This document shows, piece by piece, positions 1 to 60,827 of a DNA stretch of 60,827 nucleotides. The stretch is from positions 1 through 60,827 of the forward strand of contig CAVKHY010000001.1 in the NCBI GenBank assembly GCA_963656345.1, in the 5' to 3' direction. Every line of letters starts with the position of its first letter. Position 1 is the first letter of the stretch. Position numbers and translations under genes: made by a program. The DNA comes from a bacterium. GTDB lineage: Bacteria; Bacillota; Clostridia; Christensenellales; Aristaeellaceae. The notes under the pieces are model-generated. The model was not told the DNA's origin. It made no database searches and was given only the letters and a program-made list of their open reading frames with translations.

Positions 1-18
1 AAAGGAGGCACTACGCAC

Positions 19-540
19 ATGACCGGCCGGCAGGCTTTCATCGAAAAGCTTTACCTTGAGCATGCAAACTTCCTTGTCCAGTTGTGTCGCAAACGTACGG
101 GCTACAATCCTTACTGTGTGGACATGATTGACGATTGCGTTCAGGAAACTTTTTTAACGGCACTGACGGCGTGTGATTTATTGATACAGCATGAAAATGT
201 GAGAGGGTGGCTTGCACTGACATGCATTCACCGGCTCCAGTATGCCATCCGGCAGGAAAACTATCAGCAGCACGTCATGACGGCCTTGCTGCGTGAAAGT
301 AAAGTGAATGAAAGTGCCGGCTTCAATCTTGTCGAAGAACAGCAGGAAAGAAAGGAACTGCGTGAGGAGCTTCGAAGGCTGCAATCTCAGCTATCGCCGA
401 AAGAACGAACAATATGGATTGCTTATTTCTGTTATCAACAGACGATGAAGGTGATTGCACTATCACAGGGGATGACGGAAAATCAGGTGAAGTCAGTCAT
501 TCGGCGTATTCGGCGAAAGGCGGGCGCCTTTTTTGGTTAA
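19..540 (+). CDS. RNA polymerase sigma factor, sigma-70 family (ECF-like, 173 aa)
   Basis: AAAGGAGG RBS at 1-8 and ATG at 19. The region-2-like segment is DDCVQETFLTAL. The region-4 HTH is LSPKERTIWIAYFCYQQTMKVIALSQGMTENQVKSVIRRIRRK. Confidence 0.8.
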   Translation: MTGRQAFIEKLYLEHANFLVQLCRKRTGYNPYCVDMIDDCVQETFLTALTACDLLIQHENVRGWLALTCIHRLQYAIRQENYQQHVMTALLRESKVNESAGFNLVEEQQERKELREELRRLQSQLSPKERTIWIAYFCYQQTMKVIALSQGMTENQVKSVIRRIRRKAGAFFG

Positions 541-626
541 TGCTTCTATTGAATATGCTTGAGAAACAGTTTGGCAAATGGATCGCACCAAGGAAGGGGC
601 GGTTCAGCACTTTTTTTTACTCCGGC

Positions 627-654
627 TTGCACAATAAGAAAAATGCGGTATAAT
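627..654 (+). promoter_or_regulatory. Candidate sigma-A promoter for the M15 peptidase genes (TTGCAC-16 nt-TATAAT)
   Basis: TTGCAC at 627-632 and TATAAT at 649-654, about 80 nt upstream of ATG 736. Confidence 0.45.
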
Positions 655-735
655 GTTGCGTGTGTGTTAACTTTTCAGGCCTCCGTGGGGATAGCCTGAT
701 TGTCCCGTGACCTGCACCGAAAGGAGAAACGCCCC

Positions 736-1410
736 ATGGCCGCCTTGCTGACAACCCTTACATCCATTGCAGCTGCAGGAACACTGATGCTGTCTTCTGC
801 CGTAGACGCTGCTGCTCCTCAAAATGATCCGGAGGGCATCTTGCTGGTGAACCGTCAATGGCGCATCAGCGAGGATTATGTGCCAGAGGTTCGCATGACG
901 GATGTGCAGGGGCAGGTGCGCCGCCTCCGTCCCGATGCGGCCACGGCGCTGGAAGAGATGTACGCCGCCGCCAAAGAGGAAATCGGCGTTACCCTGGTTT
1001 CTGTCAGCGGCTATCGCAGCTACAGCAAACAGCAGGCCATCTATAAGCGAAAGCTGAGCAACGTAGGCGGCAGCTATGCCAAGGCAGACGAATATGTGGC
1101 TCGCCCCGGTGCCAGCGAGCACCAATTGGGGCTTGCCATGGATGTGGGGCAGAAGAACAGCAAGGCCGGGCTGACATCCAGCTTCGGCAACACCAAAGGC
1201 GGCCAGTGGCTGCGGGAAAATTGCTATCGGTTTGGCTTTATCCTCCGCTATCAGCAAGGCTGGGAGGAAATCACCGGCTACAATTATGAGCCTTGGCATG
1301 TGCGGTACGTGGGCAAGGAACTGTCCATGAGCATCAAGGAAGCCAACGTGCCCTTGGAAACTTATCTGCTGAGTTTGCGGGAAGAGACCCTGATGAATAT
1401 TGTGAAGTAA
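736..1410 (+). CDS. Peptidase M15B, VanY-like D-alanyl-D-alanine carboxypeptidase (secreted), paralogue 1
   Basis: AAAGGAG RBS precedes ATG 736 and a signal-like N-terminus (MAALLTTLTSIAAAGTLMLSSAVDA). Motifs seen: SGYRSY, GASEHQLGLAMDV (H-x6-D Zn ligands) and EPWHVRYVG. The track ORF starts earlier, at 700. Confidence 0.85.
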   Translation: MAALLTTLTSIAAAGTLMLSSAVDAAAPQNDPEGILLVNRQWRISEDYVPEVRMTDVQGQVRRLRPDAATALEEMYAAAKEEIGVTLVSVSGYRSYSKQQAIYKRKLSNVGGSYAKADEYVARPGASEHQLGLAMDVGQKNSKAGLTSSFGNTKGGQWLRENCYRFGFILRYQQGWEEITGYNYEPWHVRYVGKELSMSIKEANVPLETYLLSLREETLMNIVK

Positions 1411-1422
1411 GAGGTGTGGCGT

Positions 1423-2283
1423 ATGCGGAGGCTGAGCTGTGCGCTGTTGGCGCTGATGATCCTGTGGACATGGATCCCTGCGCTGGGGGAAGAAGAAGGT
1501 TTGCCCACCTATGACGGGCCTGCATGGACCTTCGAGGTGGCTTTGGCAGATATTGATGAAGACCTGCTTATGCTGGCCAACAGCGCTTCCCCTCTGGATG
1601 CGTCCTATGAGCCTTCCGATCTGCGCACCATCACCGCCCGGAAGGATGATGACGACGGCAATAACCTGAATGGTGGCCTGTATCTTGCTTCCGGCGGGGT
1701 GAAGATGCTGCGCAAGTCCGCCTTCAGTGCCGTGACCCAGTTGATGGCAGCCGCCGAAAGCGACGGTGTGACCCTTTTCCTCCGCACGGGCTACCGCTCC
1801 TATGCAGATCAGGCCAAGCTGTATGCCCGGGCGGAGCAGCGCGGCGATGTGTCCGATACTCAGAAGGCCGGGGAGTGCGATTATCAGACGGGTTTGGCGG
1901 TCACCCTGGTAGGTCGGGATACCCGTGGCACGGCGCTGACCACGGATTTTGCTTCCACCACGGAAGGTCAGTGGCTGCAGAAGAACGCCGCCCGCTACGG
2001 TTTCATCTTCCGCTATCCTCAGGGGAAGGAAGATGTGACAGGCTATGGTTGGGAGCCATGGCATCTGCGGTTTGTGGGCTTTGCCGTGGCGGAGTATATT
2101 CAGCAGAACAACCTGACCTTGGAAGAGTTTGTGGAAGAACTGAACGTTGCCTATGATGAGTTTGCGGCTAACGGCGGCGACGTGGAGCAGGCCATGAACT
2201 CCGTTCGTCTGCCCAAGGGTGCAGTGGAATTGGAGCTGGAAGGCCCTGACGGGGATAAGGAGATCACCATCTTCCACGATTAA
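1423..2283 (+). CDS. M15B/VanY-like protein with degenerate metal site, paralogue 2
   Basis: AGAGGTG RBS then ATG 1423; the track start at 1414 is a GTG. TGYRSY and EPWHLRFVG are retained. The SxHxxGxAxD motif instead reads ECDYQTGLAVTL, so His is Tyr and Asp is Thr. Confidence 0.8.
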   Translation: MRRLSCALLALMILWTWIPALGEEEGLPTYDGPAWTFEVALADIDEDLLMLANSASPLDASYEPSDLRTITARKDDDDGNNLNGGLYLASGGVKMLRKSAFSAVTQLMAAAESDGVTLFLRTGYRSYADQAKLYARAEQRGDVSDTQKAGECDYQTGLAVTLVGRDTRGTALTTDFASTTEGQWLQKNAARYGFIFRYPQGKEDVTGYGWEPWHLRFVGFAVAEYIQQNNLTLEEFVEELNVAYDEFAANGGDVEQAMNSVRLPKGAVELELEGPDGDKEITIFHD

Positions 2284-2314
2284 ACTGAAGCTGCCCATGA
2301 AACAAGGAGTGAAC

Positions 2315-3175
2315 ATGGATAAGAAACGTTTGCTGAGCCTGATGTGCGCCGGTGTGCTGCTTCTTCCTGCTATTGGCCTTGGGGAAGAGGAGGATGAAGA
2401 GGTTTCCTTTGCGGATGTATCCGGGCTGGACTTGGAAATTGAAGTCACCTATGATGATGTGGAATGGAATTTCCCCGTGGATCTGCAGGATATGGAGCCG
2501 GACAAGATTGTGCTTGCCAATAAAGAAATGCTACTGAGTAAGGACTTTGTTTCCGAGCCCCTGGTTTCCATTCCTGCCCGGAAGGCGGACAAGGATGACA
2601 ACAACACCAACAACGGCGTGCTGAAGGCTTCTTCCGGCAAGATGCAGCTGCAAAAAGACTGCGCTGCTGCACTGGTGGCCATGTGCGAAGCCGCCCGGGA
2701 TGAGGGACTATATCTTTATCTGAAGAGCGCTTATCGTTCTTACCAGACGCAAAATACCATGTATTATAATCGGCTGAAGAAAAACAATGGTAAGGATGAT
2801 GGCTGGGTTTCCAAGCCCGGCGCCAGTGACCATCAAACCGGATTGGGATGCGACGTGGTGCCGAAAAGCTGGCGGGATAAATCCATGAATTCCAACATGG
2901 CTTCCACCGAGGAGTGCCAGTGGATGGCTGCACACTGTGCGGAATACGGCTTCATTATCCGCTATCCGGAGGATAAGGAAGATATTACGGAAATCAACTA
3001 CGAGCCATGGCACCTGCGGTATGTGGGGGTGCCGGCAGCAACCTACATCATGGAAAACGGTCTGTGCCTGGAGGAATTCCATGATCAGCTGCAGGCGGCC
3101 ATTGATGAATTCCTTGCGGCCGGGGGCAATCGCTCTCTGGTGGAAAAGTTCATTCAGGTCTCGGCGGAAAATTAA
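2315..3175 (+). CDS. Peptidase M15B, VanY-like D-alanyl-D-alanine carboxypeptidase (secreted), paralogue 3
   Basis: AAGGAG RBS then ATG 2315. Signal peptide is MDKKRLLSLMCAGVLLLPAIG. Motifs SAYRSY, GASDHQTGLGCDV and EPWHLRYVG are intact. It shares its N- and C-terminal architecture with paralogue 2. Confidence 0.85.
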   Translation: MDKKRLLSLMCAGVLLLPAIGLGEEEDEEVSFADVSGLDLEIEVTYDDVEWNFPVDLQDMEPDKIVLANKEMLLSKDFVSEPLVSIPARKADKDDNNTNNGVLKASSGKMQLQKDCAAALVAMCEAARDEGLYLYLKSAYRSYQTQNTMYYNRLKKNNGKDDGWVSKPGASDHQTGLGCDVVPKSWRDKSMNSNMASTEECQWMAAHCAEYGFIIRYPEDKEDITEINYEPWHLRYVGVPAATYIMENGLCLEEFHDQLQAAIDEFLAAGGNRSLVEKFIQVSAEN

Positions 3176-3188
3176 AGAATAAGATGGT

Positions 3189-3225
3189 ATCCCTTCTGAC
3201 TGCGAGCGTCGGAAGGGATTTTTTA
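3189..3225 (+). terminator. Intrinsic terminator after the M15 gene trio
   Basis: Stem ATCCCTTC / GAAGGGAT followed by TTTTT. Confidence 0.7.
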
Positions 3226-3303
3226 TGCGGAGGAAGAGGGTTTCTTTTCACCCTTTTTGTCGTGAAATGCACGATGAAAACCATGAATGTTACAGAAATT
3301 ATC

Positions 3304-3332
3304 TTGACACTGTAACAATTCTGTAATAGAAT
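3304..3332 (+). promoter_or_regulatory. Candidate sigma-A promoter (TTGACA-17 nt-TAGAAT) for the SH3-repeat protein gene
   Basis: TTGACA at 3304-3309 and TAGAAT at 3327-3332, about 60 nt upstream of ATG 3394. Confidence 0.55.
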
Positions 3333-3393
3333 AAAGTCATCCCCTTGTATCTCTTACGGTGGTAAGGGACGGAAAGAAGACTGAGGTGCGATC

Positions 3394-6300
3394 ATGATGA
3401 AGTATGGGTGGAAGCGGTTTGCCGCAGCGGCTGTGGCTCTTGTAATGCTGACGAGCCTTTTGCCCCTGGTGACGGGTCATTCCTCCGCCAAGGCGGTGGG
3501 AACCTATGGCAAAACCATTGCCAACGGTGTCCGTGTGCGCAAGCAGCCCAGCACCACAGCGGACTATTGGTTCCGGATTGATATGGGTTATGTGTGCGAG
3601 CTGATGGATACCGTCACATCGGAAGGCCTTACCTGGTACAAGGTCACGGTGGAGCATCCGGATGACGGCAATACCCGGACGTACGTGGGCTATATCCACG
3701 GGGATTATTTCACCCCCATGACCGAGGCGGAAGCCATTGCGTGGGAAGCCAATCCCGTGCAGCCTGGTAAAACCACGGCTTCTTCTACCGCCGGTTCCAC
3801 GACAACGAATACAACAACGACAAATACCACAGCCGCTACCGGCGCAACCGGTACCATTACCAACGGCGGTGTGAATTTCCGACAAACGGAAGGCGGCTCT
3901 GTGCTGGCCAAGCTGGATCGGGGAACCATTGTGGAGCTGCTCAGCATTCCTTCCACCATTGATGCCAATCACTGGTATCGTGTCCGCTATAACAATCAGG
4001 AAGGCTACATTCAGGCGCCTTTCATTCGGGTGAACGGCAGCACGGTAACAGCCGTGCCTTCCACAGTGACCGCTGTGCCCAGCGTGGTCACAGCAACTCC
4101 TGTCCCTTCCAGCTATGTGAAGCTGATTCTTTCCAGCGCTAACCTGCGTACCGCCCCCGGCGGCAAGGTGGCTGCTCAGTGGGAAAACACCGGAGAGATT
4201 CTGGCCGTAACCGGCAGCAGTGTAACCACCGGCGGCTATACCTGGTATCCTGTTACGTACAACGGTGGTGCTTACTATGTCCGTGGGGACTGCGTGCAGG
4301 TGGTGTCCTCTGCGGATGGTTCCGTGACGCCTACCCCGGTGCCCACGGTTGTGCCGACCGCTGTAGTTACCGCAACTCCTCAGACGAATGCGACCTATGT
4401 GAAGCTGATTCTTTCCAGTGCCAACCTGCGTACCGCCCCCGGCGGCAAGGTGGCCGCTCAGTGGGAAACCACCGGGGAAATCCTGCTGGTGACCGGCACA
4501 GCCGTAACGACGGAAGGCTATACCTGGTATCCCATTACCTATCAGGGCGGTACCTATTATGTCCGTGGGGACTGCGTGCAGGTAGTGTCCTCTGCGGACG
4601 GTTCTGTGACGCCTACCCCGGTTGTTACCGCACAAATTACCACTGTAGGCTATGTGAAGACCATCAAGAGCAACGTGAACCTGCGGCTTCAGCCATCGGG
4701 TGAATATATTCAGCAGGTGCCCAGCAATCAGGTGCTGACCCTGCTGGCCAATCCCGTCACATCCGGCGGATACACCTGGTATTACGTACTGGTGGGCAAT
4801 GTGAAGGGCTATCTCCGTGGGGACTGCGTGCAGGAATGCGATGCCTACGGCAATGCAACCGCCGTGGTGACGGCAACGCCGAGCGTGACGGTCACGCCTA
4901 CCGTGTCCAACTACGGCTATATCAAGCTGATTTCTGACAAGGTGAATCTGCGGAATAAGCCGGCAGGCTCCTCTCTGGAACAGCTGGGCATCGACCTGGT
5001 GCTGCCTGTGATCGGCGCAACGGTCACCAGCGGTAATTACGTGTGGTATCCGGTAAGAACCACCAGCGGAACTACCGGCTATGTGCGGGGTGACTGCGCT
5101 GTGCTTACCGACAATAACGGCACGGACGTAACGCCTACGCCTACCGCCACGGGAAACAGCAGTACCACCGGATATGGTTACGCCATGGTCACCAAGTCCA
5201 GCACCAATGTGCGGAAAACCCCGGGCGGTGCGTCTACCGGCACGGTCAATAAGAATACGGTGTGGCCCATGACAGGCACGACGACTACCTCCGGCGGCTA
5301 TACCTGGTATCCTGTGAACGTAAACGGCACAACCGGCTACATTCGCGGCGACTGCGCCTTTAAGCTCAGTGCCGAACAGGAAGCCAGCTACATTGCCGGC
5401 AATGGCGTGTCCACGGTAACGCCTACGCCGACTCCGGCGTCCAGTACTTACGTGATTACCACTCTGGATAAGGTAAACCTCCGTGCCTCCGCCTCCAAGG
5501 ATGCAGCAGCTCCCTACAACATCAGCATCAATACGGTGATGGCGTATAATTCCACCGCTACCGTAGGCGGCAGCCTGTGGTATCGTGTGGTGTACAGCAA
5601 CACGGAAGTGTGGGTGCTGGGCAGCTGCGTGAAGGTGATGACGGAGGCAGAATATCAGGCCTATATTGCCAGCCAGCCTGCGACGACTCCCCAGGCAGAG
5701 GTGATTAAAGGCTACGTGCGTACCACCTCCAATGGTGTTAACCTGCGCACCACAGCCAATGGTGCGAATATCATCGGCCGCATTGACAAGGGCGTGGTCA
5801 TGAGCTATTCTCAGGATCCTGTAACGGTGCGGAACTATACCTGGTATTACGTGAAGACCTCCCTGGGCTACGGATATCTTCGCGGCGATTGTCTGGTAGT
5901 TTGCAACCAGGATGGCAGCGATGTGGCAACGCCTACCCCCACGGTCACCAGTAATGAGGGCAAGCAGGAAGCAACCTATACCACCCTGAAGAAGGGTTCC
6001 AGTGGTACAGCTGTGAAGGCGTTGGTAACAGAGCTGAAGACTCAGGGCTACTACACCGGCAGCATTACCAGCAGCTACACCAGTGCCGTGGAGGCCGCTG
6101 TGCGTGCCTTCCAGACGGCTAAGGGATTGACGGTGGACGGCATTGCCGGCAAGAATACCCAGCATGCTCTGTTCAATACGGTGGAGCCCGGCACTTCCGA
6201 TACCTCCAATCTGACCATGGCTATTTATCCGGCTGAGAAGATTGACTGGTACACCGGCGGTATCCAGCAGCTGTGGCCGAAGGGATCCAATTTCAAGGTT

Positions 6301-6681
6301 TATGACGTGAAGACCGGCATCGTCTGGTGGGCACACCGCTGGTCCGGCGGCAACCACGTGGACGCAGAGCCCCTGACGGCTGCAGACACGGCACGGCTGT
6401 GCAAGATCTATGGCGTCAGCAACGCAGACCAGATTGCTTCCAAGAACCTGTGGCAGCGTCGACCTTGCTTGGTGACCATCGGTACCCGCACCTTTGCCTG
6501 CTCGCTGTATGGCATTCCTCACAACTACCCGGATGGCGACACCATTTCCAACAACAACTTCAAGGGTCAGTTGTGCATCCACTTTACCAACAGTAAGACT
6601 CACGCGTCTAACAAGGTAGACACCTACCATACCGAGGCCATCCAGTATGCCTACGAGCATGCACCTAACGGACACAAGTAA
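3394..6681 (+). CDS. Secreted cell-wall-associated protein: 9 bacterial SH3-like repeats, a PG_binding_1-like domain and a C-terminal Cys/His domain of unknown function (1095 aa)
   Basis: Signal peptide is MMKYGWKRFAAAAVALVMLTSLLPLVTGHSSAKA. Nine units of about 65 aa follow the pattern GYVK..VNLR..P.G......G..L.V......GYTWY.V...G..GY.RGDCV, joined by T/P/V-rich linkers. The PG-binding-like segment is LKKGSSGTAVKALVTELKTQGYYTG...AVRAFQTAKGLTVDGIAGKNTQHALF. The last ~150 aa are unassigned. Confidence 0.85.
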   Translation: MMKYGWKRFAAAAVALVMLTSLLPLVTGHSSAKAVGTYGKTIANGVRVRKQPSTTADYWFRIDMGYVCELMDTVTSEGLTWYKVTVEHPDDGNTRTYVGYIHGDYFTPMTEAEAIAWEANPVQPGKTTASSTAGSTTTNTTTTNTTAATGATGTITNGGVNFRQTEGGSVLAKLDRGTIVELLSIPSTIDANHWYRVRYNNQEGYIQAPFIRVNGSTVTAVPSTVTAVPSVVTATPVPSSYVKLILSSANLRTAPGGKVAAQWENTGEILAVTGSSVTTGGYTWYPVTYNGGAYYVRGDCVQVVSSADGSVTPTPVPTVVPTAVVTATPQTNATYVKLILSSANLRTAPGGKVAAQWETTGEILLVTGTAVTTEGYTWYPITYQGGTYYVRGDCVQVVSSADGSVTPTPVVTAQITTVGYVKTIKSNVNLRLQPSGEYIQQVPSNQVLTLLANPVTSGGYTWYYVLVGNVKGYLRGDCVQECDAYGNATAVVTATPSVTVTPTVSNYGYIKLISDKVNLRNKPAGSSLEQLGIDLVLPVIGATVTSGNYVWYPVRTTSGTTGYVRGDCAVLTDNNGTDVTPTPTATGNSSTTGYGYAMVTKSSTNVRKTPGGASTGTVNKNTVWPMTGTTTTSGGYTWYPVNVNGTTGYIRGDCAFKLSAEQEASYIAGNGVSTVTPTPTPASSTYVITTLDKVNLRASASKDAAAPYNISINTVMAYNSTATVGGSLWYRVVYSNTEVWVLGSCVKVMTEAEYQAYIASQPATTPQAEVIKGYVRTTSNGVNLRTTANGANIIGRIDKGVVMSYSQDPVTVRNYTWYYVKTSLGYGYLRGDCLVVCNQDGSDVATPTPTVTSNEGKQEATYTTLKKGSSGTAVKALVTELKTQGYYTGSITSSYTSAVEAAVRAFQTAKGLTVDGIAGKNTQHALFNTVEPGTSDTSNLTMAIYPAEKIDWYTGGIQQLWPKGSNFKVYDVKTGIVWWAHRWSGGNHVDAEPLTAADTARLCKIYGVSNADQIASKNLWQRRPCLVTIGTRTFACSLYGIPHNYPDGDTISNNNFKGQLCIHFTNSKTHASNKVDTYHTEAIQYAYEHAPNGHK
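4114..4620 (+). repeat. Intragenic tandem duplication (period 282 nt) of one SH3 unit plus linker
   Basis: 4114-4338 and 4396-4620 are near-identical at nucleotide level. They encode YVKLILSSANLRTAPGGKVAAQWE(N/T)TGEIL...VRGDCVQVVSSADGSVTPTPV. Confidence 0.85.
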
Positions 6682-6689
6682 AAAACAGA

Positions 6690-6728
6690 GAGCTGCGGAA
6701 GAGGAAAACTTCCGCAGCTCCGTCTTTT
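6690..6728. terminator. Bidirectional intrinsic terminator between the convergent SH3-protein gene and anmK operon
   Basis: 12-bp stem GAGCTGCGGAAG / CTTCCGCAGCTC. It is flanked by an A-run upstream and CGTCTTTT downstream. Confidence 0.7.
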
Positions 6729-6824
6729 CATCAAGGAAAGTGCAAACATTCATCAACGCAGCAAGTGAAGCGCAAAAAATACCAGCCGCGAGCGGTTTAT
6801 CATCGCATGCGACTGGCGATTTTT

Positions 6825-8012
6825 TCATAGACTGATTTTTCCCATCACCACACCCTTGGTTGCTCCGGTTACGGATGGCATGTTGTTGCATCCGGCGAAG
6901 ACGGCTTCATTGGCTAGCACGGCAAAGGCCACAGCCTCTTTCGCATTGCTATCGTACCCCAGCTGTTCATTGGTCATGACCTGGCAGGCAGGTAAGGCAG
7001 CCCCAATGTCCTTCAGCAGGGTGGCGTTCATGCTGCCACCGCCGCCGATGATCAGCTCATCCGGCTTCACAGGGAAGAAGTGCTCCACACTGTAGGCAAT
7101 GGTAGCGGCGGTAAAGGCGGTGACGGTTGCCATCAGATCCTCGTCCGTCAAGCAGCGAGCCTTGGCTTCCGTCATGATGCGTTTCACGTAGGCCGGGCCA
7201 TAGTATTCGCGGCCGGTGGTTTTTGGAGGCTGGCGGCGAATGTACTCGTCATCCATCATCAGGTTCAGCAGGGATTGATTGATCTGCCCCTTGGCGGCAA
7301 AAGCGCCTCCTTCGTCAAACCGCTTTTCTCCATGGGTGATTGCGCCGTACACTGCATCCATCACCATGTTGCCGGGGCCGGTGTCGAAGGCAAAAACCTC
7401 CTCCGGCTTGCAGGCAGGGGGCAGGCAGGTAATGTTGCCGATGCCGCCGATGTTTTGCAGAGCAATACACTTGGTCTCGCTGCGGTAGATAAGGTATTCG
7501 CTGTAGGGCACCAACGGTGCGCCTAAGCCTCCGGCGGCTACATCCCGTACCCGGAAATCGCCCACCACAGGGCAACCGAAGGCTTCCGTCAATACGGAGC
7601 ATTCCCCTAATTGCAGGGTGCTGCGGAAGGTTTGCCCCAGGTAGGATTCCGGCTGCGGAATGTGCCACAAGGTCTGCCCATGGCTGCCAATCAGGTCGAT
7701 GTCCTTCGGCGATACACTACATTCACGGCACAGCCGCAAAGAAGTTTCCGCATACAGCCGCCCCAGCAGGAAATTGATTCGGCAGAAATCTGCTGCCGTG
7801 GCTTCCTTCCCTCCAGCCAGGCGAAGAATTTCTTCCCGCACGCAGGTGTCAAAGGAATCAAAAACAAAGCCCAGCTGTTCCACCTTGGTGGCTGTGCCAT
7901 GGCCGGTAATGCGGCACAATGCCGCATCCACCCCGTCTGCCGAAGTGCCGGACATGAGCCCGATCACGAGCCGGACGGGCTTTTCCATCAGTGCTACCAG
8001 CGGATGTTGCAT
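6825..8012 (-). CDS. anmK: Anhydro-N-acetylmuramic acid kinase
   Basis: N-terminal VIGLMSGTSADGVDAAL signature and a length of 395 aa. A GAGGTGA RBS overlaps the upstream stop codon. Confidence 0.9.
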   Translation of the reverse strand: MQHPLVALMEKPVRLVIGLMSGTSADGVDAALCRITGHGTATKVEQLGFVFDSFDTCVREEILRLAGGKEATAADFCRINFLLGRLYAETSLRLCRECSVSPKDIDLIGSHGQTLWHIPQPESYLGQTFRSTLQLGECSVLTEAFGCPVVGDFRVRDVAAGGLGAPLVPYSEYLIYRSETKCIALQNIGGIGNITCLPPACKPEEVFAFDTGPGNMVMDAVYGAITHGEKRFDEGGAFAAKGQINQSLLNLMMDDEYIRRQPPKTTGREYYGPAYVKRIMTEAKARCLTDEDLMATVTAFTAATIAYSVEHFFPVKPDELIIGGGGSMNATLLKDIGAALPACQVMTNEQLGYDSNAKEAVAFAVLANEAVFAGCNNMPSVTGATKGVVMGKISL

Positions 8013-8021
8013 ATCATCACC

Positions 8022-8909
8022 TCACAGCATTGCTTGCGCCATCATCACCGCACCGGTGCAGGCGTCATGTTTCGGGTCAATACAGTGTACAGCAGGGCAG
8101 CGGTACCCCATGGCGCTGATGAAGGCAGAGCGGAGCAGTGTTCTGTTTTCCAGCATGCCGCCCAGCATGGCCAGCGGTGCCTCTTCCATGTGCAGGCGGT
8201 GGTATACGGCTTCCGCCTGTTGAGCCAGTTGCTCGCCGTTTGTCTGAATGATGGTGCGAGCAACGCCATCCCCTGAGGCGGCAGCCTGTTCCACCAGCCG
8301 GGAGAAGGCCGCCACACGGCTCTTGTCTCCGGCGTAAACATAGGAAATGATTTTGCTCCGATCGTCCAGACCATAGGCTTCTGCCAGCAGTTGGGTCAGC
8401 AGGGTGGGATCGCCGTATCCGTCCCAAGCATGCGCAACGGCGGCCAAAGCGTCACGCCCCAGGGCGTAACCGCTGCCTTCATCCCCGATGAGATGTCCCC
8501 AGCCACCGGCACGGATTTCTTCCCCTGTGGGGCTGATGCCGAAACAAATGGAACCTGTGCCGGCGATGAGGGCAATACCCGGTTCACCGTCCAAAGCCCC
8601 GTGGAGGGCAATCACATGGTCGCCCACCAGCTTGCGCTGCAGGATGCCGGCCTGATCCAATGCCTTCTCGATCATGGCAGACATGGTTTCATTGCTGATG
8701 CCCGCCGTGCCGATGCATAGAGCGGCGCAGGTTCCGATGCTTTGCAGATACGTGGTGATTTCTGTCAGCAAGGCAGCAAACCGTTCCGCCCCGATGCTGT
8801 TCAGGTTGAAGGCACCGAAGGTTTTTTCGGAAATGGTCTGTCCCTGCAAATCACGGCAGCAGACACGGGTTTTGGTGCCGCCGCCGTCAATTCCGGCTGC
8901 AAATTTCAT
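8022..8909 (-). CDS. BadF/BadG/BcrA/BcrD-type ATPase, N-acetylglucosamine/MurNAc kinase-like
   Basis: N-terminus MKFAAGIDGGGTKTRV is the ASKHA phosphate-1 motif. GTGSICFG and GDEGSGY are also present. ATGA overlap with the upstream gene. Confidence 0.75.
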   Translation of the reverse strand: MKFAAGIDGGGTKTRVCCRDLQGQTISEKTFGAFNLNSIGAERFAALLTEITTYLQSIGTCAALCIGTAGISNETMSAMIEKALDQAGILQRKLVGDHVIALHGALDGEPGIALIAGTGSICFGISPTGEEIRAGGWGHLIGDEGSGYALGRDALAAVAHAWDGYGDPTLLTQLLAEAYGLDDRSKIISYVYAGDKSRVAAFSRLVEQAAASGDGVARTIIQTNGEQLAQQAEAVYHRLHMEEAPLAMLGGMLENRTLLRSAFISAMGYRCPAVHCIDPKHDACTGAVMMAQAML

Positions 8910-9310
8910 GGCGTTTCTTTCTTTTCCTCAATTTTGCTTATGACATACGGTGACACATGGTAGACCTGCATGTACTTTCGCTCTTTCTGGTACTGCCGCA
9001 GGAGCTGCTTCATTTCGCTGATTTCGCCCTGCTGGATAAACAGAAAACCGAAAGCACACAGTCCAAGGGAGATGCTCAGGGATGTAAGATAGCCAAATTC
9101 TTTCACGAATTGAACTTGTGTGCCGAAAATCAAAACGCAAAGCACACCGAAGAAGCCGAGAATGAAGGCTGCCCAGCCGATCACGCTGAAGCCGGAAAAA
9201 GGTTCGGTGTTAACCTCTCGCGCCAGCTGGTCACGGTCTAATTGCCATAGGCGATTTTCGTATTCCAGCGCTGTTTCATTCTTCCTTCTTCTTCTTTCCA
9301 TGGCATACAT
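8906..9310 (-). CDS. Small membrane protein, unknown function (134 aa, 2 predicted TM)
   Basis: GGAGGTG RBS. Hydrophobic segments are FSVIGWAAFILGFFGVLCVLIF and LTSLSISLGLCAFGFLFI. The gene sits inside the operon. Confidence 0.6.
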   Translation of the reverse strand: MYAMERRRRKNETALEYENRLWQLDRDQLAREVNTEPFSGFSVIGWAAFILGFFGVLCVLIFGTQVQFVKEFGYLTSLSISLGLCAFGFLFIQQGEISEMKQLLRQYQKERKYMQVYHVSPYVISKIEEKKETP

Positions 9311-9332
9311 GCTGCATCACCTCCGCAGTTTT

Positions 9333-10076
9333 CTACTTTGTGTCCAACAGAAAGTCAATTCCTTGCTGCAGTGCCGTGTCCCAGAAAGCCCAGCCGTGGT
9401 CGCCTTCCCAATGCCGGAAGGTGACGTTCATGCCCTTCTCCTGCATGCATTTGACCAGACGGCTGTTTGGTTCCAGGAAAGGATCTTGTTCGCCGCAGGC
9501 CATGAATACTTTCGGTACTTGCGCAGGGTCTGCTTTTTCTGCGAGGGCAAAGAGGTTGTCTTCCTCCGGAATCTTTCCATCCACGCCGAACCAGCCGGTG
9601 ACCTCGTTGGGAAATTTCTCTCCCAGCAAAAAAGCTTCATGTCCCAGAGAAACGGAAGGGGAAAGGGCGGCCACACCGGCATAGCGTTCCGGCGTGCGGA
9701 GGACGCACTTCAGTGCCCCATAGCCGCCCATGGAAATACCCATCAGATAGTTGTTTTCCGGCTTGGGGGATAGACCGAAGAAGCCTTGGCAGATCTTCGG
9801 CAGTTCGTCATGAATGAAGGTAAAATACCGAAGCCCGTAGGCCATGTCCATGTAGAAGCTCCGCTGCACTTCGGGAATCACCAGCACCGCATTGTGCTTC
9901 CGCACGTACCGCTCCACGCTGGTGTACCGGGAAATACCGGTGCAGTTGTCCTGCAGGCCATGAAAGGCATAGAAGATAGGCCTTTCGCCCAGGGGGATTC
10001 CTTCCGGCAGCACCACGGTCATGGAGGTGTTCATGTCCAGCACTTCCGAGCGAAAATCACAACGAATATGTGCCAT
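9333..10076 (-). CDS. Esterase-D/tributyrin-esterase-family serine hydrolase
   Basis: GISMGGYG nucleophile elbow and a C-terminal GDHGWAFW His motif. ATG 10076 overlaps the murQ stop as TAATG; the track ORF extends to 10199. Confidence 0.75.
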   Translation of the reverse strand: MAHIRCDFRSEVLDMNTSMTVVLPEGIPLGERPIFYAFHGLQDNCTGISRYTSVERYVRKHNAVLVIPEVQRSFYMDMAYGLRYFTFIHDELPKICQGFFGLSPKPENNYLMGISMGGYGALKCVLRTPERYAGVAALSPSVSLGHEAFLLGEKFPNEVTGWFGVDGKIPEEDNLFALAEKADPAQVPKVFMACGEQDPFLEPNSRLVKCMQEKGMNVTFRHWEGDHGWAFWDTALQQGIDFLLDTK

Positions 10077-10975
10077 TATTTTCGCTCCCCGATGGCACCG
10101 GCTACACGGCCGTCGTTCTTTTCCAGCAAGGCTTCTGCTTCCTGGGCGGTGACGCCTGCTTTCAGCATCACAATGGCTGTCTTGGCTCGGTAGTCGCACT
10201 GCTCCAGCGTCCTGGCGGCAACATCACGGTCAACCCCAGTGGCTGTGCACACAATACCTTTGCAGCGTTCTATCAGCTTCTGATTGGTGGGCTTTACGTC
10301 CACCATCAGGTTGCCGTACACCTTGCCCAGCTTGATCATGGCGCCGGTGGACAGCATGTTCAGCACCATTTTCTGTGCCGTACCGCTCTTCAGCCGGGTA
10401 GAGCCGGTGATAACCTCCGGTCCCGGCACGGGGGTGATGGGGATTTCAGCTAACTGTTCCACCTGAGAACCGGGATTACAGCAGAGCCCTACCACGTGGG
10501 CACCCAGGGAGGCGGCGTATTTCATGGCGCCGATGACGTAAGGGGTGCGGCCGGAGGCAGCAATGCCTACCAGCACATCCTTCTTGGAAAAATCAATGCC
10601 CTTTAAGTCTTCCGCACCCTGCTGCTCGTCGTCTTCTGCGCCTTCCTTGGCACGGAAGATAGCGTCATGCCCGCCGGCAATGAGTCCCACCACCATGCTT
10701 TCATCTGTGGAGAAGGTGGGGGGACATTCCACTGCATCAAGGATACCCAAACGACCGGAAGTGCCGCAGCCGATGTATACCAGCCGTCCGCCCTGCTTCA
10801 ACTGCTGAGCAATGACGTCCACCGCCTGTGCAATGTGGACGGCTTCCTTGCCCACAGCTTCTGCTACCTTGGCGTCTTCCTCATTGATAAGGCGAATCAT
10901 GTCCACCGTGGGCAGACGGTCGATCTGCATGGTGCGGCTGTTTCGCTGCTCTGTTTTGATGGCTTGAAGATCCAT
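10076..10975 (-). CDS. murQ: N-acetylmuramic acid 6-phosphate etherase
   Basis: SIS-domain protein of 299 aa. Typical MurQ N-terminus ([27 protein letters not shown]) and GCGTSGRLG. Confidence 0.9.
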
Positions 10976-10996
10976 AGCATCCTCCGTTGATGACGT

Positions 10997-11950
10997 TTAT
11001 TTTTCAAACAGCTTGCAGGATACCAAGTGCCCGGGCGCAATCTCGTGCAGCTGGCAGGGCTCTTTGCATTTGTCGCAGGCATGGGGGCAGCGGGGGGCAA
11101 ACCGGCAGCCCGGTGCAGGATTGATGGGGCTGCTGACCTCACCCTTCAGGGTGAAATGCTCCTGATTCCGCTTGCTCAGGTCGATGGTGGGCACAGATGC
11201 CAGCAACGCCTTGGTGTAGGGGTGCGCTGGATGGGCAAACAGCTCAGCAGTGGGGGCGTATTCAATGGTCTGCCCCATATACATCACCATGATTTCGTTG
11301 CTGATGTGCTTCACCACGCAAAGGTCGTGGGTGATAAACATGTAGGAAAGCCCACGCTGCTCCTGCAGATCCATCAATAGGTTCAAAATCTGTGCCTGAA
11401 TGGATACATCCAGGGCGGATACAGGCTCATCGCATACGATGAACTTAGGGCTGACTGCCATGGCACGGGCAAGACCCACGCGCTGACGAAGACCACCATC
11501 CAATTCGTGGGGGTACAGGTTGGAATGGTTGGCAGGCAGGCCGCACATTTCCATGATTTCATGTACGTGCTCCTTGATTTCCGCCTTGTTCTTCATCAGT
11601 CCGCAGACGGCTACAGGCTCTGCAATCAAGTCATGGACGGACATGCGGGGATCCAGAGAGCTGTAAGGATCCTGAAAAACCATCTGCATGTTCAGGTGAA
11701 TCTTTCGCATATCTTTACCCCGGTACTTGCGGATGTTCTCCCCATTGTACAGAATTTCACCGTCGGTGGCTTCGTGCAGGCGCAGGATGGTACGCCCCAG
11801 GGTAGACTTGCCGCAGCCGCTTTCACCCACAACGCCCAGGGTTTTTCCGGGCAGGATCTTCAGGTTCACGTCTTCCACTGCGTGGAGGAGCCCACGGGAT
11901 GTTTTGAAATATTTTTTCAGGTTTCTGGTTTCAACAAGCGGTGCAGTCAT
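10997..11950 (-). CDS. ABC transporter ATP-binding protein, OppF/DppF type
   Basis: Walker A GESGCGKST, LSGGLRQRV-like signature, and a C-terminal oligopeptide-type extension with Cys motif. The start at 11950 lies 1 nt after the upstream stop; the track ORF extends to 12067. Confidence 0.85.
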   Translation of the reverse strand: MTAPLVETRNLKKYFKTSRGLLHAVEDVNLKILPGKTLGVVGESGCGKSTLGRTILRLHEATDGEILYNGENIRKYRGKDMRKIHLNMQMVFQDPYSSLDPRMSVHDLIAEPVAVCGLMKNKAEIKEHVHEIMEMCGLPANHSNLYPHELDGGLRQRVGLARAMAVSPKFIVCDEPVSALDVSIQAQILNLLMDLQEQRGLSYMFITHDLCVVKHISNEIMVMYMGQTIEYAPTAELFAHPAHPYTKALLASVPTIDLSKRNQEHFTLKGEVSSPINPAPGCRFAPRCPHACDKCKEPCQLHEIAPGHLVSCKLFEK

Positions 11951-11951
11951 T

Positions 11952-12941
11952 TCAGAACACCTCCTTGTTTTCGTAGCGGTGGCACATAATGCCGTGCTCG
12001 CCGCATACGTGCATCTTGGGACGCTCCTTGCGGCAACGGTCGCAGGCGTACTCGCACCGGTCAGCAAAGCAGCAGCCTTCCTGCAAGACGCGCGGGTTGG
12101 CCATGCGTCCGGGAATGGGATGCAGCCGGGGCTGCTGGTCGTTCAGGTCAGGAATGCAGTTGAACAAACCTGCCGTATAGGGGTGGTTTTCTTCACGGCG
12201 GAATACGGTTTCCACCGGGCCGAACTCCACCACACGGCCGGCATACACCACGGATACGGAGTCGCAGAATTGTGCCACCACGCCCAGGTCATGGGTAATG
12301 AGCAGCACGGATGTGCTGAATTTCTCCTTTAGCTGCTTCATCAGCTCCAGAATCTGCGCCTGAATGGTCACGTCCAGGGCAGTAGTGGGCTCATCGGCCA
12401 GCAGCAGTTCCGGCTCTGCCACCAGTGCCATGGCGATCACAATGCGCTGTTTCATGCCGCCGGAAAATTCGTGAGGGTAGCTGTCCTTTCTTTCCGGGGG
12501 GATGCCCACCAGGGTCATCATTTCATCCACACGCTTGTCCTTTTCTGCACGGGACATTTCCGGAAAATGAAGATCCAGCACCTCATGAATCTGTGCGCCT
12601 ACCGTGTGGGTGGGGTTCAGGCTGGTCATGGGATCCTGAAAGATCATGGAGATTTTCTTGCCGCGGAGGGGAAGCATTTCTGCTTCCGGCAGGGTGAGCA
12701 GATCTTCACCGTTGTAGTTGATGCTTCCTTTGACAATCTCGCCTACCTTGGGCGGCAACAGCCGCAGGATGGACAGCGCCAGGGTGGTTTTTCCGGCACC
12801 TGTTTCGCCGACCAGCCCGCGAGCTTCTCCACGGATTAGCTTCAGCTTGAAGTCGTTGACCGAGTGCACCACGGCATCGTCCGTGTTATACTGCACGGTC
12901 AAGTCTGATATTTGCAGCAAATAATCCTTTTCTTTTTCCAT
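11952..12941 (-). CDS. ABC transporter ATP-binding protein, OppD/DppD type
   Basis: Walker A GETGAGKTT, FSGGMKQR signature, Walker B LLLADEPTTALD, and a C-terminal Cys-rich extension. Confidence 0.85.
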   Translation of the reverse strand: MEKEKDYLLQISDLTVQYNTDDAVVHSVNDFKLKLIRGEARGLVGETGAGKTTLALSILRLLPPKVGEIVKGSINYNGEDLLTLPEAEMLPLRGKKISMIFQDPMTSLNPTHTVGAQIHEVLDLHFPEMSRAEKDKRVDEMMTLVGIPPERKDSYPHEFSGGMKQRIVIAMALVAEPELLLADEPTTALDVTIQAQILELMKQLKEKFSTSVLLITHDLGVVAQFCDSVSVVYAGRVVEFGPVETVFRREENHPYTAGLFNCIPDLNDQQPRLHPIPGRMANPRVLQEGCCFADRCEYACDRCRKERPKMHVCGEHGIMCHRYENKEVF

Positions 12942-12952
12942 TACGATGCACC

Positions 12953-13828
12953 TCAGTTCTTGGTTCTGGGGTCAAAGGCATCCCGAAGACCATCGCCGAT
13001 AAAGTTCACAGCCATAACGGTCAGGCAGATGCAGACGCCGGGGATAATGCCCAGGTACGGATAGGCCTGAATGTTGATCTTGTTTTCGGAAATAATGGTG
13101 CCCCATTCCGGAGTGGGGGAAGCGACGCCCAAGCCCAGGTAGCCCATGGAGGAAATGCTCAGAATGGTCTGCCCCAGGCACAGGGTGGCGGAAACGATGA
13201 TGGGGCCGATGCCGTTGGGAAGAATGTGCTTGAGGATGATCCGCAGGGAGCTGCAGCCGTAGCACTTGGCCGCTTCAATGTATTCCACGTTCCGCAGCGT
13301 CAGCACGGAGGAGCGGACAATACGGGCAAAGCGAGCCACCTGAGAAATAGCCAGTGCGACAACCAGCTTCCAAATGCCGTTGCCCAAGGCGGTAATAATG
13401 GCCATGGCCAGCAGTGCCGAAGGAACAGCCATCAGCATATCCACAATGCGCATGAGGATGGTATCCACCTTGCCGCCGAAGTAGCCTGCCGCCCCGCCGA
13501 TCAGCGCACCGATGACGAAGGCGATGCCGATAATGGCAAAGCTGCACAGCAGGGAAATGCGTCCGCCGTAAAGGATGCGGGCAAACAAATCCCGGCCGAA
13601 TTCATCCGTGCCGAAGATATACGTTGCATTCGGGGCAGAGAACTTGTCCCGGATATGCATCTTGGTCACGGCTTCATAGCTGGACAAAACAGGTGCCAGC
13701 AGCACCGCCAGGAAAACCAGTGCCAGCAGAAACACACCGAACATGGCCAGCTTGTTTTTGCGGAAACGGAACATAACCAGCTGACCTGTGCTGTATTCAG
13801 ATAGAGGTTTTTTATGTTTTCTTGCCAT
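12953..13828 (-). CDS. ABC transporter permease, OppC/DppC type
   Basis: Multi-TM protein with an EAA-loop region (IEAAKCYGCSSLRIILKHILPN). Confidence 0.85.
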   Translation of the reverse strand: MARKHKKPLSEYSTGQLVMFRFRKNKLAMFGVFLLALVFLAVLLAPVLSSYEAVTKMHIRDKFSAPNATYIFGTDEFGRDLFARILYGGRISLLCSFAIIGIAFVIGALIGGAAGYFGGKVDTILMRIVDMLMAVPSALLAMAIITALGNGIWKLVVALAISQVARFARIVRSSVLTLRNVEYIEAAKCYGCSSLRIILKHILPNGIGPIIVSATLCLGQTILSISSMGYLGLGVASPTPEWGTIISENKINIQAYPYLGIIPGVCICLTVMAVNFIGDGLRDAFDPRTKN

Positions 13829-13849
13829 TGCAATCCCTTCCTTCTTCCA

Positions 13850-14779
13850 TCAGGATGCCAGGTTAATGCGAGGATCAATCTTTGCACACAGAAGATCCAC
13901 CAGCAGATTGATAACGCCTACAATGATCGTTACAAAGATAACTGTACCCAGCACCACCGGTACGTCACGGGACTTGACGGCGTTCAGCAGTAGGGTGCCG
14001 ATACCGGGGATGGCGAAGATGTTTTCCGTTACCACAGCGCCGCCGATGGTGCCGGCAAAGCTGACGCCGATCTGGGTCACCACGGGGATCAAACCGTTCC
14101 GCATGGCATGGTGACGAATGACGACACGTTCGCTTGCGCCCTTGGCACGGGCAGTGCGGATGTAGTCCTGACGGATGACGTCCAGCATGCTGGTGCGGCT
14201 CATGCGGATCATGGTAGCCATGGTATTGGCACCCAGGATAATGGTGGGCAGCACCCAGTGGGCAGGCGTGCCTAAGCCGGAGGTGGGAAGCCACCGCAGA
14301 GAAACGCAGAACAGCACCTGACACATGGTTCCTAACCAGAAGGCCGGCAGGGAGAACAGCAGCATGGCCACAAAGGAGCTGCCGTAGTCTAATAAGCTGT
14401 ATTGTTTAATGGCGGAGCCAATGCCCAGGGGAACGCCTACGGCAATGGCGAAGGTCATCGCCAGGGTTGACAAAAGCAGGGTATTAGGCAGCCGTGCCGC
14501 AAACCGATCCAGCACTTCTTCATTGTTCGTCCAGGAAGTGCCGAAGTCCAGGTGACACACGCCTGCCATGTAGTTGACGTAACGGGTCAGCAGGGGCTGA
14601 TCCAGCCCCATTTCAGCCTTCTTGGCGGCAATCTGCTCTTCTGTAGCGTCATCGCCTAAAAGGTTGCGGGCAATATCGCCGGGAGCAGCGGACAAAATAA
14701 GAAACAGAACAAAGGTTACACAGATGATGACGGGTATCAGCATCAACAGCCGTTTCCCGGCATATTTTAACCAGGTCAT
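13850..14779 (-). CDS. ABC transporter permease, OppB/DppB type
   Basis: GAAGGAGGAG RBS then ATG 14779 (MTWLKYAGKRLLMLIP). The EAA-loop is YIRTARAKGASERVVIRHHAMRN. Confidence 0.85.
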   Translation of the reverse strand: MTWLKYAGKRLLMLIPVIICVTFVLFLILSAAPGDIARNLLGDDATEEQIAAKKAEMGLDQPLLTRYVNYMAGVCHLDFGTSWTNNEEVLDRFAARLPNTLLLSTLAMTFAIAVGVPLGIGSAIKQYSLLDYGSSFVAMLLFSLPAFWLGTMCQVLFCVSLRWLPTSGLGTPAHWVLPTIILGANTMATMIRMSRTSMLDVIRQDYIRTARAKGASERVVIRHHAMRNGLIPVVTQIGVSFAGTIGGAVVTENIFAIPGIGTLLLNAVKSRDVPVVLGTVIFVTIIVGVINLLVDLLCAKIDPRINLAS

Positions 14780-14840
14780 CTGATCTCCTCCTTCAGGGGA
14801 AGTTACCGGGGACGATAGGTCTTGATTTCCATTCAACATT

Positions 14841-14880
14841 CGAAAAAGGAAGCGGAGCGGCAAGGACCGTTCCGCTTCCT
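14841..14880 (-). terminator. Intra-operon hairpin (attenuator or mRNA stabiliser) between the SBP and permease genes
   Basis: Perfect 10-bp stem AGGAAGCGGA / TCCGCTTCCT followed by TTTTCG on the minus strand. It lies in the 141-nt gap after the SBP gene. Confidence 0.6.
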
Positions 14881-14920
14881 CCTATGGTCAAAGCAGGGAA
14901 GCTGCCTTGACGATTCATTG

Positions 14921-16438
14921 TTAGTTGGCAAAGCTCATGTCATAGAAGTAGTAGTAGCCCAGGCAGTGCGCCTTCACACCGGTGAGGCTGCTGTTGTAGG
15001 CCACGGTAACCAGGCTGTTCACCAGCGGCACATCGTAAGCTTCTTCGGTGATGATGTTGCAGGCCTGCACATACAGCTTGGTACGGTCAGCACCCTGAGC
15101 GGCACGGCCGGCAAGCAGCAGCTCGGAGATTTCTCCGTCGCGGGCGAAGACACGGTCTTCCCATGCGGCACGATCCAGCCGGTGCTCGGTGTACATGCCG
15201 TCAGCATCCACCAGAGAGCACAGGTTGTCGATGATGTAGCCGCCGGTGTAGTTCCGCTTCTGGAAGCCTTCGGAATAGGTGGGGCCGTCTACAGCGTTCA
15301 CGGTGCAGTTAATGCCCACGTCCATCAGCTGAGCCTGAATCACCTTGGCGGCGGTTTCCAGCACGCTGCCGCTGGACACGGTCACGGAGAATTCTTCGCC
15401 GTTGTAGTTGGCAGCCTTCAGGTATTCCTTAGCAGCCTCGGGATCATAGGCAACGGTTTCAACGCCGTCTGCCACGGTGACATAGCCGCCGTAGTTGGGG
15501 CACATATCCACGTCCAGGGTAACGGAATTGCCGGAATATACAGCATCGTTGATTTCGTCCTTGTTAATGGCAGCCTGTACGGCCTTACGGAAGTTCACGT
15601 CCTTGCACACGCCGGTCCAGTCGTTCAGGTACAGGGATACACGGCCGGTGGACAGGGTGCTGTTCCAGGCAACGCCGGGGGTACCGTCCAGCCGGGTGCA
15701 AACGTCGATGGCAGGATCACGGACCACGTCATAGTCGCCGCTCTGCAGGCCCAGGATCTGGGTGTTGGTGTCAGCAACCACCTTGATGATGACGGTCTTG
15801 ATGGAAGGAGTGCCACGCCAGTAGTCTTCATTCGCTACCAAGGTGGTGTGGTCGCCGCTTACATACTCGGAGAACTTGTAGGGGCCGGTGCCAATGGGAG
15901 CAGCCAGGTAGCCTTCGTCGCCCACTTCGTCAAAGTAGGACTTGCAGGCAACGCCGCCCAACCGGGAAGCAACGCCATAGGGGAAGGCTGCATAGGGGCT
16001 GGTCAGGGTCACGGCGACGGTGTAATCGTCAATAATGTCGCACTTTTCAAAGTTAACAAACAGTGCAGCGCCGATGGGGCCCTGATAGCCGTAGTCGAAG
16101 GTGAACTTTACGTCCTCTGCGGTCAGTTCCTTGCCGTTGTGGAACTTAACGCCCTGACGGATGTGGAAGGTGTATACCAAGCCGTCATCGGACACTTCAT
16201 AGCTTTCCGCCAAGCCGGGGGTCAGGGTGCCGTCTGCTTCCAGGCGGAGCAGGCTGTCGTACACGTTGGCCAGCACCAGGTTGTCGTTGCCGCTGCAGCT
16301 CTTCTCGGACTGGGCAAAGAAGCGCACCGGTTCACCGGAAGTGGCCAGCACCAGTGTATCCTTTGTCTCTGCAAAAGATACGGACAGGCAGGTCAGGCAC
16401 ATGGCAAGTGCCAAAACGAGGGACAGGAATTTCTTCAT
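14921..16438 (-). CDS. ABC transporter substrate-binding protein, family 5 (peptide/nickel/oligosaccharide type)
   Basis: AAGGAGG RBS then ATG 16438. Signal/lipoprotein-like N-terminus is MKKFLSLVLALAMCLTCLSVSFA. About 505 aa with a typical SBP_bac_5 layout. Confidence 0.85.
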   Translation of the reverse strand: MKKFLSLVLALAMCLTCLSVSFAETKDTLVLATSGEPVRFFAQSEKSCSGNDNLVLANVYDSLLRLEADGTLTPGLAESYEVSDDGLVYTFHIRQGVKFHNGKELTAEDVKFTFDYGYQGPIGAALFVNFEKCDIIDDYTVAVTLTSPYAAFPYGVASRLGGVACKSYFDEVGDEGYLAAPIGTGPYKFSEYVSGDHTTLVANEDYWRGTPSIKTVIIKVVADTNTQILGLQSGDYDVVRDPAIDVCTRLDGTPGVAWNSTLSTGRVSLYLNDWTGVCKDVNFRKAVQAAINKDEINDAVYSGNSVTLDVDMCPNYGGYVTVADGVETVAYDPEAAKEYLKAANYNGEEFSVTVSSGSVLETAAKVIQAQLMDVGINCTVNAVDGPTYSEGFQKRNYTGGYIIDNLCSLVDADGMYTEHRLDRAAWEDRVFARDGEISELLLAGRAAQGADRTKLYVQACNIITEEAYDVPLVNSLVTVAYNSSLTGVKAHCLGYYYFYDMSFAN

Positions 16439-16492
16439 AGTAGCCTCCTTGTGTACATGTCGAGGGGTAAACAACGTCCTTTGGTTACTGCA

Positions 16493-16521
16493 AGCATACC
16501 CTTTTGACAGGCGCTTGTCAA
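16493..16521 (-). promoter_or_regulatory. Candidate promoter of the ABC-murQ-anmK operon with an overlapping palindrome
   Basis: The minus strand reads TTGACA-agcgcc-TGTCAA-aaggg-TATGCT. That gives a -35 box, a 17-nt spacer and a -10 box. The inverted repeat TTGACA N6 TGTCAA spans 16504-16521. Confidence 0.45.
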
Positions 16522-16591
16522 TAGATTTATCAGAATTGTGAACAATTTTTTATAAGTACCCAACAAAGTATAAATTTTTCTGTGCAATACA

Positions 16592-16620
16592 TTGCAAAAA
16601 CGAATTTAAGACATTATAAT
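16592..16620 (+). promoter_or_regulatory. Candidate sigma-A promoter (TTGCAA-17 nt-TATAAT) facing deoC
   Basis: Hexamers at 16592-16597 and 16615-16620. This would give a leader of about 360 nt before deoC. Confidence 0.45.
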
Positions 16621-16986
16621 ACAAATTCGTCGCTTTTGTAAAGCACCTAATCGTTTCCTCGCTGCAAGAAATCGCCTGTCCACTGGAAGAGGTGGGTCTT
16701 CAAAAAGAAGGTCATTGTCTCTGTCCTCCCTTCATCCATGTTATGTGTGTGTATGATGCCACTTTTTGCAGAAGAAAGCAATAGGGATTGCATGAAAAAA
16801 ACAGATAAAATGCAATTTATGACGCAAAACAATCATATAAGACGAATATTTGCATGCGCCGACTCAAAATTATGCACAAATAGAAAAACAGACGATGCTG
16901 GTTTTGATGTTTTGCTCAGGCAGGGAAAAGTCTTCTCCCTGTCGAATAGAAGAGAAAGATTCCGAAATATGAAGGAGGATTTCCTC

Positions 16987-17718
16987 ATGTCCATTACCCC
17001 CCATGATATTGCGAAAATGCTGGATCATTCCACCCTCCAGCCCTATTTGACCGAGGATGACATTCGCCACGGCTGCGAAGTTGCCCTGAAGTACGACTGC
17101 GCCAGCGTCTGTGCCCGCCCCTGCGACGTGCCGATCCTTGCTGAAATGCTTAAGGGCAGCGATGTGAAGGTGTGCACAGTTATCGGCTTTCCCCACGGCT
17201 CCCACGAAACCGCTATTAAGGTGGCGGAAAGCAAGCTGGCACTGGATGAAGGCTGCCAGGAGCTGGACATGGTGCTGAACATCGGCAAGCTGAAGCATGG
17301 CGACGACGCTTATGTGCAGGATGAAATTCACCAGCTGGCGGAAGTGGCGCACAGCCGCGGTGCCATCCTGAAGGTGATTCTGGAAACCTGCTACCTGACC
17401 GACGAGGAGAAGGTGCGTGCCTGCAAGCTGAGTGAAGCAGCCGGCGCAGACTTTGTGAAGACCTCTACCGGCTATGGCTCCAAGGGATGCACCATTGAAG
17501 ATTTGAAGCTGATGCGAGCCAGCGTCTCTCCCCATGTACGGGTGAAGGGCTCCGGCGGCATTCGCGACCTGGACACCGTGCTGTCTGCTCGTGCGGTGGG
17601 TGCAAGCCGGTGTGGCGTCAGCGCAACGGAAAAGATCATGGCAGAGGCTGAGAAGCGGTATGCGGAAGGTACCCTGAAGGAAGTTACCGACCTGAAGGAA
17701 ATGGAAGGCGGATACTGA
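16987..17718 (+). CDS. deoC: Deoxyribose-phosphate aldolase
   Basis: AAGGAGGA RBS then ATG 16987 (MSITPHDIAKMLDHSTLQP). Schiff-base region is DFVKTSTGY. The track ORF starts at 16738. Confidence 0.9.
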   Translation: MSITPHDIAKMLDHSTLQPYLTEDDIRHGCEVALKYDCASVCARPCDVPILAEMLKGSDVKVCTVIGFPHGSHETAIKVAESKLALDEGCQELDMVLNIGKLKHGDDAYVQDEIHQLAEVAHSRGAILKVILETCYLTDEEKVRACKLSEAAGADFVKTSTGYGSKGCTIEDLKLMRASVSPHVRVKGSGGIRDLDTVLSARAVGASRCGVSATEKIMAEAEKRYAEGTLKEVTDLKEMEGGY

Positions 17719-17795
17719 GAAATTGGATTCGTCGGCTGAGCGGTGCCTGTAATTAGTTTTCTCTGAACTGTTTCATGAACGATTTGGGGTGTGAG

Positions 17796-17841
17796 TGCAG
17801 GAGGATGCTTTTGATGCAAGAGCATTCTCCTGCATTTTTTG
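17796..17841 (+). terminator. Intrinsic terminator after deoC
   Basis: Stem TGCAGGAGGATGCT / AGCATTCTCCTGCA with one G-T pair, followed by TTTTTT. Confidence 0.75.
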
Positions 17842-17864
17842 CATCATACTGGTCGAATTTTACC

Positions 17865-17915
17865 TGCATGTGCATGATTTGCACATTGTGCACGGGAAAT
17901 GTGCACGATTTGCAC
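17865..17915. promoter_or_regulatory. Cluster of six TGCA(C/T) motifs upstream of the DUF2130 gene
   Basis: The sequence is TGCATGTGCATGATTTGCACATTGTGCACGGGAAATGTGCACGATTTGCAC. Motifs start at 17865, 17871, 17880, 17889, 17902 and 17911. It contains two GTGCAC palindromes and two GATTTGCAC copies. Confidence 0.4.
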
Positions 17916-17989
17916 GTGACTTTTCGCAGATTTGACCGTAAAATAGGGGCATGACAGGCAAGCTTGCTAACAAAAAAGGAGTGAAGTTC

Positions 17990-19321
17990 ATGAACGAAAT
18001 CAAATGTCCCCATTGCGGTGAAGTCTTCACGGTAGACGAAGCCGGCTATGCAGCCATCGTGGCACAGGTTCGCAACCAGCAGTTTGATGCGGAAGTGCGC
18101 GGCAGGGAGGAAGCCCTGCATCGTCAGCTGGAAGCACAGCAGCAGGCTGCATTGACCGCTGCGGATGCAAAGCGTCTGGAAGACCTTGCTGCTAAGGAGC
18201 AGGAGATTACCCGTTTGAAGGAGCAGGCCAAAGCAGCAGATGCCGAAAAGCAGCATGCGGTGGAGGCGGCAGTGCAGACGCAGCAAACGGAGCTCATTCA
18301 GCTCCAAGCCGAACATGAGCGTGACCTTGCCGCCAAGGATCAGGAGATCATTCGCCTGAGAGAACAAGCTAAGGCTGCGGATACCGAAAAGCAGCATGCG
18401 GTGGAAACTGCAGTCCAGGAACAGCAGGAAAAAATCATTCGTTTGGAAAGTGAACTCCGGCATGAAAAGGATGACCGTGCCGCTCATGACCGGGATGTGG
18501 CAGATCAGCATCGGCGAGACCTGGCACTTAAGGATGAAGTCATTGCTCAGTACAAGGACTTCAAAGCCCGTCAGTCCACGAAAATGATTGGTGAAAGCCT
18601 GGAGCAGCACTGCCTGATTGAGTTCGACAAGATTCGCATGACGGCATTTCCACGGGCGTACTTTGAAAAGGACAATGATGCCCGTACCGGCAGCAAGGGC
18701 GATTTCATCTATCGTGAAAGCTCTGAGGATGGCATTCCATTCATTTCTATCATGTTTGAAATGAAGAATGAGATGGACACCACTGCTACGAAGCATCGGA
18801 ATGAGGATTTCTTCAAAGAGCTGGATAAGGATCGGCAAGAAAAGAAATGCGAGTATGCTGTGCTGGTGACCATGCTTGAAGCAGATAACGAACTGTATAA
18901 CACCGGTATTGTGGACGTTTCTTATCGCTACCCGAAAATGTACGTCATCCGGCCCCAGTTTTTCATTCCGATGATCACAATCCTGCGCAATGCCGCCTTG
19001 AATTCTGTGGAGTATCAGCGCCAGCTGGCTGCAGTCCGTGAGCAGAATATCGATGTTACTCATTTCGAAGAAGCAATGATGGAATTTAAGAAAGGTTTCT
19101 CCTATAATTATGATCAAGCCAGCAAACGCTTTCAGGAGGCCATCGATGAAATCGACAAGGCCATGGATCATCTGGAGAAAATCAAGAAGGCACTGCTTGC
19201 TTCAGATCGCCAGCTTCGGCTGGCCAATGATAAGGCAGAAGATCTGTCCATCAAAAAGCTGACCAAGGGCAATCCGACCATGCGGGCTAAGTTTGAAGAG
19301 GCAGGAGCTGACATTTCATAA
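17990..19321 (+). CDS. DUF2130-family protein: N-terminal zinc-ribbon-like CxxC, coiled coil, C-terminal PD-(D/E)xK-like region
   Basis: AAAAGGAG RBS then ATG 17990 ([32 protein letters not shown]). The coiled coil is long and rich in Q/E/A. The C-terminal part contains GDFIYRE...[11 protein letters not shown]. Confidence 0.8.
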
Positions 19322-19422
19322 TCCCGCATTCCTCTTCAATAGGGAATGAGGTGCAATCTTGTCGCTGTCCGCAAAGACCCTACCGGTGGCAGCCACGTAA
19401 GCATTCTGTAATGTATGAAAAC

Positions 19423-19452
19423 TCCCTCTTCTGCATGGAAGAGGGAATTTTC
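19423..19452 (+). terminator. Intrinsic terminator after the DUF2130 gene
   Basis: Stem TCCCTCTTC / GAAGAGGGA followed by ATTTT. Confidence 0.7.
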
Positions 19453-19701
19453 ATGTTCCGCTACTTTTCAAACATGGTCACAACCTTTTCACGGGAAGTT
19501 CATGTTCGTGTCATGTTTCACCGATAGAATCAAGGCATCAAAAGAAAGGGAGGCGGTCGAAGCTGAAATCCTTGTCCAGAGAGGACAAGCTGCCGGATGA
19601 TTCCTTGCCGTGGCCACGGCGGGACGGACAGCGAACCGAATCCATCCGCCGCAGCGCAAACAATTCCTTGCCATTCGGCAAGTCTATATACATATAAAGA
19701 A

Positions 19702-19732
19702 GCGGAGAAGCAATTTATGATCAGCTTCTCCG
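19702..19732 (-). terminator. Intrinsic terminator after the ybaK-like gene
   Basis: Stem GCGGAGAAGC / GCTTCTCCG(T). The minus strand continues with TTCTTTAT. Confidence 0.6.
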
Positions 19733-19740
19733 TTTCCCCT

Positions 19741-20211
19741 TTACTTGCTGACGTCGATCCATCCGGCGGCGCCACTGAACCGTTCTAATTCTTCCAGGGT
19801 GATCTCAATGGCACTGCTTGCCGTGCCGCAGGCAGGATACACCGTGGTGAATCGCTTCAGGCTATCATCCAGATAAATGGTTACCTCCTTGGGAATGCCA
19901 AAGGGACAGACGCCACCGAAATGCAGTCCGGTACAGTCCTCTAATTCCTGGGCAGTCATCATGCGGGCTTTGCAGCCGAAAAGATGCTTGTACTTGGCAT
20001 TGTCTACCCGGGCATCCCCAGCCAAAACGATCAGCAGAGGTTTTCCGTCTGCCATAAAGGAAAGCGTCTTGGCAATGCGTGCGCCTTCGCAGTGGAGGGC
20101 CTCCGCCGCCAGCTCCACCGTTGCGCTGGAAACATCTAATTCAATGATTCTGTCCCCTGCACCAAAGGGGGTCAATGCCTCACGGACGTGGGCTGTGGAT
20201 TCACCATTCAT
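19741..20211 (-). CDS. YbaK/EbsC-family aminoacyl-tRNA deacylase (prolyl-tRNA editing domain homologue)
   Basis: 156 aa. The segments KTLSFMADGKPLLIVLAGDARVD and GGVCPFG are typical of YbaK/ProX trans-editing proteins. Confidence 0.85.
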   Translation of the reverse strand: MNGESTAHVREALTPFGAGDRIIELDVSSATVELAAEALHCEGARIAKTLSFMADGKPLLIVLAGDARVDNAKYKHLFGCKARMMTAQELEDCTGLHFGGVCPFGIPKEVTIYLDDSLKRFTTVYPACGTASSAIEITLEELERFSGAAGWIDVSK

Positions 20212-20214
20212 CCT

Positions 20215-21021
20215 TCATGCTCCTTCATTGTGAGAAATTTCGGTTAATGCGGATAGAACTGCCTGACGGAGGGAAGCACCCTGCTGAAGATGCGCCAGGA
20301 TACTGCCGGCACGGCTGTATGCTGATGCGGGAACGTCCGGCCTTGCCGGAATCAGAACACCCTCTTGCGCAAGGTGCAGCCAGCCGTTTCCATCCTGCAG
20401 GCGAACCACCACGGCGTTTCCACTGAGGTTGGATACCATGGCGGCGGCAATGGCAACGTCCTCCTCCCGGGTAAAACGACGCAGCTCTTCCTCGGTCACG
20501 TGCACCACCGGGTGCAGGGAAAGCAACTGCACCATGGTTTCCGGAGGAATCCTGCACAAGGCATCGCCGGGGACAAAGTGGAGTGCCTTGGGTGGATGCT
20601 CTGTCAGCAACGTACCCAACCCACTAACGGACAGCAGGGCTTCGCCATCCAGCAGCACTTCCTCCTGACGAGCGGCTAAAGCATTCCGCCAAAGTTCCGG
20701 CACAGGCAGAACGCAAGGCGAGTCAAACAGCACGGCTTCTTCGCCTATTTCCGTGCGGAGCAAATAACGACGAGGCTGCGGCGCATCTGCCGATGCAGCG
20801 ATGGCTGCCAAGGCTTCCGGCTGCCGGGCAATCAGTGAATCCTTTCCGCACCAGGTCATGATATGCCCTTTACCGCCGGATTCCCGAAAGGTGAGGAAGG
20901 CATCAAGCAGGTTGCCGGCAGGGCGTATCTGCCTGCCCAAAATGGGAAATTCATCCCCATCCCGAGGCAACGCAGAAAGCTGCAGGGTTGTTTCCTCCCA
21001 AATGATTCCGATGAAAAGCAT
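20215..21021 (-). CDS. PfkB/ribokinase-like protein with degenerate catalytic motif
   Basis: AGGAG RBS then ATG 21021. An N-terminal GGKG remnant (FRESGGKGHIM) is present. The C-terminal DTxGAGD position reads DVPASAYSRAG. Confidence 0.55.
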   Translation of the reverse strand: MLFIGIIWEETTLQLSALPRDGDEFPILGRQIRPAGNLLDAFLTFRESGGKGHIMTWCGKDSLIARQPEALAAIAASADAPQPRRYLLRTEIGEEAVLFDSPCVLPVPELWRNALAARQEEVLLDGEALLSVSGLGTLLTEHPPKALHFVPGDALCRIPPETMVQLLSLHPVVHVTEEELRRFTREEDVAIAAAMVSNLSGNAVVVRLQDGNGWLHLAQEGVLIPARPDVPASAYSRAGSILAHLQQGASLRQAVLSALTEISHNEGA

Positions 21022-21083
21022 GACTGTCTCCTGCAAAGCAATAGGGCTTCCCAACGGAAGCCCCATCGCTTGAAAAAATCTTG

Positions 21084-21953
21084 TTATTGCGGACGTTCCT
21101 TACCCAGGAAGCAGAAGGCCAGCGTACCGGGACCGCAGTGGGCGCCGATGACGGGACCAACCCATTCTACACGAACGTGCAGGCCGGGAATCTTTTCCTC
21201 CAGCAGTGCCTTCAGCCGCTGGGCATCTTCCGGTGCGTCTGCCTGCAGGATGATGCCGCAGGCTTCCGCCGGGTCAAGAATGTTTTCCACTGCCTTGTCC
21301 ACGATGTAGTTGATGGCTTTCTTCCGGCCGCGCACCTTGTCCACGCTGGCCAGTTTGCCTTCCTTGCTCATAATGATGATGGGCTTCAAATCCAGCATGG
21401 TGCCCAATGCTGCCGCCGTGGGGGAGATGCGTCCGCCGCGCTTCAGGTACTTCAGGTCGTCCACGGTGAACCATGCCTGCGACCGGGTACGGTTGGCTTC
21501 CACCCATGCAGCCACTTCTTCCATGGACTTGCCTGCACGGTACATTTCATGAGCCTTGAGGATCAAAATGGTCTGAGGGGCGGAAATGGACAAGGTATCC
21601 ACCACGATGAACTTCCGCTCCGGGTACTTCTTCAGCAGCCGCGCCTGTGCTGCACGAACTGCCTCGATGGTGCAGCTCATCTGGCTGGAAAAGGCCAGGA
21701 ATAGCAGGTCGTGCTCCTTCAGAATGGGTTCGAAGTATTCCAGATAGGCTTCCTCGTTCAGTGCCGAGGTAACGGGCTGGGCTCCTGCCCGCATTCGGTC
21801 GTAGTAGCTTTTGTGATCGATGGTCTGACCCAGATCGTCAAAGTATTCCTTTCCATCCAGCGCATAGGGCATGTACACCACGGGGATGTCCAGCTCCTGC
21901 TTCAGGGCAAACGGCAGATCACTGTCGCTGTCCGTCATGAAGATGTAGTCCAT
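21084..21953 (-). CDS. DegV-family fatty-acid-binding protein
   Basis: N-terminus MDYIFMTDSDSDLP and an overall DegV layout of 289 aa. AAGGAGG RBS. A TTGCTT-17-TACAAT promoter lies upstream on the minus strand. Confidence 0.9.
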   Translation of the reverse strand: MDYIFMTDSDSDLPFALKQELDIPVVYMPYALDGKEYFDDLGQTIDHKSYYDRMRAGAQPVTSALNEEAYLEYFEPILKEHDLLFLAFSSQMSCTIEAVRAAQARLLKKYPERKFIVVDTLSISAPQTILILKAHEMYRAGKSMEEVAAWVEANRTRSQAWFTVDDLKYLKRGGRISPTAAALGTMLDLKPIIIMSKEGKLASVDKVRGRKKAINYIVDKAVENILDPAEACGIILQADAPEDAQRLKALLEEKIPGLHVRVEWVGPVIGAHCGPGTLAFCFLGKERPQ

Positions 21954-22161
21954 TGAAAAACCTCCTTAAAATGAAACCAAGGAAAAAAGAAGACAATATG
22001 ACAAGCGTATTGTACTAAAAGAAATGAAAAAAAGCAAGGGACGGAAACGGCAGGGGACAGGATATTCATCCCGAAAGCAGGATTCCGCCTCTTCCGGGAA
22101 GAATAGGAGAGCAGCTGGATTTCTCCAGCCCAGACCACATGCAGGGAAAGGGGTTCCTCCC

Positions 22162-23205
22162 ATGTACAAAACCGGCGTTTATTTCGGCCGTTTCTGTCCG
22201 CCCCATCGTGGGCATTTGTATCAGATCATTCAGGCTTCCACCAAGTGTGAGAAGCTGATTGTGGTGATTTCCGATAATAAGGTTCAGACGGAGCATCTTT
22301 GTGCGGCGGACGGGCTGCCTACCATTACGTATCAGCTGCGGAAACAGTGGCTGAGTCAGCAGGTGCAGGACATGAGCCACATTTCCGTCCGTGTGCTGGA
22401 CGAAACGGACATCCCTGAATACCCTGACGGCTGGGTCATGTGGTCGGAAAGAATGCGGCAGGTCGTGCCGGAAAAGATTGATGCCTTCTTTGTGGGGGAT
22501 CGGGACTATGACGATACCCTGCAGCACTTTTTCCCGGAAAGCGCCATCGAGATGTTTGATCCGACCAGAAGCCGCTACCCCATTTCCGCTACGGATATCC
22601 GCAAGGATATTCTGAATCACTGGCACTATATTCTGGGCCCTGCCCGTCCTTTCTTTGCCAAGAAGGTGCTGATTGCCGGCACGGAATCCTGCGGTAAAAC
22701 CACCCTGACCAAGTGCCTGGCGAAACTGTACAACACCTCCTGGTCGGAGGAGGTGGGGCGGTACTATGCCCGGGATTACCTGGGCGGAGACGAAACCATC
22801 TTCACCGATGAGGACTTCGGCCGCATGGCTTACCTGCAGGCAGAGCAGGACTATCATGCTATGCGTACCGCCAACAAGGTTTGCTTTTTCGATACCGATG
22901 CCGTGGTGACCAACTACTACAGCGAACTGTACATGGGACACCGCAACAAAATGGTGGAGGCCTATATCAACCCCAAGCGCTACGATGTGGTGCTGTACCT
23001 GAACCCGGACGTGACCTGGGTCAGCGACGGTATGCGCCTCAACGGCAGCCAGGAGCGTCGGGAAATGCTCAATGAACATCTGCTGAGCATGTATGAAGAA
23101 TTCGGCTTCAAGGATAAGATCGTCCAGATTCGGGGCAACTACAATCAGCGGCTTACCGCTGCCATTGATCTGGTGGACGGCATGCTGAATCTGGCGCAGA
23201 AATAA
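22162..23205 (+). CDS. nadR: NadR-type bifunctional NMN adenylyltransferase / ribosylnicotinamide kinase (no HTH domain)
   Basis: The nucleotidyltransferase motif is GRFCPPHRGHLYQI. The P-loop GTESCGKTTLTKCLA sits in the C-terminal kinase domain. ATG 22162 is chosen over track start 22024, whose extension is a basic low-complexity segment without an RBS. Confidence 0.75.
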   Translation: MYKTGVYFGRFCPPHRGHLYQIIQASTKCEKLIVVISDNKVQTEHLCAADGLPTITYQLRKQWLSQQVQDMSHISVRVLDETDIPEYPDGWVMWSERMRQVVPEKIDAFFVGDRDYDDTLQHFFPESAIEMFDPTRSRYPISATDIRKDILNHWHYILGPARPFFAKKVLIAGTESCGKTTLTKCLAKLYNTSWSEEVGRYYARDYLGGDETIFTDEDFGRMAYLQAEQDYHAMRTANKVCFFDTDAVVTNYYSELYMGHRNKMVEAYINPKRYDVVLYLNPDVTWVSDGMRLNGSQERREMLNEHLLSMYEEFGFKDKIVQIRGNYNQRLTAAIDLVDGMLNLAQK

Positions 23206-23322
23206 ACGTCCTTTTGGTTTCCACTTTTCTTACCAGAATGACAACTTTGAGTAAAACTTCTTCTTTTCTTTCAGGATAAATTCATGTATAATACGCTTAA
23301 CAGAATGAGGGGAGGAACCGCT

Positions 23323-23586
23323 GTGCCTAACGAATTTGAAACCACCAAGCTGAGCCCGATCCAGGAGTCCGGCAATGAGGCGCAGGACATCCTCATGTAC
23401 GTGTATTCCGCCTTGCAGGCCAAGGGATACGACCCGATTACCCAGCTGGTGGGTTATATCATTTCCGGCGATCCCACCTATATCACCAGCCATAACCAGG
23501 CTCGCAGCATGATTTGTCGGCTGGAGCGGGATGAAATTCTGGAAGAGCTTGTGCGCTTCTATTTGGCGGAGCATACGGAAGCATGA
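23323..23586 (+). CDS. ireB: IreB-family regulatory phosphoprotein (UPF0297)
   Basis: Conserved core is [67 protein letters not shown] precedes GTG 23323. The track's ATG 23284 lies inside a TATAAT box (23287-23292). Confidence 0.75.
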
Positions 23587-24530
23587 TGAAAAAACGCCCT
23601 CTGGGCAAAACTGGGTTGATGGTGTATCCGCTGGCTTTCGGCACGCTGACCGTCAGTTCCATGCAAAAGGGCTTCCGGCCGGAACGGGCTGCGGAGCTTA
23701 TCCTGTATGCGGCGGAAAAGGGGATCAACCTGTTTGATACGGCTCAGCTGTATGATACGTATGAACCTCTGCGCCTTGCGCTGAAAAGGCGGCCAGATCT
23801 GCTGATTTCCACCAAGTCCTATGCATGGGATCGGCAAGGGGCGGAGGCCGCCTTTGAGGATGCCCGCAAAAAGCTGGATATGGACGTGATTCCCATCTTC
23901 CTCATGCATGAGCAGGAAGATCGGCTGACCCTGAAGGGGCATCGGGAGGCCTTTGACTTTTATCTGGAGCAGAAGGCTAAAGGAAAGATCCGCGCCGTCG
24001 GTTTTTCCACACACCGGGTGGCGGCTGTGGATTATGCGCCCCGGTATCCCGGCTTGGATGTGATCCATCCCCTGATCAACCGTACCGGCGTGGGCATTGC
24101 GGACGGCACCCGGGATGAAATGATGGCCGCCATTGAGCGAGCCCATTCCGCAGGCATCGGCATTTATGCCATGAAGCCCTTGGGCGGCGGTCATTTGCTG
24201 CGCGAACCCAAGGAAGCGTTTGATTATCTTCGTTCCGCTCCTTCGGTAGATGCCATTTGCTGCGGCATGCAAAGCGAAGCGGAAATCGATGTGAACCTTG
24301 CCTTGGCAGAGGGATTAACCCCCGACCCGGAGGCACTTACCCTGACCCGGCGTGAGCCTCGGCATCTGATGATTCACGATTACTGCCGCGGCTGCGGTAA
24401 ATGCGTGCAGCGCTGCCGTCAGGGCGCACTGTCCATTGTGGATGGGAAATGCGTCTGCGATCAAAGCAAATGTGTGCGCTGCGGTTACTGTGCGCCGGTA
24501 TGTGAGGATTTCTGCATCAAGGTTGTGTAA
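23583..24530 (+). CDS. Aldo/keto reductase fused to a C-terminal 2x[4Fe-4S] ferredoxin domain
   Basis: AKR N-terminus [18 protein letters not shown]-terminal [11 protein letters not shown] and [11 protein letters not shown] motifs. ATGA overlap with ireB. Confidence 0.85.
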
Positions 24531-24570
24531 TCTGCTGTGTCCGTAAGGTTGACAAAGGAGGTTGGCAAAG

Positions 24571-24978
24571 ATGCGGCACAAGTTCACCAGTTCTCCGGGT
24601 CTTTTCGGCGCTACCAACTTTTATGATGAAAGCGGTCGCCTGGCAGGGTACAGCATGGGGAATGCCTTGGGCGGCACGGATTACTTTGATCCAAGCGGCA
24701 GGCGTGTAGGCTATAGCCTGGATGGCGTGCTCAGCAATCAAACCTTCTACGATACTGCCGGACGAAATCTTGGCTACAGCGTTGACGGGCTCTTCGGCAG
24801 TGAGGATTTCTACGATGCGGCCAATCGGCACGTAGGTTTCAGCACGCCCGGCCTTTTCGGCACCAATACCTATATGGATGAGTCTCCGGATCCCTTTGCC
24901 GACGACGGAAATTTTGACGATGGTCTCGGCTTCGGGGATGACTTCGGCGGGAATGACGGTTTTAACGGAGGATGGTAA
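24571..24978 (+). CDS. Repeat protein of unknown function: five ~20-aa FYD-x2-GR-x2-GYS repeats plus an acidic Gly/Asp/Phe tail
   Basis: AAAGGAGG RBS then ATG 24571; the track start 24562 is a TTG. The repeats are FYDESGRLAGYS, YFDPSGRRVGYS, FYDTAGRNLGYS and FYDAANRHVGFS. A terminator follows. Confidence 0.6.
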   Translation: MRHKFTSSPGLFGATNFYDESGRLAGYSMGNALGGTDYFDPSGRRVGYSLDGVLSNQTFYDTAGRNLGYSVDGLFGSEDFYDAANRHVGFSTPGLFGTNTYMDESPDPFADDGNFDDGLGFGDDFGGNDGFNGGW

Positions 24979-25012
24979 TTGCGTGGTGGCACTTTCACCA
25001 TCCTGATACTCC

Positions 25013-25048
25013 GGCAGCGGGATGATCTTGTCCCGCTGCCTTTCTTTC
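25013..25048 (+). terminator. Intrinsic terminator
   Basis: 10-bp stem GGCAGCGGGA / TCCCGCTGCC followed by TTTCTTTC. Confidence 0.75.
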
Positions 25049-25070
25049 ATCACAGAAAAGAGGACACCGC

Positions 25071-25595
25071 ATGGAGAAAATGCTGCTGCTGCGCCCCGAC
25101 ACATCCTATCTGGATGAGATCAGTGCCTACCGCTCTGAATTTTTGACTGCCGGCAGTTCAATGGACGGCACGGGGATGCTGCGTCAAACAGATGCCACTG
25201 AATGGCTGCGGCTTGTTCCGCTGTACGAACATCCGGAAACCGTGCCGAAGCCCCTCGTCCCTGCGACCCAGTTCATCTACGTCCGGGAAGCTGACCGCCG
25301 CCTTGTTGGGATGCTTCAGGTGCGGCATTGCTTAAACGATGCGCTTCGGCTTTACGGCGGTCATATCGGTTATTCTATCCGCCCGTCTGAACGGCGCAAG
25401 GGCTATGCTTCCCAGATGCTGAAAGAAGTCCTTCCTTTCTGCAAGAGCCTTGGCCTTGACCGCGTCCTCATCACCTGTTTCAAGGAAAACGAGGCCAGCC
25501 GCCGGGTTATCCTGAAGAACGGCGGCGTATATGAAAATACCGTCCAGCACCCTCCGGAAAACAGGGAGCTGGAACGGTATTGGATTGCATTATGA
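25071..25595 (+). CDS. GNAT-family N-acetyltransferase
   Basis: 174 aa. The acetyl-CoA-binding-like segment is RRKGYASQMLKEVLPFCKSLG. Confidence 0.8.
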   Translation: MEKMLLLRPDTSYLDEISAYRSEFLTAGSSMDGTGMLRQTDATEWLRLVPLYEHPETVPKPLVPATQFIYVREADRRLVGMLQVRHCLNDALRLYGGHIGYSIRPSERRKGYASQMLKEVLPFCKSLGLDRVLITCFKENEASRRVILKNGGVYENTVQHPPENRELERYWIAL

Positions 25596-25617
25596 AATTA
25601 TGGTGATGGGCTTCTCG

Positions 25618-27411
25618 TCATGCCGTGTAATCAAACTGCGCCATGTACATGGACGCATACACGCCGCCTTTTTCCAACAGCTCCTGATGGGTGCCGCTTT
25701 CCACCAGCCGGCCGTGATCCATCACCAGAATCTTGTCCGCCCCGGTAATGGTGGACAGCCGATGGGCGATCACAAAACAGGTGCGCCCCTTCATCAGCCT
25801 CAGCATGGCTTCCTGAATCAGCTTCTCCGTACGGGTATCCACGTTGGAGGTGGCTTCATCCAGAATCAGCATGGAGGAATCCATCAGCATGGCTCTGGCA
25901 ATGGTCAGCAACTGCTTCTGCCCCTTGGAAATGCTGGTGCCGGAGGCAATCACCGGAGTATCGTAGCCTTGGGGCATGGCCTGAATCATCTCATGAATGT
26001 GGGCAGCTTTGGCAGCCTGAATCACTTCCTCACGGGTGGCATCCGGGCGGCCGTAGGCGATATTCTCGTACACCGTGCCCTCAAACAGCCAGGTATCCTG
26101 CAGCACCATGGTAAACTGGCTGCGTAGGCTGTCCCGTTTCAGGGTTCGAATGTCCTTTCCATCCAGCAGGATGGCCCCATCTGTTACATCATAGAAGCGC
26201 ATCAGCAGATTGATCAGCGTGGTTTTGCCGCAGCCTGTTTCGCCTACAATGGCAATGACCGAGCCTGGCTTGGCCTCAAAGTTCACCTGATGCAGCACTT
26301 CCTTCCCCGGCGCATAGCCGAAGGAAACATGCTCCACCCGCACGTCTCCCTTGCAGGGAGAAGCGTCCAGAGCATCTGCGGCATCCGGCGTTTCCGGTGG
26401 CAGGTCGCACAGGGTCAGCACCCGTTCCGCTGCTGCCAGGGCAGACTGAATCTCACTGAGAATGTTGGCAAATTCGTTAATGGGGCCGGAAAACTTCCGG
26501 CTGTACAGCACAAAGGAGCTGACACCTCCAAGGGTGATCCCTCCTGCCATGTACATCAGCGAACCGAAGATGCTGACCAGTGCCAGAGACACATTGTTAA
26601 TCAGGTTCACCGTGGGGCCGGTAACGCTGGCGGTATAGTCTGCCTTCCAATTTGCTTCCACAGCACCGTCATTCTTGGCGGTGAAGCGCTGATGAAATTC
26701 CTGCTCCTGATGATAAGCCCGAACGGTTTTCATGCCGGAAATGGTTTCCTCCACGAAGCCGTTCAGTTCTCCCAGCTTGCGGGAACGTGTGCGGAAAAGA
26801 GGACGAACCTTCTTTGCACGGTACCGTGTGAAGACAATGGAAATAGGAATGGTGAATACAAAGATTAGCAGCAGCTGAGGAGAAATAGAGAGCATCATGG
26901 CAAAGGAGCCTACCACGGTAATGGCACTGGAAAGCATCTGCACCAAATCCGTGGACAGGGAGCTGCCCACCGTATCCACATCGTAGGATAGGACAGAAAT
27001 CACGTCGCCGGTTTGATGGGTATCGAAGAAGCTGACCGGCAGCACCGTCAATTGGCGGAACAGATCCGTGCGCATTTGCTTCACCATGTTCCGGGAAATG
27101 GCGATCATCAAGGCAGACAGTCCCCAGCTCATCAGCGCGGACAAAGCGGAGAGGCCTACCATCCAGCCTACATAGTAGATCACCTGGGGCATATCCACCC
27201 CGTCAGGCTTAATGGCATCGATAGCATACCCGGAAAGCTTGGGACTCAGCAGTGCCAGCACATTGCCGATCACCGACACAGCCACCGCAGCGGCGATCAG
27301 CAGTCTGTATTTGCTCAGGTATCTTCCCAAGCGGCGAAGCACATGCATGGAGTGTCCCTTCGGCTTGTCAAAAGCCATGTTGCCCATGGGGCTAATACCG
27401 CTGCCAGCCAT
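25618..27411 (-). CDS. ABC exporter, fused permease/ATPase (heterodimer partner B)
   Basis: Six-TM N-terminal domain. Walker A GETGCGKTT, signature ISKGQKQLL, Walker B LILDEATSNVD. TAATG overlap with the upstream partner gene. Confidence 0.85.
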   Translation of the reverse strand: MAGSGISPMGNMAFDKPKGHSMHVLRRLGRYLSKYRLLIAAAVAVSVIGNVLALLSPKLSGYAIDAIKPDGVDMPQVIYYVGWMVGLSALSALMSWGLSALMIAISRNMVKQMRTDLFRQLTVLPVSFFDTHQTGDVISVLSYDVDTVGSSLSTDLVQMLSSAITVVGSFAMMLSISPQLLLIFVFTIPISIVFTRYRAKKVRPLFRTRSRKLGELNGFVEETISGMKTVRAYHQEQEFHQRFTAKNDGAVEANWKADYTASVTGPTVNLINNVSLALVSIFGSLMYMAGGITLGGVSSFVLYSRKFSGPINEFANILSEIQSALAAAERVLTLCDLPPETPDAADALDASPCKGDVRVEHVSFGYAPGKEVLHQVNFEAKPGSVIAIVGETGCGKTTLINLLMRFYDVTDGAILLDGKDIRTLKRDSLRSQFTMVLQDTWLFEGTVYENIAYGRPDATREEVIQAAKAAHIHEMIQAMPQGYDTPVIASGTSISKGQKQLLTIARAMLMDSSMLILDEATSNVDTRTEKLIQEAMLRLMKGRTCFVIAHRLSTITGADKILVMDHGRLVESGTHQELLEKGGVYASMYMAQFDYTA

Positions 27412-29141
27412 TACACGGCCTCCCTTCCGCTTGGATGCTGTTCACTGCCCAATTGCAGCAGGCACAAATCGTGGTACAGGGGACAGCTTTCCTTCAATGC
27501 CCCATGCTTGCCGTAGCCTACGACCCGGCCATGATCCATTACCAGAATATGATCTGCCGCCATCACTGCTGAGACACGCTGTGCCACCAGCACCGTGGTG
27601 GTATTTTGGTATGCCTCCCGAATGGCGTGGCGAAGAGCCAGATCCGTCTTAAAGTCCAAGGCACTGGAGCAATCATCCAGCAGCAACAGCCGTGGCTTTC
27701 CGGCCAAGGCGCGGGAGATCAGCACACGCTGCTGCTGGCCGCCGGAAAGGTTCCTGCCCCGCACGTTCAGGGCAAAGTCCAGCTGATCCTCATTCTGCCG
27801 GATAAACTCCGCCTGGGCCCGCTCCGTGGCGGTCAGCAGGGATTGATCGTTGATCTCCCGGCCGAAGCGGATGTTTTCCCGAAGGGTGTCTGCCATCAGG
27901 AAATCATTTTGGAACACAATGCCCACGTTCTTCCGCAGCTCCTCCGGCGGAATGGAGGCAATGTTTCTGCCCCCGATGCGGATCTCTCCCTGATCCGGGT
28001 CGTACTGGCGAAGCATCAAGGCAAGCAAAGTGCTCTTCCCTGCGCCTGTGGGGCCGATGATCCCCAAGGTTTCCCCTTCTTTTAAGGAGAAGGAAATGTC
28101 CTCAACGTCCGGCCGGTGTTTATTGTACGAAAAGCTGACATGATCGAAAACCAGATAGGCGTCTTCCTGCACGGGCGGAATGTCCTTCACCTTCAGTTCG
28201 GATTCCATGGCAAGGATTTCGCCGATGCGCTTGGCACTGGCCTGTCCCTTGGAATACATCATAAACAGCCGGGATACGGCCAGCAACGCGTTCAGAATAA
28301 TGGTAAAGTAGCTCATGAAGGCGATGATTTTTCCCGGCTGGGACACGCCCATGGACACCCGAACAGCACCCACCAGCACCACCGCCGCAAGGCCGATGTT
28401 CAGCAGCAGATTCACCAATGGGCTGACCATGGCCATGGTCATGGAGGCGTCCTTCTGGCTGTCCGCCAGCGAAGCATTCACTTCATCGAACCGATCCCGT
28501 TCCCATGCGGTTCTGGACAGGGCACGCACCACTCTGGCGCCGGTCATGTTTTCCTGAATCTTGCGCACCATGCCATCTTCGCATTGCTGCACCCGGGTGT
28601 ATAGGGGCAGTCCTCGCTTGGAAATGGTGACCACCACCACTAGCAGCAGCGGAAGAGTGGCCGCCATCACCAGGGTAAGCACCGGCTCAAGGCAAGCGGC
28701 AACAATGAGCCCTCCCAGCAGAAGGATTGGTGCACGAACCCCCATCCGCTGCATACGATCCACCATCTGATGCACATTGTAGGTGTCGCTGGTCAGCCGA
28801 GATACCATGGAGGAGTCCGTAATTTGATCTCGCTGGGCAGCGGAAAGGTTTTCGATTTTGTCGAATAAATCTCTGCGAATCTTTCGGGTCATTTCCCGGC
28901 TGATGCCGGTGGAAAGCCGGTTGGCGGTGCAGTTGCCCAGCCAGGCCAGCACGGCACACAGCAGCATGCCAATCCCCATCATCCACACACCGTGCATGTC
29001 CCCTGCTGGGGCGTAGTCATCCAGAATGATGGACAGCATGCTGGGCAAAAACAGTTCAATCACCGTGCCGCCGATCTTGACCAGCATCTGCCAGAAAAGC
29101 CGGCCGTAATAGGGCTTTATGTAGGTTCGGATGAGGTGCAT
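27411..29141 (-). CDS. ABC exporter, fused permease/ATPase (heterodimer partner A)
   Basis: Start MHLIRTYIKPYYGRLFW at 29141; the track ORF extends to 29255. Walker A GPTGAGKST, signature LSGGQQQRV, Walker B LLLDDCSSALD. Confidence 0.85.
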   Translation of the reverse strand: MHLIRTYIKPYYGRLFWQMLVKIGGTVIELFLPSMLSIILDDYAPAGDMHGVWMMGIGMLLCAVLAWLGNCTANRLSTGISREMTRKIRRDLFDKIENLSAAQRDQITDSSMVSRLTSDTYNVHQMVDRMQRMGVRAPILLLGGLIVAACLEPVLTLVMAATLPLLLVVVVTISKRGLPLYTRVQQCEDGMVRKIQENMTGARVVRALSRTAWERDRFDEVNASLADSQKDASMTMAMVSPLVNLLLNIGLAAVVLVGAVRVSMGVSQPGKIIAFMSYFTIILNALLAVSRLFMMYSKGQASAKRIGEILAMESELKVKDIPPVQEDAYLVFDHVSFSYNKHRPDVEDISFSLKEGETLGIIGPTGAGKSTLLALMLRQYDPDQGEIRIGGRNIASIPPEELRKNVGIVFQNDFLMADTLRENIRFGREINDQSLLTATERAQAEFIRQNEDQLDFALNVRGRNLSGGQQQRVLISRALAGKPRLLLLDDCSSALDFKTDLALRHAIREAYQNTTTVLVAQRVSAVMAADHILVMDHGRVVGYGKHGALKESCPLYHDLCLLQLGSEQHPSGREAV

Positions 29142-29575
29142 GGTGCTTCCCCTCCCTTCACATAGGCTTCTGCCCGCTTGGCGACCCGATCCAGGAGATT
29201 GCTGAGGGTTGTCTGCTCTTCCTCCGTCAGATCCTGCACCAGATATGCCCGCCAATCACCCAGCATGGTTTTCAGCCGCTCCTGCATGGCCAAGGCTTTT
29301 TCCGTGGGATACAGCCGGAGCACCCGCCGATCCTTGGGATCACACGCCCGCTGGATATAGCCCTGCTTTTCCAGCGCTGCCACCTGCCGGGTGACGCTGG
29401 ACTTATTCACGCACAGCCATGCCGCAAGTTCCTCCTGGGTCATGCCCGGATTTCTGAAAAGAGGCAGCAGATAGGGAGTCTGACAGCCGTTTATGTCCGA
29501 ATCCTTTAATTGATGATCCCGGTACATCATACCGCATCGATACGTTACATTGATTTGCCTTGTTAAGGGCGGCAT
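29117..29575 (-). CDS. MarR-family transcriptional regulator
   Basis: Winged-helix segment is GMTQEELAAWLCVNKSSVTRQVAALEKQGYIQRACDPKDRRVLRLYPTEK. AAAGGAGG RBS. Confidence 0.85.
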   Translation of the reverse strand: MPPLTRQINVTYRCGMMYRDHQLKDSDINGCQTPYLLPLFRNPGMTQEELAAWLCVNKSSVTRQVAALEKQGYIQRACDPKDRRVLRLYPTEKALAMQERLKTMLGDWRAYLVQDLTEEEQTTLSNLLDRVAKRAEAYVKGGEAPCTSSEPT

Positions 29576-29593
29576 AGGAAGGCCTCCTTTTTC

Positions 29594-29637
29594 GTTGCGT
29601 ACGCAACTATTATAGGAAGGCCGCTGTTCCTTGTCAA
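29594..29637 (-). promoter_or_regulatory. Consensus promoter (TTGACA-17-TATAAT) plus a 14-bp perfect palindrome operator for the marR-ABC operon
   Basis: On the minus strand, TTGACA is at 29637-29632 and TATAAT at 29614-29609. The palindrome GTTGCGTACGCAAC lies at 29594-29607, between the -10 box and the RBS. Confidence 0.6.
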
Positions 29638-29650
29638 GGTATCACGCAAT

Positions 29651-29680
29651 AAAAAAACAGACAGGTTTCGTCCCGTCTGT
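29651..29680 (-). terminator. Intrinsic terminator after the GT2 gene
   Basis: The minus strand reads ACAGACGGGACGAAACCTGTCTG followed by TTTTTTT. Confidence 0.65.
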
Positions 29681-29693
29681 ATGGTATACCGTT

Positions 29694-31001
29694 TTACGCT
29701 TTTGCTTCCTTGGGGCTGCGCTCTTCCTCTGCCAGCACTTCCCGGCAGATGGTGTGTTCCGTCTTCACCCAGGTGTGCTGATTCCGGCAGAGCAGCAGAC
29801 CCACCACCTGATTGACCACAGCCACCAGCATGTTCACCACAAAGCTGACGATCATCAGCGGCAGGGTAGAAATCTTGAAGGGAATCTTGTTATCCACCCA
29901 GTCTGCCAAATAGAACAGGGCAAAATAGCTGTAGATGAAGAGCACTAACCCTGTAATCATGGCTGCATTGCTGGTAGGCACCGGGTGATAGTCAAAGGCC
30001 GGAATCATCAGCAGCAGGGAAATGATCAGCTGCAGCGCCGCCACCACATAGGAGGACAGGCTGTACATGTATGTCAGCACGCTGATGAACTCCCGGAAGC
30101 TGATCTTCCCGTGAAACAGGCTGGAGAACACCTTTCCCGTGTTCTTCAGGCACACATACCAGTGCCCCTGACCCCAGCGAAGCTTCTGCCGCATGGAGGC
30201 CATCAGCTTGGTGGGCTTTTCATCATAGACCCGGCAGTTGTGATTCCACAGAATCCGCTTGCCGGCCAGGGTCGCTTCCACCTGAATTTCGAAGTCTTCC
30301 GTCAGGCTCATGGTGGTCCAGCCCCCCCGCTGATACAGGTAGGCCGTGGAAATGGCAAAGCCCGTACCGCCAATGGAGCAGTTCAGCCCCCGGCGATGCT
30401 TGGCCAGCTGGAAGAACCGGTTGGTAACCGTGTAGCTGGTGTAGTAGAACCAGGCCACAATACCCTTCTTGTTCTTGGCACCCAGATAGCACTGAATGAA
30501 ATCCGGCTTTCCTTTGTCCAGGTATTGGCTGTTTACTTCCCGGAACATGTTCCGATCCATCAGGTTGTCCGCATCAAAAATCATCAGCAGATCGTACTGT
30601 TCCTGATAGTTGCCCACAGCCTCCAGCGCCTTTTTCAGGGCGATGGGTTTGCCGGTAGCATCCTCCGGGTGTTCCCGGTGAGTTTCGATCACCTTAGCGC
30701 CGTGGCTCCGTGCCACATCCGCTGTCCTGTCTGTGCAGTTATCCGCAATGATATAAAAATCATACAGCTCCTTGGGATAATCCATGGACTGCAGATTTTC
30801 GATAATATCCCCGATCACGGCTTCCTCGTCGTGAGCAGGCACCAGTACCAGAAAGCGGCTTGCAGGATCATGATCCTGATAGTCCTTCGTGGCGCGCTTA
30901 AAGCCGAACAGCGTCAGATACATCTGGTAGACCAGCATCACCATCAGCCATGCGCCAAGCACCGCCGAGATCCCCTCCAGGATCCGTCCCACCACTGCCA
31001 C
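29694..31001 (-). CDS. Membrane-embedded family-2 glycosyltransferase of the processive synthase type
   Basis: GAAGGAGGA RBS then GTG 31001. One N-terminal TM and several C-terminal TMs. Motifs are VPAHDEE, ADNCTD, FDADN and QKLRW (QxxRW). Confidence 0.85.
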   Translation of the reverse strand: MAVVGRILEGISAVLGAWLMVMLVYQMYLTLFGFKRATKDYQDHDPASRFLVLVPAHDEEAVIGDIIENLQSMDYPKELYDFYIIADNCTDRTADVARSHGAKVIETHREHPEDATGKPIALKKALEAVGNYQEQYDLLMIFDADNLMDRNMFREVNSQYLDKGKPDFIQCYLGAKNKKGIVAWFYYTSYTVTNRFFQLAKHRRGLNCSIGGTGFAISTAYLYQRGGWTTMSLTEDFEIQVEATLAGKRILWNHNCRVYDEKPTKLMASMRQKLRWGQGHWYVCLKNTGKVFSSLFHGKISFREFISVLTYMYSLSSYVVAALQLIISLLLMIPAFDYHPVPTSNAAMITGLVLFIYSYFALFYLADWVDNKIPFKISTLPLMIVSFVVNMLVAVVNQVVGLLLCRNQHTWVKTEHTICREVLAEEERSPKEAKA

Positions 31002-31132
31002 GTAAGTTCCTCCTTCAAATCTCCCCGTACCTTGCAGAATAGGTACAAACCCTACTAATTAAAGCCTATTTGCATACGTTTGTCAAGAATAATATGGGGG
31101 TTTGCCGCGGTTCTCAGGAGGATAGGCATCAT

Positions 31133-32146
31133 TTACCCCTTTGCCTCTGCAGCAAGCTTTGCAATGATCTGCCGGGGAAAATCAATTTTCCCATAATAGT
31201 CCAGGATCTCCCGCACATCCTCCAAGCAGGGCAGGCTGGGCTGTGCTCCCACCCGGGACACAGTGATGGCCGCTGTATTCCGGGCAAAGTCCATGGCCTG
31301 CACCTGATTGAGTCCGGCGCAAATGCCTACGCAGAAGGCCGCAACAAAGCTGTCCCCTGCCGCAGTTGGGTCAGCGACCGGCACATCCGGCACACTGGGC
31401 AGATAGTGCAGCCCCGCATCGTCCCCTAATGCGGCTCCGTTTTCGCCCAGGGTAATCAGCACATGTTCCACGCCCTGACGGCGGAGCGCATCGCAGGCGG
31501 CTTGTACATCCGCTTTGTTCAACTTCTTTTCCGTGCGAATCGGTATACCGGTCAGGGCAGCGGCTTCATGCTCATTGGGGGAAAGATAGGTGGCGCACTG
31601 CAGCAGTTCCGCCGGCATCACAGCCGCCGGGGCAGGGTTCACCATAACCGGTACGCCTGCCTTTTTCGCCCACTGGGCCACGGCTACGTTCACCGCCATG
31701 GGAATTTCAAACTGCAGCAGCACCATGTCAAAATCAGCAATGTCCTTCTCCAGGAAAGCAACGTCCTCCACGGTCAGGGTCATGTTGGAACCGCCGACAA
31801 CAATGATGCGATTGTGCCGGTTGCCCTGAGCATCTTCTTCCAGCAAAATGGTGGCGATGCCGGTGAAGGCGCCATGGTCATCCCGCAGTACACGCTGCAC
31901 GTTGACCCCGGCTTTTTCCGCAGCCGCCAGCACCTGGTCGCCAAAGCTGTCCATGCCTACCTTGCCCACCATGGTCACCTGCGCACCCAGCCGAGCCGCC
32001 TGCACCGCCTGATTGTTGCCCTTGCCGCCGGGTGCTGTGGTGAATCCCTTGCCCAATACAGTTTCGCCGGAGGAAGGGAAAACGCCGGTGGTGGTGGTTA
32101 AATCCATGGAGAAGCTGCCCACCACGAGAATACGAGGTACACTCAT
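31133..32146 (-). CDS. rbsK: Ribokinase
   Basis: GGKGNNQAVQAARLG and DPTAAGDSFVAAF motifs. 337 aa, with a short C-terminal extension. Confidence 0.85.
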   Translation of the reverse strand: MSVPRILVVGSFSMDLTTTTGVFPSSGETVLGKGFTTAPGGKGNNQAVQAARLGAQVTMVGKVGMDSFGDQVLAAAEKAGVNVQRVLRDDHGAFTGIATILLEEDAQGNRHNRIIVVGGSNMTLTVEDVAFLEKDIADFDMVLLQFEIPMAVNVAVAQWAKKAGVPVMVNPAPAAVMPAELLQCATYLSPNEHEAAALTGIPIRTEKKLNKADVQAACDALRRQGVEHVLITLGENGAALGDDAGLHYLPSVPDVPVADPTAAGDSFVAAFCVGICAGLNQVQAMDFARNTAAITVSRVGAQPSLPCLEDVREILDYYGKIDFPRQIIAKLAAEAKG

Positions 32147-32255
32147 GATTCATCCTTCTTTCCTGTGCCGTGCACGGTTCTTTTCTTTCATTATAGCATA
32201 TCCGATAACGTTTTTCATAATGCTATCGCATACAATCCTTCAAATAAAAAGAAAA

Positions 32256-32303
32256 ACGTGAAAAGAAGAACGGAGGGCCTTCTCTCACGAAGTTCCTTCC
32301 GTT
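32256..32303 (-). terminator. Intrinsic terminator after the PreA-like gene
   Basis: Minus-strand stem AACGGAAGG / CCCTCCGTT followed by CTTCTTTTCACGTTTTTC. Confidence 0.5.
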
Positions 32304-32310
32304 GCTTTTC

Positions 32311-33798
32311 TTACACGTCCACCCGCTTGCCGTAGGGGCTGATGGCTTTCATGGGGCACACCAACACGCACAGGTGACAACCTACGCAGACCCGGGGATC
32401 CATCACCGGTTTGACGCCAACCAGCCGCAGTGCTTCATGTCCGCCATCACGGCAGGAAAGCACGCAGCGGCCGCAGCCAAGGCACTTCTGCCGATCAAAC
32501 TTGGGCAGCAGTTTGGTTTGCCGGTTCAACTCCTCCAGCTCGGTGACGTTCTCCACCCCCAACCCTTCCAAGTCGGACAGGTGTGTAAGAGCCTTTTCCC
32601 GAAGGTACCAGGTAAGACCATCCTTCAAGTCGTCGATAATCCGTGCACCGTACTGCATCACGGAGGTGGTAATCTGCACATGGTTTGCCCCCAGGAGCAG
32701 GAATTCCGCTGCATCCCGCCAGGTATCAATACCGCCCATGCCGCTGATAGGAAGGGGCTTTGTTTCCGGGTCAGCCGCCATTTCCCAAATAAATCGAAGG
32801 GCAATGGGCTTCACTGCCCGTCCCGAATAGCCGCCCACGCCGGAACGCCCACGGACAGAAGGCTCTGTGGTGTACGTATCCAGGTTCATGCCCATTAGGC
32901 TTTTCACGGTGTTAATGGCTGCAATGCCGTCTGCCCCATGCGCCATGGCCACCCGGGCAAAGGGGCGCATGTCTGTCACGTTGGGGGTCAGCTTGGCCAG
33001 CAGCGGAACAGTGCATCCCCTGCGCGCTGCTTCCGTGCACTGGGCAACAGCCTCCGGGCTTTGGCCGATGTCTACGCCTAAATTGTGCTGCTCCATGTTG
33101 GGGCAGGAGAAATTACACTCAATGATGTCCGCTCCGGCCTCCTGGGACAGCCGTGCCAGCCGCTCCCACTCCTCATCATTTCGCCCCATGATGGATGCGA
33201 TGATGACCTTGGTGGGATAGTCTTTCTTCAGCCGGCGGATAATAGCCAGGTCTGCCTCCAGTCCGTTGCAGGAAAGCTGCTCAATGTTCTTAAAGCCGCA
33301 GAAGCCGTGCTCTGCAGGCAGGGCAGAATATCGAGGGGAAGCCTCCCGGGGAATGAAGTCGCACATGGTCTTGAAGCAGGCACCTGCCCAGCCCATGTCA
33401 AAGGCACGGGCGATCTTTTCGTAGGTGCTGGCAACCACAGAGGAAGACAGCAGGAAGGGATTCTCCAGATGCACCCCGAGGAATTCACAGCTTAGATCCA
33501 CCGGTGTGGCGGGAATGTCTTCCCAGTTTTGACGATCCTCATGCAAGCAGGTTAGCACCCGCTTGATCTGAATGGGATTGCCGCAATGAGCGCAGGCTTT
33601 TTCGCAGGGCGCCGGGCAATCCTTGCAGGGATTCTCCTCACCGAGCCGCTTTCCTGCCCCTACAGGATTCTCAAACCGAAGGGAGCGCAGCAGGCGAGCC
33701 GGATCAATCCCTTTAGGGCAGGCACCGGAGCATCGGGCAGGTTCACAAAGCAGGCAGCGAGCTACTTCTTCCACAGGGATGGATGTTTCGTATTGCAT
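32311..33798 (-). CDS. Dihydroorotate/dihydropyrimidine dehydrogenase-like flavoprotein (PreA-like) with N-terminal Cys-rich helical Fe-S segment and C-terminal 2x[4Fe-4S]
   Basis: GAAAGGAAG RBS then ATG 33798. N-terminal CLLCEPARCSGACP and CKDCPAPCEKAC. Central DHOD-like TIM barrel region. C-terminal CLGCGRCVLSC and CVGCHLCVLVCP. Confidence 0.75.
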   Translation of the reverse strand: MQYETSIPVEEVARCLLCEPARCSGACPKGIDPARLLRSLRFENPVGAGKRLGEENPCKDCPAPCEKACAHCGNPIQIKRVLTCLHEDRQNWEDIPATPVDLSCEFLGVHLENPFLLSSSVVASTYEKIARAFDMGWAGACFKTMCDFIPREASPRYSALPAEHGFCGFKNIEQLSCNGLEADLAIIRRLKKDYPTKVIIASIMGRNDEEWERLARLSQEAGADIIECNFSCPNMEQHNLGVDIGQSPEAVAQCTEAARRGCTVPLLAKLTPNVTDMRPFARVAMAHGADGIAAINTVKSLMGMNLDTYTTEPSVRGRSGVGGYSGRAVKPIALRFIWEMAADPETKPLPISGMGGIDTWRDAAEFLLLGANHVQITTSVMQYGARIIDDLKDGLTWYLREKALTHLSDLEGLGVENVTELEELNRQTKLLPKFDRQKCLGCGRCVLSCRDGGHEALRLVGVKPVMDPRVCVGCHLCVLVCPMKAISPYGKRVDV

Positions 33799-33839
33799 AC
33801 AGCTTCCTTTCTCCCCGCAGGGCACAGTTGAACAGAGGA

Positions 33840-35798
33840 TTAGGCCTGCAGGGCTTCACAGGCGTCCATCCACAGCTTGACTTCCGCATCGGAAGGCATC
33901 CGCCAGTCTCCCCGAGGGCTGAGGGCAATGGAGCCGATTTTCACCCCGTCCGGCATACAGTTCCGCTTGAATTGCTGGTTGAAGAAGCGGCGATAGAAGT
34001 TTTTCAGCCACTTCAGGATGGTGGCCTTGTCGAAGTCCTCCGCAAAGGCAGTGCAGCACATGGCATAAATCTTTTCGGGACGGAAGCCGAACCGCACCGC
34101 ATAATACAGGAAGAAATCATGCAGGGCGTAAGGTCCCACCAGGTCTTCTGTCTGCTGGGCAATGTTGCCCTTTTCATCCGGGGGCAGAAGCTCCGGACTG
34201 ATGGGCGTATCCAGAATCCGCAGCAGCACCTGCCGGGCAGGAGCAAAATCCTCTCCGTCCGCCGCTGCCTGAATCACCCAGCGAACCAGGGTTTTGGGCA
34301 CACCGCTGTTGACACCGTACATGCTCATATGATCCGCATTGTAGGTGCACCAGCCCAGGGCAATCTCCGACAGATCTCCCGTGCCCAGCACAATGCCGCC
34401 AAACTGATTGGCTACATCCATCAGGATCTGGGTGCGCTCACGAGCCTGCGCATTTTCATAGGTCACGGAATGGTCGCTTTCATCATGACCGATGTCCCGG
34501 AAGTGCAGCCGAACCGCCTCATGAATGGGAATTTCCCGCTGGCTGACGCCCAGGGTGCGCATCAGTTCCAATGCGGACTGATACGTCCAGTCCGTGGTGC
34601 CGAAGCAGGGCATGGTGATGCCCAGAATATTTTCCCGGGGCTTGCCCATCATGTCCATGGCTTTGCAGGCAGCCAGCAGGGCGAGGGTGGAATCCAGCCC
34701 GCCGGAAATGCCCACCACCACCTTGCCGCCGGTAATGGCCAGCCGCCGTGCCAGCGCCGTGGCCTGCATGGCGAAGATCTGCTCGCACCGCATCTGCCGC
34801 TGTGCCTTGTCCGAGGGAATGAATGGATGCTTGCCCACCCGCATCAGGGTCGGCACATCATCCGGCAGGTACAGGCTGCCGGTATAGGAGGCAGAGGCGC
34901 TTGCTCCTTTTTGCGCCCACCGGGCAGCCGCATCCCGGAAGCTGGACTGCCGCAGACGGTCCGCACGAATCCGCTCCACATCGATGTCCGCATACAGGAG
35001 ATAATCATCGGCCAGGTAGCCTTCATTTTCTTTCAGCATGGTGCCGCAGGAGGCAATCATGCTGTGGCCGGAGAAGACCAGGTCGCTGGTGGATTCGCCG
35101 CTGCCGGCGGATACATACACATAGCCGCACAGCTCTCGGGCAGATTGCTGGCGAACCAGCTCCTGCCGGTATTCCCGCTTGCCGATCAGCTCGTTGGAAG
35201 CGGAAAGGTTCACAATGATCTCTGCCCCGTTCAGTGTCAGCAGAGTGCTGGGGGGAAGGGGAGACCAAAGATCCTCACACAACTCCACCCCGAAGGCAAC
35301 TCCGTCCCGGCTGCGAATCACCTGGGGCTGAGGCCGCATTTTCGACAGCAGGATGTTGGCAGATGCAGTCTCCTGGGCGCCATCCTCCGGCAGGGTGGAA
35401 AACCAACGCTTCTCGTAAAATTCTCCGTTATTGGGCAGGTACTCCTTGGGAATCACAGCCACGATGCCGTCCGTATCATCCCGATGCAGCACCACTGCAC
35501 AGTTGTACAGTCCGCCGTTTCCTGCCACAGGCGCGCCGACCACAGCCGTCAGATCTTCCGGCATTTCGCTGCACAGACGCTGAATACCGTTTAGCACTCC
35601 ATCCAGCAAGGGTTTTTGAAAGAACAAATCGCCGCAGGTATAGCCTGTCAGGGATAATTCGGGGAACACCACCAGAGAGGCATGATGTGCGGCAGCTTCC
35701 TTCATCATGGCCAGATGAGCTTCAACATTTTTCTGCACATTGCCCAGGTGAAGATGGGGCACCGCAGCACCGACACGTACCAAACCTTTCATGTGCAT
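33840..35798 (-). CDS. nadE: Glutamine-dependent NAD(+) synthetase
   Basis: N-terminal CN-hydrolase domain (VVFPELSLTGY). C-terminal synthetase domain with SGGLDST PP-loop. 652 aa. Confidence 0.9.
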   Translation of the reverse strand: MHMKGLVRVGAAVPHLHLGNVQKNVEAHLAMMKEAAAHHASLVVFPELSLTGYTCGDLFFQKPLLDGVLNGIQRLCSEMPEDLTAVVGAPVAGNGGLYNCAVVLHRDDTDGIVAVIPKEYLPNNGEFYEKRWFSTLPEDGAQETASANILLSKMRPQPQVIRSRDGVAFGVELCEDLWSPLPPSTLLTLNGAEIIVNLSASNELIGKREYRQELVRQQSARELCGYVYVSAGSGESTSDLVFSGHSMIASCGTMLKENEGYLADDYLLYADIDVERIRADRLRQSSFRDAAARWAQKGASASASYTGSLYLPDDVPTLMRVGKHPFIPSDKAQRQMRCEQIFAMQATALARRLAITGGKVVVGISGGLDSTLALLAACKAMDMMGKPRENILGITMPCFGTTDWTYQSALELMRTLGVSQREIPIHEAVRLHFRDIGHDESDHSVTYENAQARERTQILMDVANQFGGIVLGTGDLSEIALGWCTYNADHMSMYGVNSGVPKTLVRWVIQAAADGEDFAPARQVLLRILDTPISPELLPPDEKGNIAQQTEDLVGPYALHDFFLYYAVRFGFRPEKIYAMCCTAFAEDFDKATILKWLKNFYRRFFNQQFKRNCMPDGVKIGSIALSPRGDWRMPSDAEVKLWMDACEALQA

Positions 35799-35806
35799 GA
35801 ACCTCC

Positions 35807-36298
35807 CTAAAATTCCTTCAGTTCTGCCTGCAAATGTCCTGCATCATCGGCCGTCAGCAGCGCCAAGCGGCCATCCGCTGCACTGCCGGGATTCAGCAGA
35901 AGCAGCCCGTCCTCCGTTTTGCATAAAGGACAGTGGGTGTGACCGAACAAGGCGGCCTGACAGCCCAGTTCCCGAGCGTGATGAGCCAGTACCCCATAGG
36001 TCTGCTTCACTGCATAGTGATGACCGTGGCACGCCAGCAGGTACGCATCGCCCAAGCGAATCAGCCGCTGCATGGGTACGTCTTCCACACCCAGGTCGCA
36101 GTTGCCCTTGACCCCGACGGGCACACACTTGGGATCCCGCATAAGCAGGAAATTTTCCAGCCGCTGAAAGTCCCTTGCGCCATCTCCCAGGTGAATGTAA
36201 TAATCCACAGATCCTGTGGTTCGCCACAGCTGCTCCAGCATCCACCGAAGCCCTTCTTCATCCCCATGGCTGTCGGAAAGAATCACCGCCCGCTTCAT
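35807..36298 (-). CDS. YfcE/MJ0936-family metallophosphoesterase
   Basis: Motifs [16 protein letters not shown] and GHTH. ATGA overlap with the upstream gene. Confidence 0.8.
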
Positions 36299-37611
36299 TT
36301 GGCAGACTCCTTCATGACCTCCAGCATCTTTTCACAGGCACGGGCGCGGTGGCTGACGGCGTTCTTTTCTTCCTCCGTCATTTCGGCGAAGGTCTTGTTC
36401 AGCGGCTCATACAGGAACAGAGGGTCATAGCCGAAGCCGCCTTCCCCGCGCTCTTCTTCCAGCAGCAGACCGGGGCATACACCTTCCACCACCTTAGGTT
36501 CCTCGCCGGGGATTTTCAGTGCCAAGGCACAGTGGAAAGCCGCCGTCCGGGGGAACTTGCCTTTCATCCGCCGCAGCAGCAGGGCATTATTGGCCTTGTC
36601 ATCTCCGTGAACGCCGGCATACCGGGCAGAGTATACCCCGGGTTCGCCGTCCAGTTCATCCACGGCAAGGCCGCTGTCATCTGCCAAGGTGGGCAGACCG
36701 GTGGCTTCGCAAACCTTTTCCGCCTTGATAACGGCATTCTCCGCAAAGGTTTCTCCCGTTTCTTCAATTTCTCCGCGGAAACCGGCGGCATACATGCTGA
36801 TAACGGTGTAATAATCCTTAAAGATGTCCTGCAGCTCCTTCAGCTTGTGCTCGTTGCCGGAAGCTACCACCAGCGGCGGTTTGGGATCAATATGCCGAAC
36901 CCGGTCGCCCAGGGCGCGCCGCTGCGCCTTCATCAGGGCACGAATGCCCTTTTCCCCGTAGGTCATCAGGGTATCCAATTCCTCCCGGGTAAACGCCCGG
37001 CCTTCTCCTGTGCCCTGGAGTTCAATAAACTCGCCGTGTTCATTCATCACCAGGTTCATGTCCACCTGGGCATGGCTGTCTTCCTCATAGCACAGATCCA
37101 GGCAGGGGGTATCGTTGACCACGCCGCAGGAAATGGCGGCCACTTGATGCCGAATGGGGGACATGGTCAGCTTACCTTCCCTGACCAGCTTATCCACGGC
37201 GCAGGTGAGCGCTACCATGGCGCCGGTGATGGAGGCGGTGCGGGTGCCGCCGTCGGCTTCCAACACGTCGCAATCCAAGGTGATGGTTCGTTCACCCAGC
37301 AGCTCCATATCTACGGCCTGCCGCAGGGCACGACCGATGAGCCGCTGAATTTCTACGCTCCGGCCGTCCTTCTTTACCCCGTCACGCTTCTTCCGCACGC
37401 CGGTGGAGGCAGGCAGCATGGCATACTCCGCCGTGACCCAGCCTTGTCCCTTTCCCTTCAGAAAGGGAGGAACCGTATCCTCAACCGAGGCAGTGCAGAT
37501 CACCCGGGTGTTTCCGGTGGCGATCAGGCAGCTGCCGTCGGCGGTGCGTACAAAGTCGGTTTCAATCTTGACCTTACGGGGTTCATCAGGGGTACGTCCA
37601 TCAATGCGCAT
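36295..37611 (-). CDS. rph: Fusion protein: ribonuclease PH (N-terminal) plus RdgB/HAM1 dITP/XTP pyrophosphatase (C-terminal)
   Basis: AAGGAGG RBS then ATG 37611. The RNase PH part is [14 protein letters not shown]...[12 protein letters not shown]...[12 protein letters not shown]. The RdgB part is [14 protein letters not shown]...FGYDPLF...KNAVSHRA. Confidence 0.85.
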
Positions 37612-37668
37612 GGTTTGTTTTCCTCCTTGAGGGTTCAACATGAGACGGTGTTTTGCTCTATCAGCATG

Positions 37669-38097
37669 TCAGTCTTTTTCAGACTGTCTGACGGCTTCCT
37701 TGTTGGTGTCAATGGTTCCGCGGTAGACCACCAACCGCTGGTAGAAATATTCGGTGACAAAGTTGATCAGCATGTTCAATGCTTCCACCAGCCAGTGGCT
37801 CATACCTGCACGATCCAGTGCCGTGCCCCACCAGGCAGACAGGGGCGTGAACACCAGATAGTACAGGGCGACCAGTGCCATGGAACGGGGCAGGCTGGCG
37901 TCAGAGCGGAAGGTATATTTCCGGTTAAAGGTAAAGTTCCACAGTACGCTGAGCACCAGCGATGGGACGTAGCTCAGCCAGTAATCCGTCAGGCCGAAAA
38001 CCTCGTGCAGCAGCGTATAACTGCCCACCTGAATCAGTCCTGCCGAAGCAGAGAACAGGGTAAACTTGACGGCCTGCCAAAGATCCTTCTTTTTCAT
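37669..38097 (-). CDS. GtrA-family membrane protein
   Basis: About 142 aa with 4 TMs. Contains KFTLFSASAGLIQVGSYTLL and NFTFNRKYTF. The start lies 1 nt after the upstream stop. Confidence 0.8.
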   Translation of the reverse strand: MKKKDLWQAVKFTLFSASAGLIQVGSYTLLHEVFGLTDYWLSYVPSLVLSVLWNFTFNRKYTFRSDASLPRSMALVALYYLVFTPLSAWWGTALDRAGMSHWLVEALNMLINFVTEYFYQRLVVYRGTIDTNKEAVRQSEKD

Positions 38098-38098
38098 C

Positions 38099-39217
38099 TT
38101 AGTTCTCTTCTCCCTTGTGCCATACATGGAAGCAGTTGCCGCCCGCCCCCTTGGCGTGATACATGGCCTGATCCGCTTGGCGGTACAGCTTGTCAAAGGT
38201 CATGCCTGTATCCTGGGCATAAGCAATGCCCAGGCTGGCGGTAATGGCCACGCTCCTGCCTGTTTCATCGGTCATCACTCGCTGCACGGTTTGCACCAGC
38301 AGCTGGGCACGGCTTTCCAGCAGCGCAGTGTCCGGAATATCCTGCATGAAGATCAGGAATTCATCCCCCCCCAGGCGGCACAGCACGTCCGTAGCACGGA
38401 ACAGTCCCTGTACGTCTCTGGCGACTTCCAGCAAGGCCTGATCGCCGAATTGGTGCCCCAGCTGGTCGTTCAATTCCTTGAAATGATCCAGGTCAAAGAG
38501 CATCATGGCTGCATCCTTGCTGCCTGCATACAGGGCGGCGGTAATGCGCCGCTCCGCACAGGCTCGGGTGTTCAGCCGGGTCAGGCTGTCCGTATCCCGC
38601 TGATTCACCAGCTCCGCCCGGCCGATAATCTGGCTCAAACGGTTGTGGGTGCAATTCTGCATCACAGCCTGATTCACCAGGAAGAAAATGCAGATCGCCA
38701 GCGTGTCCGACGCCACGTTTCTATGCATGGGCGAAAGCGCCACACTCAATACATAGCAAACGGACAGGAATGCATTCACCAGCGTCAGCCGCAGGGGATA
38801 GTCCAGAATGTATACGCACATGAGAAGCTGCATGCCGCAGAAAAGGGCGGTGGCATTGGAAGTCTCCCGGGTGCAGTTGAAGTAGATAATGACCAGGCTG
38901 AAGCAGAAGCCGATCAGGTAGGCGCCGTTGCTGGGCCATTTCTTTCCCTTGATGTGCTGCCATTGCCCCACAAACCAGGCAATGAGGCAGATAACGATCA
39001 ATGCCGCCACCTCCGGCAGCAGGGAGCGAATATCTTTGATGATCAGCACCGGAATCAGGGCAATGACGCACAGACCTGCCATCATGCGGCACAGCACCTT
39101 CAGCAGCTGCCAGTTGGTGGCCACCACTTCATCTGCATACAGCCGGAACACATCCAGGGAATATCCGCCGTAAAGGAAGCTCTTCAAGGTTCTTGTCAAT
39201 CTCTCTCGCAAGCGCAT
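38099..39217 (-). CDS. Membrane-anchored diguanylate cyclase (GGDEF) with I-site
   Basis: GAAGGAGGG RBS then ATG 39217. N-terminal multi-TM region. RATDVLCRLGGDEF carries RxxD five residues before GGDEF. Confidence 0.85.
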   Translation of the reverse strand: MRLRERLTRTLKSFLYGGYSLDVFRLYADEVVATNWQLLKVLCRMMAGLCVIALIPVLIIKDIRSLLPEVAALIVICLIAWFVGQWQHIKGKKWPSNGAYLIGFCFSLVIIYFNCTRETSNATALFCGMQLLMCVYILDYPLRLTLVNAFLSVCYVLSVALSPMHRNVASDTLAICIFFLVNQAVMQNCTHNRLSQIIGRAELVNQRDTDSLTRLNTRACAERRITAALYAGSKDAAMMLFDLDHFKELNDQLGHQFGDQALLEVARDVQGLFRATDVLCRLGGDEFLIFMQDIPDTALLESRAQLLVQTVQRVMTDETGRSVAITASLGIAYAQDTGMTFDKLYRQADQAMYHAKGAGGNCFHVWHKGEEN

Positions 39218-39239
39218 GGTTCCCTCCTTCTGGCGATGC

Positions 39240-40298
39240 TCATACCAGGCGCAAAGCGGGCTGCGCATTCAGGGTCAGAGAGGCAATCTCCCCACGCAGC
39301 AGCCGGTAATAGGCCGCTGAACCGATCATGGCGCCGTTGTCCGTGCACAGTCCAAGCTTAGGCATGTACAGGGGTAGTCCCGCCTTGTCGCAGGCCTCCT
39401 GCATCATTCGCCGCAGCAGCCGATTGGCGGATACCCCTCCGGCCATGGCAAGGGCCGGCGCATGGGTTTCTTTGGCGGCCAGCAATGCCTTGTCTACCAG
39501 GCTGGAGACCACTGCGTACCGGAAGGTTGCGGCCATGTCTGCCTTGTTCAGGGTTTCTCCCTTCTGCTCTGCCTTGTGGACAAGGTTCAGGAAAGCAGTC
39601 TTCAGCCCGGAAAAGGAATAGTCATACCGCCCTTCCGTGTGGGGGTGGGGCAACTGAAAAGCGTGGGGATTGCCTACCTCTGCCAGCGCATCAATGCGGG
39701 GACCGCCGGGGTACGGAAGCCCCAGCACCCGGGCGGCCTTGTCGAAGGCTTCGCCTGCCGCATCGTCAAAGGTTTGCCCCAGCAGGGTATACACCCCGTA
39801 ATCCTCCACCCGCACCAGATGACTGTGCCCGCCGGACACCACCAGGCACACGAAAGGCGGCTTCAGGTCTGGATGGGTCAGATAGTTGGCAGATACGTGG
39901 CCCTCAATGTGGTTCACCGGAATCAGGGGCTTTTGCAGGGCGTAGCTTAAACCCTTCATGCAGTTAACGCCGGTCAGCAGCGCCCCCACCAATCCGGGAC
40001 CGTAGGTCACGGCGAGAGCGTCAATGTCGTCAAAGGTCATGCCGGCCTCTGCCAGTGCCTGATCGATCACCCGGTCGCAGGCCTCCACATGGGCGCGGCT
40101 GGCAATTTCGGGCACCACGCCGCCATACAGGGCATGAAGGTCAATCTGGCTGAAAATCACATTGGCACAGATCTTGCGTCCGTTTTCAATAATCGCCGCA
40201 GCCGTTTCATCGCAGGAGCTTTCCAAGGAGAGAATCCGTACAGTATCCTTTTTGCAAAGGCTTGCTGCTTTTTCGGCCATGGCCTGTTCAAAATCCAT
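39240..40298 (-). CDS. tsaD: tRNA N6-adenosine threonylcarbamoyltransferase
   Basis: ILSLESSCDETAAAI, GGVVPEIASRAH and VSGGHSH motifs. The start at 40298 is tentative; 40280 is also possible. Confidence 0.9.
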   Translation of the reverse strand: MDFEQAMAEKAASLCKKDTVRILSLESSCDETAAAIIENGRKICANVIFSQIDLHALYGGVVPEIASRAHVEACDRVIDQALAEAGMTFDDIDALAVTYGPGLVGALLTGVNCMKGLSYALQKPLIPVNHIEGHVSANYLTHPDLKPPFVCLVVSGGHSHLVRVEDYGVYTLLGQTFDDAAGEAFDKAARVLGLPYPGGPRIDALAEVGNPHAFQLPHPHTEGRYDYSFSGLKTAFLNLVHKAEQKGETLNKADMAATFRYAVVSSLVDKALLAAKETHAPALAMAGGVSANRLLRRMMQEACDKAGLPLYMPKLGLCTDNGAMIGSAAYYRLLRGEIASLTLNAQPALRLV

Positions 40299-40332
40299 TA
40301 CGGTACCTTCTTTAATCGGGAATTCGGGAAAA

Positions 40333-41016
40333 TCAAGGATGACGCTGCCGGTGGAGGAGAATGCCCGCAACCACCGTAGCAGTCACCAAAGCGGTTAGCC
40401 AAAGCCCGGCAATAATGGCCGCCCAGTCCACAAAGAATTGGGTGGGCATCAGCCGAATCAGCAAATCCGTCTGGGGATTGAGCAGCCACAGGTCATTGCT
40501 GAAGAAAGTCTGATGAAAGCGGACAAACAGTCCTTCAAAGTCTGTCAGTCCCCACACCACCAGCGTCAGACACAGGAGCAGCACCAGCCCGTTTCCGGTC
40601 AAGAATCCGGCGGTGCCTCTGCCCCAATTCTTGCCCAGCACAAGGGTTAGGATGCACAGGCAGGCTGCGGCGGCTGACAGCAGCATAATGCCTCTGCACA
40701 GGTGGAAAAGCTGCAGGCAATCTGCCATGTGGGTCTGCTCTCTGGTGTTGAAGCAGCTGACTTCCATGCCTTCATCATTGGTGAAGGTGTACTGGAAAGC
40801 GGTGTTGCCCCCTGCCAGGTACTTGGCAATCATGGAGGCCATGCCTGCATATTCTGCATCCGGCAGGCCTGTCTCCCCATAGGAAGTATGGCTTGTCAGC
40901 ATGGACTGCATCACGGACGAGGAGGCAGCACTGCCGCCAATCAGGGCGGACAGCGTGAGCACTGCCAGGGACAGGGACAGCAGAAGACCCACAAGAAACA
41001 TGCAGGCTCGTTTCAT
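40333..41016 (-). CDS. TIGR01906/DUF1461-like integral membrane protein
   Basis: 227 aa with an N-terminal TM. C-terminal FHQTFFSNDLWLLNPQTDLLIRLMPTQFF followed by a TM. Confidence 0.7.
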   Translation of the reverse strand: MKRACMFLVGLLLSLSLAVLTLSALIGGSAASSSVMQSMLTSHTSYGETGLPDAEYAGMASMIAKYLAGGNTAFQYTFTNDEGMEVSCFNTREQTHMADCLQLFHLCRGIMLLSAAAACLCILTLVLGKNWGRGTAGFLTGNGLVLLLCLTLVVWGLTDFEGLFVRFHQTFFSNDLWLLNPQTDLLIRLMPTQFFVDWAAIIAGLWLTALVTATVVAGILLHRQRHP

Positions 41017-41025
41017 GGCAGGCGC

Positions 41026-42126
41026 TTACTGCATCTTCAGGTAGGCAGTCACGAAGCCTTCCAGGTTGCCGTCCATCACGTCCTCAATGTTGCCCACTTC
41101 GTAGCCCGTCCGGTGATCCTTCACCATGGTATAGGGCTGGAACACGTAGGAGCGGATCTGGCTGCCCCATTCGATTTTCTTCATTTCGCCCTTAATGTCC
41201 GCCATCTGCTGTTCCTTTTCCCGTTCACGGATTTCCAACAGCTTGGCCTTCAACATCTTCAAGCAGGTTGCCCGGTTCTGCACCTGGTCACGCTCGGTTT
41301 GGCAGCTGACCACAATGCCGGAAGGATAGTGAGTCATCCGCACGGCGGAACTGGTCTTGTTCACGTTCTGTCCGCCTGCGCCGGAGGAGTGGTAGGTATC
41401 CACCCGCACATCCTTCATGTTGATTTCGATTTCTCCGTCATCATCGTCCAGAATGGGCGCAACGTCCAGGGAAGCAAAGGAGGTGTGCCGACGGGCGTTG
41501 GCATCAAAGGGGCTGATGCGCACCAGGCGGTGCACGCCCTTCTCACCGCGGAGGTAGCCGTAGGCATGGTCGCCGCTGACCTCGAAGGTAACGGACTTAA
41601 TGCCTGCTTCATCTCCGTCCAGCAGATCCAGCAGCTTCACCTGGAAGCCCATCTGCTCGCAGTACCGGGTGTACATGCGGTACAGCATCTGGGTCCAGTC
41701 CTGTGCTTCCGTTCCACCTGCACCGGCGTGGAGGGAAAGGATGGCATCGGAATCGTCATAGTCGCCCCGCATCAGGGTTTCCAGCTCCAGCGCATCGGAC
41801 TGCTCCTTCAGTTTGGTCAGTTCAATGCCGATTTCCTCGCCCATGGAGTCGTCATTTTCCTCCTCGGCCAGGGAGATCATGACTTCAATGTCGTCCGCCG
41901 TGGAGAGAAGCTTCTCGTAGTGCTCCAGCCGATCCTTCAGCTTGCCGAGCTTCTGGTTCACCTTGGCAGAATGATCCGCATCGTTCCAGAATTCAGGCTG
42001 ATTCATTTCTTCCGTCAGCTCGTCGATTTGCTCCCGAATGTGATCCACATGCAGGGCTTCGCCGGCCGTGATGATTTGGTTGCGGACGTTTCCCACGTCC
42101 CGGGTATATTGTTCCAGTTCCAGCAT
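41026..42126 (-). CDS. prfB: Peptide chain release factor 2 (single uninterrupted frame)
   Basis: SPF tripeptide (RISPFD) and GGQ (SGAGGQNVN). 366 aa in one frame from ATG 42126. Confidence 0.9.
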   Translation of the reverse strand: MLELEQYTRDVGNVRNQIITAGEALHVDHIREQIDELTEEMNQPEFWNDADHSAKVNQKLGKLKDRLEHYEKLLSTADDIEVMISLAEEENDDSMGEEIGIELTKLKEQSDALELETLMRGDYDDSDAILSLHAGAGGTEAQDWTQMLYRMYTRYCEQMGFQVKLLDLLDGDEAGIKSVTFEVSGDHAYGYLRGEKGVHRLVRISPFDANARRHTSFASLDVAPILDDDDGEIEINMKDVRVDTYHSSGAGGQNVNKTSSAVRMTHYPSGIVVSCQTERDQVQNRATCLKMLKAKLLEIREREKEQQMADIKGEMKKIEWGSQIRSYVFQPYTMVKDHRTGYEVGNIEDVMDGNLEGFVTAYLKMQ

Positions 42127-42198
42127 TGTACAGCGTATCCTCTCTTTAGAAAACGTGGATTAGAAAGCGTGGGGTGTATCCGTTGTGCAGTTCCGGCC

Positions 42199-44898
<2,700 letters not shown>

Positions 44899-44988
44899 AC
44901 TTTATCTCCTTAATGAATGAATCATCCTCTTATCCGGTCAAGGCCTAGGCCAGGAACGGGGAGCCCATAGCATGGAAACTCAAAATAT

Positions 44989-45017
44989 AGTATACCATTA
45001 AACCCCTGTTCCTTCAA
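44989..45017 (-). promoter_or_regulatory. Candidate secA promoter (TTGAAG-17-TATACT with TGn extended -10)
   Basis: The minus strand reads TTGAAG gaacaggggtttaaTGg TATACT, about 90 nt upstream of the secA ATG. Confidence 0.55.
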
Positions 45018-45081
45018 GAAAATATTCAGGAAAACGGTGACAGCTGCGGAACGAAGGGCGGAAGGAGATTGCGCATGGCAA

Positions 45082-45122
45082 GAAAAAAGCCTCCCTCGAG
45101 GTCAGCAGACTTCGAAGGAGGC
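45082..45122 (-). terminator. Intrinsic terminator after the TlpA-like gene
   Basis: Minus-strand stem GCCTCCTTCGA / TCGAGGGAGGC followed by TTTTTT. Confidence 0.7.
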
Positions 45123-45146
45123 AAACAGAGAAAAGAATGCGCAAAC

Positions 45147-46130
45147 TTATTTTGTCATATCGGCGGCAAGGGCCTGATCAATCAGCTCCTGCAAGGCCTT
45201 TGCCTGACTTTCGCCGGTAATAGCACCCACAATGGGATCGCCTACCAGGTTGCCATTCCGGTCAACCACATAGGTGGTAGGATAGGCAAAAATGTTCTCG
45301 GTGAACTGACCGGCTTCGCTGTCGCTGGCAAAGTACACATTCTGATAGGTGGCACCCTTCTTTTCCAGCACGGCCTTAGCTTCTGCAATGGCATCCGCAT
45401 CTCCGTCCAGGGTGAAGGCGTTAATGCCGATGAGGGCACCGCCCTTTTCAGCCAGTTCCTTGTTCATGGCATCCAGCTCGCTGAGCTCGCCCACGCAGGG
45501 GTTGCAGGTGGTAAACCAGAAGTTTACGACTGTTACTGCATTGGCGGCAAAAAGGTCGCTGCTGTTCACCACATTGCCGTCCAGATCCATGCCTTCAAAG
45601 GAAGGAAACTTTTCGGCAGTGTCATCCATGGTTACGGTTACGCCGGCAGCATCAGCGGATACTTCCATACCGCTGTCCGTGGACACTACCATGCTTGCAT
45701 CCGCAGGCACGCTCATGGTGCCGGTGTTGCCGTCAATGGCGTCCTGCTTGGCGTTGGGATACACAGCCAGCAAGGCTTCCACATCATCTTCGATGGTCCG
45801 GATCTTTTCTGCTTCCCCGGTGATCAGGGTCAACTCTTCTGTCGTGAACTGATCTTTGGCGGATTCAATGGTATCCAGCAGAAATTTGCCGTAGTTTTCC
45901 CCGGTGGCAACGGAGATCATCGCCTTGTCCTTATCCATGGCCATGAAAACCTTTTCCCACAGGGCGGCATTTTCGCCCAGAATGGCATTTTCCTGATCCT
46001 TCAGTTCCAGGTACTTGGCGGCAGCTTCTTCAGCCGTCATGGTGGTGTCAACCTCTGCCCATGCTGTGCTTGCGAGGGCCATGCTGCACACCAGCACAAG
46101 AGTCAGCACCGTCATCAAAAACTTCTTCAT
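45147..46130 (-). CDS. Secreted TlpA/ResA-like thioredoxin-fold protein (CNPC active site) with ~170-aa N-terminal extension
   Basis: Signal peptide MKKFLMTVLTLVLVCSMALASTAWA. Thioredoxin motif VVNFWFTTCNPCVGELSEL. ATGA overlap with the upstream gene. Confidence 0.8.
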   Translation of the reverse strand: MKKFLMTVLTLVLVCSMALASTAWAEVDTTMTAEEAAAKYLELKDQENAILGENAALWEKVFMAMDKDKAMISVATGENYGKFLLDTIESAKDQFTTEELTLITGEAEKIRTIEDDVEALLAVYPNAKQDAIDGNTGTMSVPADASMVVSTDSGMEVSADAAGVTVTMDDTAEKFPSFEGMDLDGNVVNSSDLFAANAVTVVNFWFTTCNPCVGELSELDAMNKELAEKGGALIGINAFTLDGDADAIAEAKAVLEKKGATYQNVYFASDSEAGQFTENIFAYPTTYVVDRNGNLVGDPIVGAITGESQAKALQELIDQALAADMTK

Positions 46131-47071
46131 GGTTGTTCCTCCTGTTCTTTCACGAACTGAATTTTTTGCGGCGCATCGGCCGCTGCCTTATCTTTACCGG
46201 TGCCAAAGCCGTAACGATAGCGCACAGCCTTGGTTGGGCAGGCACGAATACACATTCCACATCGGATGCACTCGGTGTGGTTAGGGGTTTTGGTCACGTT
46301 CACGTCCATCTTGCAGACCTTTGCGCACTTCCCGCAGGAAACGCACTTGCGCTGATCCACCTTCATCTGACACAGGGAGACCTTGTTCATCAAGGCGTAA
46401 ATGGCGCCCAAAGGACACAGCCACTTGCAGAAGGGACGGTAGAACAGCATACTGAGGATCACAACCGCTACCAACACAAAGAACTTCCATGCGAACAAGT
46501 CGCCCAAGGCTTCCCGAATACCGGAATTCACAATGGACAGGGGAATGGCGCCTTCCAGCACGCCTTGGGGACAAAGGTACTTGCAGAAGAAGGGATCCCC
46601 CATCCCTACGTCATTCACCGCCAAAGCCGGTAAAAGGATGACCATCACCAGCAGAATGACGTACTTCAGGTAGGTGAGGGGTTTCAGCTTCCTGGTGGAA
46701 AACTTTTTGACGGGAATCTTGTGCAGCAATTCCTGGAACCAGCCGAAAGGACAAAGGAATCCGCAAATGAACCGCCCCAGCAGAACGCCGAACAAGATCA
46801 GGATGCCCACAATATAATAGGAAAAGCTGAACTTGGAAGAACCGATCACCGCCTGCAGGGAACCGATGGGGCACGCGCCGGTGGCTGCCGGACAGGAGTA
46901 GCAGTTCAGCCCGGGCACACAGACGGTTTTCGCATCTCCCCGGTAAAGGGTGCCCTTAAAAAAGTTGGGCAGATGGATGTTGGTCAGCAGCGTGGCTGCA
47001 GCCTGGATCCATCCCCGGAAGCGGGCGAACAAATGGGAAAAGCCCGAAAATTTCTTACCCAATGCCCACAC
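46127..47071 (-). CDS. Integral-membrane polyferredoxin (NapH/MauN/YccM-like 4Fe-4S binding protein)
   Basis: Membrane CxxCP-type motifs CYSCPAATGACPIGSLQ, CGFLCPFGWFQE, CKYLCPQGVLE and CKWLCPLGAIY. C-terminal CVSCGKCAKVC and CIRCGMCIRACP. Confidence 0.8.
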   Translation of the reverse strand: MWALGKKFSGFSHLFARFRGWIQAAATLLTNIHLPNFFKGTLYRGDAKTVCVPGLNCYSCPAATGACPIGSLQAVIGSSKFSFSYYIVGILILFGVLLGRFICGFLCPFGWFQELLHKIPVKKFSTRKLKPLTYLKYVILLVMVILLPALAVNDVGMGDPFFCKYLCPQGVLEGAIPLSIVNSGIREALGDLFAWKFFVLVAVVILSMLFYRPFCKWLCPLGAIYALMNKVSLCQMKVDQRKCVSCGKCAKVCKMDVNVTKTPNHTECIRCGMCIRACPTKAVRYRYGFGTGKDKAAADAPQKIQFVKEQEEQP

Positions 47072-47225
47072 ACTCCAGACAAATCTTGATAGCCTTGCTC
47101 AGCACCGTGTCGGCTTCCCCCCGCCACACGCCGAAGCAGATCATCACCACGCCAACGTACAGCAGCAGGCTCTGAAAAAGGATTTTCTTTCCGTGGTTCA
47201 AGCACATCACCCTTTCCGCTTTCAT
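47055..47225 (-). CDS. CXXC-motif membrane microprotein (CD1871A-like), 50-56 aa
   Basis: The C-terminal part of track ORF 47055..47639 reads (MKAERV)MCLNHGKKILFQSLLLYVGVVMICFGVWRGEADTVLSKAIKICLECVGIG. It has one TM and a C-terminal CLEC. The alternative start at 47207 has a GAAAGGG RBS. It overlaps the polyferredoxin gene start by 17 nt. Confidence 0.6.
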   Translation of the reverse strand: MKAERVMCLNHGKKILFQSLLLYVGVVMICFGVWRGEADTVLSKAIKICLECVGIG

Positions 47226-47353
47226 GAGGCCATCATAGCACAAGGGAGGTAAAGTCCCCGTTAAGAAAAGAAAGTTAACACAAACCTTATCTCCTGCTGG
47301 TATAATAGAACAGAACCGAGGGGAATGCAAGATGCAATAAGGAGAAATGACCG

Positions 47354-48031
47354 ATGCGGTTTTTGGTAATCGAGGATGAACGGGAACTGTGCCAGACCAT
47401 TGCCCAAAGCCTGCGCCGCCTTGCCTATAGTGTAGACTGCTGCTATGACGGCGAGAAGGCTCTGGAAATACTGGAAGCGGAGCAATATGATCTGGTACTG
47501 TTGGACTTGAATCTGCCCGGTAAGGACGGCATGACGGTGCTGCGCATTTTCCGCCAGTGGGATCGGGAAACCCCGGTGCTGATTCTTTCCGCCCGCAGCG
47601 AGGTGGCGGATAAAGTCGAAGGCCTTGATGCCGGCGCAAATGACTATCTGGCCAAACCTTTTCATTTGGCGGAATTGGAGGCGCGGATCCGCAGCCTGAC
47701 CCTGCGCCGGTTTACACAGCAGGAAACGGTGCTTCAATGCGGTGAAATCACCTTCGACACCCGTGCGAGGACAGCAACCGCCCATGGTCAGACTTTGCCC
47801 CTGACCCGGAAGGAAACCGGCATTCTGGAATACCTGATGCTCCATCAGGGACGGCCGGTCAGTCAGGAGGAACTAATGGAGCATGTGTGGGACAGCAGCG
47901 TGGATAATTTCAGCAATGCCATTCGGGTGCATATATCTGCCCTGCGGAAGAAGCTTCGGAGTGTGCTGGACTATGATCCTATTCGCAACCGCATCGGTGA
48001 GGGTTACGTCATGGGAGGTGAAGAGCCATGA
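47354..48031 (+). CDS. OmpR-family response regulator
   Basis: Receiver domain MRFLVIEDE...DLVLLDLNLPGKDG. C-terminal winged-helix region with GEGYV. Confidence 0.9.
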   Translation: MRFLVIEDERELCQTIAQSLRRLAYSVDCCYDGEKALEILEAEQYDLVLLDLNLPGKDGMTVLRIFRQWDRETPVLILSARSEVADKVEGLDAGANDYLAKPFHLAELEARIRSLTLRRFTQQETVLQCGEITFDTRARTATAHGQTLPLTRKETGILEYLMLHQGRPVSQEELMEHVWDSSVDNFSNAIRVHISALRKKLRSVLDYDPIRNRIGEGYVMGGEEP

Positions 48032-49182
48032 AGCGGCTTTCCCTGCAGTGGCGCATGACCCTGCTGACTTCTCTTTTGATTGGCGCAGCCTGCATGGTCA
48101 TGATGCTGCTGATGTGCTTTTCCGGCAATCATTATATGGATGCGATCGGCGCTTCCATACAGGACTACACCGCTGACGGCGCCGTTGCCTTTGACCCTGA
48201 TCCGGGCATGCATGAGGAACTGACCATTGTGATTTTGGGTGCCAAGGAAGGCTTCAGGGCAACCAACTGGTATATTACGGCGGCAGTCACGCTTCTCAGC
48301 GGTGTCATGGCTTATTTTGTCAGCGGACGGGCATTGAAGCCCCTCCACGCTTTTGCTGCCCAAGTGGAAAAAGTCCAAATGAACAATCTGGCGGACATGC
48401 GTATCAATGAGGATACTTTGCCGGAGTTTCGCCAACTGAGCTGTTCGTTTAATCAGATGCTGGAGCGGTTGGACAGCGCCTTTGCCGCCCAGAAGCAGTT
48501 TACTGGCAACGCTGCCCACGAGCTGCGTACGCCTTTGGCACTGATGCAGGCCAAGCTGGAGCTTTTTTCGGCGGAGCATCCGCAAGCGATGCCGGAAACA
48601 ACGGCCTTTTTATCCTCTTTGAAGGAACAGATGGAACGGCTGACCCAAATGACCAAGACTCTGCTGGAAATGAGCGGCCTTCAATCCCTGCCACGAAACG
48701 AGCAAATTCAGCTGGAACCCATGATGGAGGAAATTTGTGCCGATCTGGCTCCGCTGGCGGAAAAGCAGCACATCACCTTGTCTCACGAAGGAGACGGTAC
48801 CATGCGGGGCAGCGATACGCTGATCTATCGCCTGCTGTACAATCTAACAGAGAATGCCGTGAAGTACAATCGGCCGGGTGGCAGCGTCCGCATCACGGCC
48901 CGTCAGAAAGGGGATAAGCTGATGGTTCGCGTGCAGGATACGGGGCTCGGCATTCCGGCAACGTACCACCAAAGCGTATTTCAGCCCTTCTTTCGGGTGG
49001 ATCAATCCCGCAGCCGTGCTTGCGGCGGCGCAGGGCTGGGGCTTTCCTTGGCCTGGGAAATTGTCCGGCTGCACGGCGGAACGATCCGGGTGGAGGAGAG
49101 CAGCGACGAAGGCACCGCCATCCTGGCAGAGCTGCCGGCAGAAGACAGTTCTAATGCGCTTGCCGACAACGGAAGACCCTGA
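48028..49182 (+). CDS. Sensor histidine kinase (2 TM, HisKA + HATPase_c)
   Basis: H-box AAHELRTPLA, N-box LTENAVKYN and G-boxes DTGLGIP and GGAGLGLS. ATGA overlap with the regulator gene. Confidence 0.9.
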   Translation: MKRLSLQWRMTLLTSLLIGAACMVMMLLMCFSGNHYMDAIGASIQDYTADGAVAFDPDPGMHEELTIVILGAKEGFRATNWYITAAVTLLSGVMAYFVSGRALKPLHAFAAQVEKVQMNNLADMRINEDTLPEFRQLSCSFNQMLERLDSAFAAQKQFTGNAAHELRTPLALMQAKLELFSAEHPQAMPETTAFLSSLKEQMERLTQMTKTLLEMSGLQSLPRNEQIQLEPMMEEICADLAPLAEKQHITLSHEGDGTMRGSDTLIYRLLYNLTENAVKYNRPGGSVRITARQKGDKLMVRVQDTGLGIPATYHQSVFQPFFRVDQSRSRACGGAGLGLSLAWEIVRLHGGTIRVEESSDEGTAILAELPAEDSSNALADNGRP

Positions 49183-49297
49183 TTGCAACTCTTTGAAAAA
49201 AAACCTTTTCAAGGAGAATGATTTATGATACAATGGTTTGCGGACTTTTTTGCCTGCCCGCAGGCAGAAAGATCTACGGAAAGGCAAGTGAAATGTC

Positions 49298-50368
49298 ATG
49301 ACAGCTTCCGAAAAGCTGATCCAACACCTCGGATTGGGCGCGGCTGATGCTGTTGCCGTGCATAATCCGTCCAATATGTTTTATCTCACCGAAGGCTACA
49401 CCGGTGAAGGCGTGGTGTACATTTCCTGCAAACAGCGGGTGATTGTTACCGATTTCCGCTATACCGAACAGGCCGAGCGTCAGGCACCCGGGTTCAGGGT
49501 GGTCATGACCGATAAGGATTGCTCCCACAGCGCATGGCTGGCCAAGCTGTGCAAAGAGGATGGCATTACCACCCTCCGCTACGAGGACGATTACCTGACG
49601 GTGAAGGATTTCGAGGGTCTCCGCAAAACGGTGGGGGATATGCAGTACATGCCTCTGAACCGTGCGCCAGAAGTGCTCCGGCAGGTGAAGACCGAAGCCG
49701 AGGCTGCGGCCATTCGCAGTGCCTGCGCCATTACCAGCAAGGCCTTTGATGAAGTGCTGGGCAAGATTCACGAAGGCATGACCGAGAAAGAGCTCCGTAT
49801 CGAGCTGGACTTCATCCAGCTGAAGCTGGGCGCTCAGGGTAATTCCTTTGACACCATCATCGCCTCAGGTGTCAACGGAAGCCTGTGCCACGCCGTGCCT
49901 ACGGATAAGAAGCTGGTCAAGGGTGAAATGATCACCATGGACTTTGGCTGCAAGGTAGGCGGCTACTGTTCCGACATGACCCGCACGGTGGCGCTGGGTG
50001 AGCCTTCTGCCGAAATGCGCCGCATCTATGACACGGTGCTCCATGTGCAGACCATTTGCGAGGACGCTGTGGCACCCGGTAAGAACTGCTTTGATATTGA
50101 CAAGATGGCTCGGGATTACATTGATGCACAAGGCTATGCAGGCCGGTTCGGTCACGGGCTGGGTCATGCGGTAGGCATTGACATTCATGAGAATCCCCGC
50201 TTCAGCCCCTCCTGTCATGATACCCTTGTGCCCGGTATTGTGATCACGGTGGAGCCCGGTGTGTACGTTCCCGGTTTGGGCGGCGTCCGCATTGAAAATA
50301 CGGTGCTGGTGACGGAAAACGGTCATGAAGCACTGACCACGGCACCTAAGCAGCTGATTGTGCTGTAA
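49298..50368 (+). CDS. M24-family Xaa-Pro aminopeptidase/dipeptidase
   Basis: Metal-ligand regions are [28 protein letters not shown] and EPGVY...RIEN. Confidence 0.85.
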
Positions 50369-50420
50369 CCCACGCTAGCAATCACCTAAATCAATAAGAA
50401 CATAGACGGAGGAATGGATC

Positions 50421-50978
50421 ATGATTACTGCAGGCGATTTCAAAAAGGGTATTACCGTTGAATGGGACGGCGGCGTATGGACCATCGTGGACTTCCAGCA
50501 CGTGAAGCCCGGCAAGGGCGCTGCCTTTGTCCGCACCAAGACCAAGAACGTGATGACCGGCGCCGTGGTTGAGCGCTCCTTCAACCCTACCGACAAGATG
50601 CCCAAGGCCATCATCGAAACCAAGGAAATGCAGTACGTGTACAACGACGGTGACCTGTACTACTTCATGGACAATGAGACCTACGAGCAGCTGCCCCTGA
50701 ACCACGACCAGGTGGAAGACGCTATCGCTTTCGTGAAGGAAGGCACCAACGTAACCGTGCGTTTCTTCAAGGGCAGCGCCTTCTCTGTGGAAGCTCCCAA
50801 CTTCGTGACCCTGGAAGTAACCGACACCGAGCCTGGCTTCAAGGGCGACACCGCTTCCAATACCTACAAGCCTGCAACCCTGGAGACTGGCTACAGCCTG
50901 CAGGTGCCCCTGTTTGTCAACACCGGCGACATGATCCGTGTGGATACCCGCACCGGCGAGTACATGGAGCGCGCCTGA
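50421..50978 (+). CDS. efp: Elongation factor P
   Basis: [43 protein letters not shown]. 185 aa. Confidence 0.95.
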
Positions 50979-50991
50979 TTCTGAGTCCTTC

Positions 50992-51025
50992 TGCCCGCGG
51001 GTTGTCCACGGGCAGTTTTTCTTTC
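50992..51025 (+). terminator. Intrinsic terminator after efp
   Basis: Stem CTGCCCG / CGGGCAG followed by TTTTTCTTT. Confidence 0.75.
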
Positions 51026-51080
51026 CATCCATTTCTGTGATTGCCACGCAGCATGCGTGAACAAAAGGAGGCAATGTGTT

Positions 51081-51584
51081 ATGAGTAAGCTTACGGACCG
51101 TGTCAGTTACCTGAAGGGACTTGCCGAGGGGCTGAAGCTCAATGCCGACAAGGACACCAATCGCATGATTCTGGAGATTCTGGATGTGCTGTCGGAAACC
51201 GCCGATGACCTTTCCCAGCTGACTGAAGCTCACAACGAGCTGAACGACTATGTGGAAAGCATCGACGATGACCTGGCCGAGCTGGAAGAGGATCTCTTCG
51301 ACGACGAAGATGATGACTACTATGACGATGATGACGACGGCTACGACTTCGACGATGCGGAAGATGACGAGTGCGGCTGCGGCTGTGGTCACCACCATCA
51401 TCACGACGAGGACGATGATGAGGATGAGGACGACGAGGATGATGATGAAGTCATTTCCTATGCCTGCCCCCACTGCCATCACGAGCTGGAGTTCAAGGCT
51501 TCCGATGTGGACTTCGATGAAGATTATCGGTGCCCTGCCTGCGGCAAGCCTGTCTTCCCTGAGCTGACGGACGACGAGGAATAA
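51081..51584 (+). CDS. CD1247-like protein: N-terminal helical domain, hyper-acidic linker with CGCGCGHHHHH, C-terminal zinc ribbon
   Basis: AAAGGAGG RBS then ATG 51081 (MSKLTDRVSYLKGLAEGL). The D/E-rich tract is about 70 aa. C-terminal CPHCHHE...CPACGKP. Confidence 0.7.
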   Translation: MSKLTDRVSYLKGLAEGLKLNADKDTNRMILEILDVLSETADDLSQLTEAHNELNDYVESIDDDLAELEEDLFDDEDDDYYDDDDDGYDFDDAEDDECGCGCGHHHHHDEDDDEDEDDEDDDEVISYACPHCHHELEFKASDVDFDEDYRCPACGKPVFPELTDDEE

Positions 51585-51597
51585 TCCTGCAAACCCA

Positions 51598-51632
51598 ATA
51601 CGCCTCGGCAGAGCAATTCTGCCGAGGCGTAT
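51598..51632. terminator. Bidirectional intrinsic terminator
   Basis: Perfect 14-bp stem ATACGCCTCGGCAG / CTGCCGAGGCGTAT between convergent genes. Confidence 0.75.
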
Positions 51633-51649
51633 TTGTCTTCAAGGCACAT

Positions 51650-51991
51650 TTATTTGTTCCATGCTTCCCAAGTCTCCGGGGCATAGCCCAGGGTGCATTT
51701 GCTGCCGTTGCGCACAATGGGGGACTTCAGCAGCCAAGGACATTCCAGCACAGCAGGCAGCAACAGGCTGTCACGATCGTAATAACAGGCCGGGTGCTCT
51801 TTCACCTTTTTGTCCTCCCGGTCAATCAGATTGTTGAGCCCGCCCAAAGCCTGCGCCATGGTTTGCACTTCCCTCTCTCCCAGGCGGTGCTTCTTCAAAT
51901 CCATCACCTGCACCGGAATGCGGCGCTCCTTAAAAAAGCGTTCCGCCTTCTGCACATCAAAATTCTTTTTGCTGATATAGAGCTGTATCAT
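51650..51991 (-). CDS. ArsC/Spx/MgsR-family thioredoxin-fold protein lacking the N-terminal redox cysteine(s)
   Basis: MIQLYISKKNFDVQKAERFFKERRIPVQVMDL follows the family N-terminal pattern. KKNF sits where CxxC or C is expected. Confidence 0.75.
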   Translation of the reverse strand: MIQLYISKKNFDVQKAERFFKERRIPVQVMDLKKHRLGEREVQTMAQALGGLNNLIDREDKKVKEHPACYYDRDSLLLPAVLECPWLLKSPIVRNGSKCTLGYAPETWEAWNK

Positions 51992-52003
51992 TGTTCTTCC
52001 CCC

Positions 52004-52969
52004 TTACAGGCGGCGAATATCATCCCCGCGGAAAAGCAGCAGATCGCACTTCCGCTTGTCCGTCAGCCGGGATGCAATCCGCTCCGTATACCGCTGCCGC
52101 AGTTCCCGTTCGTTCAGGTTGGTGGAATATACCGTGCCTCTGCCGGTGCTGCGCCGCTCATTGATCAGGTTAAATAGCTGGACGATGGTGATGTTCTCCA
52201 TCAGAGGCTCACTGCCCAGGTCATCCAGCAGCAGCACATCGGTGGTCATGAGGCTTTCCATGGCATCGGCATTTCCGCCGAAGTAGGCCTTCCTTGCCGT
52301 ATCCAGAAAACGATAGGCGCTGATGAGCAGCACATTCATCCCTCGATCCAGCAATCGGCGTGCCATGGCGTGCATCAGGAAGGTTTTGCCCAGGCCGCTG
52401 GGCCCCATCAGCAGCAGATCCTGCGTATCCGCCTTGGGATAACGATCCGCATAATCCCGGCACATGTCCCGAATTACCTGCATGTTTTCCCGCTGGGTGC
52501 AGGGCATGTCCGGCAAAGGCCTATTCGGGAAGACGGACAGGTCAAAGGTATCGAAAGTCTGCCGATCATCTTCTTCCAGCCCCACCTGCCGGTAAAGCTG
52601 CCGATAATAAGCCGTGCGCATACATTCACACATTTCTTTTACCGGCTCGCCCACATAGCCCGTATCCTTGCAAAGCTTGCAGCGATACACCGGAGCAAGG
52701 TAATCCTCCGGCAGCCCTCCGGCTTTCAGGCAGGCGTTCACACGGTTGTTCAGCAGGGTCATGCGCTGGGGAAGATCCTCCGCTTGTGCGGTTCCTCCCA
52801 GAATGCCCCGAACACCGTGATAGATGAGCTGCTGCCGATCCTCCAGCAGCTCCTTCAGCCCCGGACAACGGCGGATGGCTTCTTTTTGGCGGCGATCTTC
52901 TTCCTGACTGTCCAGCATGCGCTGCTGTTCGTATTCTGACTGCAGCTGACGCAGAATCTCATTACGCAT
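52004..52969 (-). CDS. DnaI/DnaC-like AAA+ helicase loader
   Basis: Zn-binding-like segment CKLCKDTGYV...CEC. Walker A LLMGPSGLGKTFL and Walker B LLLDDLG. Confidence 0.8.
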   Translation of the reverse strand: MRNEILRQLQSEYEQQRMLDSQEEDRRQKEAIRRCPGLKELLEDRQQLIYHGVRGILGGTAQAEDLPQRMTLLNNRVNACLKAGGLPEDYLAPVYRCKLCKDTGYVGEPVKEMCECMRTAYYRQLYRQVGLEEDDRQTFDTFDLSVFPNRPLPDMPCTQRENMQVIRDMCRDYADRYPKADTQDLLLMGPSGLGKTFLMHAMARRLLDRGMNVLLISAYRFLDTARKAYFGGNADAMESLMTTDVLLLDDLGSEPLMENITIVQLFNLINERRSTGRGTVYSTNLNERELRQRYTERIASRLTDKRKCDLLLFRGDDIRRL

Positions 52970-54461
52970 TGGACTTCAGCTCCTTCAGCCGCTTGGCCAT
53001 CCGTTCGGTCATGCCCTGGGTGACTTCGTACTCACGCTGCTCGTACTGCTGCTCTCGCACAACCTTTCCGACGGGTTTGGCGACCTCTTTCCCCTTCTCC
53101 TGCTGGGCTTGATAGGCTGCCCGGGAGGCTTCCATTTGAGCCGGGGTGCGAATGCCCTGTTCATGCAGGGAGGTGAGCATTTTATCCAGATAGGGTACCG
53201 GGTTTTCTGCTTTGCCGGACAGGGCGCCGCAGTGCAGGATCATTTCATCCGTCATCTGCATATCGCCCATCCACTTCTGCACCAGAGCCCGATCTGCCGC
53301 CGTAGGCTTGCCGCGCTTCCCCCATGCTTCATACAGCACTTGCAGAATATCGTTGGAGGCCTTGAATTTCATTACATAGTCCTGGGCCTCGGCAATGTTG
53401 CGGATGCCTTTCTGCTTCCAGGAGCGGAGCATCAGCTGCACATCATCAATGCCCTTGCCTGCTCGGGCACATTCCCGCCCTGCCAGCAGAATCACATCAT
53501 CGGTATACAACGCCCGCATTTCATCATAGAGTGCCAGCGTTCCTTCATTCACGGTAGCACCCGTATTCATGGTATTCAAGAGCGCCTTCAGGGGAGCAAT
53601 CCTTTCCGCATTGGCGGTGCGGGCTGCCTCCACCTCCTTAGCTGAGCGCATGCCCTTGCCCTGGTTCCGTTTCTTGATGCCGCCCAAAATGCCGTCCAGA
53701 TAGGAAAAAGACGGATCCCCCTTGGTGGTTTCCGCACAGGCATCCAAAATAGCGTCCTCGGAAAATCCCCAGTCCCGATTCCATCGACGATACATGGCCT
53801 GCTCATCCTCTGAGGGAAGGCGACGCTTGCCCATGCGGCGAAGCACCTTCCGGCAGCCGTCATAGATGGCTTTGTCCCGGTCAAAGAAGGACTCTGCATC
53901 CTCCACCGACATGATCTTTTCATCCGCCATTTGAATGGCCAGCTTCTGCGCCGTATTGAAGGAGAAGTGTTTCCCTTTGGTTTCGATGCAGTGCTGCACC
54001 AGCATCAGCACCACGTCCGCAGGCAGATTCATTTCCTCCACCCACTCGTAGGCCATGGTCATATCGTTGGTGCTGGGACGGCGATCCGCCCCGAAGAGGG
54101 CGTACATGGCCTCGGCAAACTCCGCATAGGCATCGTCCACCGCCGGTTCCGTATTCATAAACAGCCGCTGCTTGACCGTGATGTACCGCCAGGACGGTGG
54201 ATCATCGCTGATGCGGCGAACAAGTCCCTTTCGTTCCCAATGCCGATAAGCAGCGAGCACCTGCTCCGGGGAAATGTCCAGGTCGTGTGCCATTTGCTGC
54301 ACACTCATTTCCGCCGTGGGGTGATAGCAATGCATCAGCCCATACAGATAAACCTTCACATAAGCGCCCCGGGCGCCGGGCATGTATTCCAGAATAAACT
54401 GGTTCTCCACCGGGGTGACATCAAACATGGCAAACTGCTCATCAAAATCAAACACCCCCAT
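52962..54461 (-). CDS. DnaD-domain replication initiation protein (B. subtilis DnaB-like)
   Basis: GAAGGAGGG RBS then ATG 54461. N-terminus FILEYMPGARGAYVKVYLYGL, with repeated DnaD-like C-terminal modules. 8-nt overlap with the loader gene. Confidence 0.75.
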   Translation of the reverse strand: MGVFDFDEQFAMFDVTPVENQFILEYMPGARGAYVKVYLYGLMHCYHPTAEMSVQQMAHDLDISPEQVLAAYRHWERKGLVRRISDDPPSWRYITVKQRLFMNTEPAVDDAYAEFAEAMYALFGADRRPSTNDMTMAYEWVEEMNLPADVVLMLVQHCIETKGKHFSFNTAQKLAIQMADEKIMSVEDAESFFDRDKAIYDGCRKVLRRMGKRRLPSEDEQAMYRRWNRDWGFSEDAILDACAETTKGDPSFSYLDGILGGIKKRNQGKGMRSAKEVEAARTANAERIAPLKALLNTMNTGATVNEGTLALYDEMRALYTDDVILLAGRECARAGKGIDDVQLMLRSWKQKGIRNIAEAQDYVMKFKASNDILQVLYEAWGKRGKPTAADRALVQKWMGDMQMTDEMILHCGALSGKAENPVPYLDKMLTSLHEQGIRTPAQMEASRAAYQAQQEKGKEVAKPVGKVVREQQYEQREYEVTQGMTERMAKRLKELKSNA

Positions 54462-54546
54462 GCGAGATCCCTCCTTCATTCATGGGTTTCATTATAGCAT
54501 AGAAAAGCAAGGAAGGGCAAGAAGGTGCAGAACATCGAATCAACAG

Positions 54547-54589
54547 AAAACCCCCTGTATCAGCAGGCTTGAGTGCTGATACAGGGGGA
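54547..54589 (-). terminator. Intrinsic terminator after the flavoprotein reductase gene
   Basis: Stem CCCCCTGTATCAGCA / GCTGATACAGGGGG. The minus strand continues with TTTTCTGTT. Confidence 0.75.
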
Positions 54590-54603
54590 GTGGTCAAACT
54601 AAC

Positions 54604-56385
54604 TTACTTGGCTGCTGCGGCATGCTCTGCGGCAATGATGCCCCAGGTTGCGCACATGGCGTGGTTGATGCCGCCGAAGTTAATCTTGCCCAGAATGTTG
54701 CTGGGGCCAAGGATCTCGCCAGCCAGGGACAGTCCGTTGATGACGGAGCCGTCTTCCCGCTGGAGATAGCCGTCTTCGTTGGCACGAACGCCGCCGGAGG
54801 TGCCGGACCACACATAGGGCACAGTCACTACAGCGTAATAGGGTCCTTCCTCAAAGGCAACCATGCTGTCGGCAGAGCGGCCGAAGGCACTGTCCGTACC
54901 GGCTGTTACGTCCTTGTTGTAGGCTTCCACGGTGGATACCAGGTTGGATGCGCCGATCATCTCTGCCAGCTCTTCCAGGGTATCTGCCTTGTAGACACAG
55001 TTGCCGGCGGCGGCTAGCTCATCCAGCTTGTCCCAGCCGTTATTCTCCAGCACAGCCTTGTTCATCATAGGATGCTTCAGGAAGGCCTGCTCCTTGTCGA
55101 TCATGTTGCCGGAGATGACGGCATACAGCTTGCTTTCCTTCTGACCGTACCACATGGCGCTGGTGGCGGATTCTTCTGCGCCTACCCGGTCGCCGTCGGT
55201 GTTCACGTAGATCATGCCGGGGTACTTGTTATTGATCTGGTACCGCATGGCAAAACCGTCCGTGGGAACGCCACCGCCGTAGAAGTTCACAATTTCGTCC
55301 ATGTTATCGTACACGCCGCCCACTGCCTTGGCCAGCAGGAAGCCGGAACCGTTGGAGGTGCTGGGAGCGCAGGAAATCACATTTTCGAAGCCGGACAGCT
55401 TCAGCAGATCTTCATTATAGGAATAGCCGCCGGTTGCCAGCACCACGTTCTTAGCACGGAACTCACGGTCGCCGGCCTTTACGCCTACACACTGATCCCC
55501 TTCCACCAGCAGTTCGGTGACAGTGGTGTTGTAGAAAATCTGTGCATTGCCGTCAGCAATGGCCTGCTCCAGCCGGGCATTGAGAGGCTCCAGATAAGCG
55601 TTGGCTGCGCCCATGGAGTAAGAGCCGAGGGCGCGGGTCACGCGGAGGGTCTTCATGGCGGTGTAAGCGCCGCCTACCAGGCTACGATCGCCGAAGTCAA
55701 CGCCCAGGTCCTCATCCAGCCAGTCGATGGCATCCTTGGCACGTTCGGTGTGCATCTTGGCCAGTGCCTTGTTGAATTCGCCCTCGCCGCCCAGTGCTTC
55801 AATATCAGCGTAGAAGGATTCAGGCGTATCTTCCACGCCGTTTTCCTTCTGAATCTTGAAGCCTGCGCCGCTGATAGTGCCGCCGGCATAGTGAATGCAG
55901 CCGCCGGTGCGGACGCTTTCTTCCAGTACCAACACCTTCAGTCCCAGTTCTACGCCCCGGGCTGTTGCTACCAAACCGGCCATGCCTGCGCCCACAACGA
56001 TCATGTCCGGCTCAATGGTCAGTTCGGTGTTCTGCTCCTCAGTTTCACCGCTGAGAGCATTCTTTACGGCCTCCATAATGCCGTTGGATGTCAGGGTAGC
56101 GCCTGCCACCGCATCCACATCAGCACTGTTGGCCGCCACGATAGCGCCGGGAATCTGCTCAATGGCCGGGTCGGATACGCCGGCCGTCTCCCCGTGATTG
56201 TTAATGGTTACGTCTGCAATCTTTCCATCGGCGACCGTTACGGTCACCTCGATGTTGGAATGCATGCCCTTGCCGGTGCCTACATAAGTACCATCGGTCA
56301 GAGTTGTTTCTGCCACGGCAGGCACGATGCCCATGAGCATCATCACAGCCAGCAGCAGGCTGAGGAAATTCCTTGCCTTTTTCAT
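54604..56385 (-). CDS. Secreted flavoprotein reductase: FMN_bind domain plus FAD-dependent fumarate/urocanate-reductase-like domain
   Basis: Signal peptide MKKARNFLSLLLAVMMLMGIVPAVA. FMN_bind domain with DAVAGATLTS. FAD Rossmann motif VVGAGMAGLVATARG. 593 aa. Confidence 0.85.
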   Translation of the reverse strand: MKKARNFLSLLLAVMMLMGIVPAVAETTLTDGTYVGTGKGMHSNIEVTVTVADGKIADVTINNHGETAGVSDPAIEQIPGAIVAANSADVDAVAGATLTSNGIMEAVKNALSGETEEQNTELTIEPDMIVVGAGMAGLVATARGVELGLKVLVLEESVRTGGCIHYAGGTISGAGFKIQKENGVEDTPESFYADIEALGGEGEFNKALAKMHTERAKDAIDWLDEDLGVDFGDRSLVGGAYTAMKTLRVTRALGSYSMGAANAYLEPLNARLEQAIADGNAQIFYNTTVTELLVEGDQCVGVKAGDREFRAKNVVLATGGYSYNEDLLKLSGFENVISCAPSTSNGSGFLLAKAVGGVYDNMDEIVNFYGGGVPTDGFAMRYQINNKYPGMIYVNTDGDRVGAEESATSAMWYGQKESKLYAVISGNMIDKEQAFLKHPMMNKAVLENNGWDKLDELAAAGNCVYKADTLEELAEMIGASNLVSTVEAYNKDVTAGTDSAFGRSADSMVAFEEGPYYAVVTVPYVWSGTSGGVRANEDGYLQREDGSVINGLSLAGEILGPSNILGKINFGGINHAMCATWGIIAAEHAAAAK

Positions 56386-56435
56386 TTGTTGTCTCCTCCC
56401 TAATCGTTGGAAAAGTATAACCTTTTCTGGTGCGT

Positions 56436-56466
56436 ATTATAATCTCCTTGACAAGGAATTGTCAAG
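56436..56466 (-). promoter_or_regulatory. Candidate promoter of the reductase gene with an overlapping palindrome
   Basis: The minus strand reads TTGACA-attcct-TGTCAA-ggagat-TATAAT, giving a -35 box, 18-nt spacer and -10 box. The inverted repeat CTTGACA N6 TGTCAAG spans 56447-56466. Confidence 0.5.
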
Positions 56467-56514
56467 CGTATCTTTCCTGCTTTCCATATCGTCGAGAAAT
56501 TGTCAGGTTGCCTA

Positions 56515-56543
56515 TTGCAAAATTCATGGGAATTGGGTAAAAT
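56515..56543 (+). promoter_or_regulatory. Candidate gap promoter (TTGCAA-17-TAAAAT)
   Basis: Hexamers at 56515-56520 and 56538-56543, about 50 nt upstream of the gap ATG. Confidence 0.5.
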
Positions 56544-56596
56544 AGTGAGTGGGAATTCCAGATGTTTTCTCGTGATGATTTAAGGAGGTTTTTCCA

Positions 56597-57628
56597 ATGG
56601 CAGTGAAAGTTGCTATCAATGGTTTCGGCCGCATTGGCCGTCTGGCTTTCCGTCAGATGTTCGGCGCTGAGGGCTATGAAGTGGTTGCTATCAACGACTT
56701 GACCTCTCCCGCCATGCTGGCTCACCTGCTGAAGTATGATACCGCTCAGGGCTCCTACTGCGGTCGCATCGGTGAGAATAAGCACACCGTGTCCGCTACC
56801 GAGGATTCCATCGTGGTGGACGGCAAGGAAATCAAGATCTATGCCGTGAAGGACGCTAACGAGTGCCCCTGGGGCAAGCTGGATGTAGACGTCGTGCTGG
56901 AGTGCACCGGCTTCTACACCTCCAAGGACAAGGCCATGGCGCACATCAACGCCGGTGCTAAGAAGGTCGTTATCTCCGCTCCTGCCGGCAATGACCTGAA
57001 GACCATCGTGTACAACGTGAACAACAACACCCTGACCGCTGATGACCAGATCATCTCCGCTGCCAGCTGCACCACCAACTGCCTGGCTCCCATGGCCAAG
57101 GCTCTGAACGATGCATATCCTGTGCAGAGCGGCATCATGACCACCGTGCATGCTTACACCGGTGACCAGATGATCCTGGACGGTCCTCAGCGCAAGGGCG
57201 ACCTGCGTCGTGCCCGCGCCGGCGCACAGAACATTGTGCCTAACTCCACCGGTGCTGCTAAGGCCATCGGCCTGGTTATCCCTGAACTGAACGGCAAGCT
57301 GATCGGTTCCGCTCAGCGCGTGCCTGTTCCCACCGGCTCCACCACCATCCTGGTGGCTGTTGTGAAGGGCAAGGACGTGACCAAGGATTCCGTGAACGCC
57401 GCCATGAAGGCTCAGGCTTCCGAGTCCTTCGGCTACAACGAGGAGCAGATCGTTTCTTCTGACGTGATCGGCATGAAGTACGGCTCCCTGTTCGATGCTA
57501 CCCAGACCATGGTTGCTAAGCTGGACGACGATACCTATCAGGTGCAGGTTGTGTCCTGGTACGACAACGAGAACAGCTACACCAGCCAGATGGTTCGCAC
57601 CATCAAGTACTTCGCTGAGCTGAAGTAA
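56597..57628 (+). CDS. gap: Type I glyceraldehyde-3-phosphate dehydrogenase
   Basis: [15 protein letters not shown] and active site SCTTNCLAP. 343 aa. AAGGAGG RBS. Confidence 0.95.
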
Positions 57629-57645
57629 TTTTCTGATGTGCTTTG

Positions 57646-57678
57646 CTCCCTCTTCCGTGTGGAAGGGGGAGTTTTTTA
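57646..57678 (+). terminator. Intrinsic terminator after gap
   Basis: Stem CTCCCTCTTCC / GGAAGGGGGAG followed by TTTTTT. Confidence 0.75.
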
Positions 57679-57743
57679 TTCCAGTGATGATTGAAAGACA
57701 ATGCTATCATTCTTCGGGGCAATCTTTCTTCCTATCGAAATCC

Positions 57744-57772
57744 TTTACCGAGGCTTTCACTCGTGCTATACT
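57744..57772 (+). promoter_or_regulatory. Candidate promoter (TTTACC-17-TATACT with TGn)
   Basis: TTTACC at 57744-57749 and TGcTATACT ending at 57772, directly upstream of the GluQRS-like gene. Confidence 0.45.
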
Positions 57773-57796
57773 GGAGGCGAGAGGAGATGCTGCCCT

Positions 57797-58717
57797 TTGT
57801 CCAAGCCTGTGATTGGCCGGTTTGCCCCTACGCCCAGCGGACGGCTGCATTTGGGCAACGTGCTCTGCGCCATGCTGGCGTATCTGTCCGCACGCAGCCA
57901 GGGCGGACGGTTTCTCCTTCGCATAGAAGATCTGGATATACCCAGATGCCCGGCAGCACTCAGCAGAGCTGCCGTGGAGGACTTAACAGCCTTGGGCTTT
58001 ACCTGGGACGAACCGCCCCTTTATCAAAGTCAGCGAAGCGAAACCTATCGACGAGCCCTGCAATATTTAACAGAGCAGGGATACACCTATCCCTGCTTCT
58101 GCACCCGGGCACAGCTGATGGCCAGCGTGGCACCCAATTTGGGGGACACGGTGGTGGTCTACCCCGGCACATGCCGGAACCTGACCAAGGCAGAAGCAGC
58201 AGAAAAGGCCAAGACAAGAACACCGGCGATTCGCCTGCGTGTCCCGGATGAGGAGATGACCTTTACCGACAGGCTGTATGGTATGCAGACAGAAAATCTG
58301 GCACGGGATTGTGGAGATTTCATCCTTCAGCGTTCCGATGGGCTGTACGGCTATCAGTTGGCGGTGGTGGTGGATGACGCTCTATCCGGGGTGACGGAGG
58401 TAGTTCGCGGACGGGATATTCTTTCCGCCACACCCCGGCAAATGTATCTCCAGCGCCTGCTGGGCTATGATACACCCTCCTATCTTCATATTCCCCTGCT
58501 GATGGATGGCGAGGGGCGCCGATTGGCCAAACGAGATCGGGATATGGATATGACGGCACTGCTGAAGCGGTTCACCCCGGAAGAAATCCTGGGGCGGCTG
58601 GCCTATGCAGCCGGACTGCAGCAGGAAATCAGGCCTGCGACATTGGAAGCATTGATTCCAATGTATGACCAGGCAAAACTGCCCAAGGACGATTTGCGGC
58701 TGAAAGGGTTTGATTAA
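57797..58717 (+). CDS. gluQ: Glutamyl-Q tRNA(Asp) synthetase-like (truncated GluRS paralogue, no anticodon-binding domain)
   Basis: IGRFAPTPSGRLHLGN is the HIGH motif and RLAKRD is KMSKS-like. No in-frame ATG lies near the domain start. TTG 57797 sits 10 nt after GAGAGGAG; GTG 57809 is the alternative. The track start at 57701 is unlikely. Confidence 0.75.
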   Translation: MSKPVIGRFAPTPSGRLHLGNVLCAMLAYLSARSQGGRFLLRIEDLDIPRCPAALSRAAVEDLTALGFTWDEPPLYQSQRSETYRRALQYLTEQGYTYPCFCTRAQLMASVAPNLGDTVVVYPGTCRNLTKAEAAEKAKTRTPAIRLRVPDEEMTFTDRLYGMQTENLARDCGDFILQRSDGLYGYQLAVVVDDALSGVTEVVRGRDILSATPRQMYLQRLLGYDTPSYLHIPLLMDGEGRRLAKRDRDMDMTALLKRFTPEEILGRLAYAAGLQQEIRPATLEALIPMYDQAKLPKDDLRLKGFD

Positions 58718-58863
58718 ACGTGCAAAGCACCCGCTACCTTTTCAGCATCTTCCTTTTTGCTCTTCGAAATGTTATAATATCTTCGTTCAGCATCTCCGGG
58801 ATGCTGGCACCATGTTGTTTCGTTGAATGAGGTGGATGATAGATTCCATCAAGGAGGAAATTC

Positions 58864-59793
58864 ATGAAGCGTATTGTATGCCTGATGATGTCCCTGGTGC
58901 TGCTTCTGACCATGGCCGGAACGGCTTTGGCAGACACACCCAAGCCTATTGAAACCATCCCTTATGATGAGCTGCCTGCTACCATTGATGGACAGCACCA
59001 TTTTCTGCTGCTATGTGTGGATCAGTGGCATGGCAAGCCCGGCAACCTGGGCAACACGGACGGCATCGTGCTGGTCACCCTGGATACCAGAGCCCATCGT
59101 GTCATGTTGACTTCCTTTATTCGGGATGCCCTTGTGGTGCGGCCGGACGGACACATTGGCCGAATTAACTACATTGCCAAGAATTATAGCCCGGAGGATC
59201 TCTGCCAGGTTATCAGCACCCATATCGGCGTGAAGGTGGAGAAGTACATCCTCTTTGACTTCAGCCAGATCCAGACCATTATCGACTTCCTCGGCGGCGT
59301 GGATATTACCGTGAATTCCGAGGAAGCCAGCTATTTGAAGCGCTATGCCATCAGCTCCACGTCCACGACGCCCTCCATGGCCGGGGCAGGTACGTACCGC
59401 TTCGGCGGCCATGCGGCGGTGATTTACATGCGCATCCGGAAGGCCGGCGGCGGCGGCGATTTCATGCGCACCCAGCGGGTTCGTACCGTGCTGTCCACCT
59501 TGGCGGATCAGTGCCGGGAAATCAGTTGGGATGAAGCTTTGTCCCTGGTGGATAACGTGATGGCCAACACCACCATGACGAATATGAACCTGGAAGAAAT
59601 GCAGCAGGCTGCATCCTATGCCTACGACTTGCGGGGCTGCACGGTGGAGGAACTGCGCATTCCCATTGACGGGGCTGCGACCCCCATCAACTATGCGGCC
59701 ATGGCTGTGCAGGAAATTGACTGGCCGGCCTGCCGGGAAGCCATGCAGAATTATCTGCAGAGCAGCTTCCTGGTGCTGGATGATGAAGATTAA
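58864..59793 (+). CDS. LytR-CpsA-Psr (LCP) family protein
   Basis: AAGGAGGA RBS. Signal/anchor MKRIVCLMMSLVLLLTMAGTALA. LCP core is NTDGIVLVTLDTRAHRVMLTSFIRD...GGVDITV. Confidence 0.85.
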   Translation: MKRIVCLMMSLVLLLTMAGTALADTPKPIETIPYDELPATIDGQHHFLLLCVDQWHGKPGNLGNTDGIVLVTLDTRAHRVMLTSFIRDALVVRPDGHIGRINYIAKNYSPEDLCQVISTHIGVKVEKYILFDFSQIQTIIDFLGGVDITVNSEEASYLKRYAISSTSTTPSMAGAGTYRFGGHAAVIYMRIRKAGGGGDFMRTQRVRTVLSTLADQCREISWDEALSLVDNVMANTTMTNMNLEEMQQAASYAYDLRGCTVEELRIPIDGAATPINYAAMAVQEIDWPACREAMQNYLQSSFLVLDDED

Positions 59794-59819
59794 ATTGATC
59801 GGTAAACGAGGAAGAATGC

Positions 59820-60827
59820 ATGAAGTGTCCCCAATGCGGTAAGTGGAATCGGGCTTCCTTTCCTACCTGCCAGTACTGTGGCGCCGAGCTGCCTCAGGAA
59901 GGCAAGCAGGAGGAACCCAGCTGGCGGGCCACCTTGAAGGATGACCAGCGAAACAACGCTTATATCCGGGTGGATGAGGACGGCAATGCGGAAACCGCCC
60001 CGGATCGGCGTGACGTGCTGGCTCGGGAAATGTCCGAATTAAAGGTGCGGAAGGCGGAAGGCCGGGAAAAGCAGCGGCAGCTACGGGCAGAAGGCGCCAA
60101 GCGAGGCGCAGCTCCTTCCGGCATGAATGTGCGCAGCCACACGTCCCATGACGATTTCTGGCAAGTGGCAGACGACCCGAAGGCCACCGTCCGTATTCGC
60201 AGGCTGGATGATGAAGCAGCAGACGGCGGGCAGTTCAACGCCACACAGACCCATCGCATTATGCCTGTTGGCAATGATCTGGAGGGCGGCCGTTCCTTTG
60301 ACCCGATGTGGGGGGACGAGGATGAATTCGTCGCTACCCATCAAATGCCGCCCATTCAGGCAACCCGGAACTTTACGGCTAAGCTGCCCAACCGGCGGAG
60401 AGGTACCCGGCATCTGATGCGTGCCCTGATGATTATCCTCATTGCAGGATTAGCCGGGTTGGCTTCCTTCTTCGGCTATCACTTTTTCAAGAACCGTCAG
60501 GAGACCATCAAGGAGCAGAACGCCGCCACGGTGGTGGCTTCCATTAAGAACGACTTGGCTGCTCATACCATTATGATTCCCGGAGAGGACGGCACCCAAA
60601 TTTACATCCGGGAGCTGCATACCTCCTACATTGTCACCGGCGGCTTTGCTACGGTGGAGGTGGAGGATCATACCTGGTATGATGATAAGACGGATTATCT
60701 GGATGCAACCATGGAAGTTACTCTGACCCCTTTCGTGAAAACCACCTCCGGGCAGCAGAAGCCGCTGGATCCCATTACCTATGAGATCGATATTCCTTTG
60801 TCGCCCATTGAGCTGCTGACTCCGGAC
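59820..60827 (+). CDS. Zinc-ribbon, single-pass membrane protein with extracytoplasmic domain (3' end outside window)
   Basis: My own translation from ATG 59820 gives 336 codons with no stop up to the window edge. N-terminus MKCPQCGKWNRASFPTCQYCGAEL. TM segment ALMIILIAGLAGLASFFGYHFF. It is absent from the ORF track because it has no stop codon. Confidence 0.65.
   Translation, partial: MKCPQCGKWNRASFPTCQYCGAELPQEGKQEEPSWRATLKDDQRNNAYIRVDEDGNAETAPDRRDVLAREMSELKVRKAEGREKQRQLRAEGAKRGAAPSGMNVRSHTSHDDFWQVADDPKATVRIRRLDDEAADGGQFNATQTHRIMPVGNDLEGGRSFDPMWGDEDEFVATHQMPPIQATRNFTAKLPNRRRGTRHLMRALMIILIAGLAGLASFFGYHFFKNRQETIKEQNAATVVASIKNDLAAHTIMIPGEDGTQIYIRELHTSYIVTGGFATVEVEDHTWYDDKTDYLDATMEVTLTPFVKTTSGQQKPLDPITYEIDIPLSPIELLTPD

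Follow-up and report, generated by a model that had tools for sequence, protein, structure and literature searches.

In Escherichia coli, an Opp-type translocator works with MppA, a family-5 solute-binding protein (SBP) dedicated to peptidoglycan, whose ligand is free murein tripeptide. MurNAc is delivered to MurQ by MurP, a PTS permease of the EIIBC type, or through the MurT-MurK-MurQ route of Tannerella forsythia, which requires a separate kinase (PMC5790795). In Agrobacterium tumefaciens, experiments have proven that YejBEF-YepA, an ABC importer of the PepT family with its own dedicated family-5 SBP, takes up peptidoglycan fragments (Gilmore & Cava 2022; PMC9790009). This system imports peptidoglycan turnover products, replacing AmpG; it carries anhydro-muropeptides, which AmpD and NagZ then process. 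YepA shares its translocator with the peptide SBP YejA, and the yepA gene lies apart from the translocator genes as well as from murQ and anmK. YepA is reportedly restricted to Alphaproteobacteria (PMC9790009). In C. acetobutylicum, the MurK locus runs murQ-SBP_bac_5-oppBCDF-AmiE-like-GH3-murK-GNAT-NamZ, and the kinase (CA_C0183; structure 8zo3) was characterised by Reith et al. 2011, as cited in PMC5790795; the T. forsythia MurK is only distantly related to this clostridial type (PMC5790795). The AmiE-like, NagZ, and NamZ genes of the C. acetobutylicum cluster imply a muropeptide or oligosaccharide cargo there, and we found no characterisation of its transporter in the literature.

Here, we analyze a locus in a 60.8-kb stretch of DNA (the window) from a gut member of the Clostridia that, unlike yepA, joins the SBP, the translocator, and the catabolic enzymes in one operon. 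Ten ORFs, all co-directional on the minus strand, were verified as a single unit spanning 16438-6825. In transcription order, the features are:

16493..16521, minus strand: predicted sigma-70-like promoter, TTGACA-17-TATGCT (10/12 matches), ~55 nt 5' of the SBP start codon
14921..16438, minus strand: family-5 (cluster C) SBP, 505 aa, with an N-terminal signal peptide; PF00496 (SBP_bac_5), 264 bits
14780..14920, minus strand: intercistronic hairpin region, terminator-like, GGAAGCGGAACGG-UCCU-UGCCGCUCCGCUUCC and then UUUUU
13850..14779, minus strand: OppB/DppB-type permease, 309 aa; BPD_transp_1 and BPD_transp_1_N (OppB-N)
12953..13828, minus strand: OppC/DppC-type permease, 291 aa; BPD_transp_1 and OppC_N
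11952..12941, minus strand: OppD-type ATPase, 329 aa; ABC_tran and oligo_HPY
10997..11950, minus strand: OppF-type ATPase, 317 aa, start corrected; ABC_tran and oligo_HPY
10076..10975, minus strand: MurQ, MurNAc-6-phosphate etherase, 299 aa; TIGR00274, 404 bits (cutoff, 302)
9333..10076, minus strand: cytoplasmic serine esterase of the esterase D/tributyrin-esterase type, 247 aa; PF00756, 80 bits
8906..9310, minus strand: 134-aa ORF with two predicted transmembrane helices; no family assigned
8022..8909, minus strand: MurK-like BadF-type MurNAc/GlcNAc 6-kinase, 295 aa; PF01869 (BcrAD_BadFG), 112 bits
6825..8012, minus strand: AnmK, anhydro-MurNAc kinase, 395 aa; PF03702, 319 bits; NF007148, 457 bits (cutoff, 387)
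6689..6721, not strand-specific: bidirectional intrinsic terminator, 13-bp stem with 8 G-C pairs, T-runs on both strands

With two start codons revised (permB to 14779 and oppF to 11950), the successive intergenic gaps measure 141, 21, 11, 1, 21, -1 (TAATG), 22, -4 (ATGA), and 9 nt, and GGAGG-like ribosome-binding sites precede nine of the ten genes; all ten are probably co-transcribed. The three closest relatives keep both promoter hexamers unchanged, while the spacer varies. The terminator, common to the operon and a convergent 1095-aa gene, marks the operon end. Three VanY genes and one for an SH3/PG-binding protein neighbor the operon. Within the 141-nt gap, a 13-bp interrupted G+C-rich stem is followed by UUUUU (folding of the whole gap: -50.2 kcal/mol, z = -3.2), and a hairpin with a T-run, different in sequence, occupies the equivalent position in 22 of 44 related loci. 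The hairpin of the window probably terminates some of the transcripts or stabilises the mRNA, which would yield surplus SBP. The gene content, the architecture, and the attenuator hairpin of the original prediction are thus borne out.

MurQ and the kinase have counterparts in C. acetobutylicum, whose co-directional cluster also combines murQ with a family-5 SBP, OppBCDF-type genes, and a BadF-type MurNAc/GlcNAc kinase. The MurQ proteins share 52% identity, and the entire kinase can be aligned with PDB 8zo3, a MurNAc/GlcNAc kinase identical to C. acetobutylicum MurK (E = 2e-47). MurK-type kinases also accept GlcNAc (PMC5790795). Like the MurT route, the window operon has a separate kinase; in a related locus (L030), MurQ and the kinase are fused. 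The C. acetobutylicum cluster lacks the PF00756 esterase and AnmK, both present here, and adds genes for a cytoplasmic AmiE-like amidase, a GH3 NagZ, a GNAT protein, and NamZ, all missing from the window.

The SBP, which is the specificity determinant of the ABC importer, belongs to the DppA/NikA size class; it lacks a canonical lipobox, which counts against the reading favored below. Its AF2 model (pLDDT 90.5) is closest in fold to GbpA, GsiB, DppA, AccA, NikA, and SatA. Among the structural neighbors, SatA of the Haemophilus ducreyi SatABCD system (5za4; sialic acid) and the opine binders AccA and AgaA (TM ~0.8) are DppA-sized family-5 SBPs that bind small acidic sugars or their derivatives rather than peptides, a pointer to small cargo, although sequence identity is ~20-26% and the ligands and operon partners differ. 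An invariant Ser stands where DppA and MppA place the Asp that anchors the peptide α-ammonium group (DppA D408; alignments at ~28% identity), and the R355 loop is absent. MppA, just 18% identical to the window's SBP, retains the Asp (D439 in the alignment). The C. acetobutylicum SBP also lacks the DppA-type Asp, but the two SBPs are 28% identical, not orthologous, and differ in length (569 aa there, 505 aa here).

To place these features in context, a genome scan yielded 80 loci, and an SBP tree was used to define the clade of the window; the 32 clade loci with enough downstream DNA were taken as informative. In all 32, murQ lies directly 3' of the ABC genes, and 31 also contain the esterase and the kinase. 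The hosts belong to Oscillospiraceae, Lachnospiraceae, and Spirochaetales/Sphaerochaeta, i.e., two phyla, and the linkage persists despite a reshuffled gene order; it is not due to chance. Overall, more than 30 other gut bacteria share the association of the ABC genes, MurNAc enzymes, and esterase, with the OppB/DppB-type permease 71-99% identical across the clade. The proposal that the importer forms a functional unit with murQ, the kinase, and anmK therefore held up when neighborhood conservation was examined. Not every gene is equally constant: anmK is confined to the sub-clade of the window (nine loci, plus L087 and L090), and the 134-aa ORF, for which family searches gave no match, occurs only in the window and L001, its DNA being missing from L002 and L003. 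The latter is a lineage-specific insertion, a strain-level indel outside the conserved system, contrary to its earlier inclusion as a component.

Relatives also differ in transport and regulation. A MurP-like EIIC-only permease, matching MurP model positions 119-470, is found in the same operons in 22 related loci; a MurR-type regulator gene is linked in ~20, where it may control the operon; and six Spirochaete loci have NagB close by. By tblastn, the entire 60.8-kb window has no homologue of RpiR/MurR, EIIC, NagZ, NamZ, an AmiE-like amidase, or NagA/NagB, extending the earlier observation that the operon itself encodes no MurR/RpiR, NagZ, or amidase. Without an EIIC homologue, in contrast to MurP systems, uptake by the window's operon would be ATP-driven and SBP-dependent. 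An ABC importer ‘instead of a PTS’, as first described, thus fits the lineage of the window but not the 22 loci with the EIIC permease.

The esterase, listed in the original prediction but passed over, proves as conserved as the kinase. It adjoins murQ in 31 loci and keeps its place beside murQ in a separate operon with a CUT1-type ABC transporter. It has no signal peptide, its catalytic triad (G-x-S115-x-G, D198, H227) is invariant in 16 homologues, and the closest solved structures (4rgy, EstA 2uz0, and 6vh9/7l0a) are short-chain carboxylesterases. In the Lachnospiraceae and Spirochaete versions, a second enzyme resembling acetylxylan or pectin acetylesterases adjoins MurR. We infer that the esterase may be a MurNAc O-acetyl esterase. 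Anhydro-MurNAc cannot carry a 6-O-acetyl group; therefore, the esterase and AnmK must serve different substrates.

On balance, we favor, with moderate confidence, a role of the operon in the scavenging and catabolism of peptidoglycan amino sugars, with a small MurNAc-type ligand entering through the OppBCDF-type importer. The surface-exposed SBP, made in surplus through the hairpin 3' of its gene, would capture the ligand outside the cell, most likely free MurNAc, 6-O-acetylated MurNAc, or 1,6-anhydro-MurNAc, for ATP-driven import. In the cytoplasm, the esterase would remove C6-blocking O-acetyl groups, the MurK-like kinase would phosphorylate MurNAc at O6, and AnmK would open and phosphorylate anhydro-MurNAc. 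MurQ would then cleave the lactyl ether of MurNAc-6-P into GlcNAc-6-P and D-lactate, and GlcNAc-6-P would enter glycolysis or wall synthesis via NagA and NagB encoded elsewhere.

A tentative alternative, to which we assign a clearly lower probability, is a larger cargo: GlcNAc-MurNAc, (anhydro)muropeptides, or MurNAc-peptides, trimmed by unlinked NagZ or amidases, or by the ‘esterase’ acting as a MurNAc-L-Ala amidase. PepT-family importers mostly carry peptides, both proven peptidoglycan examples (Opp-MppA and YejBEF-YepA) import peptide-containing fragments, and NagZ or amidase genes beyond the 60.8 kb examined could trim such cargo. Along the same lines, the AmiE-like, GH3, and NamZ enzymes of the C. 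acetobutylicum murQ-opp operon lack signal peptides, an N-blocked muropeptide binder would also be expected to lack the Asp that anchors a free N-terminus, the esterase has weak Peptidase_S9 matches, and VanY and SH3/PG-binding genes adjoin the operon. The MurP-like EIIC in most relatives' operons likewise suggests that the ABC cargo may differ from plain MurNAc. However, no glycosidase gene is present in any of the 32 informative operons; no GH3/NagZ, NamZ, GNAT, or PIG-L gene was found in any clade locus or the window; and an AmiE-like gene lies near only one (L018), whereas different murQ operons (L092, L091) do carry glycosidase/amidase-type enzymes. The modest identity and smaller size of the SBP relative to its C. 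acetobutylicum counterpart, and the carboxylesterase rather than amidase structures nearest the esterase, point the same way. The consistent lack of glycosidase and amidase genes thus disfavors the disaccharide or muropeptide cargo originally entertained.

It is improbable that the ABC genes encode a standard uptake system for oligopeptides, dipeptides, or nickel, merely adjacent or co-regulated, that takes up, e.g., stem peptides while another permease supplies the sugar. Its best NCBIfam matches are NikA, GsiB, Opp4A, and DppA, the EIIC permease of relatives could supply MurNAc, and a sister SBP clade at ~55% identity is mostly without murQ. Yet the SBP falls far under every NCBIfam equivalog cutoff (e.g., NikA, 151 bits against 393) and has the Asp-to-Ser change at the anchor; judged by sequence, it is no ordinary binder of peptides or nickel. 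The Arg loop is missing as well, the murQ linkage survives reshuffling across two phyla, clade operons contain no stem-peptide peptidase (LdcA, MpaA, or epimerase), and the ABC system is the sole transporter of the window's operon. Still more remote is a substrate from outside peptidoglycan, e.g., a different sugar with acetyl or lactyl-ether groups supplied by the diet or by host glycans and handled by MurQ and a kinase of shifted specificity: two acetylesterase-like genes, the relation of the SBP to opine and sugar-phosphate binders, and GlcNAc acceptance by MurK-type kinases would fit, but both MurQ and AnmK reach equivalog-level scores, AnmK acts specifically on a sugar found only in peptidoglycan, and MurR-type regulators and MurP-like permeases are co-located.

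Small MurNAc-type cargo thus remains our preferred reading, although describing the transporter type as undescribed was an overstatement, given YejBEF-YepA and the C. acetobutylicum union of murQ with an Opp-type ABC importer. What is new is a distinct clade of DppA-sized SBPs without the peptide-anchoring Asp, the lack of glycosidase and amidase genes, and a murQ-bound esterase. In summary, the operon is genuine and departs only moderately from the cell-wall recycling systems already described.

The ten minus-strand open reading frames (ORFs) at 6825–16438 of the window are a real, conserved operon. The original prediction of this unit was confirmed by re-analysis of ORFs, Pfam/NCBIfam matches, and signals; the starts of permB (14779) and oppF (11950) were re-derived, and the remaining starts are unchanged. 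From the SBP gene through permB, the OppC-type permease, OppD, OppF, murQ, the esterase, a 134-aa ORF, the BadF kinase, and anmK, the intergenic gaps measure 141, 21, 11, 1, 21, −1 (TAATG), 22, −4 (ATGA), and 9 nt, and a GGAGG-like ribosome-binding site (RBS) stands ahead of nine of the ten genes. The transcription signals, given here with two further features of the region, are consistent with a single unit:

16521–16493, minus strand: promoter-like sequence, TTGACA-17-TATGCT
8906–9310, minus strand: ORF of 134 aa, predicted to have two transmembrane helices, between the esterase and kinase genes
6689–6721, both strands: strong bidirectional terminator, common to anmK and the convergent 1095-aa gene
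3394–6681, plus strand: 1095-aa protein with SH3_3 and PG_binding_1 and no recognised catalytic domain, converging on anmK

In the 141-nt gap 3′ of the SBP gene, a long hairpin rich in G+C precedes UUUUU (z = −3.2). Half of the related loci (22 of 44) have a hairpin with a T-run at the equivalent post-SBP position, with stem sequences unlike each other, which argues for a selected structure. The palindrome TTGACAAGCGCCTGTCAA at the −35 box was considered as an operator and dropped because it is not kept in the three closest relatives, and an Rfam scan of the whole window found no riboswitch or leader.

Just beyond the operon’s convergent neighbour gene lie three consecutive paralogues of a VanY-type D-Ala-D-Ala carboxypeptidase (236, 289, and 318 aa; 700–3175, plus strand), a peptidoglycan-trimming enzyme that is unusual in being triplicated. 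The VanY and SH3/PG-binding genes were rejected as parts of the system, being on the opposite strand, past the terminator, and syntenic only in close relatives. A stop-free antisense ORF of 1184 aa (3337–6891, minus strand), with a Gly/Arg/His-rich translation, looks spurious. The rest of the window is housekeeping (including SecA, RF, TsaD, RNase PH, NAD synthase, and DnaB/DnaI-like genes).

By its Pfam content, the importer belongs to the PepT group (Opp/Dpp/Nik-type, TC 3.A.1.5), consisting of an SBP (family-5, PF00496), two permeases (OppB-type: PF00528, BPD_transp_1, with the OppB-N extension PF19300; OppC-type: PF00528 with PF12911, OppC_N), and two ATPases, both combining PF00005 with the oligo_HPY C-terminal domain PF08352. 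Among the enzymes, MurQ is assigned from its sequence (TIGR00274, 404 bits versus an equivalog cutoff of 302; SIS-domain architecture; 52% identity to a clostridial homologue), and AnmK scores 457 bits with NF007148 (equivalog cutoff 387), with PF03702 spanning residues 15–393. The kinase is a full-length homologue of clostridial MurK (BadF family), matching PDB 8zo3 (‘MurNAc/GlcNAc kinase’), the sequence of which is C. acetobutylicum MurK, end to end (E = 2e-47, residues 1–293 on 1–303). In Ruminococcus sp. 5_1_39BFAA (L030:15392–17251), MurQ and a BadF-type kinase are one fused 619-aa protein encoded directly after the ABC genes, a Rosetta-stone confirmation that the two act together, which lends indirect support to the predicted phosphorylation of MurNAc at O6 by the window kinase. 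A good RBS precedes the 134-aa ORF, which shows an ATGA overlap and received no family assignment in Pfam/NCBIfam. It was found in the window and one other locus (L001) only; L002 and L003, elsewhere syntenic at 84–89% DNA identity, lack its ~400 bp. Its absence from 97–98% identical relatives led us to reject it as a system component.

We scanned genomes, taking one per species, for SBP homologues, which number in the thousands; 80 loci with 10-kb flanks were compared with the ten window proteins by tblastn, and an SBP tree was built. One clade of this tree unites the window with sequences from Oscillospiraceae, Lachnospiraceae, and Spirochaetales/Sphaerochaeta, at 50–99% SBP identity to the window. 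Wherever a clade locus extends far enough downstream (32 loci), murQ comes right after the ABC genes, and 31 of these loci also encode the esterase and kinase. The gene order is murQ–esterase–kinase in Clostridia versus esterase–murQ–kinase in Spirochaetes; thus, the association of the ABC genes with murQ, esterase, and kinase has outlasted rearrangement and inter-phylum transfer. AnmK is limited to the window’s sub-clade (nine loci plus L087 and L090). The functional intuition that the importer belongs with the murQ–kinase genes is therefore supported by its linkage to murQ in every informative clade locus, and the proposed check of gene-neighbourhood conservation, run on the 80 loci, found the linkage kept across Clostridia and Spirochaetes. 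Four loci (L002, L019, L020, and L033) carry the labels Phocaeicola, Bacteroidaceae, or Paraprevotella and are nearly identical to loci of Clostridia or Sphaerochaeta; probably the contigs were binned wrongly and the genes are not from Bacteroidota.

A sister SBP clade of ~55% identity (L085:5403–14141, L025, L029, L031, L032, and L034–L036) is mostly without murQ; L030, with its MurQ–kinase fusion, also falls in this sister clade. One Pfam-annotated locus in it has BNR_2 (sialidase-like), CutC, ROK, and GH2 genes nearby, and the cargo of the sister clade may be another amino sugar or an acidic sugar. Greedy ORF calling, unreliable here from antisense ORFs in high-GC DNA, found no conserved shared neighbours in this murQ-less clade.

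Several genes of the relatives are absent from the window. A stand-alone EIIC permease, detected in 22 related loci on Pfam-annotated contigs and by tblastn, has MurP as its best NCBIfam match; the match is confined to model positions ~119–470, so the protein has no IIB domain, and this EIIC-only permease resembles Tannerella MurT. In Lachnospiraceae, a MATE-type protein takes the place of the EIIC permease. A regulator of the RpiR/MurR type (HTH_6 + SIS) is found in ~20 related loci, and in Lachnospiraceae and Spirochaete operons the divergent MurR gene is adjoined by a second hydrolase resembling lp_1002 arylesterase, the pectin acetylesterase PaeX, and the acetylxylan esterase AxeA1:

L081:1035–1859: second esterase, beside the MurR gene; also in L013, L015–L017, L028, L037, L039, L040, and L044

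In the 60.8-kb window, tblastn found neither a MurP-like EIIC permease (E ≤ 1e-3) nor an RpiR/MurR regulator, so that neither a MurP PTS or MurT-type permease route nor the adjacent regulator of a MurR-regulated MurNAc operon is encoded there; a regulator may lie elsewhere in the genome. Nor did it find nagA or nagB in the window; NagB lies beside six Spirochaete operons. The loci L001–L003 are like the window in lacking the EIIC permease, MurR, the MATE-type protein, and the second hydrolase. With these extra genes missing, the ABC importer is the sole transporter encoded with the pathway in the window lineage. The earlier statement that the operon has no MurR and no PTS thus holds for the window, but not as a property of the family. 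If the ABC cargo is a monosaccharide, as favoured below, the MurP-like permease of the relatives would act alongside it, with lower affinity or another specificity.

As a mechanism, ABC import of peptidoglycan fragments has a precedent. For the PepT-family ABC importer YejBEF-YepA of Agrobacterium, muropeptide import was shown genetically and chemically, and YepA was reported to be exclusive to Alphaproteobacteria (PMC9790009), which makes orthology of the window SBP to YepA (Atu1774) unlikely. The YejBEF-YepA genes are unlinked to murQ, whereas those of the window share a single operon with it. Nor is the physical linkage of an Opp-type importer to murQ in Clostridia a new genomic finding, as the MurK locus of C. 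acetobutylicum has it; a third arrangement, in another type of ABC-fed MurNAc operon, probably serves peptidoglycan oligosaccharides, including N-deacetylated ones:

L092:522–13019: C. acetobutylicum MurK locus, with murQ, SBP_bac_5 (569 aa), oppB, oppC, oppD, oppF, a 52-aa membrane ORF, AmiE-like, GH3, murK, GNAT, and NamZ
L091:615–16802: second kind of ABC-fed MurNAc operon, with MurR, AnmK, a CUT1-type SBP and two permeases, GNAT, a PIG-L deacetylase, MurQ, esterase, NamZ, GH3, a BadF kinase, and NagA

Papers of 2011 by Reith and Mayer reportedly treat the C. acetobutylicum operon, and its ABC system likewise appears uncharacterised. Near it are nagB, nagA, GntR, MurR, and an L-Ala-D/L-Glu epimerase-like gene, and its AmiE-like, GH3, GNAT, and NamZ enzymes, having no signal peptides, are listed as cytoplasmic. 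In PMC3044671, CA_C0176 carries the annotation of an oligopeptide-binding protein. Over the N-terminal 440 residues, the window SBP shares only 28% identity with the C. acetobutylicum SBP, so the same transporter family was recruited independently at the latter locus; its enzyme set also differs from that of the window, which has no orthologous SBP and no amidase, NagZ, or NamZ genes. These precedents reduce the novelty of the transporter suggested earlier to be undescribed, and the uptake routes listed with it (MurP, AmpG, MurT, and Opp-MppA) had omitted the two closer cases, YejBEF-YepA and the C. acetobutylicum locus. Literature searches gave no direct description of murQ coupled to an Opp-type ABC system in Firmicutes. 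What is new is the orthologous SBP clade, the minimal enzyme set (esterase, kinase, MurQ, and in some loci AnmK), the breadth of the module in gut Clostridia and Sphaerochaeta, and the constant murQ–esterase pair.

The most economical reading, which we favour by a little, is that the cargo would enter already as a monosaccharide, i.e., MurNAc, O-acetyl-MurNAc, or anhydro-MurNAc. Using clostridial queries, tblastn found no GH3, NamZ, GNAT, or PIG-L gene in the window or any clade locus, and no AmiE-like gene in the window or clade loci except two in L018, while the murQ operons clearly handling larger fragments (L092 and L091) encode those enzymes themselves. A serious rival, although in our judgement an unlikely one, is the import of larger fragments, such as muropeptides or a disaccharide, that unlinked enzymes would process.

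An ordinary peptide or nickel importer agrees less well with the SBP, for which NCBIfam, a PDB sequence search, and Foldseek returned only generic cluster-C neighbours at 20–28% identity, giving no specificity. The SBP falls far under every NCBIfam equivalog cutoff; its best match is NikA, and it does not qualify as a nickel SBP (NikA/Opp5A models: TIGR02294, 151 bits versus 393; NF045468, 140 versus 600). Its AF2 model (pLDDT 90.5) matches, by Foldseek, DppA/NikA-sized cluster-C proteins that bind small ligands, with fold neighbours binding glutathione (GbpA, GsiB), dipeptides (DppA), opines and sugar phosphates (AgaA, AccA), Ni-chelates, and sialic acid (SatA). These neighbours suggest a small ligand. 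In SBPs that bind free peptides, a conserved Asp (DppA D408, precursor D436; MppA D439) salt-bridges the peptide α-ammonium group, and DppA also has an Arg355 loop for the C-terminal carboxylate. When the clade was aligned with E. coli DppA and MppA, and again with L-INS-i, the Asp anchor position was an invariant Ser (window S408) in eight of eight aligned members, and the R355 loop was deleted. The window SBP thus lacks the features of SBPs that bind free peptides (DppA, OppA, and MppA), and, with moderate confidence at an alignment identity of only 18–28%, the Ser for Asp and the deleted loop make ordinary peptides unlikely ligands. The N-terminus of the window SBP (16370–16438, minus strand) starts MKKFLSLVLALAMCLTCLSVSFA/ETKD and has neither a canonical lipobox (L-x-[AGS]-C) nor the linker rich in Gly, Ser, and Ala that its relatives carry (…LCACG…).

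The esterase belongs to the esterase D/tributyrin-esterase carboxylesterases by fold, nucleophile, and Asp/His triad: it scores 80 bits with PF00756 (cutoff 22), and G-x-S115-x-G, D198, and H227 are invariant in the homologue alignment. Its nearest solved relatives (4rgy, E = 1e-49; S. pneumoniae EstA 2uz0, E = 3e-35; and 6vh9/7l0a) are short-chain carboxylesterases, and no signal peptide was found on the window protein. A 50%-identical esterase directly follows murQ in L091, a quite different operon, which argues that the esterase is part of the MurNAc module, whichever the transporter. MurNAc 6-O-acetylation, an established part of peptidoglycan chemistry, occupies the hydroxyl phosphorylated by MurK. 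Given this blocked C6 hydroxyl, we infer O-acetyl-MurNAc as the esterase substrate; the enzyme would strip the O-acetyl group from imported MurNAc in the cytoplasm, before the MurK step. A literature search found no description of a cytoplasmic de-O-acetylase of MurNAc or of a MurQ-linked esterase, and the murQ-linked esterase is a specific candidate for this missing step of MurNAc catabolism. In E. coli K-12, ycjY (L089:934–1854), encoding a putative α/β hydrolase between mpaA and pgrR/mppA, is another hydrolase without characterisation adjoining a peptidoglycan-dedicated family-5 SBP, in a murein-peptide recycling neighbourhood.

We propose tentatively, as a possible rather than a probable account, that the SBP clade defines an ABC-type importer, the first to be devoted to the free monosaccharides MurNAc, 6-O-acetyl-MurNAc, and anhydro-MurNAc, accompanied by an unrecognised cytoplasmic MurNAc 6-O-acetyl esterase always beside murQ, in a module widespread in gut Oscillospiraceae and Lachnospiraceae and exchanged horizontally with Sphaerochaeta. 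If this is true, the esterase would make the sugar of O-acetylated, lysozyme-resistant peptidoglycan usable. Peptidoglycan fragments are abundant in the gut, both as bacterial nutrients and as host signals (NOD1/NOD2 ligands), and most of the characterised uptake routes are those of Proteobacteria, Bacillus, Staphylococcus, and Tannerella; to our knowledge, how the dominant gut Clostridia take up such fragments is largely unknown. The operon family offers a concrete candidate route in uncultured Oscillospiraceae and Lachnospiraceae, built on a single SBP clade with one translocator and a minimal number of enzymes. Should the cargo be confirmed, the SBP would be useful as a MurNAc-specific binding module and could mark peptidoglycan scavenging in metagenomes.
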